NCBI GenBank assembly: GCA_026991575.1
Contig: JALXBF010000116.1
Location: 1 to 64,000, forward strand
Origin: Planctomycetota bacterium
GTDB taxonomy: Bacteria; Planctomycetota; Planctomycetia; JALXBF01
Length of the DNA stretch: 64,000 nucleotides
Direction: 5' to 3'
Part shown: piece by piece, positions 1 through 64,000 of the stretch
How positions within the stretch are numbered: the stretch's first letter is position 1
How the letters are laid out: every line of letters starts with the position of its first letter
Notes under the pieces: model-generated
The model's input: the letters and a program-made list of their open reading frames with translations, nothing else
Told to the model about the DNA's origin: nothing
The model's database searches: none
Position numbers and translations under genes: made by a program

Positions 1-667
1 CGCCACGCTGCGCCGTCATCCGCCCCTGCATCCCGCCACGGATCCATTCGGAGAAAGCTGCCGTTAGGGCCGTTCCGTCAACGATGTCTCGCAGACCGAT
101 CGGCTTATTGAAGCCATGGTCCCACCCTGGCCGGTACGTGATGCCGTTAGCCTTCCAGTTGTTGTAATAGGTCTCCGTTCCGTGGTTCGGGGCGTAGTTC
201 TGCGAGGTTGCGTACGGGAAGGAATGATCGAAGTGAGGGTCGGACGGACACAGGTAGACCTCGATCCGGCTCTTGCGCAGCGTCGCGTTGGGATCGTTCG
301 CCCAGTTCCAGGGCGGTTCGCCGAAGGCACGCAGGTCGAGGTTGGCAGCGTTGTAGATGTCGGCCCGGTCCAAGTAGGGCAGCAAGAACACCTTCATGCT
401 CCACATGGTCTCCCCGCCAGGCCCGGTGATCTGATTCCAGCGGCGGTAGCGAAGGGTGCCGTCAGGTGGGAAGTAGCCATGGACCTGGTGGTAATTGTGG
501 AGTGCCAGGCCTATCTGCTTCAGGTTGTTCTGACATTGAGCACGACGCGCTGCCTCCCGCGCCATCTGGACCGCCGGAAGCAACAGTGCAATCAAGACCG
601 CAATGATGGCAATTACGACCAAGAGCTCGATGAGCGTGAAGCCAGAAGGGGATCGTCTCCACCTCAT
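1..667 (-). CDS. DUF1559 family prepilin-type N-terminal cleavage/methylation domain protein (3' end runs off window)
   Basis: Manual translation from ATG at 667: MRWRRSPSGFTLIELLVVIAIIAVLIALLLPAVQMAREAARRAQCQNNLKQIGLALHNYH, the hallmark planctomycete DUF1559 N-terminus; GGAG RBS upstream. Not in the ORF track because the stop lies outside the window. Confidence 0.95.
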   Translation of the reverse strand, partial: MRWRRSPSGFTLIELLVVIAIIAVLIALLLPAVQMAREAARRAQCQNNLKQIGLALHNYHQVHGYFPPDGTLRYRRWNQITGPGGETMWSMKVFLLPYLDRADIYNAANLDLRAFGEPPWNWANDPNATLRKSRIEVYLCPSDPHFDHSFPYATSQNYAPNHGTETYYNNWKANGITYRPGWDHGFNKPIGLRDIVDGTALTAAFSEWIRGGMQGRMTAQRG

Positions 668-758
668 AGCTCTACTCCCTAACCCCTAGACAAACACGCT
701 GCCCACACTTGCCCGGACGGGCCTGTTGACTGGATGGGCATGCCCACAGCACGGCGTC

Positions 759-787
759 ATTATAGCTGACCCGCCACATGCGCTCAA
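759..787 (-). promoter_or_regulatory. sigma70-type promoter for the DUF1559 gene
   Basis: TTGAGC-N17-TATAAT on the minus strand, about 90 bp upstream of the ATG. Confidence 0.6.
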
Positions 788-933
788 TCCCCCCTCGCGG
801 CTGCCTTGGAGCGAGGCCCACAAGCGCTTGCCAAACAAACACGCCGACACCGGCAGGAAAGGGCCATTGCCACAAACGGGCGTGTGGCAACATGCGCATG
901 GCCGCACAGCACCGCTTGTGCCAGCGAGCCGGA

Positions 934-1677
934 CTACGGGGCGCCACGTAGCCAGCGCCGCAGCAGTGCTCGTCGGCTACGGTCCAATGCCACCCCGATG
1001 TTGCGGTCACGGCCCCCGCTGGTGTGGATGGCAACGAGCAGTCGAGTACGCGTCGTAGGAGAGTACAGCCATAGCGGCGCACCGCTCTGGCCATAGTAGC
1101 TGTCAGCTGTATGCACCAGCCGGCCTGCACGCGCTTCCAGAACGGTTCCCAACGACCAGTACTGCACCCTCCCCTTCAGCTCCACCGGCGTGTCGGGCCG
1201 GTCAACAGGATAGCCGGCAAGGTTAATCAGAGCACCCCGCAAACTTGCCGGTCGCAGCCGGCCAAGCCGAAACCACCCCCGGCTGTAACCGAGCGGGATG
1301 TTCAGATGGACCAGGGCAAAGTCGAAATCGGATTGCCATCGGGTCTGCCACTGGTTCGGCAGGTGTACTCGGGTCGCTTCGGCCGACCCCCCTCGCCTAT
1401 CGTGGTCGCCCCTTCCTGGGGTCAAGCTCACCCGCCGGGCCAGACCTCCGAGCCGCATATCGTGCACGCAGTGTGCGGCCGTCAATGCAACCGATGGACC
1501 GATTAGTGCCGCCGTCCCCGTGAGACTTGCTCCTGACGGAAAAACTGCCTCCAGACGGCAGATCGCGGACCAGGGAAACCTATCGACGTCGCGCACTGGC
1601 AATCGATCGTCGATCCCAAGAACCGATTCCGGAACGGCCGTCCGGGTCAATCGTGCTGAACGAAGTTGACTGGTCAT
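934..1677 (-). CDS. V8/glutamyl endopeptidase-like trypsin-family serine protease
   Basis: SVLGIDDR mature-type N-terminus, TAAHC (His), DFALV (Asp), GYP, DSYYGQSGAP (Ser), AIHT; GAGGGG RBS. Confidence 0.9.
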   Translation of the reverse strand: MTSQLRSARLTRTAVPESVLGIDDRLPVRDVDRFPWSAICRLEAVFPSGASLTGTAALIGPSVALTAAHCVHDMRLGGLARRVSLTPGRGDHDRRGGSAEATRVHLPNQWQTRWQSDFDFALVHLNIPLGYSRGWFRLGRLRPASLRGALINLAGYPVDRPDTPVELKGRVQYWSLGTVLEARAGRLVHTADSYYGQSGAPLWLYSPTTRTRLLVAIHTSGGRDRNIGVALDRSRRALLRRWLRGAP

Positions 1678-1904
1678 GCTGCGGTCCCCCCTCGAACCGC
1701 CGCCCGGAGCGCCGCCCCAGAAACCATAGCTTGCGGGAACGGCCGAGGACGGCTGCCGGACCAGCCCGTCCCTGCGATGGCCGCACGCACGCGCAAAAGC
1801 TGCGACCCACCGGTCGCCCGGGCTCGCACGGGCCGGATCGCCGTGTGCTGACGGTGCCGAGTGCCGCCTCTACATCGGGTTGGGACAGCCGAAAACAGAG
1901 AATG

Positions 1905-4900
1905 CTATCGATGGCTGATCTGACCCGGGGGGCCGTGGTAGCGAGTGTTGTACTTACGGTGCAACCGGCGAACGGCTTCGGCATTGCGGGGCGATTCGCC
2001 CGGTTTCGGCGGGTAGGAGCTCATGCCCCGGAACGGCAGGGGGTCGACTGTCAGCGGGCATACCGTCAGCGGATCTGCTGATTTGCAGAACCCTACGGTG
2101 CGCACTACGTACGTCCGCCGCCAGCCATCGGGCAGCTCGGGCACCGACTCGGCCGGAAAACCGATCTCCAGGGCATCGCCCGCCCCGAAGATCACGAACG
2201 CGTCGTCGGCCTTGGCCAACAGCTCGGTCACGTCGCCGTAGCGGGTGTAGTAGCCGAACTGCCGCACCAACGGGGCGGGATCCGTGCGATGGTAGTCAAA
2301 CACGGTAGGCCAACGGCCGTCAGGACTGTATTCGGTCAGGTGCCCTTTGTAGAAGAGCCGGCTCTTTGTCGGAAGCAACCTGGTGACCCGGATCGTTTCT
2401 CGAGCATCGCGGTCCGCAATGGCCAGCCACGCCGCGTCCCAGTACACCTGGACGTTCGTCCGGACGCGCAGCTCAACCTCGCGGCCCGTCGGCACCTTGC
2501 CGGTCAGCTCCACGGTCATCAGCTTCGGCGAGCCGGCCGGAATGCCTGCTACGGGAACGATCGTCTGCCACTCTCCCTGTTCGGTGCGCAATTCGATGGA
2601 CGGCATCGTCAGCGTTATGCCGGCGGTGGCCGCCGCATAGTTGGTGTCCGAGAAGGCGTACTCCACCCAGCCGTGCAAGCACAGGAACAACCGCTGGTCA
2701 GGATCGATCCGGGGTACCGCGAAGGCCATCGTGACGCTGTGTTCCTCGGCGTACCCAGGCCAGACTGTGCGAAGGTGAAACTGGTCCACCGCCCTACGAT
2801 CGGGACGTTGGAGCACGGCGGTCACGTCCTGGCCTCGGTGGGTCATTGCTCGCTTTGGCTGGATGAGCTGGCGGAATAGCAGCAGCTCGCCGGTGGCCCG
2901 GAAGCCTTCTGGCGCGAACCGCTCGTCGGGCGCAACAACCGTTCCGGACGGATGATCGATCACAAGCAACTCGACGTGGTCCAGGTAGCAGACTTCGTCC
3001 ATCGGTTCGGCAATCGCTATCCGATAGACGTCTTGGTCCGGGACCAGCTGGTCGGAGCGCACCAGAAGGAGCTCTTCGGGATCAGGCTTGTTGTATACGC
3101 CAGGCGCGAGCAAATAGCCAAGGCCACCACCACCCAAGAAGTCCGTGATGAACTCGTAGCGGCGCCCGTTCCACGTAAACAGCAGCGGGCAGGAGACGGA
3201 CTTGCGCCGCACCTGTCGGATTATGTGTAGTTCGTTAGCAGCCAGGCCGACTTCCGCCTGCAAGGTGTTATCGGGCCAGCGCATCCGAATGCCGTCCACT
3301 TCGCTGTAACCGTCCAGCCCGAAAGTCAACGGCTCGTGCGTGGCGCAGCCGCTGCCCACTGTCGGGCGTAGCTCGGTCAACGCGTACACATCACCTGCCA
3401 GCACGATCACGCGTATTCCCGTACCGTCGGCCGGCGTTCGCATCTCCAGACCGTCGTCGCGGACCCCTGTGAAGCGGATCTTCACCCAATTGCTGGCGTT
3501 GCCCTCGGTTTTCTGGCCCACCAGGCCATGCCCCGGAACGAAGCCGACCAGTTCAGCGAAGCCGTTTCCGGTCAGGTCCGACGCCACCAGAGAAGCCGCC
3601 TTCAGCGGCTGGCCGTCGGCGGTAAGGAAAGCTGGCAAGGCGGCGCCGAAGACCTGCAGCTTGCCGCTCTCGTCCGCGCGCAACAGCACTGGTTTCCCGT
3701 CCTGCAAGGCGACAGCGTCCCAGTTGCCGTCGAGGTCGAAGTCGAGCACACGGGGCTGAATGAGCGAAACGCCCTCGTGAACCGGTTTCCAGGTCAGTTT
3801 GCTCGGATCGACCGGATAATCGACCTTTGGCACCCGGCCCTGTCCGATGAGAATCGCGCCCTGCTCGGAACCGTCCGTAATGATCAGGTCACGAGCGTCG
3901 TCTTCATTCCAGTCCCAAACCAGCAGCGTTGCGAACGCTGCCGCCTTCGCCAGCGCCGCGCCCTGGAGCGGGCGGGCGGTAAAACGAAGCAAGCGATCGT
4001 TGTACAGAGCCACGCAACGCCCGTCGGCACTGAGCAGCACCAGGTCGACGTCGCGGTCGTTGTCGATGTCCGTGAACGTGACCGCTGCTGCTGGCGGTTG
4101 CCAGGACGGCCCCTGCTCGCTCAGTTCCTCGAACTCGGTGCTAAGGATCACGGGTCCCTTCTGCGAGCTGCCCGGCTTCGGTGCCGGAGCCACCACGCCG
4201 GGTCTGCCGACGTTGCGAAACACCTTAGCCGGTGCGTGATCGGGCAGCTCGCCGGACAAGAGGGACGCGGCCTGGCTCACGGAGCCGATGTTGACGACGA
4301 ACAAGTCCAGGTCGGCATCCAAGTCAAGGTCGACGAACACAGCCCCTGTGCTGATCTGCTCACCGCCTGCAACGCCTGCCTCGTCCGTTACGTCGACGAA
4401 CTTGCCTTTGTCGTTGCGGTACAGCCGGTTAGCCCCGATGTTGCAGAGGTACAGGTCCGGATCGAGGTCGTTGTCATAGTCGCCGATGGCGATGGCCAAC
4501 GTGAGCATACCGCCGGCAAGGCCTGCTTCGGCCGTGACATCGTGAAACTGGCCATCGCCGTCGTTGCGCAGCAGCAGATTGCCCAGTTGGCCGTCCCGAA
4601 CGACGGCACCGGCAAGAAACACGTCCAGGTCGCCGTCACCGTCGTAGTCGAACGTAGCCCAGGGAAAACCAAGTCGTTGCCGCGCGAACCCGAGAAGCTG
4701 CAACGGGTCGGAGCCCTCCAGATCCTTCCACCCAGCCCACCTCGTGCCCTCCGCCAGACTGACTGATAGCTCCTCCCAGGGCTCGTACAGCACGGGCCTG
4801 GAGCGTGAGGTGAGCGGGTCGACGGCAGCACGACCAATTGCGTTGGCGTAGGGCCCCATGTCGTCATACATGATCTTGGCTTGGACACCTTCTTTTGCCT

Positions 4901-5612
4901 CGTCGAGGAGCTTCTTCTGCGCCAGCAGCTTCTTGGCCTCGTCCGGTTGTCCGCTGAGCATTAGCAGCTGGGCCAGACCGTAGATTGCGGGCACGAAGAT
5001 GGGATTCAGTTCGACTGCTTTCTGGAACGCTTCCCTGGCCCTGGATCGGTCGGTGGCCATCAGGCAGTTGCCCAGCCAGTACCAGCCGTAGGAGTTCTCT
5101 GGATCGATGCGGGTTACTGCCTCGAAGTGCCTGGCCGCCTCATCCAGTTGTCCCAGGTGGTTCAAGATGATTCCCAGGCAGAAGTGGGCATAGACGTTCT
5201 CGGGGTCTGCCTGCAGGATTTCCCTCAGGATCTCCTGTGCCTCGTCCAGTGCGCCGGGCTTCTTTGGCTGATTCAACAGCGCGATGGCCAGGTTGATGCG
5301 CGGCGGTAGCCAGTCGGGCGCAAGCTCTATGGCCTTACGCAGCAGGACAACAGCCTCTGGAAAGCCCTTGTCGAACTGATCGATGTAAGCCGATGCTCGG
5401 GCATTCAGCCGAAGCGCCTCAACGTTGGACGTCGTCCAGCGGAACGCCGGCGCCGCCTCCTCCGCGGTTTGCTCTTTGCTCGGCCCCCCGCCTATGCCGC
5501 GATCGGTTTGCGGCGGTTCGGAACGGTTGCCGCAGCCGGCCAGAACGGTGAGCAGGAGGGCAGTCACTGCAGTCGTTATCCACTGGCGGGCAAGCAACAC
5601 AGTGCGTGCCAT
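1905..5612 (-). CDS. Lipoprotein with TPR repeats, FG-GAP/CRTAC1 repeats and ASPIC/UnbV domain
   Basis: Lipobox LAGC; TPR-like helices; DYDGDGDLD, DYDNDLDPDL and DLDLDADLDL motifs; UnbV-like 'LTFGL...IRMRWPD' followed by SCPLLFTWNG; start taken at ATG 5612. Confidence 0.9.
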   Translation of the reverse strand: MARTVLLARQWITTAVTALLLTVLAGCGNRSEPPQTDRGIGGGPSKEQTAEEAAPAFRWTTSNVEALRLNARASAYIDQFDKGFPEAVVLLRKAIELAPDWLPPRINLAIALLNQPKKPGALDEAQEILREILQADPENVYAHFCLGIILNHLGQLDEAARHFEAVTRIDPENSYGWYWLGNCLMATDRSRAREAFQKAVELNPIFVPAIYGLAQLLMLSGQPDEAKKLLAQKKLLDEAKEGVQAKIMYDDMGPYANAIGRAAVDPLTSRSRPVLYEPWEELSVSLAEGTRWAGWKDLEGSDPLQLLGFARQRLGFPWATFDYDGDGDLDVFLAGAVVRDGQLGNLLLRNDGDGQFHDVTAEAGLAGGMLTLAIAIGDYDNDLDPDLYLCNIGANRLYRNDKGKFVDVTDEAGVAGGEQISTGAVFVDLDLDADLDLFVVNIGSVSQAASLLSGELPDHAPAKVFRNVGRPGVVAPAPKPGSSQKGPVILSTEFEELSEQGPSWQPPAAAVTFTDIDNDRDVDLVLLSADGRCVALYNDRLLRFTARPLQGAALAKAAAFATLLVWDWNEDDARDLIITDGSEQGAILIGQGRVPKVDYPVDPSKLTWKPVHEGVSLIQPRVLDFDLDGNWDAVALQDGKPVLLRADESGKLQVFGAALPAFLTADGQPLKAASLVASDLTGNGFAELVGFVPGHGLVGQKTEGNASNWVKIRFTGVRDDGLEMRTPADGTGIRVIVLAGDVYALTELRPTVGSGCATHEPLTFGLDGYSEVDGIRMRWPDNTLQAEVGLAANELHIIRQVRRKSVSCPLLFTWNGRRYEFITDFLGGGGLGYLLAPGVYNKPDPEELLLVRSDQLVPDQDVYRIAIAEPMDEVCYLDHVELLVIDHPSGTVVAPDERFAPEGFRATGELLLFRQLIQPKRAMTHRGQDVTAVLQRPDRRAVDQFHLRTVWPGYAEEHSVTMAFAVPRIDPDQRLFLCLHGWVEYAFSDTNYAAATAGITLTMPSIELRTEQGEWQTIVPVAGIPAGSPKLMTVELTGKVPTGREVELRVRTNVQVYWDAAWLAIADRDARETIRVTRLLPTKSRLFYKGHLTEYSPDGRWPTVFDYHRTDPAPLVRQFGYYTRYGDVTELLAKADDAFVIFGAGDALEIGFPAESVPELPDGWRRTYVVRTVGFCKSADPLTVCPLTVDPLPFRGMSSYPPKPGESPRNAEAVRRLHRKYNTRYHGPPGQISHR

Positions 5613-5763
5613 GCCGGGTACTCCGTTGAGCAGGGCCAACCGTGGTTTGCTCAGCCATTTGTCTAAGGAACCGTACGGCGTCCGGAACAGACCCGTTCAA
5701 CCGCTAGAATTGCCCGAAACCGGCAAGCAGCGGCACGTGAGCTTATCGCGGGGCGTCCGACCG

Positions 5764-6939
5764 ATGGCGTGGTTACGGTTGCAATCGGTAACGAAGGTGT
5801 ATGCCGATGGGACCGTGGCCCTGCGCGGGTTGAGCCTGGCAGCGGCGCAGGGTGAGTTTCTCGTGCTGGTGGGCCCGTCCGGCTGCGGCAAGACCACAAC
5901 GCTCCGCTTGATCGCCGGCCTGGAGGAACCAACAGAAGGAGAGATTTGGCTCGGCGGCCGGTGTATCAACGGCTTGCCCCCCCGCAAGCGAGACGTGGCG
6001 ATGGTGTTCCAGAACTACGCCCTCTATCCGCACATGACCGTGTATGACAACCTTGCGTTCGGCTTGCGGATGCGCCGTCGGGAACTGGGACTGACGAAAG
6101 CCGAGATCGATCAACGCGTGCGTGACGTTGCCGAAATGCTGGGCATTGGACGGTTGCTGGACAAGAAGCCGGCTGCGCTCTCTGGCGGCGAGCGCCAGCG
6201 GGTGGCGTTAGGCCGAGCAATCGTGCGCCGCCCGGCGGTGTTCCTGTTCGACGAACCGTTATCGAACCTGGACGCGCAGCTTCGGGCCGAGGTCCGCCGC
6301 GACCTGAAGCGGTTGCATGCCGAGATTCAGACAACGATGGTCTACGTCACGCACGATCAGATCGAAGCAATGACGCTCGGTGATCGGGTGGCGGTTCTGC
6401 GGGATGGCCAGCTCCAGCAGGTGGGAACGCCGCAGCAGTTGTACGACCGGCCCGAGAACCTGTTCGTGGCCTGCTTCTTGGGCTCGCCGCGGATCAACAC
6501 CGTCGAGGGCGAGCTGGTGGTTGAGTCGGGCCGCGTCCAGTTCCGCTGCGGGGCGTTTCGGATGGACGTACCGCCAGGGCTGGTACCGGCGGACGTACCA
6601 CAGGGCGGTTGGAGGCTGGTGTGGGCAATTCGTCCGGAGCATATTTCCCTTGCGAGAGAAACGGGCAATAATTACAACGTAGCGGAAGGCACGGACCTGG
6701 CTGCCCGGGTCACGGTCGTGGAACCGTGGGGCCGGGAGCAGGTGTTGTATTGCGATTGTGGCGGGGTGGAGCTGACGGTTCTCTGCCCCGCGGCTCTGGC
6801 GGTCCGGCCGGGACAGCAGGTGCTGCTTCGGCCGCTGCTGACGGAATCGCTCTGGTTTGATCCGACGACGGGGCGGCGCATGGAGCTTGGCTGCCAGGCG
6901 CGGTCAGAGAAGGTGCCGGGGAACGGTATGACCGGGTAG
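5764..6939 (+). CDS. Sugar ABC transporter ATP-binding protein (MalK/UgpC/MsmX family)
   Basis: Walker A GPSGCGKTT, VFQNYALYPHM, LSGGERQRVALGRA, FLFDEPLSNLD, YVTHDQ, C-terminal TOBE-like region. Confidence 0.95.
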   Translation: MAWLRLQSVTKVYADGTVALRGLSLAAAQGEFLVLVGPSGCGKTTTLRLIAGLEEPTEGEIWLGGRCINGLPPRKRDVAMVFQNYALYPHMTVYDNLAFGLRMRRRELGLTKAEIDQRVRDVAEMLGIGRLLDKKPAALSGGERQRVALGRAIVRRPAVFLFDEPLSNLDAQLRAEVRRDLKRLHAEIQTTMVYVTHDQIEAMTLGDRVAVLRDGQLQQVGTPQQLYDRPENLFVACFLGSPRINTVEGELVVESGRVQFRCGAFRMDVPPGLVPADVPQGGWRLVWAIRPEHISLARETGNNYNVAEGTDLAARVTVVEPWGREQVLYCDCGGVELTVLCPAALAVRPGQQVLLRPLLTESLWFDPTTGRRMELGCQARSEKVPGNGMTG

Positions 6940-6987
6940 CTGCGTCAGAAGTTGTGGGGCGACGCACCGGCGGAGCAAGCTCGTCGG

Positions 6988-7022
6988 ACAGAAGTGGGAG
7001 CCTTCCTCCCACTTTTTTGTTT
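6988..7022 (+). terminator. Intrinsic-terminator hairpin upstream of nusA (rimP-leader-like attenuator)
   Basis: AAGTGGGAG-CCTTC-CTCCCACTT followed by TTTTGTTT. Confidence 0.7.
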
Positions 7023-7080
7023 GCCGCCCCTTGCCGTGGCCGCAGCGCACATGGCCTTGGATGCGGCCGGGAGAGCAACG

Positions 7081-8571
7081 ATGAACCATGAGTTGTTGCG
7101 AATCGTTGACGCGTTGCACCGCGAAAAGAACGTCGACAAGGAAACGATCTTTCGCGGCATTGAGGCAGCCCTGCTGGTGGCAGCGCGCAGACAATTTGAC
7201 GACCCCGAGCAGGTCAGCATTCGCATCGACCGGAAGACCGGGGAGATTATTGCTGAGTACCGCGGTGAGCGGTTCGAGCCGGAATTGCTCGGCCGGATCG
7301 CGGCCCAGACCTCCAAGCAGGTCATCCTGCAAAAGATCCGCGAGGCCGAGCGGGACATGCTGTACCGCGAGTACTCCGGAAGGATCGGCGAGCTGGTCCA
7401 GGGCACGGTCTCGCGGGTCGACCGAGCCGTGGTCAGCGTCACAATCGACCGGGCCGAAGCAATCCTGCCGCGGAGCGAGCAGATACCGGGCGATCGCTGG
7501 CGCCCCGGCCAGCCGGTGCGAGCGATCCTCAGCGAGGTCCGCCGGCAGAACAACCGGTTGCGCATCGTCCTGAGCCGTACGGACCCGAACTTCATCCGTC
7601 GGTTGTTCGAACGCGAGATTCCCGAAGTCGCAGACGGAATAATCCAGATCAAAGGAGTAGTCCGAGAGCCGGGCAAGCGGGCCAAGGTCGCCGTCGTCTC
7701 GGCAGACTCGCGCATCGACTGCGTCGGTGCCTGCGTCGGCGTACGCGGATCGCGGATCAAGAATGTCCTGGACGAGCTCAGCGGTGAAAAGATCGACATC
7801 GTCCGCTGGGCGGAAGCCCCCCAGGACTACATCGCCAGCGCTCTGCAGCCGGCCCAGGTCGACGAGGTGATGCTCTTTCCCACATTGGCCCGCGCCATCG
7901 TGCTGGTGTCCGAGGACCAGCTCAGTCAAGCAATCGGTGTCCGCGGGCTGAACGTCAAGCTCGCCTCCAGGTTGACCGGCTGGGACATCGAAATCATGAC
8001 GGCCGATGAACTGGAAGAAGAGGCGCGGCGAGCGGTGATCCGGTTCACCGCCCTGGAAGGCGTCACCCCCGAGCTGGCGGACCGGTTCATCGAGCACGGC
8101 ATCCTCAGCTACAACGACCTGACCGTGCTGGATCCGGAGGAGTTAGCCGAGATTGCTGAGATCGATCTCGATCGCGCGGCTACCATCCGCGACCAGGCGG
8201 AGCGCATGATCCGAGAAGGGGTCGATCCGGCCGCTGACGTGACGATCGAGGACGTCGTGCACCAGGGAGAGGCCGAGGCCCGGGCAGAGGAAAGTGAGGG
8301 CGGTGCGGGCGAGGAGCCTGCTGGTGGCGACCAGCCCACGGCCGCTGCTCCCGACACACCCGAAGGGCCTGCCGTCAGCACCGGAGAAGCAGCGGGCGAC
8401 AACGGGAATGCGGCAGCTATTGGCGGCGAGGCGGCTAGCGACGAGCACGCCTCTGGTGAGGCAGAGACAGCGGGCCAGAGTGCAGCGGCAGCGGACCAAG
8501 AGTCCGACCAGGATGCCGCACAGGAGCAAGAGCACGAGCAGCCAGCAACACCACCGGAGTCGTCAGGCTGA
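7081..8571 (+). CDS. nusA: Transcription termination/antitermination factor NusA
   Basis: MNHELLRIVDALHREK, GRIAAQTSKQVILQKIREAER, S1 and KH domains (REPGKRAKVAV, GACVGVRGSRIK, AIGVRGLNVKLASRLTGW), acidic tail. Confidence 0.97.
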   Translation: MNHELLRIVDALHREKNVDKETIFRGIEAALLVAARRQFDDPEQVSIRIDRKTGEIIAEYRGERFEPELLGRIAAQTSKQVILQKIREAERDMLYREYSGRIGELVQGTVSRVDRAVVSVTIDRAEAILPRSEQIPGDRWRPGQPVRAILSEVRRQNNRLRIVLSRTDPNFIRRLFEREIPEVADGIIQIKGVVREPGKRAKVAVVSADSRIDCVGACVGVRGSRIKNVLDELSGEKIDIVRWAEAPQDYIASALQPAQVDEVMLFPTLARAIVLVSEDQLSQAIGVRGLNVKLASRLTGWDIEIMTADELEEEARRAVIRFTALEGVTPELADRFIEHGILSYNDLTVLDPEELAEIAEIDLDRAATIRDQAERMIREGVDPAADVTIEDVVHQGEAEARAEESEGGAGEEPAGGDQPTAAAPDTPEGPAVSTGEAAGDNGNAAAIGGEAASDEHASGEAETAGQSAAAADQESDQDAAQEQEHEQPATPPESSG

Positions 8572-8938
8572 CGTGACGCAACAGGTAACGCTTTCGATTT
8601 GAAACGCTGCTATGCGGTACGATATAAAGGGGTGGATGTCAGTGTGGCCCTGGACGTGCGGCCCGCCACCGAACTGGGGCATCCCAGCAGACGGTCCCGT
8701 TCGGCGTGCCGTAGGACGATCCTGCCTGGGACCCTTTCCGACCAGCAACGGACGCAGTCACGGCTGAACGACTGGCCCCGCCCGCTACCGTACGCAGGCG
8801 TCTTCCATCCGGAACACCCGACATCGCCAACGCCTCTAACGGTCAGGCAAAGCAGGCCACCGGTGTGGTCCGTTCCGGATGATTCGCGACGGGCTTGCGC
8901 TTGAGGCCGACGATGTAGCGAGGGAGGACCAAAGAGTC

Positions 8939-11662
8939 TTGGGAGAAAAGAAGTTCCGTATTCACCAAGTAGCCAAGAAGCTGAACAAGTCCAGCAAAGA
9001 GGTGATGGAAGCCTGTGGCCGGCTGGGCATCCAGGTTAAGAGCCACTTGAGCTCCGTCACCGAGGAGGAGTACGCGCGGATTCGGGATTCGTTTTCTCAG
9101 CCCGCAGACACCCCCGCTGCGTCTCCTGCTGCTGCTGCTGCTGCTGAGACAACGGCTCCCAAGGCTAAGACGTCCCCGCCACCCGGGGCGGTCTCGCCGG
9201 TCGGCCCCATGGGCATCACGCGTAGGCCGATTGCCGATCTGGACCAGCTTGCGCGCAAAGGCAAGCCCGAGAGCGAGCAGGCCAAGACACAGGAACGATC
9301 CCGCCGCCCAGTGCGGTCGCGAAGCCGGCCCGTTCCCCAGATTCATGTACCTCCCCCGCCAACCTCCCCTCAGGCAGGCCGCACCGGTCAGAAGCAGCAG
9401 ACGTCGGCCGAACCTCAGGAACGCGTCCAACAGCCCAAGAAGCGACTGACGCCAGAGCTGTTGCGGAAAATCCGCGAACGGCAGAAGCAACAGCTGAAGG
9501 CTGCCCAGGAAGGGCCGTCACGCGGTACCGCACCCGGCGAAACAGGCCAGCCTCCCGCCCCACCGGCAGCACGCGACGAGGCCAAGAAGAAGGGCATCCG
9601 CATCGTGGCGGTGCCAAAGGTTGAACTGGCAGCGGAGGAGGAGACCGGCGGGCGTCGCGGTGGCCGTCGCGGCGGGGCTGTGGCAGGTCGCCGGATGCGG
9701 CGCGAGCGGCGCGAACGGCGGAAAGAGAACTTAATCACGGCCCTGGAGTCGCTCGAAGAAACCGAAGAGGAAGAACAGCAGGCTCTCCGGGCCGTGCCAT
9801 TCCGCCAGCGCAAGGCCAAGGACCAGACGCCGGCGGTGCAACGGCCCAGCCGCGTCGAGATCGAACCGCCCATCACTGTACGCTCCTTCTCCGAGGCAAC
9901 CGGCATCAAGGTGAGCGACATCCTGAAGAAGCTATTGTTGATGGGGCGGAGCATGACGATTAATTCGCACCTCGACCCGGAGGACGCCCAGCTTCTTGGC
10001 ATTGAGTTTGGCATCGAGGTCGAGGTCAAGCTACCGAAGGAGCTTGAAGAAGAGGTGTTTGCCCGCATCAAGCCAGATCCCAACAAGATGGTGCCGCGGC
10101 CTCCGGTCGTCACGCTGCTGGGACACGTCGACCACGGCAAGACGTCGCTGCTGGACCGTATCCGCAAGACGAATATCGTCGCCAGCGAGGCGGGCGGGAT
10201 TACGCAGTGCATCCGCGCGTGGCAGGTTGAGTACGACGGCAAGAAGATCACGTTCCTGGACACGCCGGGCCATGAAGCATTCACCGCCATGCGCGCTCGC
10301 GGGGCACAGGTCACCGACATTGCCGTCATCGTTGTTGCCGCCGACGACGGTGTCATGCCCCAGACTGAAGAGGCAATCTCGCACGCTAAAGCAGCGGGCG
10401 TTCAGATCATCGTGGCCATCAACAAATGCGATTTGCCGCAGGCCAAGCCCGAGCGGGTGCTCCATCAGCTGGCCAACGTCGGAATCCTACCGGAAGAGTG
10501 GGACATGGAACACGGCGTGCCCTGCATCCGCTGCAGCGCGCTGACCGGCGAGGGCATCGACGACCTTCTGGAACACATCCTCCTACTGGCCGAAGCGATG
10601 GATCTGAAGGCCGACCCGACGGTGCCCGCCATCGGCACCTGCCTTGAAGCAGCCCGGCACGAAGGCCGTGGCGTGTTGGCCACCTTGCTCATCGAACAGG
10701 GAACACTCCATCGCGGTGACGTCGTCGTCTGTGGCCTGGCTCACGGCCGCATCCGCAGCATGTGGAACGATCAGGAGCGGATGATTAAAGAGGCCGGTCC
10801 GGGCACGCCTGTGCTGGTCTCCGGCCTGGATGAGGTGCCTGAGGCCGGTGAGCGGTTCGTTGTTGCCAGCCTGGACGAGGCACGTAAGATCGTCGAACGC
10901 CGCCGCGAGCGAGCGCGCGAAGGCCAGGTTGCCCGACGAACGGCCGTGACGCTGGAAAGCCTCCTCAGCGGCAACGACAAGAAGCAACTGCCGCTGGTCA
11001 TCCGCGCCGACGTCCGAGGCTCGCTCGAGGCAATCGAAAAAGAGCTGTCGAAGTTCCAGGACGACGAGGTCGAGGTGCGTATCCTGCACAAGGACGTCGG
11101 AGCCATCACCGAAAGCGACGTGCTGCTGGCCGAAGCATCCCACGGCATCATTGTCGGGTTCAACGTGGGAATCGAGCCGAAGGCACGCCAGTTGGCCGAG
11201 CAGCGACGTATCGAGGTGCGTCGGTATAACATCATCTACGAACTTTCCGACGATATCCGCGCCGCCTTGGAGGGCATGCTCACACCCGAGCGACACGTCC
11301 GGGACCTGGGCGAGGCCGAAGTGCTACAGGTGTTCAAGATCCGTGGCGTGGGACGGGTTGCTGGCTGCCGTGTACGTCGCGGCCGCGTCCTGCGAAGCTC
11401 ATACGTCCGCGTCCTGCGCGACGGGCGGGTCATTTACCCCGATCCCACCAGCGAACGCCACGTTCGCGTAGCTTCGCTGAAACGGTTCCAGGATGACGTG
11501 CAGGAGGTGCGCTCCGGCTACGAGTGCGGAATCCGCATCGAAGGTTTCGACGACATCAAGCCTGGCGACGTGTTGGAGTTCTACGAGATCCAGGAAATCC
11601 GCCGCAAGCTCGGTCAGAAGCGTCAAACCCCAGAGCCTGCCGTCGCATCGGCCAGCCGCTGA
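8939..11662 (+). CDS. infB: Translation initiation factor IF-2
   Basis: [60 protein letters not shown]; likely TTG start at 8939 after GGGAGG. Confidence 0.97.
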
Positions 11663-11681
11663 GCCCCAACACGACGCAACC

Positions 11682-11963
11682 ATGGTAGTCGGCACTCTTC
11701 GCGCGACGCTGCTCATCCGCGAGGCACGCACGCTCAAGGAAAAGCGCCGCGTGCTGAATTCGATCAAAGATCGGCTGCGGAACCAGTTCAACGTGTCCGT
11801 CTCTGAAGTCGACGGACAGCACAGCCACCGTACAGCTGTGCTCGGAATTGCCATCGTGGCAAACGAGGTCAGTGCCGTGCAGCAGATGCTGGCGCAAGTG
11901 GAGCGGCTCCTGCGACTGCACCCAATCGCCGAATTGACCAACACCGAACGAGAGATCCTGTAA
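11682..11963 (+). CDS. DUF503 (YlxP-like) protein
   Basis: MVVGTL...TLKEKRRVLNSIKDRLRNQFNVSVSEVD; canonical position after infB. Confidence 0.9.
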   Translation: MVVGTLRATLLIREARTLKEKRRVLNSIKDRLRNQFNVSVSEVDGQHSHRTAVLGIAIVANEVSAVQQMLAQVERLLRLHPIAELTNTEREIL

Positions 11964-12229
11964 CGACCCTCTCGCCCCGCCACGCGCACCGGTCCCTCCG
12001 TTTTACGACCGCTTCCTCGCACCAGGTGCACCGGCGACGTACTCAGCAGACCTTAGCGTGAGACCGGTCGCGTAATCGCTGACAGACCCCCAATTGGTAC
12101 TGGCGCAGGCAGGAGACCGGCTCCTCGTCGACAGGACCGGGGCTGCACGGAGCTGCTGTAAACTCAATATGCCACACCGCGCAGCAGCGGCCTCGTGCGT
12201 TCTCGACGCCACGCGCCGGACGGAACCGC

Positions 12230-13078
12230 CTAGCTCTTCTTGCGGCTACGCTTGCCAGTCGTGCGCGTGTTCTTCTTGCGACCGGACGACTTGGCCTGAC
12301 TGCTCGAGCGCCGTTTGGTGGCCCCGCGAGCCCGCTTACCACTTGATGAACTCCGCTGCTCCACCGCCGCCACAGCCACCAGTTCCTCACGCCGGCTTGC
12401 GGCATACTCGCAGGTCTGTTGCAGCCAGCAGTCATCACACCGCGGCTCCTCGGACAGGCAAACCGTTAAGCCGTGGAGACGGGACGCCTGCTCGAAGCCG
12501 TAACACTCCTCGACCGGCACCGCTTGCTGCAGCGCCTGCCGCATCGCCCGGTCATTGTCACCGTTCACCCCCGGCAGTCCAATACGTCGCCACACGCGCA
12601 AGATGGTGGCGTCAACGGGCAGAGCACGGCGGCGAAGCCGATCGCGCACGATCCGAGCGCGAACGTGCGGCGTGAACCACTCCTGCTCGCCGCACATCTT
12701 TTCGATGTACGCGATCCCCTTCTTGGCCCAATCCTCGATATCGAACCGGTAGACGCTCTCAAAGATGTGGTGCAGTGCCCGCTTAACCAGGCGAGCCTTC
12801 TCGGCTGCGGCCGGCAGGCCATCGAGGTACTCGGCGATCTCCTGAACGGGCGAGACGCGCAATTCGTTCCAGTCCACGAACTCCTTGCTCAACCGCTCCA
12901 GAACCTGGCGGGCCTGGAGCTCGTCGGCATCCTCGGCCAGGATGGCCAGCAGGATGGTCTCCAGTAAGGGCAGCGGTTCAGACGGCCGCTCGGGAACCTC
13001 GTGCTGCTTCCTCAGCACCGAGTAGATCTCATGGATTCGCCGGACGCGTTGTTCTGCCGCACTCCTACGCTTAGCCAT
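12230..13078 (-). CDS. Endonuclease III-like (HhH-GPD fold, 4Fe-4S motif) protein with basic tail
   Basis: FVDWNELRVS, LPVD..ILRVWRRIGL, C-x6-C-x2-C-x5-C (CLSEEPRCDDCWLQQTC), K/R/S-rich C-terminus. Confidence 0.75.
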   Translation of the reverse strand: MAKRRSAAEQRVRRIHEIYSVLRKQHEVPERPSEPLPLLETILLAILAEDADELQARQVLERLSKEFVDWNELRVSPVQEIAEYLDGLPAAAEKARLVKRALHHIFESVYRFDIEDWAKKGIAYIEKMCGEQEWFTPHVRARIVRDRLRRRALPVDATILRVWRRIGLPGVNGDNDRAMRQALQQAVPVEECYGFEQASRLHGLTVCLSEEPRCDDCWLQQTCEYAASRREELVAVAAVEQRSSSSGKRARGATKRRSSSQAKSSGRKKNTRTTGKRSRKKS

Positions 13079-13126
13079 CTGGCTCGTCTCCTCAGCCGAA
13101 AGGTCGATTCACCGAGCCGATCTCGG

Positions 13127-13576
13127 TCACTCCGCTTCCTCGGCGCCGGCGCCCTGTTCCGTTTCCCCCAATTCCTGACGGGACGCTTCGGGCTGTGTGG
13201 TGGCAGCCTGTTCCGCCGACCGATCCGACGCCTCACGTTCTCGGGCCAGCTGCTCCAAGATCATGCTCACCTGGATGCTGTGCTTGACGCCGCGGTCGAC
13301 GACAAAGCGCAGCTGCGGAATGTGCTTGGTCCTGAGCCCGCGGGCTAGTTTGGCCTGGAGGTAACGGCGAGCAGAGTTCAGGCCGCTCAGCACTTCCTCC
13401 TCGTTGGCTTCGTCCATGATGGAAACGTACACCTTCGCGTGTCGCAGGTCCGCGCTGACTTCCACACGCGTGACGGTCACCCCCTTGATGCGAGGATCTC
13501 GCAGCTCCAGCAGAATGGCCGAAGCGACGATCTCGCGCACCAGCTCGGCGACACGTTCCGGTTTCCAACCTGGCAT
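13127..13576 (-). CDS. rbfA: Ribosome-binding factor A
   Basis: ELRDPRIKGVTVTRVEVSADLRHAKVYVS, HIPQLRFVVD; GGGAGG RBS. Confidence 0.95.
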   Translation of the reverse strand: MPGWKPERVAELVREIVASAILLELRDPRIKGVTVTRVEVSADLRHAKVYVSIMDEANEEEVLSGLNSARRYLQAKLARGLRTKHIPQLRFVVDRGVKHSIQVSMILEQLAREREASDRSAEQAATTQPEASRQELGETEQGAGAEEAE

Positions 13577-14175
13577 TGATCGCTACCTCCCTTGCAGGCC
13601 GGCTACCGGGGTCGCCAGCCCATCACCTATGCTATGCCACAGCTGGAAGGACGTCGAATCGAACCACCAGGCTGGCAGCCGTAATTCAGTGGTCGGAAGT
13701 ATGAGCCCGGAACGACCGTTACCAGGCCGGCGCGGAACTGACAAATGGACGGATCGCCGACGGCGCAGCCAGTGCGGTCGCTGCTTGCACAGCCTGGCTA
13801 AACGGGTGAAAGGGGCATGCCCTCGCCGACACGGACGCTCAAGTCGCACCCGCGTGGCGGCGCTGATGTTTTCCTGGTCTTCGCCCGAAGCGCCGCCGCT
13901 CACGCGGCGTCGGGCGCTGCGGCCGGTCCCTGGCTCCCTAACCACCAGGGGCCGGCCCTCGCCATCGATTGCATGCTCCTAGGCTGCCTAACACGCGGAG
14001 AGCGCGTGCGAAGGAGCGCCCGGGCCCGTGTGCGGATCGCAAGACCCAACCGTATGCTATCCGCACATGCCTCGGAGACGAAAGCGATACGTCGCAGCTG
14101 ACCGGGAAGATCACCCCACCCCAGCACGCCGCGCACAGTAGAGAAGCAGAATCGGCCCCGGCGTCGGCAGGGCAA

Positions 14176-14204
14176 TGGACAGCCAGCGGCCCGTCGGTCA
14201 TAAT
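14176..14204 (+). promoter_or_regulatory. sigma70-type promoter for TPR-yebC
   Basis: TGGACA-N17-CATAAT, about 55 bp upstream of ATG 14258. Confidence 0.55.
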
Positions 14205-14257
14205 TCAGCACGGAAGCCCTCAGAAACCATCAGTGGCGCAACTGCAGAGGTGAGCGA

Positions 14258-16561
14258 ATGTTGTTTTGGAGCACCCTGGTCGGAGCGGTGTTCGCGGCGA
14301 CGGCCGCAATGGCCCAGCAGAACACCGAGCAGCCGGTCGCTGACCGGGCGCAGCTCAAGAAGCTTTCCCGCTATTTTCTGAACGCCGGCATCGAGCCGCC
14401 TCGACCATTTCGGCCTGTCCGGCGTCGCACCGTTGCCGATGAGCGGCGGCTAGAGGCAATCGCCTGGTTCTGCACGGGCCGGCGCCTGGTCCATCAGCGT
14501 CGCTGGCGGGATGCCGTTGCCGCATACAAGAAGGCGTTGCAGTTCGATCCGAAAGGCGTGGCGATTTACCACGATCTGATCAGGCTGCTCCGTCTCCTTG
14601 GCCGGGAACAGGAGCTTCACGAGTACCTGGCCAGGGCAGTTGAGGTTGACCCGGAAAACCACGAGTTCCTGTACCAGCTGGCTTTGGAGACGTTGCGCAG
14701 CGGGGAGCTGGATACGGCCCGCGACCTGCTGGAGCGAGCATTGCAGAGCCCCCGACTGCCCGAGACGAGCTACGATCGACTGCGCATTGCTCTGACGCTT
14801 GCTGAAGTGTTCGACCGCCAGCAGCGTTACAAGGCAGCAGCCGAGCAGTATGCGTTTGTGCTCAACGCCCTCGCGCAACCGAGACGGTACCGGCTGTATC
14901 GTGACCCACGTGCTCGGGTGCTCTTCCGCGACCTGCCCGGGCTGTACGAACGCATCGGCAACGCGCTGCGACGGGCTCAGCGATACGAGCTTGCGTTGGA
15001 AGCCTACCGACGGGCCCGCGAGGCGGCTGGAGCCCAGGGAGCACGGTTCTATCTGAAAATTGCCGAGACGTACCTGGACGCAGATAAGCCGCGGCAAGCA
15101 CTCGAAGCGCTGGAACACTACATCAGGGAGCAGACCCCTCAGGGCGCCGAAGCCTACGAGCTGCTGGTGCGCGTCCTGGAACAGCTCGGTCGACAGGAGG
15201 AGATCATCCCGCGGTTACAGGAGGCGCTGGAGCGGGATCCGCACAATCGCGAGCTTCGCCTCCTGCTGGCCGCTCGGCTGGAGAAAGCAGGCCGGGCCGA
15301 CGAGGCCGAGGCGATCTACCAGCAACTGCTCGGCACGGCTCCTAGCCCCAAGGTCGTCGCGGCGCTGGCCGCCCTGCACTGGCGCCGCGGAGCGGTGGCG
15401 AAGTCGCTGGAGCTGCTCGGGCAGCTTGGCAACCAGCTCGTGCGGCGCCGTTCGTCTGACGCATTGGCCGCTCTGGCAGGCATCGCGCGTGAGCTGGCCG
15501 GCGACGAAGCGCGATACCGCGAGGCAATGCAGCAGGTCGACAACATGCTTGCCCAGCCTGATGGCGGCGGGATGACCGTGGGGCTGGCCTACGCCCTGGC
15601 CCGAGTGGCCAAGGTCGCCAAAGACTACGATCGCTGTGTGAAACTGTTGACTCACTGCCGCGACCGCAGTCCGGCCAATCCGGTGTTCGTGATCGAGCTG
15701 CACGAGACGTTGATGGCCGCCAAGCGGTACGCGGAAGCGGCTGAAAACCTCCGCTGGGCCCTGGAGAAGGGCCCCTGGGCTCTGAACCCAAGCCCGGTCA
15801 TCTACGCCGAACTAGCTCGGGCGCTGCTGCTGGCGGGCAAACTCGACGACGCCTACCGGGAGGCGCGGCGTGTGATTGAGTTGATGCCGCACCGTGCGAG
15901 CGGCTACGCACTGGCCGCTTTCGTGCTCATCCGTCGGGGCAAGTACGAGGAAGCGATCAAACTCCTGGAGGAAGCGCGCAAGGCCGTGCGGGGCAACCCG
16001 AGCGAAGAACGCCGCGTGTTGCTGCAACTGTCCAGCGTCTACTACGAGGCCAACAACCTGGCTAAGACTGAAGAGATTCTCCTGGAGGTTATCCGTCGTT
16101 GGCCCCAGGACCCCGGCGCGTACAACGACCTCGGCTACATCTGGGCGGACCACGACAAGAACCTCGACCAGGCCGAACGGTTCATCCGTCGGGCGCTGGA
16201 ACTCTACGAGCGGCAGCGCTCGCCCCAGGACCCTGAAAAGAACGCCGCTTATCTCGATTCGCTCGGCTGGGTCCTGTACAAGAAGGGCCGCTACGAGGAA
16301 GCGCGCAAGTACCTCGAAGAGGCAGCCCACGCCCCGGAAGGAGACGACGGCGTGATATGGGACCATCTTGGTGACGTCTACTGGAGCCTCGGGCAGCGCA
16401 AAGAGGCAATCCAGGCGTGGGAAAAGGCGGCCCGGCTTCTGGAGAAAGAGGACTCACCGACGGACCGGAAGCGCCTGGAGGAAGTCCGCAGCAAGCTGCA
16501 GAAGGCACGGCAGAACAAGCCGATACCGGAACTGAGGCCTGCAACCCAGGCGAAACCGTAA
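14258..16561 (+). CDS. Exported tetratricopeptide-repeat protein
   Basis: Signal peptide (..AATAAMA-Q), many TPRs, C-terminal NDLGYIWAD..AYLDSLGWVLYK..DHLGDVY. Confidence 0.9.
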   Translation: MLFWSTLVGAVFAATAAMAQQNTEQPVADRAQLKKLSRYFLNAGIEPPRPFRPVRRRTVADERRLEAIAWFCTGRRLVHQRRWRDAVAAYKKALQFDPKGVAIYHDLIRLLRLLGREQELHEYLARAVEVDPENHEFLYQLALETLRSGELDTARDLLERALQSPRLPETSYDRLRIALTLAEVFDRQQRYKAAAEQYAFVLNALAQPRRYRLYRDPRARVLFRDLPGLYERIGNALRRAQRYELALEAYRRAREAAGAQGARFYLKIAETYLDADKPRQALEALEHYIREQTPQGAEAYELLVRVLEQLGRQEEIIPRLQEALERDPHNRELRLLLAARLEKAGRADEAEAIYQQLLGTAPSPKVVAALAALHWRRGAVAKSLELLGQLGNQLVRRRSSDALAALAGIARELAGDEARYREAMQQVDNMLAQPDGGGMTVGLAYALARVAKVAKDYDRCVKLLTHCRDRSPANPVFVIELHETLMAAKRYAEAAENLRWALEKGPWALNPSPVIYAELARALLLAGKLDDAYREARRVIELMPHRASGYALAAFVLIRRGKYEEAIKLLEEARKAVRGNPSEERRVLLQLSSVYYEANNLAKTEEILLEVIRRWPQDPGAYNDLGYIWADHDKNLDQAERFIRRALELYERQRSPQDPEKNAAYLDSLGWVLYKKGRYEEARKYLEEAAHAPEGDDGVIWDHLGDVYWSLGQRKEAIQAWEKAARLLEKEDSPTDRKRLEEVRSKLQKARQNKPIPELRPATQAKP

Positions 16562-16605
16562 GTCGGGCGCACAGACGGTGAATCGGTCGTCCAGAGAGGT
16601 GCTGC

Positions 16606-17358
16606 ATGGCCGGACATTCCCACTGGCGACAAATCAAACACAAGAAGCAAGCAGCCGACGCCAAGCGGGGCAAGCTGTTCAGTAAGCTTTCCCGCGCGAT
16701 CATCATCGCTGCGCGCGAAGGCGGCGGCGACCCGTCGGCAAACCTTAAGCTCCGCTACGCAATCGATCGGGCAAAGGCAGCGAGCATGCCGGCCGAGACG
16801 ATCGAGCGCGCCATCAAGAAAGGCACAGGCGAGCTGGCTGCCGAACGACTCGAGGAGATCACCTACGAAGGCTACGGACCAGGCGGCGTCGGCATCTTGG
16901 TCGAAGTGCTTACGGACAATCGGAATCGCACCGGCAGTGAACTACGCAGGCTGTTTGAGCGCGCCGGCGGCAAGCTTGCTACCAGCGGCTCGGTTGCCTG
17001 GATGTTCGAAACCCGTGGCGTCTGCACGGTCGAAGGCGAAGTGGACCCGGACCACTTGCTGGAGGTCGCCCTCGAAGCTGGTGCCGATGACGTCAAGGCC
17101 ATTGATGACGCGTACGAAGTCTACTGCGACCCATCGCAATTCCAGGAGCTGAAAACTACGCTGGAGAAAGCCGGCTTCCAGCTCCGCTCGGCCGAAATTG
17201 CCAAGATTCCCACCGTGACTGTCAACATCGAGGACGCCGAGGTGGGGCGGAAGCTGCTGAAGCTGCTCGACGAACTGGACGAGCACGACGACGTCCAGAA
17301 CGTCTACGCCAACTACACCATGAGTGACGAGCTGCTACAGACGGCCGCGGCAGGGTAG
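16606..17358 (+). CDS. yebC: YebC/PmpR family protein
   Basis: MAGHSHWRQIKHKK, YEGYGPGG, TDNRNRT, DDVQNVYAN. Confidence 0.97.
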   Translation: MAGHSHWRQIKHKKQAADAKRGKLFSKLSRAIIIAAREGGGDPSANLKLRYAIDRAKAASMPAETIERAIKKGTGELAAERLEEITYEGYGPGGVGILVEVLTDNRNRTGSELRRLFERAGGKLATSGSVAWMFETRGVCTVEGEVDPDHLLEVALEAGADDVKAIDDAYEVYCDPSQFQELKTTLEKAGFQLRSAEIAKIPTVTVNIEDAEVGRKLLKLLDELDEHDDVQNVYANYTMSDELLQTAAAG

Positions 17359-17508
17359 TCGGCGTGCCCTGCGGCGCGGGTGCAGCGGCCGCAGGACGCG
17401 GAGACAAGAGCACACGGCCAGCACACGTGATGCCGCAGAGCTGAGTCTCTGTGCGGCGGGCAGCTGCGCGCTGGCGGGTCTCCTACAGGACACCGTTGCG
17501 CAACTCGG

Positions 17509-19056
17509 TCATTTCCGTCGTCTGCGGCGGTATTCGAGTGCGTCCTGGCGTGCCTCCTGTGTGTGCACCACTTCCGGCCAGCGTCGCGCGAAACTGAACG
17601 TCGGGTCGTTCTCCGGGTCGTGGCACCGTTTGCAAAGTTTGGCTTCGGCGGAGACCGACTCCAGATGCAGCGCCTGCCGCAGGGCGATATTGTCAGGGTC
17701 GCGAGCGTGTTGGCCGGCAGGTCCGTGGCAGTTCTCACACTGGTTGCCGCCCAGGTGAGCCGTTGCGGGCGTGCCATCGTACCCCCCCTGGTATCCGAAC
17801 ATCGTCGTGTGGCACGCCAGACACTCCGGATTAACGTGTTCACCGGTCTTTCGCAGCGCCTCGAGGGCCTGCGCGTGCTTGGACTCCTCCCATTTCTTCA
17901 CGGTCCGCGGGTGGCATGCGCGGCACTCCTGGACACCCGCCACGAAAACCCCCTCATCCAGTGGCTTCTTCACGATCTTCTGCACCAACTGCAGCCCCGC
18001 TAGCTTTGCAAGGTAGGTGTCGTAAACAAGCTGGCGCATCGCCTCATCGTCCGCGAAGCGGGCGTCCAGAGCCGTCAGCTCAAACGCCAACGTCGGCCGC
18101 TGTGCGCCACGCCGCACGCCAACCGTACCGGCATACATCCCCTTCCTACCGACCGTCACCAACAGCGTGTCCCCCTCCCACACCTCCTGCCCCAGCGGCT
18201 CCTCGCTTGCTTCAGCATGGATCACCAGGTCGAAGTCCGCGTACTTGCGCACGAGTCGGCGGGCAGATTCCAGATGACCGTAGTACAGAAGGACGCGGAG
18301 GTCGCAGTCGGAGAGCTTCGGCAACCAGGCCGCCACCGTATCCTCGGGCGGCTGCCAGCGAAGCGGGGTAATTTCGTCCTTCACATACCGCTTGTAGTTT
18401 GGCCCGACGACGGCCAACACCCCAATCTTCCAGCCCTCCCGCTCGACGACCACGTACGGCCGCACCACCTCCTGTAAGTCCTCGGGTATCGATAGGTTAC
18501 AGTTCGTGACGACGGGCCGCTCCAGCTCGCCGGCCACGCTGACATAGGTCAACAGACCGCTCTCCAAGTTGGCGTCCTGCGGTCCCAGCCCGACTACGTC
18601 ATACCCCAGTTCGCTCAACGCCTGCAGCGAAACCTCTAGCTTGGCAAGCCGATGCTCCGGGCCGGGAACGTACTTCAGGAGCCCGTATGCCTGTTGCGGG
18701 TCGTCGACCAGACCGCCCAGGTCAAGAGCGACCACCGGCCAGCCCTTCTGGCGAACGTAGCGCAGAAACGCCCCTCGCTTGGCCAAGCCACCCTTTTGAA
18801 AGGCGGGCGAGCAGCCGCACGGTTTCAGACGTCCCTCTTGTTGGCCGGTGAAGAAAAGCACCAGGTCGGGTGGAAACTGGTCCCAGCTGGCTAACGGCGG
18901 GGGTTCTTCCGCGGGGGTCTGCTGCGGCTGGCTGCCTGCCGCGCCCTCGGAATCCGCCGGGGCTCCTGGAGCCGCTACCCGATAAACGACCAGTCCCGCT
19001 CCGCCCCAGATGACCAACAGCAGAGCGATCACGGCGATGGCGATACCACGCGACAT
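17509..19056 (-). CDS. Membrane-anchored tetraheme cytochrome c (c554-like) fused to a 5'-nucleotidase/metallophosphoesterase-like domain
   Basis: N-terminal TM; G.LKPCGC...GGLAKR and DLGG motifs; four CxxCH (CRACH, CLACH, CENCH, CKRCH). Confidence 0.85.
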   Translation of the reverse strand: MSRGIAIAVIALLLVIWGGAGLVVYRVAAPGAPADSEGAAGSQPQQTPAEEPPPLASWDQFPPDLVLFFTGQQEGRLKPCGCSPAFQKGGLAKRGAFLRYVRQKGWPVVALDLGGLVDDPQQAYGLLKYVPGPEHRLAKLEVSLQALSELGYDVVGLGPQDANLESGLLTYVSVAGELERPVVTNCNLSIPEDLQEVVRPYVVVEREGWKIGVLAVVGPNYKRYVKDEITPLRWQPPEDTVAAWLPKLSDCDLRVLLYYGHLESARRLVRKYADFDLVIHAEASEEPLGQEVWEGDTLLVTVGRKGMYAGTVGVRRGAQRPTLAFELTALDARFADDEAMRQLVYDTYLAKLAGLQLVQKIVKKPLDEGVFVAGVQECRACHPRTVKKWEESKHAQALEALRKTGEHVNPECLACHTTMFGYQGGYDGTPATAHLGGNQCENCHGPAGQHARDPDNIALRQALHLESVSAEAKLCKRCHDPENDPTFSFARRWPEVVHTQEARQDALEYRRRRRK

Positions 19057-19238
19057 CGCTACCTCCTGGCTAGGTGGGCCGCCCCATCGTGGCCGCGCAA
19101 GTCCGCTCTTCTTCTACTCGGTTCTGATCCCGGCGACCAGTCCAAACCGGACCGCCCACCGTCGATGGAACCGTTTCGCCAGCAGCGTTGCTATCGTTGG
19201 CAGAGCGACACAAGACGTGTGCCTGTCGCGGAAACGGG

Positions 19239-20429
19239 CTAGTTGGTACCCCCCACCACGGTTCCACGCACGGCGATCCGCGCCTCGGGTGCCGCCGGGT
19301 GGTTCGTTGACAGTACGACTACCCCGTTGAACTTCCCCGGTGGGGCAGCAGGCGGAACCTGAAGCACGACAAGGAAGCGGCGGGGATTCGACGTTGGTTC
19401 GATCCGGACCTTGATGAATTCCGGATCCACGGACCGTACCGACAGCTCCGGCTTCTCCACGTCGCGGATAATCACGTACAGCCGCTTGCGCGCCCCCTCG
19501 TCAACGAAGACATCGCCAAAATCGACCCGCGGCGACGTGACCGTGACCGGCCCGCGAATCTCCACAAACAGCTTCACGTCCTGCTTGTACTCCGCTGCCT
19601 TCCCCGAAGCGTCCGTCCGTTCCGGCAACCGGAGCGTCACAGTCAGCACGTCTCGGTAGGGCCCCACCGGTAACCCGCGGGGCACCGTCACGTAGACGCG
19701 GTACGCGCAGCGCAGCTGCGTTGGATCCGTGAACTCCTCTGCCGTCAGTGGATCGATCTGCTCCCAACGAAGCGTCACTTCGCCGTTGGCCGATTTGACG
19801 TCCGCGATCTCCATCTGTTTGAGCACTTCGGAGGCGATCACGAAGCTAAGCTCCGTGTCCGTCGTGGTCATCGCCTCCCCACGGAGCTCCTGCGTTGAGA
19901 ACAACACCAGCGGCGTCACAAACCCGGTGATCTGGAGTGTAATCCGCGGCTGTTCCGGATCGTTCGTGGCGATCGGGACGGTCTGACGGTACTGGCCCGT
20001 CTCCAGCTTGGTGTCCCAGTGCACGGTCGCCTTCACTACGCCGCCCGGTTTTACCTTGAAGACGAGTCCGGTGGGGAACTCCCCGTCGGGACCGACTTCC
20101 ATCACGAGGCGTTTCGGCTGTCCCTCAGGCACATCCTCGGACTCCAACACAAGCTTCTGGCACCCACAGCTCGGCTTCTTGGGATACAGCACCAGCACTC
20201 CTCGTCCCTCGTTGCGAATCGTGAACGTGTGCTGGCCGTGGGCAGCCTGTTCCATCGTGTCAAAGTCGTGCACCAGTTCGTCCACGACGACCTTCGGCGC
20301 CGGCCCATGCTGGACCGGTTTCACTGGCACCGGCACCGGCTGGCTCGCCAGCATCAGGTTCCACACGGTTGTCCCGCCCACGGCAATGACGATCGCCACG
20401 ATGAGCGGAAAAGCTATCCACTTCCACAT
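19239..20429 (-). CDS. DUF1573 Ig-like domain protein
   Basis: N-terminal TM; HDF..M...HTFTIRNEG..L....PSCGC; ATNDP and STNHP repeats. Confidence 0.85.
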   Translation of the reverse strand: MWKWIAFPLIVAIVIAVGGTTVWNLMLASQPVPVPVKPVQHGPAPKVVVDELVHDFDTMEQAAHGQHTFTIRNEGRGVLVLYPKKPSCGCQKLVLESEDVPEGQPKRLVMEVGPDGEFPTGLVFKVKPGGVVKATVHWDTKLETGQYRQTVPIATNDPEQPRITLQITGFVTPLVLFSTQELRGEAMTTTDTELSFVIASEVLKQMEIADVKSANGEVTLRWEQIDPLTAEEFTDPTQLRCAYRVYVTVPRGLPVGPYRDVLTVTLRLPERTDASGKAAEYKQDVKLFVEIRGPVTVTSPRVDFGDVFVDEGARKRLYVIIRDVEKPELSVRSVDPEFIKVRIEPTSNPRRFLVVLQVPPAAPPGKFNGVVVLSTNHPAAPEARIAVRGTVVGGTN

Positions 20430-20502
20430 GGTCTGGCGTCTCCAAGCCTGGGTGTGTCTGAACCCCCATCCGGAACCGGATTACAGACGGGATCCCCGCG
20501 TT

Positions 20503-22701
20503 CTAATCATCATTTCCTACGCGGGCCCACCGCTTCAAGTTTTCGACCTCGGCGTCGGCCAGCTTACGATCCGGGTGAGGACACTGCCGGTTGCGCTCCA
20601 GTAGCTGGCGGGCCAGTTGGGCTGCCTCCCGGTCCCTGCCCGCCTCAACCAGCAACTTCACCTCCAGGTACGCGATGCCCAGATCGCCCGGATATCGCTC
20701 CCGGGCACGGCGGATCCAACGGATCGCCTCTGCCCAGGCCTTGCCGCCAACGCGTCTCGCTCGGGCCGCCCAGACCAGCGCCGCGTCGCGGCAGGGCCAC
20801 GGGCTCGCCGGGTCTGCCTTCTGGTACGCCAGGGTTGCATACAGCAACCAGTGCCACCGGGTCTGATTCCCAGTGTCTGCTGCCCTCAGTGCCTGGGCCA
20901 CCATCATCTGCGACTGCAACGCCCACGCCTCCGCATGCCATGGCGCCAGCTCCGTCGCCTGCCGTAACTTGGCGATCGCCGTGAGCGGATCGCCACGCGC
21001 CAGTGCCTGACGCGCCTCGGCTACCAGGGCCCGGCTGGTCAGGTGCGGCAGCACAAAGCCTCTGGCTGCGGCCACGAAGCACGCAGTCACGACGGCCAGG
21101 AAAACCAGTGGCCCAAGCCCCCCCGGCAGCAGAACACGGTCATGGTCCGGCAGCGCGCACGCCAGCGTAGCCCACAAGGCGATCGCGACACCGGGAAACT
21201 GGATGCCGCCGGCAAACAGCAGCTGAACCAGCAGTGCGGCCACCGCCAGTCCAAGCAGGGCGGGACGGCGCCACCGCGCTTCGGCCCCGGACCAGGTCGC
21301 CACCAGCACGGCTCCCCCCAGCGCCACGCCAGCCATCACGGCACCGTCTGCCCCCCCGGCCCACCATGCCAGGGCCGCAGCGGCCGGAAGGACCGCAATC
21401 GCCCAACGTGGCGGCGCGGGTTCGTCGGGGTGTCGACGTACATCCGCCCGCGATCCTGAGCCGCGCACCACGGCCACGGCCGCTACAGCCAACGTGATCA
21501 GAAACAGCAGGAGCCCCGGGACACCGAACGATGCGGCCAGCTCCAGCAAGAAGTTGTGCGGGTCGGTGACTTCCTCGCTTGCGTCAGGGAGCTTATACCG
21601 CAAGTAGTGGCTCCGGAAGTTACCCGGGCCGACGCCGAAGAGGGGATGATCACGGATCATCTGCAGCGTTGCCTGCCAGTATTCGGTCCGGTACGCCAGC
21701 GACTGCCACGCGCCGGTGAACAGCTTCTCATCGAACTTGCCTCTCCAGTAACCCACCACTGCCACGGCTGCCAACGCAGTCCCGACGAGAACCGCGTAGC
21801 TGAGCAGCTGGGCACGGGACAGCCGCCGAGTTGCCCGAACCAGGAGCGGCAGCACCGCGAGCAAGTATGCCAGATACGCACTGCGGCTCTGCGTCAGCAC
21901 CACCCCGACCAGCACCACGACCGCCATGGCCAGCCGCAAGACTCTGCGCCACCGGTCTGCTCGGTGCAGGCAATCGGACGACACCGGCCCATCGATTCCC
22001 AGCGCCCAAGCCGTTAGAAGCACCGCCCATGGCAGCAGGAACCCGGCCAAGGAGTTGGCCAGCGCGAAGGTGCCAAAGGCCTCATGCGAGTTGAGTCGGT
22101 TCAGGAACGTCTGCTCGGCGCGGCTGCCTGGCGTGATGCCGAGCTCGACCAGGAGCCGCATGCGATCCTCGGCAAACTCGCGCCGCAGCGCCTCCAGTCC
22201 CCAGAAGGCCTGGTAGATCGCGTACAGGGCGAGCAGTGTGGCGAGAACGACGAAGAGCTGGATTACGACTCGTCGCCCGGCCAGCGGTATGACGATGGAG
22301 CGGAGCGACCAGAACAGAACTGCCAGGCCAAACCATTCAAGGGCCAGCGTTAGAGCTGGTCCCCGTGCGGGCGCGCGGAAGGCACACAGAAAGACCCACG
22401 CCAACAGCGCAGCCAACGGCAGGTCCACGGGCGAGTAGTTCCAGCGCAGTGCCTGACCGTCGACGACGGCAGCCACTGCCCATGCGGCCAGCGGGAAAAA
22501 GCACAGCAGGACGAAGAGCAGCCCGCTGCCTGCCGCCGCATCCTCGGATGGAACGAGCGGTCGAGTAGCTGCCAGGACCAGCACAACGGCAGCAGCTGCG
22601 TGCCGCAACCGCTCGCCGCGAGGGTTCTGCCGGAGGCCACTCGGGTCAGTTTCGCGCGGCGCTTTCTGCCGGCGCCGCCTCTTGCGCAGCTTCGTGGCCA
22701 T
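20503..22701 (-). CDS. O-antigen ligase (Wzy_C) family membrane protein with C-terminal TPR
   Basis: Multiple TMs; GTFALANSLAGFL, LTQSRSA, R..YW...MIRDHPLFGVGPGNF, DPHNFLLE. Confidence 0.9.
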   Translation of the reverse strand: MATKLRKRRRRQKAPRETDPSGLRQNPRGERLRHAAAAVVLVLAATRPLVPSEDAAAGSGLLFVLLCFFPLAAWAVAAVVDGQALRWNYSPVDLPLAALLAWVFLCAFRAPARGPALTLALEWFGLAVLFWSLRSIVIPLAGRRVVIQLFVVLATLLALYAIYQAFWGLEALRREFAEDRMRLLVELGITPGSRAEQTFLNRLNSHEAFGTFALANSLAGFLLPWAVLLTAWALGIDGPVSSDCLHRADRWRRVLRLAMAVVVLVGVVLTQSRSAYLAYLLAVLPLLVRATRRLSRAQLLSYAVLVGTALAAVAVVGYWRGKFDEKLFTGAWQSLAYRTEYWQATLQMIRDHPLFGVGPGNFRSHYLRYKLPDASEEVTDPHNFLLELAASFGVPGLLLFLITLAVAAVAVVRGSGSRADVRRHPDEPAPPRWAIAVLPAAAALAWWAGGADGAVMAGVALGGAVLVATWSGAEARWRRPALLGLAVAALLVQLLFAGGIQFPGVAIALWATLACALPDHDRVLLPGGLGPLVFLAVVTACFVAAARGFVLPHLTSRALVAEARQALARGDPLTAIAKLRQATELAPWHAEAWALQSQMMVAQALRAADTGNQTRWHWLLYATLAYQKADPASPWPCRDAALVWAARARRVGGKAWAEAIRWIRRARERYPGDLGIAYLEVKLLVEAGRDREAAQLARQLLERNRQCPHPDRKLADAEVENLKRWARVGNDD

Positions 22702-23824
22702 TGCGACTGTTCTGTCTCAGGCTACGGATTCCCGTGGTCTCCAGCACAGCAACCAGACCCAGCACGGCAGCAAGTTGCAGCAGGACGACCGGTGCCCAGC
22801 GGGGGGGCAGGAAGTAGAGAACGATGGCACTCAGGGAAGTCGCTGTCGTGGCCAGGTAGATGGTCAGGACCGCCCGCTCTGGACTCAGACCCAGTTGCAC
22901 CAGCCGGTGCGAAAAATGGCTCTTGTCCGGCTTGAACGGACTGCGTCCTTCGATCAGCCGGATCGTGACCACGCTCACCGAATCGTAGATCGGCACGGCC
23001 ATGATGCACAGTGGGGCAAAGATCGTGACGCTCGGGTAATCCGGCGTAGTGAACGTGCCGGCAACGGTGACCACACCCAAGAGGAAGCCGACGTAGTTTG
23101 AGCCGGCATCACCGAGGAAGATTGTGGCCGGCGGCCAGTTGAACACGAGAAACCCCATCAGCGCCCCGCAGAGCACAAGCGCGAAGCCGCCGATGAACAG
23201 ATCGCCGATCATCGTCGCAACCAACGCCACGAACACGCAGCAGATCGCGGCCGTGCCACTGGAGAGGGCATCCATGTTATCCAGGAAGTTGAACGCGTTC
23301 GTCAGCCCGACCACCCAGAGAACCGTTACCACGTAGGTCAGTGGCGGAGAATCGAACGGAGGAAACAGAGTAACCCGAATTCCGAGCGCGGCGAGACCAA
23401 GCACAAGCAGGATTTCAACGCATAGTCGCAACAGGTAGCTGAGGCCGCGCCAATCGTCGATCAACCCGAGTATCATCTGCATCGTGCTGGCCGCCAGCAC
23501 GGCGGCTACGAGTGGTCCCCGTGACAGGAACCCGGGCACATGCACCTGCAGCCCCGCGGGCAGCACGGCGGCGGGCAGGTAGCCGGAGGCGATGAGCCAG
23601 GCAAGCGCATAAGCGACGCCGACGACGGCCGTGACGGCAAACCACACGGCCAGGCCGCCACCCAGCGGTGTGGGGCGTGCGTGCACCTTTCGCGGTCCCG
23701 GATAGTCCACCAGCCCCAGGCGTGGTGCCCATCGTCGCACCAGCGCCGTGCCCACCACGCCGACGGCGAATGCCGACGCCCAGGCGAGCAATGCGGCCAG
23801 GATCGTGCTGGTAGGCAAGTCCAT
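22646..23824 (-). CDS. MraY/WecA family undecaprenyl-phosphate GlcNAc-1-phosphate transferase
   Basis: RKVHARPTPLGGGLAV, GLIDD, NAFNFLDNMDAL, FNWPPATIFLGDAGS, PDKSHFSHRL. Confidence 0.92.
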   Translation of the reverse strand: MDLPTSTILAALLAWASAFAVGVVGTALVRRWAPRLGLVDYPGPRKVHARPTPLGGGLAVWFAVTAVVGVAYALAWLIASGYLPAAVLPAGLQVHVPGFLSRGPLVAAVLAASTMQMILGLIDDWRGLSYLLRLCVEILLVLGLAALGIRVTLFPPFDSPPLTYVVTVLWVVGLTNAFNFLDNMDALSSGTAAICCVFVALVATMIGDLFIGGFALVLCGALMGFLVFNWPPATIFLGDAGSNYVGFLLGVVTVAGTFTTPDYPSVTIFAPLCIMAVPIYDSVSVVTIRLIEGRSPFKPDKSHFSHRLVQLGLSPERAVLTIYLATTATSLSAIVLYFLPPRWAPVVLLQLAAVLGLVAVLETTGIRSLRQNSRNGHEAAQEAAPAESAARN

Positions 23825-24067
23825 GTGAATCAGGCGATGCGTCGGTCCACGTGATGACCTACAGGCCCTTCTGGGCTGCCGCACGGATCGGTACTTGAGC
23901 GTCCCGCCCAGTCTTCCTACGGAACAACAGCCCTTCAGGTCTACCAATTCGACGCCTCGGCCGGCACCGCATATGCTGCTCGTTACGGCTGTTACCCCGT
24001 CATTCAGCACGTGGGCCCCCGGGGTGCGGTCAGCAAGTAGTGCGTGCAGGCCACGACCGGCTTGGTT

Positions 24068-24682
24068 TCACGGCTGGGTTGGGTTCGTGATGATCGGTTC
24101 GGAGCGAACCGACAGCTCCCCCGCCCGCCACCGTCGCCGCAGTGCCAGGTAGAGCGTTCGGAAGCGGGAAAACATGGCAAGGTAGTCGCTGCGTCGGTAG
24201 TTCGCATAGGTCCACGGCCACGGCTGCCAGCGACCGTGGGCAAAGTAGAGCATCGGGTCGGCGAAGATCCCCTGCCCCAGGTAGACCCTCTGTGCCTGAT
24301 CCTTGGTGGTTGCCATGATCCACTTGCCATGGTGCAGGTAGCCGGGGTCGATGTTAATCGGCCGCCGATAGGGCTCACCAGGCAGCGCCCCCCGCGCCGC
24401 TTCTCGCGCATACAGCGCCTCAAGCCGGTTCGTGAACCGTTTGATTGGGGCCAGCCACTCGGGCCGGATCAGCTCCTGGAACGCGTAGAAGCGGAACATC
24501 AGGTTTGGGCCCATAGCCGGCTCGTAGTACCGGGTCTCCGTGAACGGAAACGGTCCCCCCTTCTCTGCTACTGGACCGAACGCACGGACCAGTTGGTGTT
24601 CGATCCAGCCGAAAGCCGGCTCGAATCCGGTGAACGCCGCAATGACGAGCAACACCGGTTCATGCTCAACCGGCTCTCCCAT
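24068..24682 (-). CDS. DUF4416 family protein
   Basis: FTETRYYEPAMG, RPINIDPGY, ATTK...RVYLGQGIF, PWPWTYANY. Confidence 0.85.
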   Translation of the reverse strand: MGEPVEHEPVLLVIAAFTGFEPAFGWIEHQLVRAFGPVAEKGGPFPFTETRYYEPAMGPNLMFRFYAFQELIRPEWLAPIKRFTNRLEALYAREAARGALPGEPYRRPINIDPGYLHHGKWIMATTKDQAQRVYLGQGIFADPMLYFAHGRWQPWPWTYANYRRSDYLAMFSRFRTLYLALRRRWRAGELSVRSEPIITNPTQP

Positions 24683-25490
24683 CACCTCTCCTCCGCGAGC
24701 GACGTGGCACTCGCTGGAACTGCGCGATGAGTTCTTCGGGCCGGTGGGCTCGCATGAGGCTTTCGCCCACGAGCACCGCATCCGCCCCCGCTCTGGCCAC
24801 CCGCTCCACGTCGGCAACGGACCAGATACCGCTCTCGCTCACGAGCACACAGCTTTCCGGCACGGAGCGTGCGATCTCCTCGGTATGGCTGAGATCGACG
24901 CGGAAGGTCCTCAGGTCCCGGTTGTTGATGCCCACGATCCTGGGTCGGCAGTCCAGGACCCAGGGCAGGTTCGCGAGGTCGTAGAGCTCCACCAGCGGCT
25001 CCATGCCGAGCTCACGGGCCAAAGCCAGCAGCTCATCAAGGAGCGTGCTCTGGTTGAGGACTTCAGCGATCAGCAGCACGCTGTCGGCTCCGGCAGCGCG
25101 GGCTTCGTAGAGCTGGTACGGGTCGAAAAGGAAGTCCTTTCTCAGCAGAGGCAAGTCAACAGCATCCCGCACAGAGCGGAGGTCATGCAGGGAACCTCCG
25201 AAGCGGCTCTCTTCGGTGAGCACGCTGATGGCCGCTGCGCCCCCGTGGGCATAGCGGCTTGCTTGCCGTGCGGCATCGCATGCGGTTCGGATCGCACCCG
25301 AGCTGGGCGAGCTCCGTTTGATCTCGGCAATGACCCGGATGCGGTCGCTGGCGGCGAGGGCCTGGTGGAAGTCTTTTGCCGGTGGCGCATCGCGGCAGCG
25401 AGCCTTCAGCTCGCTTAGCGGAACGGCGGCCGAGGCTTCCGCCAGGCGTTGGCGCTTTGTGGCCACGAGCTCCTCTAAGATGGTTTGCAC
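24666..25490 (-). CDS. trpC: Indole-3-glycerol phosphate synthase
   Basis: VIAEIKRSSPSSG, AISVLTE, LLRKDF, GINNRDL, VSESGI, LVGESLM; GTG start approximate. Confidence 0.95.
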   Translation of the reverse strand: MQTILEELVATKRQRLAEASAAVPLSELKARCRDAPPAKDFHQALAASDRIRVIAEIKRSSPSSGAIRTACDAARQASRYAHGGAAAISVLTEESRFGGSLHDLRSVRDAVDLPLLRKDFLFDPYQLYEARAAGADSVLLIAEVLNQSTLLDELLALARELGMEPLVELYDLANLPWVLDCRPRIVGINNRDLRTFRVDLSHTEEIARSVPESCVLVSESGIWSVADVERVARAGADAVLVGESLMRAHRPEELIAQFQRVPRRSRRRGDGRAG

Positions 25491-25556
25491 GGCGCTGTCC
25501 GGTGCATGGGTTAGCTCTTCCAGCGAATCGTATCCGGTTACCGGAGCAGACCAACC

Positions 25557-25961
25557 ATGGTTGAGCTCAAGCTTTCCACTCGGAAGCGTACTGAGTTTAT
25601 CGACATCACCCGTCAGGTGCAGCAGGCGGTGACGGAAAGCGGCGTTCAGAGCGGCATATGCGTCGTGTACGTGCCTCATACGACGGCCGCGTGCACGATT
25701 AACGAGCATGCCGATCCGGACGTTGCGCGGGACATCATCGGGAAGCTTGCGGAGCTGGCGCCGGAGGAAGCCAACTATCGACACATCGAAGGCAACGCCG
25801 ACGCACACATCAAGGCGGCGTTATGTGGCACGAGCGAGATGGTGATCATCGAGGACGGCAAGCTGCAGCTGGGCACCTGGCAGGGCATTTTCTTCTGTGA
25901 GTTCGATGGTCCCCGTTCGCGTAGGGTTTGGGTGAAGATTGTGCCGGGAAGAGGGGGCTGA
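25557..25961 (+). CDS. yjbQ: YjbQ/UPF0047 family protein
   Basis: [41 protein letters not shown]. Confidence 0.93.
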
Positions 25962-26162
25962 GTCGCGTCGGCCGCGATTGCGCTGGAGCGCGTTGTCATG
26001 CCGTGGTAAGATGATCTGGAGCGCCGTGGGCCGCACAAGGGGTCGGTCAAGCGGCGTGGGGAAAGAGCTGCGCACGGCATCAAGACGGGGCGGCTGAGTT
26101 GCTGGTGACTGCGTCCTGTCCGCGTGCCGCCGCGCAGCATCGGAGTTGAGCTGGAGGGGGAC

Positions 26163-28063
<1,901 letters not shown>

Positions 28064-28067
<4 letters not shown>

Positions 28068-29311
28068 GGAAGTGGGCCCTGATGGTCGTGTCGGCAGCAG
28101 CCGTCACGGTCGCCTCCTATCTGACAGGCCTTGCCCAGGACCGCGCCCAGCAGCCGTCAGCGGCGACCGGGAACGAGACTACTGGCCAACCGGCGCAGGC
28201 CCCGGCGGAGGAAACGGAGGATGAGCTAGTCATTGACGAAGCGGAGCTGGAAGCGCTCACGCCGGATCGGCCCGAGCAGTATGCCCTGGTGGCTAGCAAG
28301 TATCTTCGAGTAGCCCGGCCTGAAGCCGTCGAACTCTGCCTGCACCTGATGCGCATCGCGGCGACCCGTTGCCAGGGGGAGCTGAAGCAGCAGGCCCTCG
28401 TGTATATCGCCCTGATCGACCCCCATCCGAAGCGCGCGGCCGCGGCACGAGCCTGGCTCGCACGGATCGCCGACGAGGAGCTGCTCAAACAGATCGCCGA
28501 GCAGTTGCAGCAGAGCGGTCCGCCGCAGACGGTAGCCCAGCCGGACTACATTGAGGAGCTGCGTGAAGCTCTTCGCGCGGCCGTAGACCAGCAAAGCATG
28601 GCACCGCTGCTTGGGTACCGCGAGCGATCGCCTGAACATGCTGCCGTGCTTGCCCGGCTGTTCCAGCTGGCACCTGTCGTCGAGGAGGGCCTCCGCCAGT
28701 GGCAGCGTGCAGAGGGGGCACGAAGCGGCGCGCAGCTTGCTAAGGCGGGTACAAAGACTGCGGGCCGGAGGTGCCGGACGTGCAAGGGAACAGGCAGGGA
28801 GGAGTGCCCACGTAAGAACTGCAGGCGGGGCACAATCTTCTGCCCCCGGTGCCACGGCAGGGGCGCGATCACCACCATAGTGCAGGACTCTGTGGTCGTC
28901 ACCGACCCCGGACGCAACGTTCGTGTTGCCGTTCCCCGCAGCCGTAGAGTGCGCGTCACCTGCCCTCGCTGCGGCGGCAGAGCTCGCTGGGCCTGCACCG
29001 AGTGCCGTGGAAGGGGGTACGTGGGACCATGCAAGCGGTGCGGTGGAACCGGCCGGATCGGCGCCAAGAACGCTGGCTTCCCTGGCTTTCCGTCACAACC
29101 GCCTTCGACTGCAGGGAAGCTGGACGTGGTCCTGCGCACCGAACTGGGCAACCTGGCGCAGTTCAAGCTTGATCGTCAGAAGCATCCGCTGTTCGTCGAC
29201 GCCTTGCTCGGCGCCGCCGAGCCGCTTCCCTGCTCGCCGCAGGCATACGAGGAAGTGCTCGCCGAACCACGTGTCTATCGTCGCGGTGGCCAGTGGGTTG
29301 AGAAACCGTGA
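28064..29311 (+). CDS. Exported protein with extended DnaJ-like CxxCxGxG zinc-finger region (cassette copy 1)
   Basis: ATGA overlap with kinase stop; signal peptide MRKWALMVV...GLA-Q; six Cys-pair motifs; clear paralogue at 33139. Confidence 0.85.
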
Positions 29312-29324
29312 CGTTCGGTTGCCT

Positions 29325-30917
29325 GTGGTTACGAATGTAAGCCCACAGTTGGTCTTGACGGACGAGCAGGCCGGGAGCAAGTGGGAGCTGTCGCCTCCCG
29401 TTGCCTGGCTCGGCGTTTGCGCCAGCGATGGTAGACCGAGGGCTGCCTCGGACCCAGCAGTGCTCAGCACAGTCTTTGCCCAGATCTGGTTCGACAAGCG
29501 CTCCGGCTGGCATCTCTCCCCACTGGGAGACGTTCTGCTCAACGGCCACGCCGTGCGCAGCGCGGTACCGCTTTGCTTAGGCGACCGGCTGCTCGTGCAC
29601 GGGCACACGCTACGTGTGTCTGTACCCGGGCCCGGGGGGTCCTCAGGCACGTTGGTGCCGACCACCCATGCCGCGGCTCTGTCACTACTGCGGTCGAGGT
29701 GGCGCCAATTGCTGCTTGTCTGGGCCCTGTTTGCTGGCGGGGTCTTGTTGGGAGTGATCTTGACGGCCTTGCTCGTCACCCGTTTCTCCGCCCACGCAAC
29801 GCTGGTTCACGCACCGCACTCCGGTCAGCCCGGCACCGGAAAGCAGCGTGCTGAGCTGCGACAACCAGCAAAGCAGCCGCAGAACCACGCCGGCGGCGGG
29901 AAGCGGGACGAGCAAAGAGGGGACGAGGCGGCCGGAGGTAAGCAGGGCCGCAACGGCAAGGAACACGGAAAGGTTCAAGAAGAGCCCAGCCACGAGGCTC
30001 AGTCCGGGACTGAGCCCGGCGACCAGCCGGACCGAGAGCGCACGGGGCGGGAGGCCCCAGCGGACGGGCCAAGCGATCCTGCGCCCGCGGACCAAGTCGA
30101 AGGGGGGCAAGCAGGACAGAACGAACCACAGGCCAATCGGCCGCCTCGCCAAGGCAGGCATGACGCTGAGCAGGAAGCCGATGAGCCCGAGGAGAGCGAC
30201 GATAACGTGTTGCCCTTTGAGCCGTTGCGACCGGCGCCCGAGTTGCCCCAGTGGCTGCGGCGTAGTGAGCTACCAGTCTGCTTGCTCCGAGTCCCCGGCG
30301 CAGGTCAAGACGCCGTTAGTCTGCTCTGGCCGGTGGGGCCCCACTCGCTGCTTGTCTCCAGCACAACCGCGAGGCGGATGCTGGAGTTGCTCGAGGACCC
30401 GCGGTATGGTGCCGAGTTCCGTGTCGTGTCAAACACCAAGGTAGTCGGCCTTGGCCTATTGTTGGAAAAGCCCACCTTTCGAGCTACCGCCGACTGGATA
30501 TCCCTCGGAGTCATCCGCACGCAGAGACCGCACCGGTTTAGGGTCCCCCTTTGTCCTCCTAGGCAGTTTCCTCGGCCTGGCGAACCAGTGCGTGTCGTCT
30601 TGCCGTTGGAGTGGCCCAATTCACCACCGGCCCAGCATCTGCGGATGCGGATTGGGTGCACTCAGGGCCGGGTGCTGGCGGTCCGCCGCGGCGGTTTGCC
30701 ACGGTGGGTGCTCTTTGTCGAGCTACCCGACGAGGGCACCGCCCGATACATCCGCAACGCGCTGATCGCGTCTCCGGCGGTGATCGACAGCGAGGGCCGG
30801 CTCGTTGGACTCTGTTCGGAGTTGCCCCATAGGCTGGAAGTCACTGCGGAAATCGGTGCGCGCAGGTTGCGTCGTGTCGTGGGCGCGCTGTTCTGGTACC
30901 GGGTGTTCGCACCATAG
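29325..30917 (+). CDS. Degenerate FHA-like domain + TM + degenerate trypsin-like domain protein (cassette copy 1)
   Basis: GWHL...LLNG...PLCLGDRL FHA-like strands, TM, low-complexity linker, C-terminal domain paralogous to the 34362 gene; start uncertain (TTG 29319 or GTG 29325). Confidence 0.75.
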   Translation: MVTNVSPQLVLTDEQAGSKWELSPPVAWLGVCASDGRPRAASDPAVLSTVFAQIWFDKRSGWHLSPLGDVLLNGHAVRSAVPLCLGDRLLVHGHTLRVSVPGPGGSSGTLVPTTHAAALSLLRSRWRQLLLVWALFAGGVLLGVILTALLVTRFSAHATLVHAPHSGQPGTGKQRAELRQPAKQPQNHAGGGKRDEQRGDEAAGGKQGRNGKEHGKVQEEPSHEAQSGTEPGDQPDRERTGREAPADGPSDPAPADQVEGGQAGQNEPQANRPPRQGRHDAEQEADEPEESDDNVLPFEPLRPAPELPQWLRRSELPVCLLRVPGAGQDAVSLLWPVGPHSLLVSSTTARRMLELLEDPRYGAEFRVVSNTKVVGLGLLLEKPTFRATADWISLGVIRTQRPHRFRVPLCPPRQFPRPGEPVRVVLPLEWPNSPPAQHLRMRIGCTQGRVLAVRRGGLPRWVLFVELPDEGTARYIRNALIASPAVIDSEGRLVGLCSELPHRLEVTAEIGARRLRRVVGALFWYRVFAP

Positions 30918-31180
30918 AGCGGCTTCAGGGGACAAGAACCGCTCGAGCCTGCGGGGGGCGGAAAACACCACCGTTAAGCTTGTACAGAGGCGACGCCCTC
31001 GGCTACACTAACATCAACGGCAGCTGGTCCCAAGGGACCGGCTAGGTGGTTCAGGTGCGCAGCGGCGGTGCGTGGGGAGCCAGGACGGTCGCATGACCGT
31101 CGCTGGTCGGCCCGCGGCTGAGCAGAGCCGTCTAGAATGTCTGTTCTTGAATTGCGGCATGGGTCCCGAAGGGGGAGACG

Positions 31181-33109
31181 ATGGCAACGCAAGAGCGGCG
31201 GCGTACGTTCGCCAATGGCCGCTACCGCCTCGAGAAAGTCCTGGGTAGTGGCGGCATGGCGACGACGTACTTGGCATGGGACAATGTCAATCGAAGTCGC
31301 GTCGTGATCAAGGTGCCGCGGCGGTCGGTGTTCCGGGACGCGGCCCATATCCAGCGTTTTGCCCGCGAAATGCGCACGCTGAGCGAGTTGAGTCACCCGC
31401 ACATCGTGCGCATCCTCGACTCGGGTGTCGAGCAAAACCTCCCCTTCTACGTCATGCAATATCTGCCTGGGGGATCGCTCGAAGATCGCATGCGACCAGG
31501 TGGGGCGCCAGCGCGGATCTTTCCCCCCGAAACCGTGCATGCGTGGCTGGCTCCTATCGCTGCCGCGTTGGACTACATCCATGCCCGTGGCATCGTTCAC
31601 CGTGATGTGAAACCGGGGAACATCCTCTTTGACGAACAAGAGACCACCCACTTAGCCGACTTCGGGCTGGCCAAGGCGATTCGCGCAGACGAACTGATGC
31701 CATCGGACACCCTCACGGCCGCTGGCATCGTGATGGGCACCCCACGCTATGTTGCCCCTGAGATCGTCCAGGGGCACCGTCCCACAGGCCATTCTGACCA
31801 GTACTCCCTAGCCGTGACGGCCTACGAGATGCTTGTCGGACGGCCACCGTTCGATGCTCCGGCCTCTTCGGTGCTGGTACTTCATGTTAGCCAGCCGCCA
31901 CCGCCGCCCAGCAGCTGGGGGGTGCAGCTTCCACGCGCTCTGGACGCGGTCATCCTGCGCGCACTGGCCAAGGACCCACGTGAACGCTATCCGACTTGCA
32001 CTGCGTTCATGGATGACTTCTACCAGGCCCTGGCCTACGGCGTCGCCGCGGCAGCGCCGCCGGTGAGTACGACCGTGGCAATGGACCTCAGCACGCTGCC
32101 AACTGCACCGGTCAGCCGGCCGCGGCGCCTTTCGAGGAGGGTCACGCAAGCCGGCCGCCCCTGGGTGTATGCGGCCGTATCAGCAGCCGCTACCGCGATC
32201 ATCTTTCTGGTCCTTGGCGGCTTCCGGATGCTGTCTCAGCATCAGCCGAACCCGGCTTCCGCCGATGGCACCGCACAGGTAGCGGACCGTGGTGCGGAAG
32301 CGAACAGCGCAGACGAGGAGCTTTCAGGCTTGGAAGGCTCCCGGGGCGGCTCGCGGCACTCGTCCACCTCAGCCGGTGCCGAACCCGCCCCGCTCAGCAG
32401 CAACTCGTCCGCTCCACTGGCGGCAGTGACTGCCACTGTGGAGCGATTGCTGCGGAAAGCCGAGATGCGCAGGCCGCTTCGCGACCCACTCATCGGCCCG
32501 GAATTTGCCGAGTTAGGCAGGTACGCGGGCTATCGCTGGGTAGCTGTATTTGCCAGCGGAGCGGTCCTTCGGCTGCGCCCGCATGAAATGCAGGCATTGG
32601 AGGCCGAGGTCGGGCGGGAACTGGAAATGGACCCCGGCCGGGGCGAGAACCCGGATTCGGCTACGGTGCAGGCAATCGGCAGGGCATTTGCGCGCCAACT
32701 ACGCCTTCTCGGAATGCCACCGGCGCGCACACCACGTACTCCAGACGAACTGACCAGAGCCATGGACTTGGTCACCGCCCAGGTGGAACGGATGTTACGT
32801 CGCGACCTTCTCGACGCGCAAGCAGCACGAAGGTTCGGTGAAGAAGTCGATTGGTACAAGCGCGAACTGCAAGCAATGGAGCCAGCCGCGGCAGGCGCCT
32901 TCCAACGCTTGGTACTTGACCAAATGCTGCTGTGTCGCCAGCTGCTACTCGCCGTACAGTTTGCGGTTCCAGAGCAAGCTGAGGTCGCTGGCTCGCTATG
33001 GCAGCAGGCTGAGGAGTCGTTGGCCGAGTGCCTGACGGTCGGCCAGCAACTGGATGTGTTGGGTCCGCTGGAGGTACAGCTGTGGCTGCAACTAACACAT
33101 GCCCCGTAA
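31181..33109 (+). CDS. Hanks-type Ser/Thr kinase with TM and unknown extracytoplasmic helical domain (cassette copy 2)
   Basis: LGSGGMA, VVIK, HRDVKPGN, DFGLA, GTPRYVAPE; TM WVYAAVSAAATAIIFLVLGGF; GGGGAG RBS. Confidence 0.93.
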   Translation: MATQERRRTFANGRYRLEKVLGSGGMATTYLAWDNVNRSRVVIKVPRRSVFRDAAHIQRFAREMRTLSELSHPHIVRILDSGVEQNLPFYVMQYLPGGSLEDRMRPGGAPARIFPPETVHAWLAPIAAALDYIHARGIVHRDVKPGNILFDEQETTHLADFGLAKAIRADELMPSDTLTAAGIVMGTPRYVAPEIVQGHRPTGHSDQYSLAVTAYEMLVGRPPFDAPASSVLVLHVSQPPPPPSSWGVQLPRALDAVILRALAKDPRERYPTCTAFMDDFYQALAYGVAAAAPPVSTTVAMDLSTLPTAPVSRPRRLSRRVTQAGRPWVYAAVSAAATAIIFLVLGGFRMLSQHQPNPASADGTAQVADRGAEANSADEELSGLEGSRGGSRHSSTSAGAEPAPLSSNSSAPLAAVTATVERLLRKAEMRRPLRDPLIGPEFAELGRYAGYRWVAVFASGAVLRLRPHEMQALEAEVGRELEMDPGRGENPDSATVQAIGRAFARQLRLLGMPPARTPRTPDELTRAMDLVTAQVERMLRRDLLDAQAARRFGEEVDWYKRELQAMEPAAAGAFQRLVLDQMLLCRQLLLAVQFAVPEQAEVAGSLWQQAEESLAECLTVGQQLDVLGPLEVQLWLQLTHAP

Positions 33110-33138
33110 CCCGGTCCGCGATCCGCTGGCTATGCTCC

Positions 33139-34326
33139 ATGATGGCCGTAGGGGGGGTGCTCTGGTTCGCCGGCCCGCCAGCCGTTCCGCAAGAGCCGCC
33201 CGGTGGGCAGCGGTCGGCAGAGCTGCCATTGCCAACCGCTGATCGAACGACAGAGTTCGACGAAGTAGAGCTGGACGAACGGGAACTGGAACTGCTCTCG
33301 CCCGATTTCCCCGACGGCTATCTGGAAGCCGCTCGGAAGTATCTGCAGTACGACTCGCCTGAAGCGCAGGCAGTCGCCAATCACCTGCTGCGTGTGGCTG
33401 CAACGTTGTGCCGCGGCGAGAAGCGTGCCGAAGCGCTTGCTTTGCTTGCCTTCTCAGACCCGGACCCGCTCCGGGCAGCCGCAGCACGCGCCTTGCTCAT
33501 CCATAGCCGAAGTGAACTGGCTCGCGCTGCCCTCGAGCAGCTTCGCAACCAAGCAGTCGCCGCAACCGGGCGGACCCGCGAGGAGCAGAACGCCCTCCTG
33601 GTCGGCCTACACAACGCACTTAGCGAATCGGTTGCCAATGGCACGCTGGCACCCCTGGCAGCCTACCGCGAGTCGTCGCCGAGCGCCGCTGCAGTAGTGG
33701 ACCGGTTGCTTGCAACCGAGCCGATCGTCCGGCAACACTTCCACGAGTGGCAACGTATGCAACAGGTTTCGTTAGCGGCTGAAGTGCGCACGGCGAGCGA
33801 CCAACGACAGGGCAGAAGGAAGTGCGCCACATGTGGGGGAACCGGAGTTCAGGATTGCCCCATTAAAGCCTGCCATAATGGCACGGTCCGTTGTCCAAAG
33901 TGTCGTGGGGCTGGCTTCCGGACCCGCATCGTTACCGTCCGGCGCGTTGTTTCGTTGCCGACTGGCGGCAGTATTCCCGTACCGGAAAGAAGACGCGTGC
34001 ACGAGCAATGTCAAGCCTGCAAAGGACAAGCCCGATGGCTCTGTACCGTTTGCAAGGGCCGCGGCAACATCGGCCCGTGTCCGGAATGCGGTGGCCGCGG
34101 TAAGCGAGAACAGGTGGCTGCAATGCCCAGGTGGCACATGCCTGCCGATGTGAAACGGAGGCTGTCCCAGATTGCCCAGAGACTAGATGGTCAGTCTCAT
34201 CCGATCTACGTGCAATACCTGCTGGCCGGTGGCCATGCGATTCCCTGCACCGTGAGAGACTATGAGCGGGTGCTGCGCGAGCCCCGCGTATACCGACGTG
34301 GCGGTCTCTGGGTCCAGCAGCCGTAG
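33139..34326 (+). CDS. Exported protein with extended DnaJ-like CxxCxGxG zinc-finger region (cassette copy 2)
   Basis: CATCGGTG, CPIKACHNG, CPKCRGAG, CQACKGQA, CTVCKGRG, CPECGGRG; ends EPRVYRRGGLWVQQP; start may be at 33106 (see findings). Confidence 0.85.
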   Translation: MMAVGGVLWFAGPPAVPQEPPGGQRSAELPLPTADRTTEFDEVELDERELELLSPDFPDGYLEAARKYLQYDSPEAQAVANHLLRVAATLCRGEKRAEALALLAFSDPDPLRAAAARALLIHSRSELARAALEQLRNQAVAATGRTREEQNALLVGLHNALSESVANGTLAPLAAYRESSPSAAAVVDRLLATEPIVRQHFHEWQRMQQVSLAAEVRTASDQRQGRRKCATCGGTGVQDCPIKACHNGTVRCPKCRGAGFRTRIVTVRRVVSLPTGGSIPVPERRRVHEQCQACKGQARWLCTVCKGRGNIGPCPECGGRGKREQVAAMPRWHMPADVKRRLSQIAQRLDGQSHPIYVQYLLAGGHAIPCTVRDYERVLREPRVYRRGGLWVQQP

Positions 34327-34361
34327 CGGACCGGCCGAACCTGCAGCCGGGAGAGGAGTTG

Positions 34362-35792
34362 GTGAGTTCAACGCTGCCGTCCATTCTGATCGAAATCAAG
34401 AACACCGGACAGCAGGTCACCGTACACGCCCCGGGGGGCTGGATCGGTCGCGAAGTCGACTGTGTAGTACGGATTCCTCCTCGCGAGTTCCCCACCGTTG
34501 GGCGGCATCACGCACAGCTCCTGTACGACCCATTGCACGGCTGGCAGCTGATCGGCTTGCACCGCAACGGCACGGCGGTCAACGGGAACCCGGCCACCTA
34601 CCCGATCCCGCTTCAAGTCGGCGACGTCATCGAGCTGTCTCAAGGCACCGTGTGTCTGGTCGTGCGTCAGACTAGCGGCCCGGCTGCCTCGGGTGGCCAC
34701 TCGCTTGCAGGTCAGCTCTCCCACCGGTCCAACGGACTCGACGCCGCACCGGCCACTGCGGCTGTTTCCAGTAGTGGTACGCCGACTACCCCGCCGCCAG
34801 CTACCGCTCCGTGGGGCCCTCCCTATGGCCCCCCTCAGCCGGCAACTCCAGACGGAGGCAGTGCAGCGCCTGCCTCGCCCGCCACCGGGCCTGCTGCCAG
34901 CTCCCAGGGGCATCGCCCCGTCATCCTCGCCGTTGCCCTGGCCGCGGGCGTCGCCGCCGGCGTCCTTCTGACCCTGTTGGCCTTGCTCTGGCCCCGTGCT
35001 GATGACGCAGTGGATGGTGCCACAACGAAGCAAGCGGGCTCACACCAAGGAAGGACCAACACGGTGTTGGAGGCTGACTGGTCCCCGCCGCATGTTGATT
35101 CTGCAATCGAAGCCAGCCGTGACCGGCTCAGGTCGATGGACCTGCCGATCTGTATCGTCCGGGTGAAGGCCGAAGGCGAGCTGCGCTTCCCCCACACGTT
35201 GCTGTGGCCCATCGGCGAGGACCAGTTTCTGGTCTCCTCCGCAGCCTTCCGTTCGCTGCAACAAGTGACGAGCGTCGAGGACTTGCCAATGACGCTAAGT
35301 CCCGCTTCGATCCGCCAGCCTAACTCCCCGGTGGGATCGCTCCTGTTGAAGGATCCGCCCGCTGGTTCAGACTGGATTCTCGCTGCGACGCTGCAGACCC
35401 GGCGTCCCCACCGCTGGTCCCTGCCACTTTGTCCGCCCGACAAGTGCCCGCAGCCCGGCGACACGGTCTTCGTCGTGTTCTGCCCGCACGGCGGGGAAAA
35501 AATGGTTGCGGGCACGAAACTGCCTCTGATCGCCTATCCTGCGCGCGTCGGCACCATGGTACACGACGGCATTCCTCCGAAACTGGTGCTATTCCTCGTG
35601 CTGGAGAGCGAGGGCCAAGTCTTGCGTCTGCTAAAGTACCTGGAAGCGTCACCGGGAGTATTGGACACCAGACAGCGTTTCGTGGGAATCCTCTCGGTTG
35701 TCCCGCCTGAGCTGGCAGCCCAAGCACAAATCCCGAAGGAAATCGTCAAGCACGTCGTTCCCGCGGTCTTCTGGCAGTCGGTTGTTTACTAG
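34362..35792 (+). CDS. FHA domain + TM + degenerate trypsin-like domain protein (cassette copy 2)
   Basis: WIGR..C, VGRHHAQL, HRNGTAVNG, LQVGDVIEL; Pro/Ala linker; TM; GAGAGGAG RBS. Confidence 0.85.
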   Translation: MSSTLPSILIEIKNTGQQVTVHAPGGWIGREVDCVVRIPPREFPTVGRHHAQLLYDPLHGWQLIGLHRNGTAVNGNPATYPIPLQVGDVIELSQGTVCLVVRQTSGPAASGGHSLAGQLSHRSNGLDAAPATAAVSSSGTPTTPPPATAPWGPPYGPPQPATPDGGSAAPASPATGPAASSQGHRPVILAVALAAGVAAGVLLTLLALLWPRADDAVDGATTKQAGSHQGRTNTVLEADWSPPHVDSAIEASRDRLRSMDLPICIVRVKAEGELRFPHTLLWPIGEDQFLVSSAAFRSLQQVTSVEDLPMTLSPASIRQPNSPVGSLLLKDPPAGSDWILAATLQTRRPHRWSLPLCPPDKCPQPGDTVFVVFCPHGGEKMVAGTKLPLIAYPARVGTMVHDGIPPKLVLFLVLESEGQVLRLLKYLEASPGVLDTRQRFVGILSVVPPELAAQAQIPKEIVKHVVPAVFWQSVVY

Positions 35793-35983
35793 CCGGTGCA
35801 AGACGGGGGTACGGAATCTCGCGAGCCCCCAGAGGGTCTGACGCGACCAACACTGTTCCCCGGTGCGGTTGCCGTAACCACCGGTGGCGCTGTCAGAGCC
35901 ACCCTGACACCAGGGGTGACCGAGACGGTGAAATGTCGTAAGATTGTGTGCGCAAAGGCAACAGCGGCCAAAAGGGGGTCATC

Positions 35984-37156
35984 ATGGTGAGAATCGTGAC
36001 GTGGTGTTCCGCAGTCCGCCGCACGGTCGTGTTGACAAGCATTTTCCTCTGTTTCCTGGGCTCATTGCCCGCGGCAGCCCAGTTGCAACCGCGGCGGGAT
36101 CTGGGTTTCCCACTTAACCTCTGGCTGGGCGGCGGTGGCGCGGTTGGGTATCCACCCGCAGCGGCCATGCCCAACACACCGATGCCTTTCGGCATACTCT
36201 CGCAGTTCGATCCGGCAACGATGTACCTGGCACCACGCATCCTCCGCCAGCTCGCCATCCTGAACGTCGCCCGGTACGACGCCGAAGTCGGGCGTTGGCG
36301 CGGCATCGCCATGCAGGAACTGGCCGAAGGTATTGCCGCGATGAGTGAGGCCCGAGTTAAGTGGTTCGAGAGCCTCCTGAAAGTGCACCACCTGCGGCGC
36401 AAGCTCCTTGAGGCCAGGATAGACACCTACCTGGAGAAGCAGCAGAAGTTCCGGGAGGCTTACCGCAAGCGAGCCCAGAACCCTCAGACACTGGTGCCCA
36501 GCGAAACCGAAGCCAATTACCTCCTGGCAGAACTGGCGCCGACGATCATGAGCGCCATGACGTTGGGTGACACCACCCCCATCCAAATGGCCGAGAGAAT
36601 CACCTTCACCGATGACGAACTTCGCCACATCCGTGTCGCCGACAGCCAGTACAAGAGTCGTGGGCGTGTGGAGTGGACGCTGCAAGGCGGGGAGGTGATG
36701 TCGCTTCAGTGGCCGGTCCTGCTCAGGGACAAACAATTCGAACCGTTGCGCCGCGAGATCGAAACGCTACGCGACAAGATGCTCCGCGAACTCCAAGAAG
36801 ACGGCAGCGTCCGCAAAGAGACCTATGACGCAATGCTTGCCGCGCTCGACCGGCTGGACCGCGCAATCACGGAAGTCTTCCCGCTGTACAAGGATCAACC
36901 GCTCGGGCCCGAGCAACTGGCGCGAGTCCATGCCAGACAGTTCGTACGGTTATTGAAGTTCGGCACCGTCCGCCTCGCGTCACTACGCGACACCTCCGTG
37001 TTGCGTCTGGCCGGCTCGTTCAAGGGCAACACGCTGGCCGACATCCTGAAGTACATGGTGTCGCACGGTCTAGTGTTCGCGGCGCCCAAGCCCGGTGACG
37101 AAGCAGCCTATCGCAAGCTGATCGATGCGCTGCGCCGCGTGTACCTGTCGCTCTAA
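35984..37156 (+). CDS. Exported hypothetical protein (helical, planctomycete-type)
   Basis: Signal peptide ending PAAA-Q; long ORF with coding-like composition; candidate promoter GTGACC-N17-TAAGAT at 35916-35944. Confidence 0.8.
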   Translation: MVRIVTWCSAVRRTVVLTSIFLCFLGSLPAAAQLQPRRDLGFPLNLWLGGGGAVGYPPAAAMPNTPMPFGILSQFDPATMYLAPRILRQLAILNVARYDAEVGRWRGIAMQELAEGIAAMSEARVKWFESLLKVHHLRRKLLEARIDTYLEKQQKFREAYRKRAQNPQTLVPSETEANYLLAELAPTIMSAMTLGDTTPIQMAERITFTDDELRHIRVADSQYKSRGRVEWTLQGGEVMSLQWPVLLRDKQFEPLRREIETLRDKMLRELQEDGSVRKETYDAMLAALDRLDRAITEVFPLYKDQPLGPEQLARVHARQFVRLLKFGTVRLASLRDTSVLRLAGSFKGNTLADILKYMVSHGLVFAAPKPGDEAAYRKLIDALRRVYLSL

Positions 37157-37603
37157 CGCAGAGACGGGCCGAGTGCCACAGTGGCTTGCGGGTGAGTAGC
37201 ACAGCCCGACCGGTGGCCGACGTCGGCCCGGGTAAGTGGCGGCTGTCGCGGAGGTGCGCCCCTGTCACTGTCGGCATTCGGCAACGGTCTCAACTGCGGA
37301 CCGTGCCAGAACGCAACGCCGGCTGTCTTGTTGCCTTGCCGGCCGGGCCCGTTGTAGCGGATGTGCATGGGCGTACGGAATCGAGCAGGCCGTCGCCTGC
37401 AAGCGGCCCCCACTGCCTAACCTCGTCCGCTCCTGACCGTGCAGAAGGGCCCGCAGCGGGATCCAGCCCGTTGTGGCACCGATCTCCCGGTGAACGTCCA
37501 CCGCCCAGCCATGCTCAAGCCGATGCCCTGCCCGGCCGGCAAACGTGCCAGCGGAAATAGCTGCTGCACTCGCGGCATCCGAATTGCTACGACGACGAAC
37601 AGT

Positions 37604-37637
37604 AGAAGTCATAGACCGAGAGAAGTCATAGACCGAG
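37604..37637. repeat. Perfect 17-bp tandem direct repeat
   Basis: AGAAGTCATAGACCGAG x2 (37604-37620, 37621-37637). Confidence 0.95.
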
Positions 37638-37780
37638 GGGCATGCCGGTGTCGCGCGGGCCGACCGTGCGGGCCGTTGTGACCAGCTGATGCGTGCTTCT
37701 CTCTCTGTTGGCCTAGTGCCCCGTGGGCAGCACCTGCGCCGTCGAAGGACGGCGCCGAATGCGTCCTGGCGGAAACACCG

Positions 37781-37809
37781 TTGCCAGGCTGCGTGTGTCT
37801 GGGTAAACT
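37781..37809 (+). promoter_or_regulatory. sigma70-type promoter for the giant FG-GAP gene pair
   Basis: TTGCCA-N17-TAAACT. Confidence 0.55.
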
Positions 37810-37997
37810 GGGCAATGTGCATGGGATTGGGAGAGGGAGTGGTTCAACGCGGATAGAGACGGGCCGGGCCTGCCTGTTGACGCGGACCGTCGCGTCACCG
37901 GCCGCCGCACACTCGCTCACGCACCCTTGTCCGCACCAGGGGAACGGCAAGTTCTCTGTCCGACCCCAACGTCTTTTTTGGTCAGAGGTAGCGCTCG

Positions 37998-40900
37998 ATG
38001 GGAAAGCGAGCCGGTCGCAAGAGTCGACTGAACCGGTTTGAAGCCCTCGAAGAACGCGTTCTGCTCTCGCTGTTGTTCACCGGTGACCAGGCGTTGGCAC
38101 GACTCGGCTGGTCCACGTCTTCGGTGGGCAACGTGCTGGACGACCGGGCCAGGGATCTGGAGGGGCAGGAGCTTCTGATCGGTGAGCCATTTCGCGACGA
38201 GCCCGGACGTATCGATAGCGGGGCGGTCTACTTGATCTTCGGCGGTGAGCACCTTGGCACCGACGATCAACAGGGGGCTTTTAACCCACGCAGTGACCAG
38301 GCCGCCGTTGAGATTGAAGAGGTGCTGCTGGCCGCCAACGGCATCCGGTTCATCGGTGCAACCGCTGGCGAGTGGGCCGGCTACAGTGTCGCGTCGGTCG
38401 GAAACGTCATCGGCGGTCCGGGCGATGATATTCTGATCGGTGCCCCCGGTGCCGACTGGACGAGCGGTCTGCCCGGCCGCGTCTACCTGATCGGGGACGA
38501 CCTCATCGAAACCGTTTACCGCCGCGCCGTCGCAATCCTGGCAGCCGGCGACGACCTGGAACTCGATGACGTCACCATCGACCTTAGCACCCTCGACCCC
38601 GCCACCTGGAACCCAGCCAATGGCTCGTTCGTCATCTTCGAAGGCGCTAACGCCAACGATCGCGTCGGCTTTGCCGTCGCAGGTATTGGCGACCGGTTCT
38701 TCGTCATCGGCGCTCCGGGCTACGAGCAGGAGGGCGAAGCGGCGCAAACGAACCGTGGCGCCGTCTATGTGATCCACCCGCGGGAGTATCTGTACGAAAA
38801 CCAACTCATCCGGCTCACCCAGAGCGAACTCGTCAACACTGGACGGGGCAATATCTTGATTGGCCCAGAACCGGGTGCCTATTTTGGTAGCAGCGTGTCG
38901 GGCATCGGCGACCCAATCGTCAATTCCGGCGGGACACCCTTCAGTGTAGACGGGGAGCCCGAGCCAGATTTTCTCATCGGCGCCCCGCACGTGACGCTGG
39001 ACCGCTACTACCGCCGAGTTATTCCGCTCCTGGGTAGCGGTCGCGGTACGGTGTACGTGGTACCCGGTGTGTATACCGCGGATCAGGCCATCTCGGACGT
39101 GTTCGATTTCTCCGACCCGGGAACGCTTCAAACCCTCGGTGTCGTTCCCGTGCGGCGGCCAGCAGGGGTCGATTACCTGGGAGCCAATGTGAGCCAAGCA
39201 GGGGACCTCGACGTCGACGGCCTGCCTGACTTCATGTTCTCCGCCCCTGCGGTCGACGGCGGAGCGGGTCGGGTTTACGTCGTGTTCGGTCGGGAGTTCG
39301 GCGACACTTTTGTGGCCGGTCCTCAGGCCACGCCGATCAACCCGGACTCTTTCCCAGGTCGCATCGGCCTCACGCTCAATGGCGCGTCGCCCGGTGAGAA
39401 TGCAGGGGTCGGCCTCAGTGGCGGTATCAACGCCGGTGATCCGAACATCCGTCGACGTGGCGACGATATCTTCATCGGGGCACCGTTTGCAGACATAGCT
39501 CGCCCGGGACAGCCAGCCCTGATCGAAGCCGGTCGGACGTACGCTATCTTGGGCACGCCAGATTTCCAGGACCGCTCCGGTGATGTCATCAACCTTGTCG
39601 ACCTGCTCAGCGAATCTGAGGAAGGCGTGGTCCTGAGCGGGCGAATGACCGACCAATGGTTCGGCTTCTCGATAGCCGCTCTCGGCAACGTCTACGATTT
39701 TCCCGGTATCCCGACCCTGGATTTCATCGTCGGCGCTCCGGAAGCAACAACCGTGCGGAACAACGCGCCGATCACGGACGCAGGCGAGGCAGAACTGTTC
39801 TTCGGCATCCCAGGCCTTCTGCCCCTGCTGCCTTTCCGACGCGGCCTTGCGCCCGGGGCTGGTACGGTCTGGCAACCAGACCCGGCCCTGCCCACCGTCA
39901 TCTTTGCAAACGGCTTTGCCAGCATGCGCATGCTGTCGACGCTAACCGGTAAGATCGAAGCCGATCAGACCGGTCTCTTCGGCGACGATCTTTTCGTCAT
40001 CTCGCGCGGCTTACCCCAGCAGACCGACGGCATCCTGCCGCCGATTGGACCGGACGTCATCGGCACGGTATATCGCGTCGATCCGTACGGAACGCTGGCC
40101 ACTACCGTCGGTACCATCAGTGCTGCTGACAACCGCCGTGTCTTCGGTATCGTGCCCGGAACCGAGGCCGGTGTCGACGAGGACCTGTACCCATACCAGT
40201 TCGACATCGCCTTCGATATCAACGGCCGTTACAACCGGCTCTTCGGCGAACCGGTCATGTTTGTCAGCGTGGCAGATCGAGATGCCACCGGCTCGTTTAA
40301 CCCGCAGAATGCCATCTACGCTTTCACCCCCTCGGGCAAGCGGTACCTGTTCGCCTACTCGGCACGTGATGCCGACGGTGACGGTCGGCTCGACAACGTC
40401 CCGGCAGCAATCGCCGTAGCGAACGATCCATCGTTCGGTCAAGACCTGTACGTTATGGACGGCGTAGACGACGACTTCTACCCGGCTCCCGAGCCTGGTC
40501 AGCCTGTTCCCGACGAAGACGGTAACGTGCTGTACCGGGTCAGCCCCGAAACAACCTACCCGGTTAACCTCGACGCAACCGCCGTCCTACACCCGCGCAC
40601 CGAGATCACTCTGCCGGAACTATTCGCACCGCCCAACGACGAAGACATCCTCCCGCTGGCCAATCCGCGCGACATGGACGTGCGCGCCATGGTTTTCGAC
40701 CCCAACGCCAACCTGATCCAAGGGGGCCAGTACGGTACGCCGGCTTACCGATTCTATGGCGGGCTGTTCGTAGCCAGCAGCGATGTCCGTGGTGGTGAAA
40801 ACGGGCTGACCCGCATTCTCCACTACCCAACCTTGTCCACTCCCCCGGTGGACCTGATCGGACCGCGGTCAATCCTTGAGAACCCGAACATCACCGGCAT

Positions 40901-43900
40901 CAACGCGCCGCCGATGCTAATCGGCGACATGGCATTTGATCGCGTCGGATTCTTTGGCGGCGGGCTCTTCGTGACCGACTACCAGAGCAAAGCCGTCTAT
41001 CAGATCCAGATCGATCCGAGGACCGGTAACGTCATTCAGCGGCTGTTTGCCGTTGGCTTCAACGTCCCAGACCCGGACCCTGACGTCGACGAGACCCCGA
41101 CAGAGGCAATCGCCGAGGCGCTTGCGACGCCGTTTTCGATCACCTTCTCCCGCGACGGGCAGGTCGTATTTGTTTCCGACGCTGACGGGATCTGGGCCTT
41201 CTACGCCAACACGCTTGCCCATTCCCCTGCAGGCGCCATTGTCGGGCTCACCGACGTGCGGGAAGCACGCATGCCTTACGACGGCGCTGGCTTCGGCGCA
41301 GCTGTCATTGATTCTGGCGTCGACGGCGATCACCTCGGTTTCATGGGCACGGTAACCCCTGGTTTCGACCCGGTCAGCACCGCACCGGGCAATGTCGACC
41401 CGGACGGCCACGGCACCGCCGTCGCCGGCATCATCCACCAGATCGTGCCCGAGGCCGTCATCGTGCCGGCGAAATTGCCAGGCATTGTCCGCGACGCGGA
41501 GAGCCTGTACCAAGCCGTTCGCTGGGTACGTCAGAACCCGTTCACGGACGACCCCCGCACGTTGCGGCGAGAACGATACCCAATTGTCGCGGTCAATATG
41601 TCCCTCGGACTGCGAGCACCGGATGATCCGGACACCAACGTCGACAGCGATCTCGATGCCGTGCGGTTGAACAAGACCGAAGCGATCCCCCTGAAGTACG
41701 AATTCCGCCGCTACTACAAAGCCCACCGGTATGGCATCGTGCCCGTGGCCGCAGCCGGCAACGAGGGTATGCAGTGGAACGGCGATGACGGTAGCAGTGT
41801 GCCTGCCGTGCTGAACGAGGTCGTCGAGGTCATCGCGTCGTACCCGTACGGACCTGTGCCCCCGGGGACGCCTCCCCCGATAACCTCCGACCTGATCGTG
41901 CGCTGCGAGCTCGAGCTCGGTGACCTGATCGCGTTTCCCGGGAAGATTACTGCCTTCTCGAGCCGGAACGTGGTCAGCGACTTTGCGGCACCAGGGACCT
42001 GCGTCAACACGTTCGGTCGGTCGCTGCTGGGGCTGGAAGGCGGGTCAGCCAACGACTACTTCGGCATGGCCCCCATCTATCCGTTTTTCAACGGTACGTC
42101 CGCCGCGACTCCGTTTGTTACCGGAGCCTTCGTGTTCGGTTATGACGTTGTAGACACGTGGGCCAAGCTGCGGCGCCGCGGCGGTCGACTGTCCTGGCGC
42201 GACCAACAGCTGGGAGAACTCTTCGAATACCTGGTGCGTCCGTTTGCCTCCGCGATCCGGCCCGAAGACGTGCGGATCGAGATTCCCCGTGCGGCCATCC
42301 CGCGATTTGAGGCCTACCTGAACCCTCACGGCATCAACTCGCTGCTTCAGTGGACCGCCGTACCGCGTGAGGATGTCAACATCGGGGAGAGCTACGAGCA
42401 GCCTACCGGCTCGGATGACCTCATCCAACAGCGCCGGCTCCTGTTCAGTGACCGGTATCGCACCTATTCGCACCTCAACATCGCTCAACTCGCTTACGCC
42501 GTCGAAGGCAGTGTGGCGTTCCGGTACTTTGACCTCAGGCGTGACCAGTGGGAGTTGCTGCTGCGGGCAGCCGGCACGCCGGGACGTTTGACGCTGGATG
42601 ACATCGATGCCTTTGTCGCCGACCCGGTCAACGATCCCACCGCCCGGGCTATGGCGGCCCTGCTTGGCAGCGCGAAACGCGTCGCCGGGATCAACCGGTT
42701 CCGCTTCTATGACCTGGTTGCGGACGGGCGGCCGGATGATGCGATCGGGCGACGCCAACTGAAACGGATCATCCGCAACCTGCTGCCCGGCCCGACGGCG
42801 TTCCCGATCACGAACCGGTGGAAGGCGGCGCGGAAGGGTTATGCCATCGACCGGACAGCATTGCGGAACTATCACGACCTGATCTACTTGAGACGCGACG
42901 CCATGGTCTGGGACCGACTGCCCCCGGCCTGGCGGGACAAGTCTCCGGCCCAGCTGTCCCGAGGAGTTCGTCGGTTGAGCCTGATCGAGTTCCTGCCAGT
43001 CGAGCCGCAAGAGGGCCCTGGGACAGGCGTCACGGATGCCTACGAGCTGCGTGACGACACGGGAAACGCCGTCGGACAACAACTCAGCGAAGCCATCCTT
43101 GTCCAGCCGGGGCGTGATTCCGTCGCCCAGGCCTCAACCACTCAGGGTATGGTTGTGGTCGGGGTGCGGCCGGCGATGGGCCAGTCCGTCGAACTGCGTG
43201 TGTTCCGCAAGACGGCGGATGGTCAGTGGCAGCTCGTGGAACGCGATGTGAGCCCGCTGGCGGAAGCTGCCGTTGGTGAGCTGCTGGTCGGCGAGGTCGA
43301 CGCACAGCTGCGCGTCTACGGACTCACGGCCGATGGTAAGCTGGCCATCCACGTTGTAGGCCAACCCGGCTGGTTAACGGTGGAGCCGGCGTTCCCTGCG
43401 GGCCACGACGGCGGGCTGCGTACGCTTGGTAGCCTGTTTGTGCAGCCGGGCGCGCCGGACGCCGTCCTGCTTACGGCTACCGACCGCCTCGGCCATGTCG
43501 TGGAGTTGAGCGTCTTGGGCGAAGCATGGAGCGTGCAACACGTCGGCCCTGGCGGCAGCATTGCGTCGTTGCTTGGCCGGGAGCCGGTTCCGCTTCGTCG
43601 GGAGGACGGGTCCGAGGTGGGCGGCGGCAAGCTGCTGTACGTCGTCGACCGTCATGGCCGCTTGCGTGAGCTGCGCTACCGGCCGACCCAAGGCTGGTCT
43701 GCTGATGTGCTGCGTGATCGGCAGGGGCGCGCGGTCGTTGTCGATGGCGTCCTGGCTGCCTATGAGCTGACCAACAGCCGTGGCCGCAAAGAACGTCACC
43801 TGCTTGCACGCGGCAAGAACGGCGAACTGGTCCACCTGCGTCGGCGGGCGGGCTACTGGCAGATCGTCCGACCTCGATTGCCGGATGGCCATCGGAAGAT

Positions 43901-44168
43901 CTCCGGCGAGCTGTCGGTGCACGTGCAACCGGGCACAGGCCGGTTTGATACGGTGGTTCAGGACGTTCATGGGGATCTGATCGTGCTGCGCTGGAACGGC
44001 CGCCGGTGGCAGAGCGCGGTTCGTACCCCGCTGAAAGTAACAGGCGATCTGGTCGGGCATGGGACGCGTCGCAGGTTAGTGGCCGAGGCGGTCGACCAGA
44101 TCCTAGCAGAGCTGAGGCTGGTGGCAGACCAGCCTGTGCCGGATGTGATTGTGGAGAACCTCCTGTAA
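37998..44168 (+). CDS. Giant exported protein: integrin-alpha-like FG-GAP propeller + NHL-like repeats + S8 subtilase + C-terminal propeller-like repeats
   Basis: FEALEERVLLS export motif; repeated G.SV...GD..DILIGAP....G.VY; subtilase triad VIDSG, HGTAVAG, AAAGN, NGTSAATPFVTG. Confidence 0.9.
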   Translation: MGKRAGRKSRLNRFEALEERVLLSLLFTGDQALARLGWSTSSVGNVLDDRARDLEGQELLIGEPFRDEPGRIDSGAVYLIFGGEHLGTDDQQGAFNPRSDQAAVEIEEVLLAANGIRFIGATAGEWAGYSVASVGNVIGGPGDDILIGAPGADWTSGLPGRVYLIGDDLIETVYRRAVAILAAGDDLELDDVTIDLSTLDPATWNPANGSFVIFEGANANDRVGFAVAGIGDRFFVIGAPGYEQEGEAAQTNRGAVYVIHPREYLYENQLIRLTQSELVNTGRGNILIGPEPGAYFGSSVSGIGDPIVNSGGTPFSVDGEPEPDFLIGAPHVTLDRYYRRVIPLLGSGRGTVYVVPGVYTADQAISDVFDFSDPGTLQTLGVVPVRRPAGVDYLGANVSQAGDLDVDGLPDFMFSAPAVDGGAGRVYVVFGREFGDTFVAGPQATPINPDSFPGRIGLTLNGASPGENAGVGLSGGINAGDPNIRRRGDDIFIGAPFADIARPGQPALIEAGRTYAILGTPDFQDRSGDVINLVDLLSESEEGVVLSGRMTDQWFGFSIAALGNVYDFPGIPTLDFIVGAPEATTVRNNAPITDAGEAELFFGIPGLLPLLPFRRGLAPGAGTVWQPDPALPTVIFANGFASMRMLSTLTGKIEADQTGLFGDDLFVISRGLPQQTDGILPPIGPDVIGTVYRVDPYGTLATTVGTISAADNRRVFGIVPGTEAGVDEDLYPYQFDIAFDINGRYNRLFGEPVMFVSVADRDATGSFNPQNAIYAFTPSGKRYLFAYSARDADGDGRLDNVPAAIAVANDPSFGQDLYVMDGVDDDFYPAPEPGQPVPDEDGNVLYRVSPETTYPVNLDATAVLHPRTEITLPELFAPPNDEDILPLANPRDMDVRAMVFDPNANLIQGGQYGTPAYRFYGGLFVASSDVRGGENGLTRILHYPTLSTPPVDLIGPRSILENPNITGINAPPMLIGDMAFDRVGFFGGGLFVTDYQSKAVYQIQIDPRTGNVIQRLFAVGFNVPDPDPDVDETPTEAIAEALATPFSITFSRDGQVVFVSDADGIWAFYANTLAHSPAGAIVGLTDVREARMPYDGAGFGAAVIDSGVDGDHLGFMGTVTPGFDPVSTAPGNVDPDGHGTAVAGIIHQIVPEAVIVPAKLPGIVRDAESLYQAVRWVRQNPFTDDPRTLRRERYPIVAVNMSLGLRAPDDPDTNVDSDLDAVRLNKTEAIPLKYEFRRYYKAHRYGIVPVAAAGNEGMQWNGDDGSSVPAVLNEVVEVIASYPYGPVPPGTPPPITSDLIVRCELELGDLIAFPGKITAFSSRNVVSDFAAPGTCVNTFGRSLLGLEGGSANDYFGMAPIYPFFNGTSAATPFVTGAFVFGYDVVDTWAKLRRRGGRLSWRDQQLGELFEYLVRPFASAIRPEDVRIEIPRAAIPRFEAYLNPHGINSLLQWTAVPREDVNIGESYEQPTGSDDLIQQRRLLFSDRYRTYSHLNIAQLAYAVEGSVAFRYFDLRRDQWELLLRAAGTPGRLTLDDIDAFVADPVNDPTARAMAALLGSAKRVAGINRFRFYDLVADGRPDDAIGRRQLKRIIRNLLPGPTAFPITNRWKAARKGYAIDRTALRNYHDLIYLRRDAMVWDRLPPAWRDKSPAQLSRGVRRLSLIEFLPVEPQEGPGTGVTDAYELRDDTGNAVGQQLSEAILVQPGRDSVAQASTTQGMVVVGVRPAMGQSVELRVFRKTADGQWQLVERDVSPLAEAAVGELLVGEVDAQLRVYGLTADGKLAIHVVGQPGWLTVEPAFPAGHDGGLRTLGSLFVQPGAPDAVLLTATDRLGHVVELSVLGEAWSVQHVGPGGSIASLLGREPVPLRREDGSEVGGGKLLYVVDRHGRLRELRYRPTQGWSADVLRDRQGRAVVVDGVLAAYELTNSRGRKERHLLARGKNGELVHLRRRAGYWQIVRPRLPDGHRKISGELSVHVQPGTGRFDTVVQDVHGDLIVLRWNGRRWQSAVRTPLKVTGDLVGHGTRRRLVAEAVDQILAELRLVADQPVPDVIVENLL

Positions 44169-44199
44169 GCTTCCTGGGGCCACCCGGAGTGGGAAGCGA

Positions 44200-47100
44200 A
44201 TGCCAGCAACGCGGAACAAGAGAGGTCCGACCAGGTTGTCGGTCGATCTTCTGGAGCGGCGTGAGCTGCTGAGCACGGTGATCACGGGCGTGCACGAGGA
44301 GGGCGCCTTGGGAGCCGTGGTACGCCCGTTCGGCGAGCTTGCTGGCGGTAACGTGGAGACCGGCGGCGGCAATGAGTTCCTGATCACCGCTCCGTTTGCC
44401 AGCCCGGAAGGTAGAGAGCGCGCAGGCGCGGTGTACGTGGTCTTTGGCGGCCCGCACTTGACGGAAGGACGTCGCCAAGGATGCGAGCGGCCGACGGCGG
44501 AACAACTCTGCCAGGGAATCGAAGAGTTGCTGGGTAAGGCGCAGGCGTTGCGGATCATCGGCGCCGCCCCGGGTGATCGACTCGGCTTTAGCGTCGCGGC
44601 TGTCGGCGATGTGATCGGTAACTCCGCACCCGACCTGCTCGTCGGCGCCCCTTTCGCTGAACTGAGCTGGCCTACTCCCGAGCCGGCCGACACAGACCGG
44701 GGGATCGTCTACCTGATCGGTGGCGATCTGCTGCAGTCGGCCTGGCTCCGGGCTCAGGCTGAGTACCAGCGGCTGCGAGCAGAGGCGGTCGCCACGGGCC
44801 GTGATCCGGAGCGTGTACGGGTGCCGATCGAGCTGGTAACAATCGACCTGGCTGATCTGGACCCGACAGCAACTACTCAACCCGGATCCTGGCTTGCCTA
44901 TGTTGGCGCTGCACCGGGTGACCATGCCGGTTTCTCCGTGGCTGGCCTGGGCAACGGGGCGCTGATCATCGGAGCCCCGCGCGCCGAGCCGGCGCTTGAA
45001 CCCCCTACCGCCAACACCGGCGCGGCGTACGTGGTTCGCGGTGACGAGCGTCCCTACGAATTCACGCTCACGAGCCTGGACGAATTGGTTGACGACAATC
45101 GCGGCTCGGTGCTCTTTGGACCGCATCCCGGCGCCCGCTTTGGCTGGAGCGTCAGCGGGATGTTCGAACCGGGGCTGGCCACGGGCGGCACAGCCTTCAG
45201 CATCGACGGCGACGTGCTGCCGGATCTGTTAGTCGGTGCTCCGTTCGCCTTCGCCGATGAGACCGGGCCGGGCAGTCAACCAGGGGCCGCGTACTTCGTG
45301 CCTGGTACGCTGCTGACCGACCCGACCGTGCCCGCGGGAGTCTACCGGTTGGACCAGGTCTCGGACCGCAGCGCGCTCGGTTTGGTCGCGTTTGTCGGCT
45401 CGCAGGACGGCGAACGGTTCGGCCATGTTGTCAGCAGCATAGGCGACTTCGATGCGGATGGCTTGAGCGACTTTGCCATCGGAGCGCCGCTACACGATGT
45501 CCCTGCGCGCCGGGGAATACGCACAGATGCCGGTGCTGTGTACGTCGTGTTTGGCCGGACCATCGCCGACGGCAGCTTGCCGGCCATGGGTGGTCCAGAG
45601 CGGCGGCCGATATCAGCCGCGCTGCTCGCTGCTGCTCACGGTATGGAACTGCTTGGCGCCGAAACCGGCGAGCGAGCTGGCTGGTCGATCGGGCCAGCGC
45701 TTAACGCTCGGGACCCGAGAAGCTTCGTGCAGTCTGCCGGCACGGAGGATTTCCTCATCGGCGCGCCGTTAGCCGACCTTAAGCGGCCCGACGGCCGTCT
45801 GGTGCGCGACGCCGGACGAGTGTATCTGGTCCAGGGCAATCCGGCGTACGCCCAGTTGGCGGGCGCAAGTGTCAGCTTGGCGGTGACCGGTCGTCCGCAG
45901 GGCGAGGCATTTGGCGCCGTCGCACACGGGCGGGCAGAGCGTCAGTTCTTTGGAACGGCGGTCGGTTCGGCCGGTAACGCAGCCGATCCGCCTTTGATCG
46001 GCCGTGGCGTCGACGTGCTGATCGGCGCCCCAGGTAGTGACCGCCCGGTCGGGCCGGGCAGCACGCTGGAAGACACCGGCGAGGTGGTCCTCTCGTTCCT
46101 GCGGCCGCTCATGGGCGACCCGGTCAAGGACGATAATCCGGGCGGCTTTTCCAACCCCGGCCTGTTCGGGCATCAGGCCGTTGTGGCCGGTTACTGGAGC
46201 TGGACGAATCGGACCCCACCCGCTGGCAGCGACGTCTTCTTGCCCCTGGTGGCTGGGGTCATCGGCCCGTTCTCAGCTCCGTATCTGCTCGGCAGCATCA
46301 ACTTTTACCCCGATCCCCCGGTCGCCCTCGTCGACCCTGCCGGCCACCTGCACGTCGTCGAGCGCGCACGCAAACGTGTGGTCGGCACCGATGTAACTGC
46401 AGAAGCGGGCGGTCCGCCGGTCAGTGCAGCCGCGGGCCTGCTCCGTGACCGATCGGGCCGTGCCCGACACGTGTTTGCCGTCAGCGACACCGTAGGCACG
46501 TTCGCCTGGTACCAGCGTGCCCGGCGCGGTTGGCGATTGCGCGAGTTACCGGCGTTCCTGCCTGCGCGGATCGAGGCGGCCCGAGTGGTACGGGCCAAAG
46601 GCGGGTTCGTGGCCGTGATGCAACAGCGGAACGGGCAACTGTTCGCGGTCCGCTACCTGAAGGGCCACGGTTGGCAGAGGCTGCGCGTGCCCCGCGCAGC
46701 AATCGGCCCGGTCCAGGATTTGATGGCTGTCCGGGTGCTTCGCCCTCAGACCTCACGCGCAGCGCTAGAGCTGCTGGTTTCCAGTCGTGCCGGCCAGCTA
46801 GTGCTGGCACGGATTCCGCTATCAGGCGCCAAACCGAAACTGCTGCGCTACGATCTGGCTGACCGCCTGCTGCCCGACACGACCGTAAGCGTCACGCAGT
46901 ACGGTGCGCGGGTGACCATCGCCATGTTGGCTCCGGACGGTTCAATCACGTACGCGCGTGTCGGCCGCGGCGGGCTCCTGTGGGAGGAACTACCTGTTCC
47001 ACAGACCATGGAAGCCAAGCCAAGTGGCGGCGTCGCGATCTATCGGTCTGCTGGCCAGGAGACAGTTTTCTACGTCGATAGGTTTAACCGTGTCGTCGAA

Positions 47101-47358
47101 GCCAAACGCGCCGACAGCGGCTGGAACTTCCAGCTACTGCCGAACTTGCCGCTTGGCTACGGTGTCGGCGCGATCGCAGGCGTGGTGCCCGGCGCCGTGA
47201 GCAGACAACCGGTACTGACGGTATTCGACGACCGAGGCGTACTCGCTCGGTTTACACGCGATCCTGACGGCGACTGGCAGGCTGCGTACGCCGGCGACGA
47301 TAGCTCGCCGCAAACGGCGCTCGATTACCTGATCGAGCTTGGTCTGAAGGCCCGGTGA
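44200..47358 (+). CDS. Exported integrin-alpha-like FG-GAP repeat protein, protease-less paralogue of the upstream gene
   Basis: LLERRELLS motif; GDFDADGLSDFAIGAP and similar repeats; shared blocks VTIDL..LDP and GGT.FS.DG. Confidence 0.9.
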   Translation: MPATRNKRGPTRLSVDLLERRELLSTVITGVHEEGALGAVVRPFGELAGGNVETGGGNEFLITAPFASPEGRERAGAVYVVFGGPHLTEGRRQGCERPTAEQLCQGIEELLGKAQALRIIGAAPGDRLGFSVAAVGDVIGNSAPDLLVGAPFAELSWPTPEPADTDRGIVYLIGGDLLQSAWLRAQAEYQRLRAEAVATGRDPERVRVPIELVTIDLADLDPTATTQPGSWLAYVGAAPGDHAGFSVAGLGNGALIIGAPRAEPALEPPTANTGAAYVVRGDERPYEFTLTSLDELVDDNRGSVLFGPHPGARFGWSVSGMFEPGLATGGTAFSIDGDVLPDLLVGAPFAFADETGPGSQPGAAYFVPGTLLTDPTVPAGVYRLDQVSDRSALGLVAFVGSQDGERFGHVVSSIGDFDADGLSDFAIGAPLHDVPARRGIRTDAGAVYVVFGRTIADGSLPAMGGPERRPISAALLAAAHGMELLGAETGERAGWSIGPALNARDPRSFVQSAGTEDFLIGAPLADLKRPDGRLVRDAGRVYLVQGNPAYAQLAGASVSLAVTGRPQGEAFGAVAHGRAERQFFGTAVGSAGNAADPPLIGRGVDVLIGAPGSDRPVGPGSTLEDTGEVVLSFLRPLMGDPVKDDNPGGFSNPGLFGHQAVVAGYWSWTNRTPPAGSDVFLPLVAGVIGPFSAPYLLGSINFYPDPPVALVDPAGHLHVVERARKRVVGTDVTAEAGGPPVSAAAGLLRDRSGRARHVFAVSDTVGTFAWYQRARRGWRLRELPAFLPARIEAARVVRAKGGFVAVMQQRNGQLFAVRYLKGHGWQRLRVPRAAIGPVQDLMAVRVLRPQTSRAALELLVSSRAGQLVLARIPLSGAKPKLLRYDLADRLLPDTTVSVTQYGARVTIAMLAPDGSITYARVGRGGLLWEELPVPQTMEAKPSGGVAIYRSAGQETVFYVDRFNRVVEAKRADSGWNFQLLPNLPLGYGVGAIAGVVPGAVSRQPVLTVFDDRGVLARFTRDPDGDWQAAYAGDDSSPQTALDYLIELGLKAR

Positions 47359-47446
47359 AGGTCCAACCTCGCCGCTGACGAGGTGCCCGCAAGCATGGCA
47401 GTAAATGGCTGAAGGCCGGTGAAGGTCCGAGCTCGCCCTGGCCCGT

Positions 47447-48076
47447 TCACCGCAACAGCCATGCGGTCGGGTATGCTACCAGAATCGACCCGGCTACCGT
47501 GAACAGCACCGCGGCCAACGACCAGTGAGCTCGATAGCCGAGCTGCCACAGCTGCCGATACGCACGCCGAAGCTCGCAGGCCAACAAGCCCACGGCCGAT
47601 CGATCGCTGACGTAAACGGTGGCCGCATCGAGCGCTTCAAACGGACGGAGCTCTACGAGGAGCTCCGCAGGATGAAGCACCAGCTTGCCTTTCCCGGCAG
47701 CTGGCCGAAGCTGTTGTCCCATGCCGCCGGCAGCCAGTCTGATTGCCTCCTCCAGCGCCTGCGGACTCGTGCAGTAGACAACCACGTAATTACCGCTGCG
47801 GTACACCCACGCGGCCGCCAGTAGCAGGTACAGCAGCCAGGGTAGCGACGGATGCTCGGTGTAGAGGCGGTAAAGAGGGGTCGCCTCCACCAGCAAGCTG
47901 ATGCTACCGGTCACCATCAGGCCGGAAATGGCCAGGGAAAGCAGTAAGCTATCCACTCGGCCGGTAAGAACCACTGGCCTGCCGAGCACGTTGACAAGGC
48001 CCAGCAGGATCAGATAGACGCCTAACGGGATAAGCGACACGACGAGCAGTTGTAGTGTATCGAAAGTGATGAGCAA
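47447..48076 (-). CDS. Hypothetical membrane protein
   Basis: About four hydrophobic segments (PLGVYLILLGLVN...); GGGAGG RBS before TTG. Confidence 0.75.
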   Translation of the reverse strand: MLITFDTLQLLVVSLIPLGVYLILLGLVNVLGRPVVLTGRVDSLLLSLAISGLMVTGSISLLVEATPLYRLYTEHPSLPWLLYLLLAAAWVYRSGNYVVVYCTSPQALEEAIRLAAGGMGQQLRPAAGKGKLVLHPAELLVELRPFEALDAATVYVSDRSAVGLLACELRRAYRQLWQLGYRAHWSLAAVLFTVAGSILVAYPTAWLLR

Positions 48077-48324
48077 GCCGAACCTCCCGCGCGCATCAGA
48101 AGCGACCTACCTTCAGTTTTCCCCCTCTCCAGATCATAGGCCATTTCGGTAGCACCGACCAAGGGGGCTCGCTGCGTCGTGAACGTCGGTTTCCACGGGT
48201 CTGACGGCAGCTTGGCGGCGTCGCCGCAAGCCTGGCTCGGGACGCACTCTCGGCCGTGGGGGACCTCCGCCGACAGGGCTTTTTTCAGGTGGGCGTCGCC
48301 TGCTCGCTCCGCCAAGGGCGGCCG

Positions 48325-49284
48325 TCAAGCAGCCGGTCGGCGACGCTGTTCGGGGGAGGGGCGCCTCTGGCGGCGGGCTGTCGGCTGATGCTTCCAACGC
48401 CGGTGCAACCAGAGATACTGCTCCGGTGCCGATCGGACGGCCCGCTCCAAAGCATGCGCGGTCCGCTGGGTGAAGTGCTTGACGGGGTTGGTTGCTTCCA
48501 GCGAATCACTCGGATCTAGCACGGCGGAGGTGGCCATCTCGTAGCGAAGGCCGTCGTCGAGGCGAACGGCATAGCCCACAACGACCGGCGCATTGTGCTG
48601 CAGGGCCAGAAGCGCCGGTCCCTTGTGCGTCGAAGCGGGTCGGCCGAAGAACTCGACAAACAGCCCACGCGAACCGGCGTCCTGGTCGTTGAGGATAGCG
48701 ATTGTGCCGCCCTGTCGCAGAATGCTGTCGACTTTGTCAAATGCACCTTTCTTGTAGATGATCCGTTGGCCGGTACGCACTCGGAACGACCGCAGTAGCC
48801 GCTCCAGGTATGGGTTGTCCAGGGTGCGCGCAACGGAACAGGGCCGGAAGCCGAACAACCCGAAGACGTAGCCGCCGATTTCCCAGTTTCCGAAGTGCCC
48901 GCTCTGCAGGATCACGGGCCGGTCGCTCAGCAGCAGCCGTACCACGTCCTCTTGGCCACGGAGCGAGATATACTGCCGCCAGTTGCGCTCGTGCAGCTTT
49001 CTCACGATGAATGCCATGTCCACGATCACGGACGCGAAGTGGCGGTAGACGTTGCGGACAATTCGTTGCCGATCGTCGTCGGTCAGGTCGGAGCCGAAGG
49101 CGAACCGCAAGTTTTCCAGAGCGACGTCACGGTGCCGCCTGTCGAGGTGGTAGGCCAGCCATCCGATGAAGGACGCGATGCGGTAGCACACTTTCAGCGG
49201 CAGCGCCTGCAGCACGCAGAGGACCGTGCGCACGAGCAGGTATACCAGCAACGCTGGCGGCCGTCGCTTCCGTTTTCGCGCCAT
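48325..49284 (-). CDS. Lipid A biosynthesis/lysophospholipid acyltransferase (HtrB/LpxL family)
   Basis: GHFGNWE, LNDQD, FVEFFGRPAST, PEQYLWLHRRWK. Confidence 0.92.
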   Translation of the reverse strand: MARKRKRRPPALLVYLLVRTVLCVLQALPLKVCYRIASFIGWLAYHLDRRHRDVALENLRFAFGSDLTDDDRQRIVRNVYRHFASVIVDMAFIVRKLHERNWRQYISLRGQEDVVRLLLSDRPVILQSGHFGNWEIGGYVFGLFGFRPCSVARTLDNPYLERLLRSFRVRTGQRIIYKKGAFDKVDSILRQGGTIAILNDQDAGSRGLFVEFFGRPASTHKGPALLALQHNAPVVVGYAVRLDDGLRYEMATSAVLDPSDSLEATNPVKHFTQRTAHALERAVRSAPEQYLWLHRRWKHQPTARRQRRPSPEQRRRPAA

Positions 49285-49312
49285 CCTGGCAGCTCTCCGT
49301 GATGTCCTCGCA

Positions 49313-50407
49313 CTAGCGCGGCGGTCCACTCGGCCGCCGCACGCTTTTGCCTGCGGCTAGCGGCAGGCGCACCTTCTTGCCGGTGCGCGCCGCCTTGTAA
49401 ATCCCGAGGATGATCTCTACCGATTTTCTTCCTTCTCGTCCATCGATCAACGGCGCGGTACCCCGGTCGATCGCGCGCACGAAGTCCTTCAGTTGTGCCA
49501 GGTGGCCGTGATGGGTGATACCTCGTGGATCGCTCGCTCCACCTTTCGCGGCCGCTGCGGCAGCAAATCGTTCCCGAATCTTGCGATCGCGTTTCGTTTC
49601 ACGCGCGAACTGCCAGCATGTGATCGCATCCTGCTCGACAATGGCCGTACCCTGGTCTCCGTGAACTTCGGTACGCTTCGGCAGTCCCGGGTACGCACTG
49701 GTGGTGCCTTCGATAACCCCTAGGGCGCCGTTCTTAAACCGCAGGCAGGCGACTGCGGTATCCTCGACCTCGATCCGCTCGTGGGCGAGCGTATCGGTGA
49801 ACGCGACGATCTCTGACACGTCCCCCATGAACCAGTACAACAGGTCGACGTTGTGGATCGACTGGTTCATGAGCGCGCCGCCACCGTCCAGTGCCCACGT
49901 ACCGCGCCAGTCTCCTGAGTCGTAGTACGACTGAGGTCGCCACCATTTCACGTACGTGTCGCCCAGTGTCAGGCGGCCAAATCGGCCAGCCTCGATGGCT
50001 TCTTTCACCAGGCGATTCGCCTCGCTGAACCGCGACGGGAAGATCGTACAGAGCTGGACGCCGTTTCGATCGCACGCTTCGATGATGCGATCGCAGCGAG
50101 CCAGGGTGATTTCCAGGGGCTTCTCCACCACCACGTGCTTGCCTGCTTCCGCTGCGGCCACGGCCGGCTCCATGTGCGCGCCGCTGGGAGTGCACACGTT
50201 GACAATGTCGATGTCGCTGCGTTGCAGCATGGCATCAAGATCGGTGTAAATGTCGCAACCACCGACCAGGGCGGCAATCCGCTCGGCATTCTTCCGGTTG
50301 CGGCTCTGAACCGCCACAAGCCGTGCCCCCCGCAGATCCATGATCGCGCGGGCGTGGTATTCGGCGATCATGCCGCAGCCAACAATCGCGAAGCCGTGCT
50401 TTGCCAT
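49313..50407 (-). CDS. Gfo/Idh/MocA family oxidoreductase
   Basis: IVGCGMIA, CTPSGAH, KHVVVEKP, WRGTWALDGGGALMNQSIH. Confidence 0.95.
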   Translation of the reverse strand: MAKHGFAIVGCGMIAEYHARAIMDLRGARLVAVQSRNRKNAERIAALVGGCDIYTDLDAMLQRSDIDIVNVCTPSGAHMEPAVAAAEAGKHVVVEKPLEITLARCDRIIEACDRNGVQLCTIFPSRFSEANRLVKEAIEAGRFGRLTLGDTYVKWWRPQSYYDSGDWRGTWALDGGGALMNQSIHNVDLLYWFMGDVSEIVAFTDTLAHERIEVEDTAVACLRFKNGALGVIEGTTSAYPGLPKRTEVHGDQGTAIVEQDAITCWQFARETKRDRKIRERFAAAAAAKGGASDPRGITHHGHLAQLKDFVRAIDRGTAPLIDGREGRKSVEIILGIYKAARTGKKVRLPLAAGKSVRRPSGPPR

Positions 50408-50425
50408 CGATCGCACTCTCCCCTA

Positions 50426-51646
50426 TCACGAAGCTAATCGGATACGGACCACACGCCGTTTGCCGACGCGCACGATGAGCCCATCGCTGAGTTCGATCTC
50501 GGCATTCGGGTCGGCCACGAGCGTCCGCTCCGGACCGATGCGCACCGCCTTCTGCTGCACTAGCCGCCGGGCATCGCTGTTGCTGGCTGCCAAACCTGCC
50601 AGCACCAGAAGGCGGCAAATCCAGAGCTTTCCGTCGCTGAGCTGATCCCGGCTGATCTGCACGTCTGGGATTTCGCTCGGATCCTGGCCGTGCCGGAAGC
50701 GGCGACGAAACTCCTCCGCAGCACGCTCCGCTTCCTCCTGGCCGTAGTACTGGGCGACCACCTCCTTGGCCAGCCGTTCCTTCGCGTCCCGCGGGTTCTG
50801 GTCCGGTGCCAGCAGCCGCTCGATCTCGGCCACAGGCAGGTCCGTGAGCAGTTCGAAGTAGGAGCGCATCACGTGATCGGGAATGCTCATCAACTTGCCG
50901 AACATCTCATCCGGTGGATCAGCAACGCCGATATAGTTGCCCAGGCTCTTGCCCATGCGGCGTACGCCATCGGTGCCAACCAGAATTGGCAGAGTGATTG
51001 CCACCTGCGGCTCCTGCCCCTGCCAGCGCTGAAGATCTCGGGCGACCATCAGGCTGAACAGTTGTTCCGAGCCACCTAGCTCAACGTCGGCCTGAATCAT
51101 CACGGAGTCCCATCCCTGCATCAGCGGGTACAGGCACTCGTGCAGATAGATCGGCACCCCCTTTTGCATGCGGCTGCTGAAATCGTCGCGCTCCAGCAGC
51201 CGGGCCACGGTCATCTGTGCGCAGAGTTCGATGACCTGCTTGAGCCGCATGTCAGCGAACCATTCGCTGTTGCGGTGCACCTCGACCCGGTCAATGTCGA
51301 GGATGCGGGCAATCTGTCGCAGATAATCCTCGGCGTTGCGTCGCACGGTCGCCTCGTCCAGTCGGGCTCTGGTCTCGTCCCGACCGCTGGGATCACCGAT
51401 CAAGGCCGTATAGTCGCCGATAATCAGCACGGCCTGGTGGCCCAGCTCCTGGAACTGGCGCAGCTTGCGCAGAGGGACCGTGTGGCCCAGATGAACGTCG
51501 ATCCCAGTCGGGTCAATGCCGTACTTGATCCGCAGCGGTCGGCCGGTCTCGTACGAGCGGCGGAGCTTTTGGAGCAGTTCCTCCTCGGGCACGATCGCCT
51601 CGACCCCCCGCCGGATCACGGCCAATTGTGCTTCGGGTTCAAGCAC
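50426..51646 (-). CDS. tyrS: Tyrosine--tRNA ligase
   Basis: KYGIDPT, HLGH, YPLMQGWDS, GGSEQ, MGKSLGNY, C-terminal S4 domain; GTG start after GGAGGG. Confidence 0.96.
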   Translation of the reverse strand: MLEPEAQLAVIRRGVEAIVPEEELLQKLRRSYETGRPLRIKYGIDPTGIDVHLGHTVPLRKLRQFQELGHQAVLIIGDYTALIGDPSGRDETRARLDEATVRRNAEDYLRQIARILDIDRVEVHRNSEWFADMRLKQVIELCAQMTVARLLERDDFSSRMQKGVPIYLHECLYPLMQGWDSVMIQADVELGGSEQLFSLMVARDLQRWQGQEPQVAITLPILVGTDGVRRMGKSLGNYIGVADPPDEMFGKLMSIPDHVMRSYFELLTDLPVAEIERLLAPDQNPRDAKERLAKEVVAQYYGQEEAERAAEEFRRRFRHGQDPSEIPDVQISRDQLSDGKLWICRLLVLAGLAASNSDARRLVQQKAVRIGPERTLVADPNAEIELSDGLIVRVGKRRVVRIRLAS

Positions 51647-51793
51647 GGAGACGCCCTCCGAGAAAGACCGTTGCTCTGCGACCGCGAAGGATGGATTATA
51701 GAGCCAGCCCGGGCTGACCTGACGTGACACAGTCAGCCTCCGCCATGTCTCCGGCGACAGTCGTGATCCGGACCAGAGCCAGGAGAGAAAAGC

Positions 51794-52573
51794 GTGGTAG
51801 CTATTCTCGCCTCCCTTGGCATGTGTGCGGTGGGTACGGCGTTCTTCTTGCTCGTGCTGCGCATGGTGCTTCGGCCGGCAAGCACGCCACCACCTCCCGT
51901 GGCAGGTCGCACCGTGCTGTGGGTAGCTGCGGCCGTCCACGGCTGTGCCCTGCTGGTCCCGCTGGTCGCCCGTTCGATCGACGACGGCACGGCTTGGATC
52001 GACCTGGCCAGCGTGATCCTGCAGGACGGCGCCGGTCTGGCCCTGTCGCTGCTGGCGGTACGTCTCACCGAGTCCAGCGGGTGGCTGAGGCAGGTATCAC
52101 GCTGCCAGCTGGCGGGGAAGCTCAGGATGCCGGTCGCCGTCGTTGTGATGTACCTACCACTTCGGCTTGCGGTCGACGCTCTGTATGACGCCAGCGTTCG
52201 CGTTTCCGTCGCGTTGGGCTACACCGGGCCGACGACACAGCCGCTGCTTGAAGCCATCCCGCAGATGTCGCTGGTCGCTCAGCTGGTAATCATCGTCTGG
52301 GTCGCGCTGCTGACGCCCGTGTACGAGGAGGTGGTGTTCCGCGGTGTCGTGTACGGTTGGCTGTCCAGCCGCTTCCCGGAACCGTGGGCAGCTCTGGCCA
52401 GCGGACTGATCTTCGGGCTGTACCATGATCCGCCTGTGTTGCAACCTTGCATCGCTCTGCTGGGGACAGGGCTTGCGCTTGCCTATCGCCGCAGCGGCTC
52501 GTTAGTGGTTCCAGTCCTGTTGCACGCGATGTTCAACGCGCACACGACGCTGGCCGTGCTGCTGGGCTTCTAA
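51794..52573 (+). CDS. CPBP (CAAX/Abi) intramembrane glutamic endopeptidase
   Basis: EEVVFRG, FGLYH, HAMFN, multiple TMs. Confidence 0.9.
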   Translation: MVAILASLGMCAVGTAFFLLVLRMVLRPASTPPPPVAGRTVLWVAAAVHGCALLVPLVARSIDDGTAWIDLASVILQDGAGLALSLLAVRLTESSGWLRQVSRCQLAGKLRMPVAVVVMYLPLRLAVDALYDASVRVSVALGYTGPTTQPLLEAIPQMSLVAQLVIIVWVALLTPVYEEVVFRGVVYGWLSSRFPEPWAALASGLIFGLYHDPPVLQPCIALLGTGLALAYRRSGSLVVPVLLHAMFNAHTTLAVLLGF

Positions 52574-52601
52574 TCGACACCCTTCAAGGACACCCGCGTC
52601 A

Positions 52602-53243
52602 TCAGGCTTTCACGACCGGGGGCATCTGTTCGAGCACGATGTCCACGATGCCGTAATCGCGTGCCTCCTCAGCAGACATGAACTTGTCCCGGTCAGTGTC
52701 CCGTTCGATGTCCTCCAACGACTTGCCCGTATGTCGCTGGAGAATCTCATTGAGTCGCTGCCGCAGGCGGAGTGCTTCCTTGGCGTGGATCTGGATTTCG
52801 GTTGCCGTGCCTTCGATGCCGGCCATGGGCTGGTGGATCATGATGCGGGCGTTGGGCAAGGCGTAGCGCTTGCCCGGCGCGCCGGCCGCAAGCAAGACGG
52901 CGCCCATCGAAGCAGCCTGGCCAAGGCAGTAGGTGGCCACATCACAGGAGATGAACTGCATCGTGTCGTAGATGGCCAGGCCGGCGGTCACGGAACCGCC
53001 CGGCGAGTTGATGTACAGCGAAATATCGGCTTCCGGGTCCTCGAACTGCAGGTACAGCAACTGGGCCACGACCAGGTTGGCAAGCTGGTCATCAATCGCG
53101 GAGCCCAGAAACACGATGCGGTCCTTGAGCAGGCGACTGAAGATGTCCATCGCCCGCTCTTCACGCCCGGTCCGTTCGATGACGAACGGCACGAGCTGAT
53201 TGATCAGCGGGTTGTCTGCAGCCGGTTTCTTGTCACGTGCCAC
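52602..53243 (-). CDS. clpP: ATP-dependent Clp protease proteolytic subunit
   Basis: [35 protein letters not shown]. Confidence 0.96.
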
Positions 53244-53264
53244 CGTGTCTGCTCCTTGGTCCGT

Positions 53265-53888
53265 CTACTTCGAGCTGCTTTCCGGCTTTTTCTTCTGGAG
53301 CACGTCGTCCACGATGCCGTACTCCTTCGCCTCGTATGCGGTCAGGAAGCGGTCACGCTCGGTGTCCTTCTCGATCCGCTCGATCGGCTGGCCGGTATGG
53401 TGCGCCAGGATTTCGTTCAACATGCGGCGCATGCGGAGGATCTCCTCGGCATGGATCTGAATGTCTGACACCTGGCCGCCGACCGCGCCCCAGGGCTGGT
53501 GGATCATGATCTTGGCGTGGGGCAGAGCGTAGCGTCTGCCCTTGGTGCCACCGGCCAACAGGATCGCACCACCACTGGCGGCCATTCCGATGCAGTAGGT
53601 CGCGATCGGACACTCCAGGAACTGCATCGTGTCGTAGATGGCCAACGTCGAGGAGACGGCACCGCCCGGCGTGTTGATGTACATGCTGATCTCCTGCGTC
53701 TTGTTCTCGGAATGCAGGTAGAGCAGCTTCATCACCGTCAGGTTGGCCATGGCATCGTTGATGACCCCCTCGACGAACACGATGCGGTTCTCCAAGAGGA
53801 GGTCACCCAGCGTCATCTGCCGCTGGCGGGTGTATTCACGCCAGCGCTGCAAGCGGGGCGGCAGATGCTCAAGCCACTCAAAATCCAT
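53265..53888 (-). CDS. clpP: ATP-dependent Clp protease proteolytic subunit (second paralogue)
   Basis: YINTPGG, GMAASGG, MIHQP, DTERDRF. Confidence 0.95.
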   Translation of the reverse strand: MDFEWLEHLPPRLQRWREYTRQRQMTLGDLLLENRIVFVEGVINDAMANLTVMKLLYLHSENKTQEISMYINTPGGAVSSTLAIYDTMQFLECPIATYCIGMAASGGAILLAGGTKGRRYALPHAKIMIHQPWGAVGGQVSDIQIHAEEILRMRRMLNEILAHHTGQPIERIEKDTERDRFLTAYEAKEYGIVDDVLQKKKPESSSK

Positions 53889-53983
53889 GGTTCCACCTCA
53901 CCCAGGTCACCAGCGGAAAACGTCCGGTGCGCGAGCCGGCTCAGTCAGTCGCTGGCGAGGCATTCGCGTGGTCAACCGAACCC

Positions 53984-55702
53984 TTATGCGGAGGGCTGTT
54001 CGGGCGAGTTTGCTTCGCCCGTCTGGTCTTGCTCTCTCGGCTGCTGAGCTTCCCTCTCCACCTCAGCACTTTCCTGCTGCTCGGTGCTGACTTCGCCCCC
54101 CGGCGACTCCGCCGACGCAGCCGTCTGCCCAGGAACAACCTGCTCCAGGACGGTCTCCTTGTCGACTGGTCGCTTCATTAAGTCCTCGACCGTGACCTCC
54201 CACGGTTCGTCCTCGAACTCGCAGTAGTCGAGGACCCGCTGGAACGCAAGGTGCTCGAGCACCTCGGCCTCGATCTCACGCAGGACTCCTTCCCGCTCCA
54301 GTTGTACGCGGAGCCGACGCGGCGATATTCCCTGAGCATCCGCCAGCTCCTGAAGGTACTCGTCCAGCTCCTCCTGACTGACTTCGATCCCTTCGGCCTT
54401 GGCAATTCGTCGGAGGACGAAGAACTCCCGAAGCGCCCGTTCGGTCATCTCTGGCAAGCCGCTACTGAGTGCCGCGAGCCGGCGATCGATTTCCCTCGCC
54501 TGATACCGCATCAGCACCAGCCGCCGAACGATGCGTCGCCTGAGAATGCTGACTTGGCTCTCGACCGTATCCCTATCCAGCGGGATGTCAATCCCTTCGA
54601 GCAACTGCCCCATCACCTGCTCACGGACTCGCTGCTGCGCGGTCTGGTCCAGCTCACGGCGCAGCAAGCTCTCCACGTGCTCCATCAGCTGCTCTTCGTC
54701 GTCCAGGCCCATGACTTCCGCCAGGCGCTCCAACAGGTTCTCGGGGAACCGGTAGATCCCCTCGACAACGACTTCAACGTCCACTTCCTTGCCGCGAAGT
54801 TCCTCGTTCGCAGCGTCTTCGTCGATGCGAGCCTTGAGCGTGCGGGTCTCGCCGGTAACCGCACCGCTGATCTGTTCGTCGAACCGCTCAATCACTGCGT
54901 CTCGGAAGCGTAGTGTGGGGAGGACACGGACCTCCGTAGGGCCCAGCTCGCGGACGACCCGTCCGCCCAATTTGAATCGGAATGTCAGATCGACCAGGTC
55001 CTCGGGTTGAACCGGTCCTTCAGCCCGTTCGGGTGGGATGACCGCTTCGGCCAGAAGTCGGGCACGGGCTTGAACCAGTTCCGGCGTTACGATCGGACGA
55101 GGCCGCCGGACCTTAAGCCCCTTGTAGTTCGGCACATCGAATTCCGGCTGCACCTCTGCTCGGAACTCGAAGTAGAAGTCCTCACCCTGAGCGGGTGGGT
55201 TCAGTGCACCGACGTCAAGCTCCGGCTCGTCGACAAACTCCAAGTTCTTCTCTTCAATCAGCTTCTGCAGTGACTTGCCAACCAGAAAGTGCTTGAGATC
55301 TTCGAACAGTTCTTTGCGAAATCTTCGCAGTACGAGCTTCGGCGGTACCTTGCCCTTGCGAAACCCGGGCATCCAGGCCGTCTTGCAGAACTCGCGTAAC
55401 TGCGCATTCAGAATCCGATCCACCTCTTCAGCCGGGATGCGGATCTTGATCAACCGCTTGCAAGCGCCCAGCTGGTCGATGTCGACCTGGATCGCTTCCA
55501 GTCGCAGCTCGTCCTGTTGTTGCGTCTCACTGGCACCGGTTTGTTCCTGGTGCTCGACCGTGCCAGTTTGTTCCTCACTGGCCTGCACCGCCGTGGTCGT
55601 GCTGGCAGTCTCCGACTGGCCAGCATTGTCCCGGTCCGCCACCGGCTCACGGGTCTCGTTCTTGGCGAGGTCGTGTTGGCGGTCTTCGGCTTCAGCGCTC
55701 AT
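53984..55702 (-). CDS. tig: Trigger factor
   Basis: Ribosome-binding motif PGFRKGKVP, EVQPEF..PNYKGL, C-terminal IAKAEGIEVS; position upstream of clpP; AGGAG RBS. Confidence 0.92.
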   Translation of the reverse strand: MSAEAEDRQHDLAKNETREPVADRDNAGQSETASTTTAVQASEEQTGTVEHQEQTGASETQQQDELRLEAIQVDIDQLGACKRLIKIRIPAEEVDRILNAQLREFCKTAWMPGFRKGKVPPKLVLRRFRKELFEDLKHFLVGKSLQKLIEEKNLEFVDEPELDVGALNPPAQGEDFYFEFRAEVQPEFDVPNYKGLKVRRPRPIVTPELVQARARLLAEAVIPPERAEGPVQPEDLVDLTFRFKLGGRVVRELGPTEVRVLPTLRFRDAVIERFDEQISGAVTGETRTLKARIDEDAANEELRGKEVDVEVVVEGIYRFPENLLERLAEVMGLDDEEQLMEHVESLLRRELDQTAQQRVREQVMGQLLEGIDIPLDRDTVESQVSILRRRIVRRLVLMRYQAREIDRRLAALSSGLPEMTERALREFFVLRRIAKAEGIEVSQEELDEYLQELADAQGISPRRLRVQLEREGVLREIEAEVLEHLAFQRVLDYCEFEDEPWEVTVEDLMKRPVDKETVLEQVVPGQTAASAESPGGEVSTEQQESAEVEREAQQPREQDQTGEANSPEQPSA

Positions 55703-55809
55703 CAGGCTCACTCCTTCCCCATAGACCGACTCGGTAGGGGCTCCGCCAGAGGGTCCACGTCGTCCCTAGGGAACATTGAAGTGTAGTCGGTGAGGGGCCA
55801 TAAAAAAAG

Positions 55810-55882
55810 AGCGGGTGACGGGACTCGAACCCGCGACATCCACGTTGGCAACGTGGTGCTCTACCAACTGAGCTACACCCGC
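55810..55882 (-). tRNA. tRNA-Gly(GCC), CCA not encoded
   Basis: GCGGGTG acceptor stem, TAGCTCAGTTGGTAGAGC D-arm, CCACG-TTGCCAA-CGTGG anticodon arm, GGTTCGAGTCC T-arm, U discriminator. Confidence 0.97.
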
Positions 55883-55921
55883 GTACCACGGCCCACCCGT
55901 TGGTGAGCCTCGTTCATTGCT

Positions 55922-55950
55922 ATGCTACGTCGCAGCCAGCAGCCGGTCAA
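55922..55950 (-). promoter_or_regulatory. sigma70-type promoter for tRNA-Gly/tig
   Basis: TTGACC-N17-TAGCAT. Confidence 0.6.
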
Positions 55951-56167
55951 GCATTCCTGTGGCCGTTGCGTATCCCACGGGCAGCTGGTACCTAAGGGCA
56001 GCGGGAGGCCGCCAGCGGCTGGCTGCGGCCGGACCGCTAGCAGATGCTGCCGCCAGGGCACGGCGTTCGCCCGGTTGCGACCTCATAGAATTACCGGTAG
56101 AGTAGGAGTTGTGCGTGGGGCGCGTGAGCAGTGGGGTACGGAGCAGCCGAGTGGGGTGTGAACGACG

Positions 56168-56758
56168 ATGCCCACAGTGAAACTCATCGCCCAGCGCGGG
56201 GCCAAGCGAGGTACCGAGGTCATCATCCAACGGGAACAGACGCTGATCGGTCGGTCGCGCTCCTGTCAAGTGTGCATCCCGGCACCGCAGGTAAGCCGCC
56301 AGCATTGCGCGATCCTGATCGAAAACGGCCAGGTCATCGTGCGCGACCTTGGCAGCACAAACGGGACGTTCGTCAACGGGGTCCAGGTCTCCGAACAACA
56401 GCTCACCACCGGCGACACGCTAACGATCGGCAACGTCGTGTTCCTGGTCAAAGTAGAAGAGGCTGAGGCTCTGGCAGGTTCGGACACCGCACGTCCTGGC
56501 CAGCTCGCTGCGGTCGACGAGGCCGCTGCCGCCGAGGCCGTCGACTCGGACCTGGTCTTCGCCGATGAGGCCGAAACGCAGCAGGCCGTCGGAGCGGTCG
56601 CGGAAGAGGTACTCGATGCGGAAGTCGTAGAAGAGGAAGGCGTTGTGACAGCCGAGCCGGTCGAAGAGGCGGTGCTTGACGCAGAGCCGATCGACGAGGA
56701 TCGGATCACCGATTTCCTTACCGACCTTCAACAGCAACAGGACAACCAGCAGGGCTAG
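56168..56758 (+). CDS. FHA domain protein with acidic tail
   Basis: IGRSRSC, VSRQHC, DLGSTNGTFVNG, GDTLTIG; candidate promoter TTGCGA-N17-TAGAGT at 56075-56103. Confidence 0.92.
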   Translation: MPTVKLIAQRGAKRGTEVIIQREQTLIGRSRSCQVCIPAPQVSRQHCAILIENGQVIVRDLGSTNGTFVNGVQVSEQQLTTGDTLTIGNVVFLVKVEEAEALAGSDTARPGQLAAVDEAAAAEAVDSDLVFADEAETQQAVGAVAEEVLDAEVVEEEGVVTAEPVEEAVLDAEPIDEDRITDFLTDLQQQQDNQQG

Positions 56759-56761
56759 CGG

Positions 56762-57751
56762 TTACAGCTCTGTGACTTCAAAGACCACCGGTCCCACCTC
56801 TGCGACCTCGTCCGGCTCCAGCACGCGCAGTCCAGCGTCGATTCCTCTCTTGTGGAGATTGATCGCATTGGTCGTACACGTGTAGGGTTCAATGCAGATC
56901 GAACCGCGCTGCGGCGGCGTGTACACGACAATCTCCCGAAACTCGTTGCCCAACCGGATGTTCAGCCGGTAACCTGCCTCTTCATCGGTGAGCGTGCAAG
57001 TGACCCATTCCTCCTCGTCGTACTGCAGGTCGGTGTAGACGTGATCGAGCTTAAGCTCGCTCAACCGCCTGGGCTCGCGCAGGTCCAGCTCCTCCGGCAC
57101 CGGGAGCACGCGCCCCGTTGGCAGGAAATCCTTCAGCTCCCAGATGGCATTGGCCGGTACCTGAACCTTGCAAGCTTCCTCCTTGCCAAACATGTCCAGC
57201 GGTAGCCGGAAGTACGGATGCAGCCCTAAGCCCCAGGGCATGGCGCGATCCCCGATGTTGCGGACGGCGAAATGCAGCGTCACGGTCCGGCCGTTCAACA
57301 CGACCACGGCCTGCAGCTCGAACTGGCCGGGCCACAGATGCTTCAGCCCAGCAAGCTGCCAGGTGGAGCTGATAACCCCTTCGACAGAGCTATCCGCGGA
57401 TCGCAGCTTCACGCTCCATGGCTTGTCTAGCACGAAGCCGTGGATCGCGTTGACGTTGCGTTCATTCCTGGGCAACTCATAGACGCGCCCCTCCCACGTG
57501 AACCGCCCCCCTGCGATCCGGTTTGGAAACGGGAAAAGGATCGGTGTGCCATTGCCGGCAGCACGCGCAGGCTGATCAGCGAAATGATCGTCGGCCCGCA
57601 GCACGTCTCGTAGCCTGCCGTGCACCGGAACGCGGAAGCTGAACAAGTTAAAACCGTATGTGGCGTGGACCAGCGCGTCACTGTTGTGGTCCTTGTCCAC
57701 CAGACGCACGACCGTGTGGTCGCCGTAGTGAAGCAGCGTGCTTTCACCCAT
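56762..57751 (-). CDS. Aldose 1-epimerase family protein
   Basis: PILFPFPNRI, AIHGFV, GLHPYF, LDHVY, ICIEPYT. Confidence 0.92.
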   Translation of the reverse strand: MGESTLLHYGDHTVVRLVDKDHNSDALVHATYGFNLFSFRVPVHGRLRDVLRADDHFADQPARAAGNGTPILFPFPNRIAGGRFTWEGRVYELPRNERNVNAIHGFVLDKPWSVKLRSADSSVEGVISSTWQLAGLKHLWPGQFELQAVVVLNGRTVTLHFAVRNIGDRAMPWGLGLHPYFRLPLDMFGKEEACKVQVPANAIWELKDFLPTGRVLPVPEELDLREPRRLSELKLDHVYTDLQYDEEEWVTCTLTDEEAGYRLNIRLGNEFREIVVYTPPQRGSICIEPYTCTTNAINLHKRGIDAGLRVLEPDEVAEVGPVVFEVTEL

Positions 57752-58026
57752 CTCTCTACCCGCTCCGCTGCCACTAGTCCCGTGGTACAGGAATCGACTG
57801 GGACAAGTATACGCAGTCCCGGCCGCTAGACCCGATCGCCTCAATCGCGCAACAGACTGTGCAGGGCCGATCATTCCGGGAACGCCGATCGCGTGCCCGC
57901 GACCACGACGGGCACGACCTGGATGGCCCGGCTGCGTGGTGGTTGCTCTTGGCAGATAAGGCCCACGGGCTAGACTGATTCTCGCCCGTGCCAACAGCAG
58001 CGGTGTTTTTCAGGAGGGCTACTCCG

Positions 58027-59325
58027 GTGGCAACACTACGGATCCAAGGGCCGGTGCGTTTGGCGGGAACCGTCACGGTTGCGGGTGCGAAGAATGCCAC
58101 GCTGCCGCTGCTCGCCGCGGCTCTCTTGTGCGACGAGCCTTACGTCCTGGAGAACGTGCCCTGGGTCACTGACGTCAGCGTGATGATCCGCCTGCTGGCC
58201 GCATGCGGCGGACGGGCCCGCTGGACGGCGAGCCGGTCACTGCAAGTCATCCCCCCCGAGGGTCAGCTCACCTCCCCGGCCGACGTAGCCGGCGCGAGCA
58301 GCATCCGTGCCAGCTTCTGCCTGCTCGGACCACTGCTGGCGCGCCACGGCGAGGCGGTGCTGCCACTTCCGGGAGGCTGTCGCATTGGTCCCCGGCCAGT
58401 GGATCGCCACCTGGAGGCGATGCGCCGGCTGGGGGCTGAGGTGACCGTGCGCGACGGTATCGTTTACGCGCGCGCACCGCGCCTGCACGGCAATCTCATC
58501 CACCTCGCTACCCACCGAGGCCCGACCGTTACGGGCACGTGCAATGCCATGCTGGCCGCAGTCGGGGCCCGGGGCGAGACGGTCCTCTACGGTGCTGCCC
58601 GCGAACCGGAGGTCGTCACGCTGGGACGTTTCCTGCAAGCCTGTGGCGTGGTCATCTCCGGGCTGGGAACGCCGACGATTGTCGTAAAGGGTGCCCGGCT
58701 GCCGCTTCGCCCTCCTACTCGGTTCCGGATCATCCCCGACCGTATCGAGGCCGCTACCTGGCTGTGCGCAGCTGCCGCCACCGGCGGCAAGATTGTGCTC
58801 CGTCACGTGGAGCCACGACATCTGCAGGCCCCGCTCGCGCTGCTGCGGCGCATCGGTTGCGCGATCAACGTCACAGACGCAACCATCGCGTTAATTGCCC
58901 CGCAACGCCCGGTACGGGCATTCCTGGCGGTAGCGGAACCGTACCCGGGAATCGCCACTGACGTGCAAGCCCAGTTGACGGCCCTGGCCACGGCAGCCAA
59001 TGGCGAAAGCACCGTACGCGACACCGTGTTTCCAGAGCGATTCCAGCACGTTCCGCAGCTTCAGGCCATGGGTGCCAGCATCCGCCGCCTGGCAGGCCAG
59101 TGCGTCATCAGCGGCCCGACGCAACTGCGGGGAGCGCGCGTCAAGGCCGTCGATCTGCGCGCGTCGGCTGCTCTGGTCATCGCCGCGCTGCTGGCCGAGG
59201 GCGAGACGGAGATCATGGGCCTGGAGCAGCTGCGGCGAGGCTATGACGAACTGCCCCGGAAGCTGGCCGCGCTGGGCGTCGCCGTCGAGGTAGACGATGA
59301 CGAACTGCTGCGGCCGGCGGCTTGA
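58027..59325 (+). CDS. murA: UDP-N-acetylglucosamine 1-carboxyvinyltransferase
   Basis: GAKNA.LP, RAS..LLGPLLAR, LPGGC.IGPRPVD.H (catalytic Cys), AREPEV, PDRIEA, DLRASA, RGY. Confidence 0.96.
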   Translation: MATLRIQGPVRLAGTVTVAGAKNATLPLLAAALLCDEPYVLENVPWVTDVSVMIRLLAACGGRARWTASRSLQVIPPEGQLTSPADVAGASSIRASFCLLGPLLARHGEAVLPLPGGCRIGPRPVDRHLEAMRRLGAEVTVRDGIVYARAPRLHGNLIHLATHRGPTVTGTCNAMLAAVGARGETVLYGAAREPEVVTLGRFLQACGVVISGLGTPTIVVKGARLPLRPPTRFRIIPDRIEAATWLCAAAATGGKIVLRHVEPRHLQAPLALLRRIGCAINVTDATIALIAPQRPVRAFLAVAEPYPGIATDVQAQLTALATAANGESTVRDTVFPERFQHVPQLQAMGASIRRLAGQCVISGPTQLRGARVKAVDLRASAALVIAALLAEGETEIMGLEQLRRGYDELPRKLAALGVAVEVDDDELLRPAA

Positions 59326-59334
59326 TTCATCGCC

Positions 59335-60384
59335 CTACGAGCCTGCGGCCGTAGCTGTCGTCTCCGCCGCCGGCACCCGTTCCAGAATCACCGTACCCCG
59401 CAGCCGCCGGGCACGAACGCCGCCAGGCAGATCCCACGCCCCCTCTGCCCCGTGCACGAGTCCTGCCAAATGGTGCCAGTGCTCGAAACTCATCTGTTTC
59501 TCCGGCCAACCGTGCCGAGACCAGATCCGTCGAAACACCTCGCGCACCAGCAGGCCTGGCGCGCGCTCCAGTGCCGGCACGCTCAGGATCACCCGCTCCG
59601 GAGTCTCGTTCAGCAGGCAGCGTTGCTCCAACTCCACGACCAGCGGCTCCAGGATCGCCACGACTTCCGCTGCCACCGAACTCAAACGGCAAAGCGCTTC
59701 CCTGACCCGTGGGTTCAGCTCGCGCAGCAGCGGCATCACCTCATGGCGAATCCGGTTGCGCGTGAACCGCGGATCCTCGTTCATGGCATCCAGCCGGTAG
59801 CCATAGCCGCCGGCCCGGAGCCAGTCGAGCACCTGGTCGCGGCTAAGTTGCAACATCGGTCGGATGACCGAGACCCCGTTCAGCTTGCGTCGTACCGGGA
59901 TGCCGGTCAAGCCGGCCAGCCCCGTGCCGCGCACGATGCGGTGGAGCACCGTCTCCGCCTGATCGTCCGACGTGTGGCCGGTGGCAATGTACGGCGCAGC
60001 GTGTTGGGCGGCTGTGCGCACGAGGAAGTCATATCGGCACTTGCGCGCCCACTCCTCGATCGTCTCTGAGCGATCGCTCCGCTCGGAATGATCCCGATCG
60101 GCCGTACCGACTGCGCACGGCAGAGCCAACTCCTCAGCCAGTGCAACAACAAACCGCTCATCCTCGTGGCACGCCGGCTCTCGAAGGCGGTGGTTGAAAT
60201 GGGCAACGATCAGCTCGAGTTGATGTCCGAGCCGCAACGCGTGCAGCGACCGAAGCAGCGCAACGCTATCGGGCCCTCCAGAAACCGCAACGACGACTTT
60301 GCACTGCCTTACGCCAAGACTGTCCAGCTCTTCGCCAACGGCCGTAACCAGATCTGTACCCATCGTCTCCTGCTCGTAGGTCAC
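59335..60384 (-). CDS. tilS: tRNA(Ile)-lysidine synthetase
   Basis: VAVSGGPDS, HFNHRLR, TGHTSDDQAETVL, IRPML, RNRIRH. Confidence 0.95.
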   Translation of the reverse strand: MTYEQETMGTDLVTAVGEELDSLGVRQCKVVVAVSGGPDSVALLRSLHALRLGHQLELIVAHFNHRLREPACHEDERFVVALAEELALPCAVGTADRDHSERSDRSETIEEWARKCRYDFLVRTAAQHAAPYIATGHTSDDQAETVLHRIVRGTGLAGLTGIPVRRKLNGVSVIRPMLQLSRDQVLDWLRAGGYGYRLDAMNEDPRFTRNRIRHEVMPLLRELNPRVREALCRLSSVAAEVVAILEPLVVELEQRCLLNETPERVILSVPALERAPGLLVREVFRRIWSRHGWPEKQMSFEHWHHLAGLVHGAEGAWDLPGGVRARRLRGTVILERVPAAETTATAAGS

Positions 60385-60465
60385 AACGGCTCGGGCACCC
60401 CACCCCCGCGACTTCCCATTCTATGGCCCATCGAGGCACCGCCGCCCGAGCGGCCCAAGCTGTGA

Positions 60466-60494
60466 TTGGAACGAACCGACTCGGCCGGTATTAT
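60466..60494 (+). promoter_or_regulatory. sigma70-type promoter for rpmE-prfA-prmC
   Basis: TTGGAA-N17-TATTAT. Confidence 0.55.
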
Positions 60495-60550
60495 TCCGAG
60501 TGGAGTGGCCATGGGCACTGCGGAATCGGTCCTCAGCGTGAGACAGGCAT

Positions 60551-60775
60551 ATGAAGAAGGGCATCCATCCCGAATATGTCGAGTGCACGGTCACGTGTAG
60601 CTGCGGTAACACGTTCGTGACGCGGAGCACTAAGCCGAAAATCCGCGTGGAAATCTGCTCTGCCTGCCATCCGTTCTTTACGGGCCAGGTGAAGTACGTG
60701 GACACGGCGGGGCGGGTGGAGAAGTTCGAGCGAAAGTACGGCTGGACCAAACGCCGGCAACAGCAGAAGAAATAA
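60551..60775 (+). CDS. rpmE: 50S ribosomal protein L31 (Zn-binding type)
   Basis: [29 protein letters not shown]. Confidence 0.97.
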
Positions 60776-61019
60776 CCTGCGGCCCAGCGGTGGACTTGTG
60801 ACGGGTACCGGCATGATGCCATTCTCAGCGGCAACAGCGACAGTGGCCTCCTCTCCAGGCAGAGCCGCCTTTCGTTAGCTGCGTGCGCCGTTCTGGTTGC
60901 GTCAAGTCGATGCGCACGGCTCGGCTCCGTGGGTGGAACGCACCCGCTTTGCCGCCGATCCAAATCAAGGAAACCCGTGGCATGTTGGTCGGTACTGGAC
61001 TGACTGGGAACGTTCCGCA

Positions 61020-62120
61020 ATGAATGCTCCGCTGAAGGCATCCCAGGGCAGCCAACTCAAGCAGCAACTGGACGACATCCTGCGCCGCTACCGCGAGCTT
61101 GAGCGTCAGCTGGTTGATCCGGACGTTGTGGGGGATCCGCAGCGGGTCGCGGCTGTGACGCGCGAGCACGGCCAGCTGGCTCGCATCGCGCGCCGGTACG
61201 AGCAATACCTGGAGGCCACGAAGCAGGCGCGCGAGGCGAAGGAGATGATCGAGCTGGAGGACGACGAGGAACTGGTCACGTACGCCAAGAGCGAGCTGCA
61301 ACGGCTCGAGCAGGAGCGTCGCCAGCTCTGGCACGAGCTACGGAAGATGCTCTCCGGCGGCGATCTTGCCCGCACCAACAGCTTGATTATGGAAATCCGC
61401 GCCGGTACGGGCGGTGAGGAAGCGGCCTTGTTTGCCCGCGATCTGTTCAACATGTACCAGAAGTACGCTGCCAAGAAGGGCTGGAAGATTGAGGTGATGG
61501 ATGTCAGCACAAGCGACCGGGGCGGGTTCAAGGAGGTGATCTTCTCGGTCTCCGGCGACGGCGTCTACCAGCACCTGCAATTCGAAGCCGGCGGCCACCG
61601 GGTACAGCGGGTACCGGAGACGGAGGCTCAGGGGCGGATTCACACCTCGGCAGCCACGGTGGCTGTCCTGCCCGAACCAGACGAGATTGAGGTCGAGATC
61701 CGACCTGAGGACCTGCGCATCGATACCATGCGCTCGGGCGGCCCCGGCGGTCAGCACCAGAATAAGACCGAAAGTGGTGTCCGAATCACTCACCTGCCCA
61801 CCGGCATCGTCGTCAACTGTCGCGACGAGAAAAGCCAGCACAAGAACCGGGCCAAGGCCATGCGTGTGCTCCGGTCCCGGCTGTACGAACTGCAGCGTAA
61901 GCAGGCTGAGGCCGAACGGGCCAGCTCGCGGCGACAACAGATCGGCAGCGGAGACCGGTCCGAGCGGATCCGGACGTACAACTTTCCCCAGAATCGCGTC
62001 ACCGACCATCGCATCGGCCTGACGCTGTACAAGCTCGATTCAATCATGGACGGTGACCTGGATGAGCTGATCGACGCGCTGTTGGCGCCGAGCGAAGACG
62101 AGGAAGTACCGGAGCTGTGA
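61020..62120 (+). CDS. prfA: Peptide chain release factor 1
   Basis: [21 protein letters not shown] (PxT), GPGGQ, RTYNFPQ.RVTDHR. Confidence 0.97.
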
Positions 62121-62145
62121 GCCGTCGGTGACTCGCGCAGATCGC

Positions 62146-63054
62146 ATGCCACAAGCAGAGCGTCAGCCCCCCTCGGAGCCGCAGGGCGACCGCCAGACGT
62201 GGACGGTCGGACGGTTGCTCCAGTGGACCGTAGGCTACTTCACATCGAAGGGGATAGAGTTCCCGCGTCTGGACGCGGAGGTCCTACTGGCCGACGCCCT
62301 CGGATGCGCCCGCATTGAGCTGTACGTCAACTTCGACAAGCCGGTAACAGCCGCTGAGCGTGCCCGCTTCCGCGACTACGTCCGCCGCCGGGCAGCAGGC
62401 GAACCGGTAGCGTACATCGTCGGGCGGAAAGAGTTCTACGGCTTGGAGTTCGCGGTCGGTCCTGAGGTACTGATCCCGCGGCCTGATTCGGAGTTCGTGG
62501 TCATGACCTACCTGGAACACTTTCGCAGACGACCGCGGGCCCTGGTCATCGACGTCGGTACCGGCTCGGGAAACCTGGCCGTTGCCATCGCTCACGAACA
62601 TCCTGGCGCGCGGGTCATCGCCACCGACATCAGCGAGCCGGCCTTGCGTCTGGCAGCGCGGAACGCCGCACGTCACGGCGTGGCCGCCCGGGTGAGCCTG
62701 GTGAGGTGCGATCTGTTATCTGCAGTGCGGCCCGAACCGCTCGCGGACGCCATCGTCACCAACCCGCCGTACATCCCTACGGACAACATCCGCAGCCTTG
62801 AGCCCGGTGTCCGCGACTACGAACCGCATGTCGCTTTGAACGGCGGTCCGAGCGGATTGGACGTGGTCCGACGCCTCATCTCCGAAGCCATCCCACGACT
62901 GAAGCTTGGCGGCATGCTAATCGTGGAAATCGGCGCCCAGCAGGAAGAGCCAGTGCGTCGCCTGATGATCGAAACCGACCGGCTCGATGTCCTGCCCACC
63001 GTCTACGACTACGCTCGCCACCCTCGGGTCGTCGCCGGGCGGCGAGATGCGTAA
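62146..63054 (+). CDS. prmC: Release factor glutamine methyltransferase
   Basis: RRAAGEPVAYI.G, VLIPRP, DVGTGSG, NPPY, EP..AL.GG..GL. Confidence 0.96.
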   Translation: MPQAERQPPSEPQGDRQTWTVGRLLQWTVGYFTSKGIEFPRLDAEVLLADALGCARIELYVNFDKPVTAAERARFRDYVRRRAAGEPVAYIVGRKEFYGLEFAVGPEVLIPRPDSEFVVMTYLEHFRRRPRALVIDVGTGSGNLAVAIAHEHPGARVIATDISEPALRLAARNAARHGVAARVSLVRCDLLSAVRPEPLADAIVTNPPYIPTDNIRSLEPGVRDYEPHVALNGGPSGLDVVRRLISEAIPRLKLGGMLIVEIGAQQEEPVRRLMIETDRLDVLPTVYDYARHPRVVAGRRDA

Positions 63055-63063
63055 CGGCAGCCA

Positions 63064-64000
63064 TCACCCTTTGGTGCCCACGTAGTTGACCCCACTGCCG
63101 ATGATCAGGTTGTGTTCGTATGCCCAGCGGTAGAGCCGCCCGGTCTTGAGTGGGCCGAGCCGCCTGAGTTGGTGAAACCCCGCCTCTTCGTACCAGCGTC
63201 GCACCTCCTGTTCTGTGTGGTGGAACTGGTAACGGCAAGCGTACCAGTCATAGTTGTCGCAGACGCGCAGTTCGCGATCGGGATGGTTGGAGAAGTTAAA
63301 CAGCTTGTTCGCTGTGGTCCGAACCAGCGGGATCACGCCCAGAATCGCCAGCCAGTGGCACACGGACTGCAGCGTGGCATCGTCCATGCGAACGGTCAAG
63401 CCGCGCAAGACGTCGTTGATCCCTTCTTGTAGCCAGGTGTTCCGGCGGTACACCCAGACGGCCAACTGGCCGCCGGGGCGCACCACACGGGCCAGCTCGC
63501 GGAACGCCCCGTGTGGATCCGGGCAGTGGTGCAGCACCCCAATGGAGAAAACAAAGTCGAATTCGTCGTCCGGAAACGGCAACGCTAGCAGATCACCCTG
63601 AATAAAGAAGACGTTCCCATGCAGGTGGCACAGCTCGGCGGCCGCGTCTACTGCCCTGCTTCGGTCCACCCCCACCACGTACGCCCCGGCTTCAGCCACC
63701 AGGCGGCTGTAGCGACCGCTGCCACAGCCGGCATCCAGTACCTTCAAGCCCGTCAGCTCTTCGGGCTGGCGGCCGGTCTTGGCGGCAAAAACCACGCGGT
63801 CCTCTTCGGGCCGAGCCACCCGGAAGTGCCGCCACTGCCAGCCGAAGCTCGCCGTGTATGCGTCGTCTTGCACAAACCGCGCCACGCCGCGGTCGACGGG
63901 CACCTCGTGCCCACAGTCTGAGCAGCACAACGTCGCGGTCGTGGGTCGGCCGCTGGGCCCAAAGGCCGTGATCGTCTGCCAGGAAAGCGAATCCCGGCAC
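63064..64000 (-). CDS. Class I SAM-dependent methyltransferase with N-terminal Trm112-like Zn-ribbon (5' end outside window)
   Basis: Frame open to the window edge (C...LCCSDCGHEVPVDRGVARF); SFGWQW, VLDAGCGSGR, FDFVFSIGVLHH. Confidence 0.88.
   Translation of the reverse strand, partial: CRDSLSWQTITAFGPSGRPTTATLCCSDCGHEVPVDRGVARFVQDDAYTASFGWQWRHFRVARPEEDRVVFAAKTGRQPEELTGLKVLDAGCGSGRYSRLVAEAGAYVVGVDRSRAVDAAAELCHLHGNVFFIQGDLLALPFPDDEFDFVFSIGVLHHCPDPHGAFRELARVVRPGGQLAVWVYRRNTWLQEGINDVLRGLTVRMDDATLQSVCHWLAILGVIPLVRTTANKLFNFSNHPDRELRVCDNYDWYACRYQFHHTEQEVRRWYEEAGFHQLRRLGPLKTGRLYRWAYEHNLIIGSGVNYVGTKG

What the first reader, a model, noticed from the sequence alone, without database searches (positions are those of the whole stretch)
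28772..29052. Six-motif DnaJ-like zinc-finger hairpin inside a protein with a signal peptide
Seen: CRTCKGTG, CPRKNCRRG, CPRCHGRG, then a Val/Arg-rich insert (ITTIVQDSVVVTDPGRNVRVAVPRSRRVRV), then CPRCGGRA, CTECRGRG, CKRCGGTG. The same 3+insert+3 pattern occurs in the paralogue (about 33823-34101), and there is no J-domain HPD. Known: DnaJ has four such motifs, nested to bind two Zn in a long hairpin. Inference: a three-site rod presenting a variable, basic beta-hairpin tip that could be the specificity determinant. If exported to the oxidising periplasm, the 12 Cys could act as a redox or metal switch.
Basis: partly seen in the sequence, partly recalled or inferred. Interest (0 to 1): 0.7.

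Follow-up and report, generated by a model that had tools for sequence, protein, structure and literature searches.

The report
Exported six-motif DnaJ-like zinc hairpin protein
Two neighbouring genes encode secreted proteins carrying an unusually long DnaJ-type zinc-finger hairpin with twelve invariant cysteines, each sitting between a membrane protein kinase gene and an FHA-domain gene, so they probably act as the outside-the-cell partner of that signalling pair.

Summary
At 28772-29053 the + strand encodes six Cys-pair motifs, three on each side of a 36-residue insert, and the paralogue repeats this at 33823-34101. Motif 2 is C-x4-C, not CxxC. All 12 Cys are invariant in 41 of 41 zinc-bearing relatives.

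The proteins have no J domain. A has a classic Sec-type signal peptide, and so do 19 of 21 aligned family members. After it come a TPR-like domain, the hairpin and a conserved C-terminal YRRGGxW tail. A profile of the hairpin matches solved DnaJ-type cysteine-rich domains: EMB2737 7.7e-6, BSD2 1.2e-5, DnaJ 5.3e-4. It stays under Pfam's cut-off.

Each copy is the middle gene of a duplicated cassette: membrane Ser/Thr kinase, zinc protein, FHA membrane protein. The same order recurs in a distant genus of the phylum.

Best reading: an extracytoplasmic adaptor or co-sensor of the kinase-FHA pair, built on a rigid rod with three zinc sites.

The "oxidising periplasm" premise is weak: no DsbA, DsbB or VKOR was found in this 97.8%-complete genome. 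This is a new variant of a known domain kind, of moderate interest.

The parts
26124..28067 (+). Ser/Thr protein kinase 1. Kinase domain, one TM helix (aa 330-348), then a ~300-aa extracytoplasmic helical C-terminal domain.
   Evidence: Pfam Pkinase 7.8e-49. One hydrophobic helix. The stop codon overlaps the ATG of the next gene.
28064..29311 (+). Zinc-hairpin protein A (ZnP-A), 415 aa from ATG 28064. An upstream ATG at 28040 is also open.
   Evidence: ORF. ATGA overlap with the kinase stop. Only two matches in the own genome.
28064..28135 (+). Predicted Sec signal peptide of ZnP-A (aa 1-24, MRK + hydrophobic core + GLA|QD).
   Evidence: Heuristic. The same layout occurs in 19 of 21 aligned family members. 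SignalP was not available.
28235..28663 (+). TPR-like helical domain (aa ~58-200).
   Evidence: The family profile A3 hits TPR proteins over profile positions 75-168 (designed TPR 2.9e-14, OGT TPR 1.9e-6). Pfam TPR_20 is only 0.066 for A alone.
28772..28864 (+). N-terminal half of the hairpin: motifs 1-3 (C237/C240, C248/C253, C260/C263).
   Evidence: Cys invariant in 41 of 41.
28865..28960 (+). Hairpin tip. Val/Arg-rich, central DPGRN turn. An amphipathic beta-hairpin is inferred from the sequence.
   Evidence: It aligns to the beta-hairpin between motifs 2 and 3 of DnaJ and BSD2.
28961..29053 (+). C-terminal half of the hairpin: motifs 4-6 (C300/C303, C311/C314, C323/C326).
29270..29308 (+). 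Conserved extreme C-terminal tail (RVYRRGGQWVEKP).
   Evidence: G409 invariant and W411 in at least 90% of rows in A3. A tail with [G/K/N]-x-W in the last 11 residues occurs in 40 of 46 family members, by eye from the tails printed (strict regex 31 of 46).
29319..30917 (+). FHA-like membrane protein 1. Degenerate FHA N-domain, TM helix, low-complexity linker, ~235-aa ectodomain (30210-30914).
   Evidence: The N-domain is 24% identical to the FHA domain of copy 2 (E 9e-6), with no Pfam FHA hit. TM helix. The ectodomain resembles trypsin-like peptidases by language-model features only (0.97). Pfam and hhalign are negative.
31181..33109 (+). Ser/Thr protein kinase 2 (paralogue, 39% identical to kinase 1).
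   Evidence: Pfam Pkinase 1.1e-46. Paralogy. TM helix.
33082..34326 (+). Zinc-hairpin protein B (ZnP-B). The start is uncertain (GTG 33028 or 33082, ATG 33139). The hairpin lies at 33823-34101.
   Evidence: The database form P0002 starts at 33082. It has a hydrophobic N-segment but no clear AxA cleavage site.
34359..35792 (+). FHA membrane protein 2: FHA, TM helix and ectodomain.
   Evidence: Pfam FHA 1e-9. TM helix. The ectodomain is 36% identical to that of copy 1.

Best explanation
ZnP-A and ZnP-B are Sec-exported proteins without a J domain. They belong to an uncharacterised family that is probably restricted to Planctomycetota.

Their layout, from the N-terminus:
1. signal peptide
2. acidic linker
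3. TPR-like domain
4. an extended cysteine-rich hairpin of the DnaJ/BSD2 type
5. a conserved [Y/F]RRGGxW C-terminal tail

In the hairpin, six Cys pairs most likely form three nested Cys4 zinc sites (3+4 distal, 2+5 middle, 1+6 proximal). This would make a rigid antiparallel rod about one zinc site longer than DnaJ's. It ends in a long, basic, amphipathic beta-hairpin.

Each gene is translationally coupled between two others. Upstream is a single-pass membrane Ser/Thr kinase with an extracytoplasmic domain. Downstream is a single-pass membrane protein with a cytoplasmic FHA domain.

I think the zinc protein is the extracytoplasmic adaptor or co-sensor of this kinase-FHA module. Its TPR domain, rod and tail would bind a periplasmic or envelope ligand, or the kinase ectodomain. 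That binding would set kinase activity, which the FHA protein reads inside the cell. The zinc would be structural, as in DnaJ and BSD2.

Shown: the motifs, their conservation, the homology to DnaJ-type cysteine-rich domains, the signal-peptide layout, and the gene order with its recurrence. Inferred: zinc binding, the three-site nesting, physical contact with the kinase, and the direction of signalling.
For: Motifs and conservation:
- The motifs were read directly.
- All 12 Cys are invariant in 41 of 41 zinc-bearing members. Six pairs within 96 residues arose in 1 of 20,000 shuffles.

Homology to DnaJ-type domains:
- The hairpin profile A7 against PDB sequences gives EMB2737 8xku_R 7.7e-6, BSD2 6ekb 1.2e-5, DnaJ CR 1exk 5.3e-4 and DNAJA3 2ctt 9.7e-4. 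In the BSD2 alignment, motifs 2, 3, the insert and motifs 4, 5 lie on its four motifs and hairpin; the DnaJ and DNAJA3 alignments start at motif 1.
- Related hairpin proteins pass Pfam PF00684's cut-off of 32.7 bits: P0026 46.2, P0005 34.3, L031 33.7.

Export:
- 19 of 21 aligned members have a basic n-region, an uncharged h-region and an AxA-type site.
- The kinase and FHA proteins each have one TM helix, placing large domains outside the cell.

Operon:
- The kinase stop and the ZnP start overlap as ATGA. The FHA gene starts 8 nt after the ZnP stop.
- The whole cassette is an old duplication that kept its order. The pairs are 39%, 40% and 32% identical.

Recurrence:
- In genus g206 (same phylum, another class) the order kinase(TM, TPR ectodomain) > ZnP orthologue > FHA(TM) was seen by Pfam in L038 and L048.
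- By tblastn, the kinase C-terminus lies upstream in 7 of 7 orthologue loci, and FHA lies downstream in 6 of 7.

TPR plus cysteine-rich hairpin recurs in other proteins of the phylum.
Against: - No structure model could be made, so the three-site rod is extrapolated from two-site homologues.
- A and B score only 18.0 and 16.7 bits on PF00684, against a cut-off of 32.7.
- Most family members are not next to a kinase or FHA gene. Arrays of 3-6 paralogues in g206 lie beside beta-CASP, GAF-GGDEF and RimK genes. Members without the hairpin follow two large unknown genes.
- On the quick tree the kinase-linked label needs two changes. A single origin is not excluded, but it is not shown either.
- The kinase ectodomains differ between the two lineages (helical against TPR), and the g206 FHA proteins have no ectodomain. 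No single conserved partner surface is evident.
- ZnP-B lacks a clear cleavage site.
- No metal, localisation or expression data exist.
Confidence: 0.45

Rival explanations
1. A stand-alone periplasmic holdase or thiol-disulfide oxidoreductase. The hairpin would bind unfolded envelope proteins or shuffle their disulfides, as reported for DnaJ's zinc domain and for J-less DnaJ-like zinc-finger proteins of chloroplasts. The kinase/FHA neighbourhood would be incidental or merely regulatory.
For: - Homology to DnaJ and BSD2 cysteine-rich domains.
- Deleting DnaJ's zinc domain abolishes its thiol-reductase activity, and the domain contributes to polypeptide binding (PMC4428491, abstract and passages).
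- PSA2 is a thylakoid-lumen DnaJ-like zinc-finger protein discussed as a protein disulfide isomerase (PMC4806229, passages).
- ZnJ6 is described as a thylakoid DnaJ-like chaperone with oxidising activity (bioRxiv 10.1101/2020.09.14.296681, listing abstract only).
- TPR plus cysteine-rich hairpin looks like a co-chaperone.
- The genome lacks DsbA, DsbB and VKOR, which would leave room for another thiol catalyst.
- Many family members are not kinase-linked.
Against: - Tight translational coupling inside the kinase-FHA cassette, retained through an old duplication and in a second lineage.
- No activity data exist.
- Motif 2 is C-x4-C in A and B, and several motifs lack the thioredoxin-like context.
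Confidence: 0.2
2. Oxidation, or a change in zinc availability, empties the three Cys4 sites. The rod unfolds or forms disulfides, and this state is passed to the kinase.
For: - Twelve invariant Cys sit in an exported protein.
- The organism respires oxygen: COX1 gives four matches.
- The gene lies in a signalling cassette.
- Zinc-thiolate redox switches are established in other proteins (Hsp33, RsrA; recalled, no call).
Against: - Nothing here tests it.
- The genome shows no dedicated periplasmic oxidase, so the premise of an oxidising periplasm is not supported for this organism.
- Two of 5 other genomes that carry the family do have VKOR, so the family is not confined to one redox setting.
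- Relatives without the hairpin keep the TPR domain and the tail. The core function of the family therefore does not need the Cys.
Confidence: 0.12
3. The twelve Cys form six structural disulfides and bind no metal. The result would be a cystine-stapled rod.
For: The domain is extracytoplasmic and the organism is an aerobe or microaerobe.
Against: - The CxxCxGxG signature, with its conserved Gly (G242, G265, G267, G319, G328), is that of zinc knuckles.
- The profile matches zinc-binding solved domains.
- No DsbA, DsbB or VKOR was found.
Confidence: 0.1
4. The protein is not exported. The N-terminal hydrophobic stretch would be an artefact of the start-codon choice, or a cytoplasm-facing anchor.
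For: - The start of ZnP-B is uncertain and it lacks an AxA site.
- No SignalP was run and no experiment exists.
Against: - Signal peptides with A-x-A|D sites occur in 19 of 21 family members, including very clean ones in g206.
- The basic residues precede the hydrophobic core. So even an uncleaved anchor would put the protein outside.
Confidence: 0.05

Closest known systems
DnaJ central cysteine-rich domain (Pfam PF00684; solved as 1EXK, 1NLT, 2CTT)
   Same: - CxxCxGxG zinc-knuckle repeats arranged as N-half, beta-hairpin, C-half.
- The profile of the window's hairpin hits 1exk at 5.3e-4 and 2ctt at 9.7e-4.
- The domain is an antiparallel beta-sheet with two Cys tetrads binding two Zn (PMC4428491, passages).
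   Different: - Six Cys pairs instead of four.
- Motif 2 is C-x4-C.
- The tip is 36 residues long.
- There is no J domain, G/F region or C-terminal client-binding domains.
- The protein is exported instead of cytosolic.
- Scores are under the Pfam cut-off: 18.0 and 16.7 bits against 32.7.
J-less DnaJ-like zinc-finger proteins of plastids: BSD2 (6EKB), PSA2, LQY1, ZnJ2/ZnJ6; EMB2737 (8XKU chain R) and Moc50
   Same: - A cysteine-rich domain without a J domain. BSD2 1.2e-5 and EMB2737 7.7e-6 are the best solved matches.
- Some act outside the main reducing compartment. PSA2 is in the thylakoid lumen (PMC4806229). Moc50 is in the intermembrane-space module of the chloroplast import motor, as an intertwined scaffold (bioRxiv 10.1101/2024.09.02.610899, passage).
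- This is precedent for such a domain in a periplasm-like space.
   Different: - Those proteins have two zinc sites (four motifs) and are eukaryotic organelle proteins with transit peptides.
- None has the TPR-like domain plus the YRRGGxW tail.
- None is encoded in a kinase-FHA operon.
- Pfam BSD2_CRD does not hit A or B.
TagR/TagQ-PpkA-Fha1 threonine-phosphorylation pathway of the Pseudomonas aeruginosa H1-T6SS (functional analogue only)
   Same: A periplasmic accessory protein acts on the ectodomain of a membrane Ser/Thr kinase, whose cytoplasmic read-out is an FHA protein (PMC13713981, abstract). This is the same logic as proposed here.
   Different: - No sequence relationship was tested or is claimed.
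- No T6SS genes flank the cassette.
- TagR has no zinc hairpin (recalled).
Anti-TRAP (Pfam PF15777; 2BX9)
   Same: A small DnaJ-CR-like zinc knuckle protein. Weak hits of 18.4 bits and 0.051 against 2bx9.
   Different: - Below the cut-off of 32 bits.
- One zinc site per chain.
- Cytoplasmic regulator of TRAP.
- Unrelated context.

Membership tests
DnaJ central cysteine-rich domain (PF00684 DnaJ_CXXCXGXG) | Repeated CxxCxGxG motifs flanking a beta-hairpin | tested here: met
   Six Cys pairs arranged 3+insert+3. Four are full CxxCxGxG, one is CxxCxGxA and one is C-x4-C.
DnaJ central cysteine-rich domain (PF00684 DnaJ_CXXCXGXG) | Score at or above Pfam's gathering cut-off (32.7 bits) | tested here: not met
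   A scores 18.0 bits and B 16.7 bits. Related hairpin proteins P0026, P0005 and L031 do pass.
DnaJ central cysteine-rich domain (PF00684 DnaJ_CXXCXGXG) | Significant profile similarity to solved members | tested here: met
   Profile A7 against PDB sequences: 1exk 5.3e-4, 2ctt 9.7e-4, BSD2 6ekb 1.2e-5, 8xku_R 7.7e-6.
DnaJ central cysteine-rich domain (PF00684 DnaJ_CXXCXGXG) | Nested Cys4 zinc sites in an antiparallel hairpin fold | not testable with these tools
Metal binding needs an experiment.
Class A J-domain protein (DnaJ/Hsp40) | N-terminal J domain with an HPD motif | tested here: not met
   No PF00226 hit at E<=0.1. No HPD tripeptide in A or B.
J-less DnaJ-like zinc-finger proteins (BSD2 type, PF25436 BSD2_CRD) | Cysteine-rich domain without a J domain, matching the BSD2_CRD model | tested here: inconclusive
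   The J-less architecture is met. There is no BSD2_CRD hit for A or B at E<=0.1. The hairpin profile does hit the BSD2 structure sequence at 1.2e-5.
Sec-exported proteins | N-terminal signal peptide with a basic n-region, hydrophobic h-region and small residues at -3/-1 | tested here: met
   Own heuristic. A meets it with GLA|QD. So do 19 of 21 family members. B has an h-region but no AxA site. No trained predictor (SignalP) was available.
TPR repeat proteins | Significant match of the helical domain to TPR models or structures | tested here: inconclusive
   The family profile A3 hits TPR structures over positions 75-168 (2.9e-14 designed, 1.9e-6 OGT). A alone gives only TPR_20 at 0.066, below the cut-off.
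Anti-TRAP (PF15777) | Score at or above the cut-off of 32 bits | tested here: not met
   18.4 bits.
TagR-type periplasmic activators of PpkA | Sequence or fold relationship to TagR | not tested
   Used only as a functional analogy (PMC13713981 abstract).

The most novel reading that the evidence does not exclude
The family is a previously unrecognised class of extracytoplasmic sensor subunits for bacterial eukaryote-like Ser/Thr kinases. An exported rod with three zinc sites would report the metal or redox state of the periplasm, or envelope-protein stress. It would signal through its TPR domain and C-terminal tail to the kinase ectodomain and to the trypsin-like pseudo-protease ectodomain of the FHA protein. 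This would make zinc-thiolate chemistry outside the cytoplasm an input to phospho-threonine signalling.
Probability: 0.12. Interest if true: 0.75.

Novelty: new variant of a known kind. Interest (0 to 1): 0.5.

Why it matters
DnaJ-type cysteine-rich domains are known as two-zinc modules of cytosolic and plastid chaperones. Here the same module is lengthened to six invariant Cys pairs and placed behind a signal peptide, fused to a TPR-like domain. It is wired, twice in one genome and again in a distant genus, between a membrane Ser/Thr kinase and an FHA protein.

If the reading holds, it gives three things:
- a bacterial precedent for Cys4 zinc fingers working outside the cytoplasm
- a candidate ligand-binding subunit for kinases whose inputs are almost entirely unknown in this phylum
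- a compact, testable system of three genes that can be expressed heterologously

If only the structural part holds, it is still a new, well-conserved and unannotated protein family. Copy number reaches 13 matches in one genome.

Tried and rejected
- **Structure prediction.** There is therefore no model and no fold search.
- **Complex prediction.** Complex prediction of the kinase-1 ectodomain (A6 residues 55-298) with ZnP-A (A3 residues 52-415) gave ipSAE 0.01 and 0.00. The verdict was "no answer". This is no evidence either way.
- **Word-indexed protein searches.**
  - With A alone, the search found only the query.
  - With A2, it found 4 proteins.
  - With A3, it found 6 proteins.
  - Each search scored only the 8000 best candidates, so they say little about family size.
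- **Related loci.**
  - With alignments A2, A3, A4 and A8, the search for related loci failed for lack of a conserved stretch.
  - With P0016 and P0003, it found nothing in genome contigs or metagenome contigs.
  - The gene context of A and B's nearest relatives therefore stays unknown.
- **FHA-protein ectodomain as trypsin-like.**
  - hhalign against P0010 gave probability 0.07%.
  - hhalign against the L046 Trypsin_2 domain gave 0.18%.
  - Pfam at E<=10 gave nothing.
  - The PDB profile search had a best hit of 0.13.
  - Only the language-model atlas supports the idea (0.97), so it is kept as a lead.
- **Expression.** No RNA holder was listed. The DNA holders are labelled hydrothermal vent metagenome, and the only full holder may be the source sample.
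- **Earlier findings of the scan.** Nothing relevant turned up.
- **NCBIfam.** No family passed its cut-off for A or B.
Full report
**What is there.**
- The + strand ORF 28040-29311 (most likely start ATG 28064) encodes a 415-aa protein, here ZnP-A.
- Read directly, residues 237-330 carry CRTCKGTG, CPRKNC, CPRCHGRG, a 36-residue insert, then CPRCGGRA, CTECRGRG and CKRCGGTG.
- Motif 2 is C-x4-C, not CxxC, and four of the six motifs are full CxxCxGxG.
- The paralogue ZnP-B (33082-34326) has the same 3+insert+3 layout at 33823-34101. It is 40% identical (E 2e-75).
- Neither protein has an HPD tripeptide or a J-domain hit.
- In 20,000 shuffles of A's own residues, six such pairs within 96 residues arose once.

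**The protein and its family.** Sequence searches with A alone find almost nothing.
- The word-indexed search returned only the query.
- An exhaustive HMMER scan of 1.84 billion representatives, using a profile of A+B, gave 23 proteins at E<=1e-3. Only A and B themselves were below 1e-30.
- Two of the 23, P0003 and P0016, are true full-length relatives. The others I read share only a multi-CxxCxGxG hairpin (3+3 or 4+4 motifs) in otherwise unrelated proteins.

Whole-genome searches with family alignments then uncovered a larger family.
- 36 of 401 sampled genomes of the phylum match at 1e-5. Some of these match only the hairpin.
- Genus g206 is greatly expanded, with up to 13 matches per genome. 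Tandem arrays of 3-6 paralogues were seen.
- The phylum is probably Planctomycetota. This rests only on the protein-atlas neighbours.

The family layout is as follows.
- A signal peptide.
- A small beta-rich N-domain, which is absent in A and B and replaced there by an acidic linker.
- A TPR-like helical domain. Profile A3 hits TPR structures at 2.9e-14 and natural OGT TPRs at 1.9e-6.
- The Cys hairpin.
- An extreme C-terminal tail of the type [Y/F]-R-x-G-x-W. A [G/K/N]-x-W lies in the last 11 residues in 40 of 46 members, by eye from the tails printed. A strict regex gives 31 of 46. The six exceptions are long forms with a C-terminal extension.

Some members keep the TPR-like domain and the tail but lack the hairpin entirely, with 0-1 CxxC. 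In the window's own class, 18 of 300 other sampled genomes have only this hairpin-less form and none has the six-motif form. The hairpin is therefore an insertable module in a conserved scaffold.

**Conservation of the Cys and of the tip.**
- All 12 Cys columns are Cys in 21 of 21 sequences of alignment A3.
- They are also Cys in 41 of 41 zinc-bearing members. Seven truncated rows and five hairpin-less rows were left out.
- Several knuckle glycines are conserved.
- The tip between Cys 6 and Cys 7 is 18-36 residues long and is the least conserved segment. Mean pairwise identity is 0.20, against 0.43 and 0.35 for the two zinc halves and 0.30 for the TPR-like domain.
- The linker after the hairpin is just as variable (0.21).
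- Between A and B the tip is 0.41 identical, no different from the whole protein.
- A and B have the longest tips. They are Val/Arg-rich with a central DPGRN or PTGGS turn, and have 7 and 8 K/R against 2 D/E. This reads as an amphipathic basic beta-hairpin, which is an inference from the sequence.
- The g206 array paralogues have short tips but carry a 62-72-residue insertion between motifs 5 and 6.

**Is it DnaJ-like?**
- Pfam gives only sub-threshold hits: DnaJ_CXXCXGXG 18.0 and 16.7 bits against a cut-off of 32.7, and Anti-TRAP 18.4 against 32.
- A four-sequence profile of the hairpin matches solved cysteine-rich domains: EMB2737 8xku_R 7.7e-6, BSD2 6ekb 1.2e-5, E. coli DnaJ 1exk 5.3e-4 and DNAJA3 2ctt 9.7e-4.
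- In the BSD2 alignment, motifs 2, 3, the tip and motifs 4, 5 are laid on its four motifs and hairpin; the DnaJ and DNAJA3 alignments start at motif 1.
- Other hairpin proteins recovered here pass the Pfam cut-off: P0026 46.2, P0005 34.3 (this one with a J domain) and L031 33.7.

DnaJ's domain is an antiparallel beta-sheet in which two Cys tetrads bind two Zn (PMC4428491, passages). That the tetrads are nested (motifs 1+4 and 2+3) is recalled from the 1EXK literature and was not read here. Extending that topology, motifs 3+4, 2+5 and 1+6 would form three sites along one rod.

**Export.**
- With the start at ATG 28064, which overlaps the kinase stop as ATGA, A begins MRK, then an 18-residue uncharged hydrophobic core, then GLA|QD.
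- A simple n/h/c heuristic finds this layout in 19 of 21 aligned members. Many have very clean A-x-A|D sites.
- The two exceptions are B, which has a hydrophobic core but no AxA site and an uncertain start, and P0003, which looks N-terminally truncated.
- There is no twin-arginine motif, so export would be of the unfolded chain. Zinc would have to be acquired outside the cytoplasm.

The genome is 97.8% complete.
- It shows no DsbA (PF01323), VKOR (PF07884), Thioredoxin_4 (PF13462) or DsbB (PF02600). The same searches did find these families in the control genomes.
- It has four COX1 matches.
- Among five other genomes carrying the family, none has Thioredoxin_4 and two have VKOR.

The "oxidising periplasm" premise is thus not supported for this organism, but the picture is mixed across the family. 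There is precedent for DnaJ-like zinc fingers outside the main reducing compartment:
- PSA2 in the thylakoid lumen (PMC4806229, passages).
- Moc50 in the intermembrane-space module of the chloroplast import motor, described as an intertwined scaffold (bioRxiv 10.1101/2024.09.02.610899, passage).

**Gene context.** Each zinc protein is the middle gene of a three-gene cassette.
- The upstream gene is a Ser/Thr kinase (Pfam Pkinase 7.8e-49 and 1.1e-46). It has one TM helix and an outside domain of about 300 aa.
- The downstream gene starts 8 nt after the ZnP-A stop codon. It encodes an FHA domain, one TM helix, a low-complexity linker and a 235-250-aa outside domain.
  - Pfam finds FHA at 1e-9 in copy 2.
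  - Copy 1 is degenerate but homologous (E 9e-6).
  - The other parts of this gene are supported.
- The two cassettes are old duplicates with parallel divergence: kinase 39%, ZnP 40% and FHA protein 32% identity.
- The cassette flanks are unrelated. Upstream are trpC and envelope glycosyltransferases, downstream are subtilase and FG-GAP giants, and there is no PP2C phosphatase.

The same order recurs in genus g206.
- There the order is a kinase (with TM helix and TPR ectodomain), then the ZnP, then an FHA protein with a C-terminal TM anchor. Pfam shows it in L038 and L048.
- By tblastn, the kinase C-terminus lies upstream in 7 of 7 orthologue loci, and FHA lies downstream in 6 of 7.
- On a quick maximum-likelihood tree (46 rows, with seven truncated rows dropped), A+B are sisters (99) and group with P0003+P0016 (98).
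- The g206 kinase-linked clade is sister to the g206 array clade.
- The kinase-linked label needs two changes on this tree, and one origin is not excluded.

Most family members are not kinase-linked.
- Arrays lie beside beta-CASP, GAF-GGDEF and RimK genes.
- One member is followed by a Trypsin_2 protein (L046).
- Hairpin-less members follow two large genes, which are unknown or carry TPR repeats.

**How it most likely works.** All three products put domains outside the cytoplasmic membrane, and the genes are translationally coupled. I therefore read the zinc protein as the extracytoplasmic adaptor or co-sensor of the kinase-FHA pair.
- Its TPR-like domain, rigid zinc rod with basic tip, and conserved C-terminal tail are all protein-binding elements.
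- They could dock a ligand or the kinase ectodomain and so set kinase output, which the FHA protein reads inside the cell.
- The logic resembles periplasmic TagR acting with TagQ on PpkA, with Fha1 as the read-out (PMC13713981, abstract). This is an analogy, not a homology claim.
- The single complex prediction gave no verdict and is not counted either way.

Their evidence is listed in the Rival explanations section.

**A lead worth noting.** By language-model features, the outside domain of the FHA proteins resembles trypsin-like peptidases (score 0.97, recognition 2913, all ten best named hits in one clan).
- Pfam, hhalign and PDB profile searches see nothing.
- By eye the catalytic His position is not conserved. 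This is my reading of alignment A5.
- Two other observations point the same way. P0010 fuses a signal peptide, a 3+3 hairpin and a weak Trypsin_2 match (0.0063). In L046 a family member is followed by a Trypsin_2 protein (2.6e-25).
- This hints that the hairpin proteins work with periplasmic trypsin-fold domains. It is unproven.

**Verdict.** The protein is very probably exported, and it is a homologue of DnaJ-type cysteine-rich domains with six instead of four motifs.
- The three-site rod and zinc binding are inferred.
- The link to kinase-FHA signalling rests on conserved gene order in two lineages.
- It is a new variant of a known domain kind, inside an unannotated family. No Pfam or NCBIfam model passes its cut-off.
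- I found no paper on such exported bacterial proteins in three full-text searches.
- Interest is moderate.

Noticed in passing
window 26124-30917 and 31181-35792: The whole three-gene cassette (Ser/Thr kinase, zinc-hairpin protein, FHA membrane protein) is duplicated in tandem. The pairs are 39%, 40% and 32% identical, which points to an old duplication that kept gene order.
   Followed up: yes
window 30210-30914 and 35040-35789: The extracytoplasmic C-terminal domain of both FHA proteins matches no Pfam model. A protein-language-model atlas puts it next to trypsin-like peptidase clusters (0.97). By eye the catalytic His is missing, so it may be a pseudo-protease.
   Followed up: partly
window 29319-29702: The FHA domain of cassette 1 is degenerate. 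Pfam does not hit it, and the positions of the usual GR and SxxH signatures read GV and STVF. It is still homologous to the FHA domain of cassette 2 (E 9e-6).
   Followed up: partly
L036:4326-12191 (G248), L035:429-7193 (G336), L037:5130-9114 (G351): Tandem arrays of 3-6 paralogues of the family occur in genus g206. Each has six Cys pairs, a short tip and a 62-72-residue insertion between motifs 5 and 6. The arrays lie beside beta-CASP metallo-hydrolase, GAF-GGDEF and RimK genes. One genome has up to 13 family matches.
   Followed up: partly
L042:8209-9129, L043:7914-9023, L044:8273-9148, L003:1186-2289, L004:1120-2247: Some family members keep the signal peptide, beta-domain, TPR-like domain and C-terminal tail but lack the zinc hairpin (0-1 CxxC). 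In L042 and L043 they follow two large genes of about 890 aa (TPR) and about 1200 aa (unknown). In L044 a single large unknown gene (769 aa) directly precedes the member.
   Followed up: partly
P0010 (635 aa); L046:7854-12533: P0010 fuses a signal peptide, a 3+3 hairpin, a weak Trypsin_2 match and a C-terminal TM helix. In L046 a family member is directly followed by a 1059-aa Trypsin_2 protein.
   Followed up: no
whole genome G000: No DsbA, DsbB, VKOR or Thioredoxin_4 was detected in a 97.8%-complete genome that has four COX1 matches. This would be an aerobe or microaerobe without a recognised periplasmic disulfide-forming system.
   Followed up: partly
P0004, P0006, P0008, P0009, P0014, P0017, P0019, P0022, P0023, P0030: Many unrelated bacterial proteins carry extended 3+3 or 4+4 CxxCxGxG hairpins between an N-terminal soluble domain and C-terminal TM helices. 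This is a widespread class of longer-than-DnaJ hairpins, apparently unstudied.
   Followed up: no
window 35948-37156; 37998-44168; 44149-47358: Downstream of the cassettes lie a 402-aa protein with no Pfam match and a hydrophobic N-terminus, a 2056-aa protein with S8 subtilase and FG-GAP domains, and a 1069-aa FG-GAP protein.
   Followed up: no
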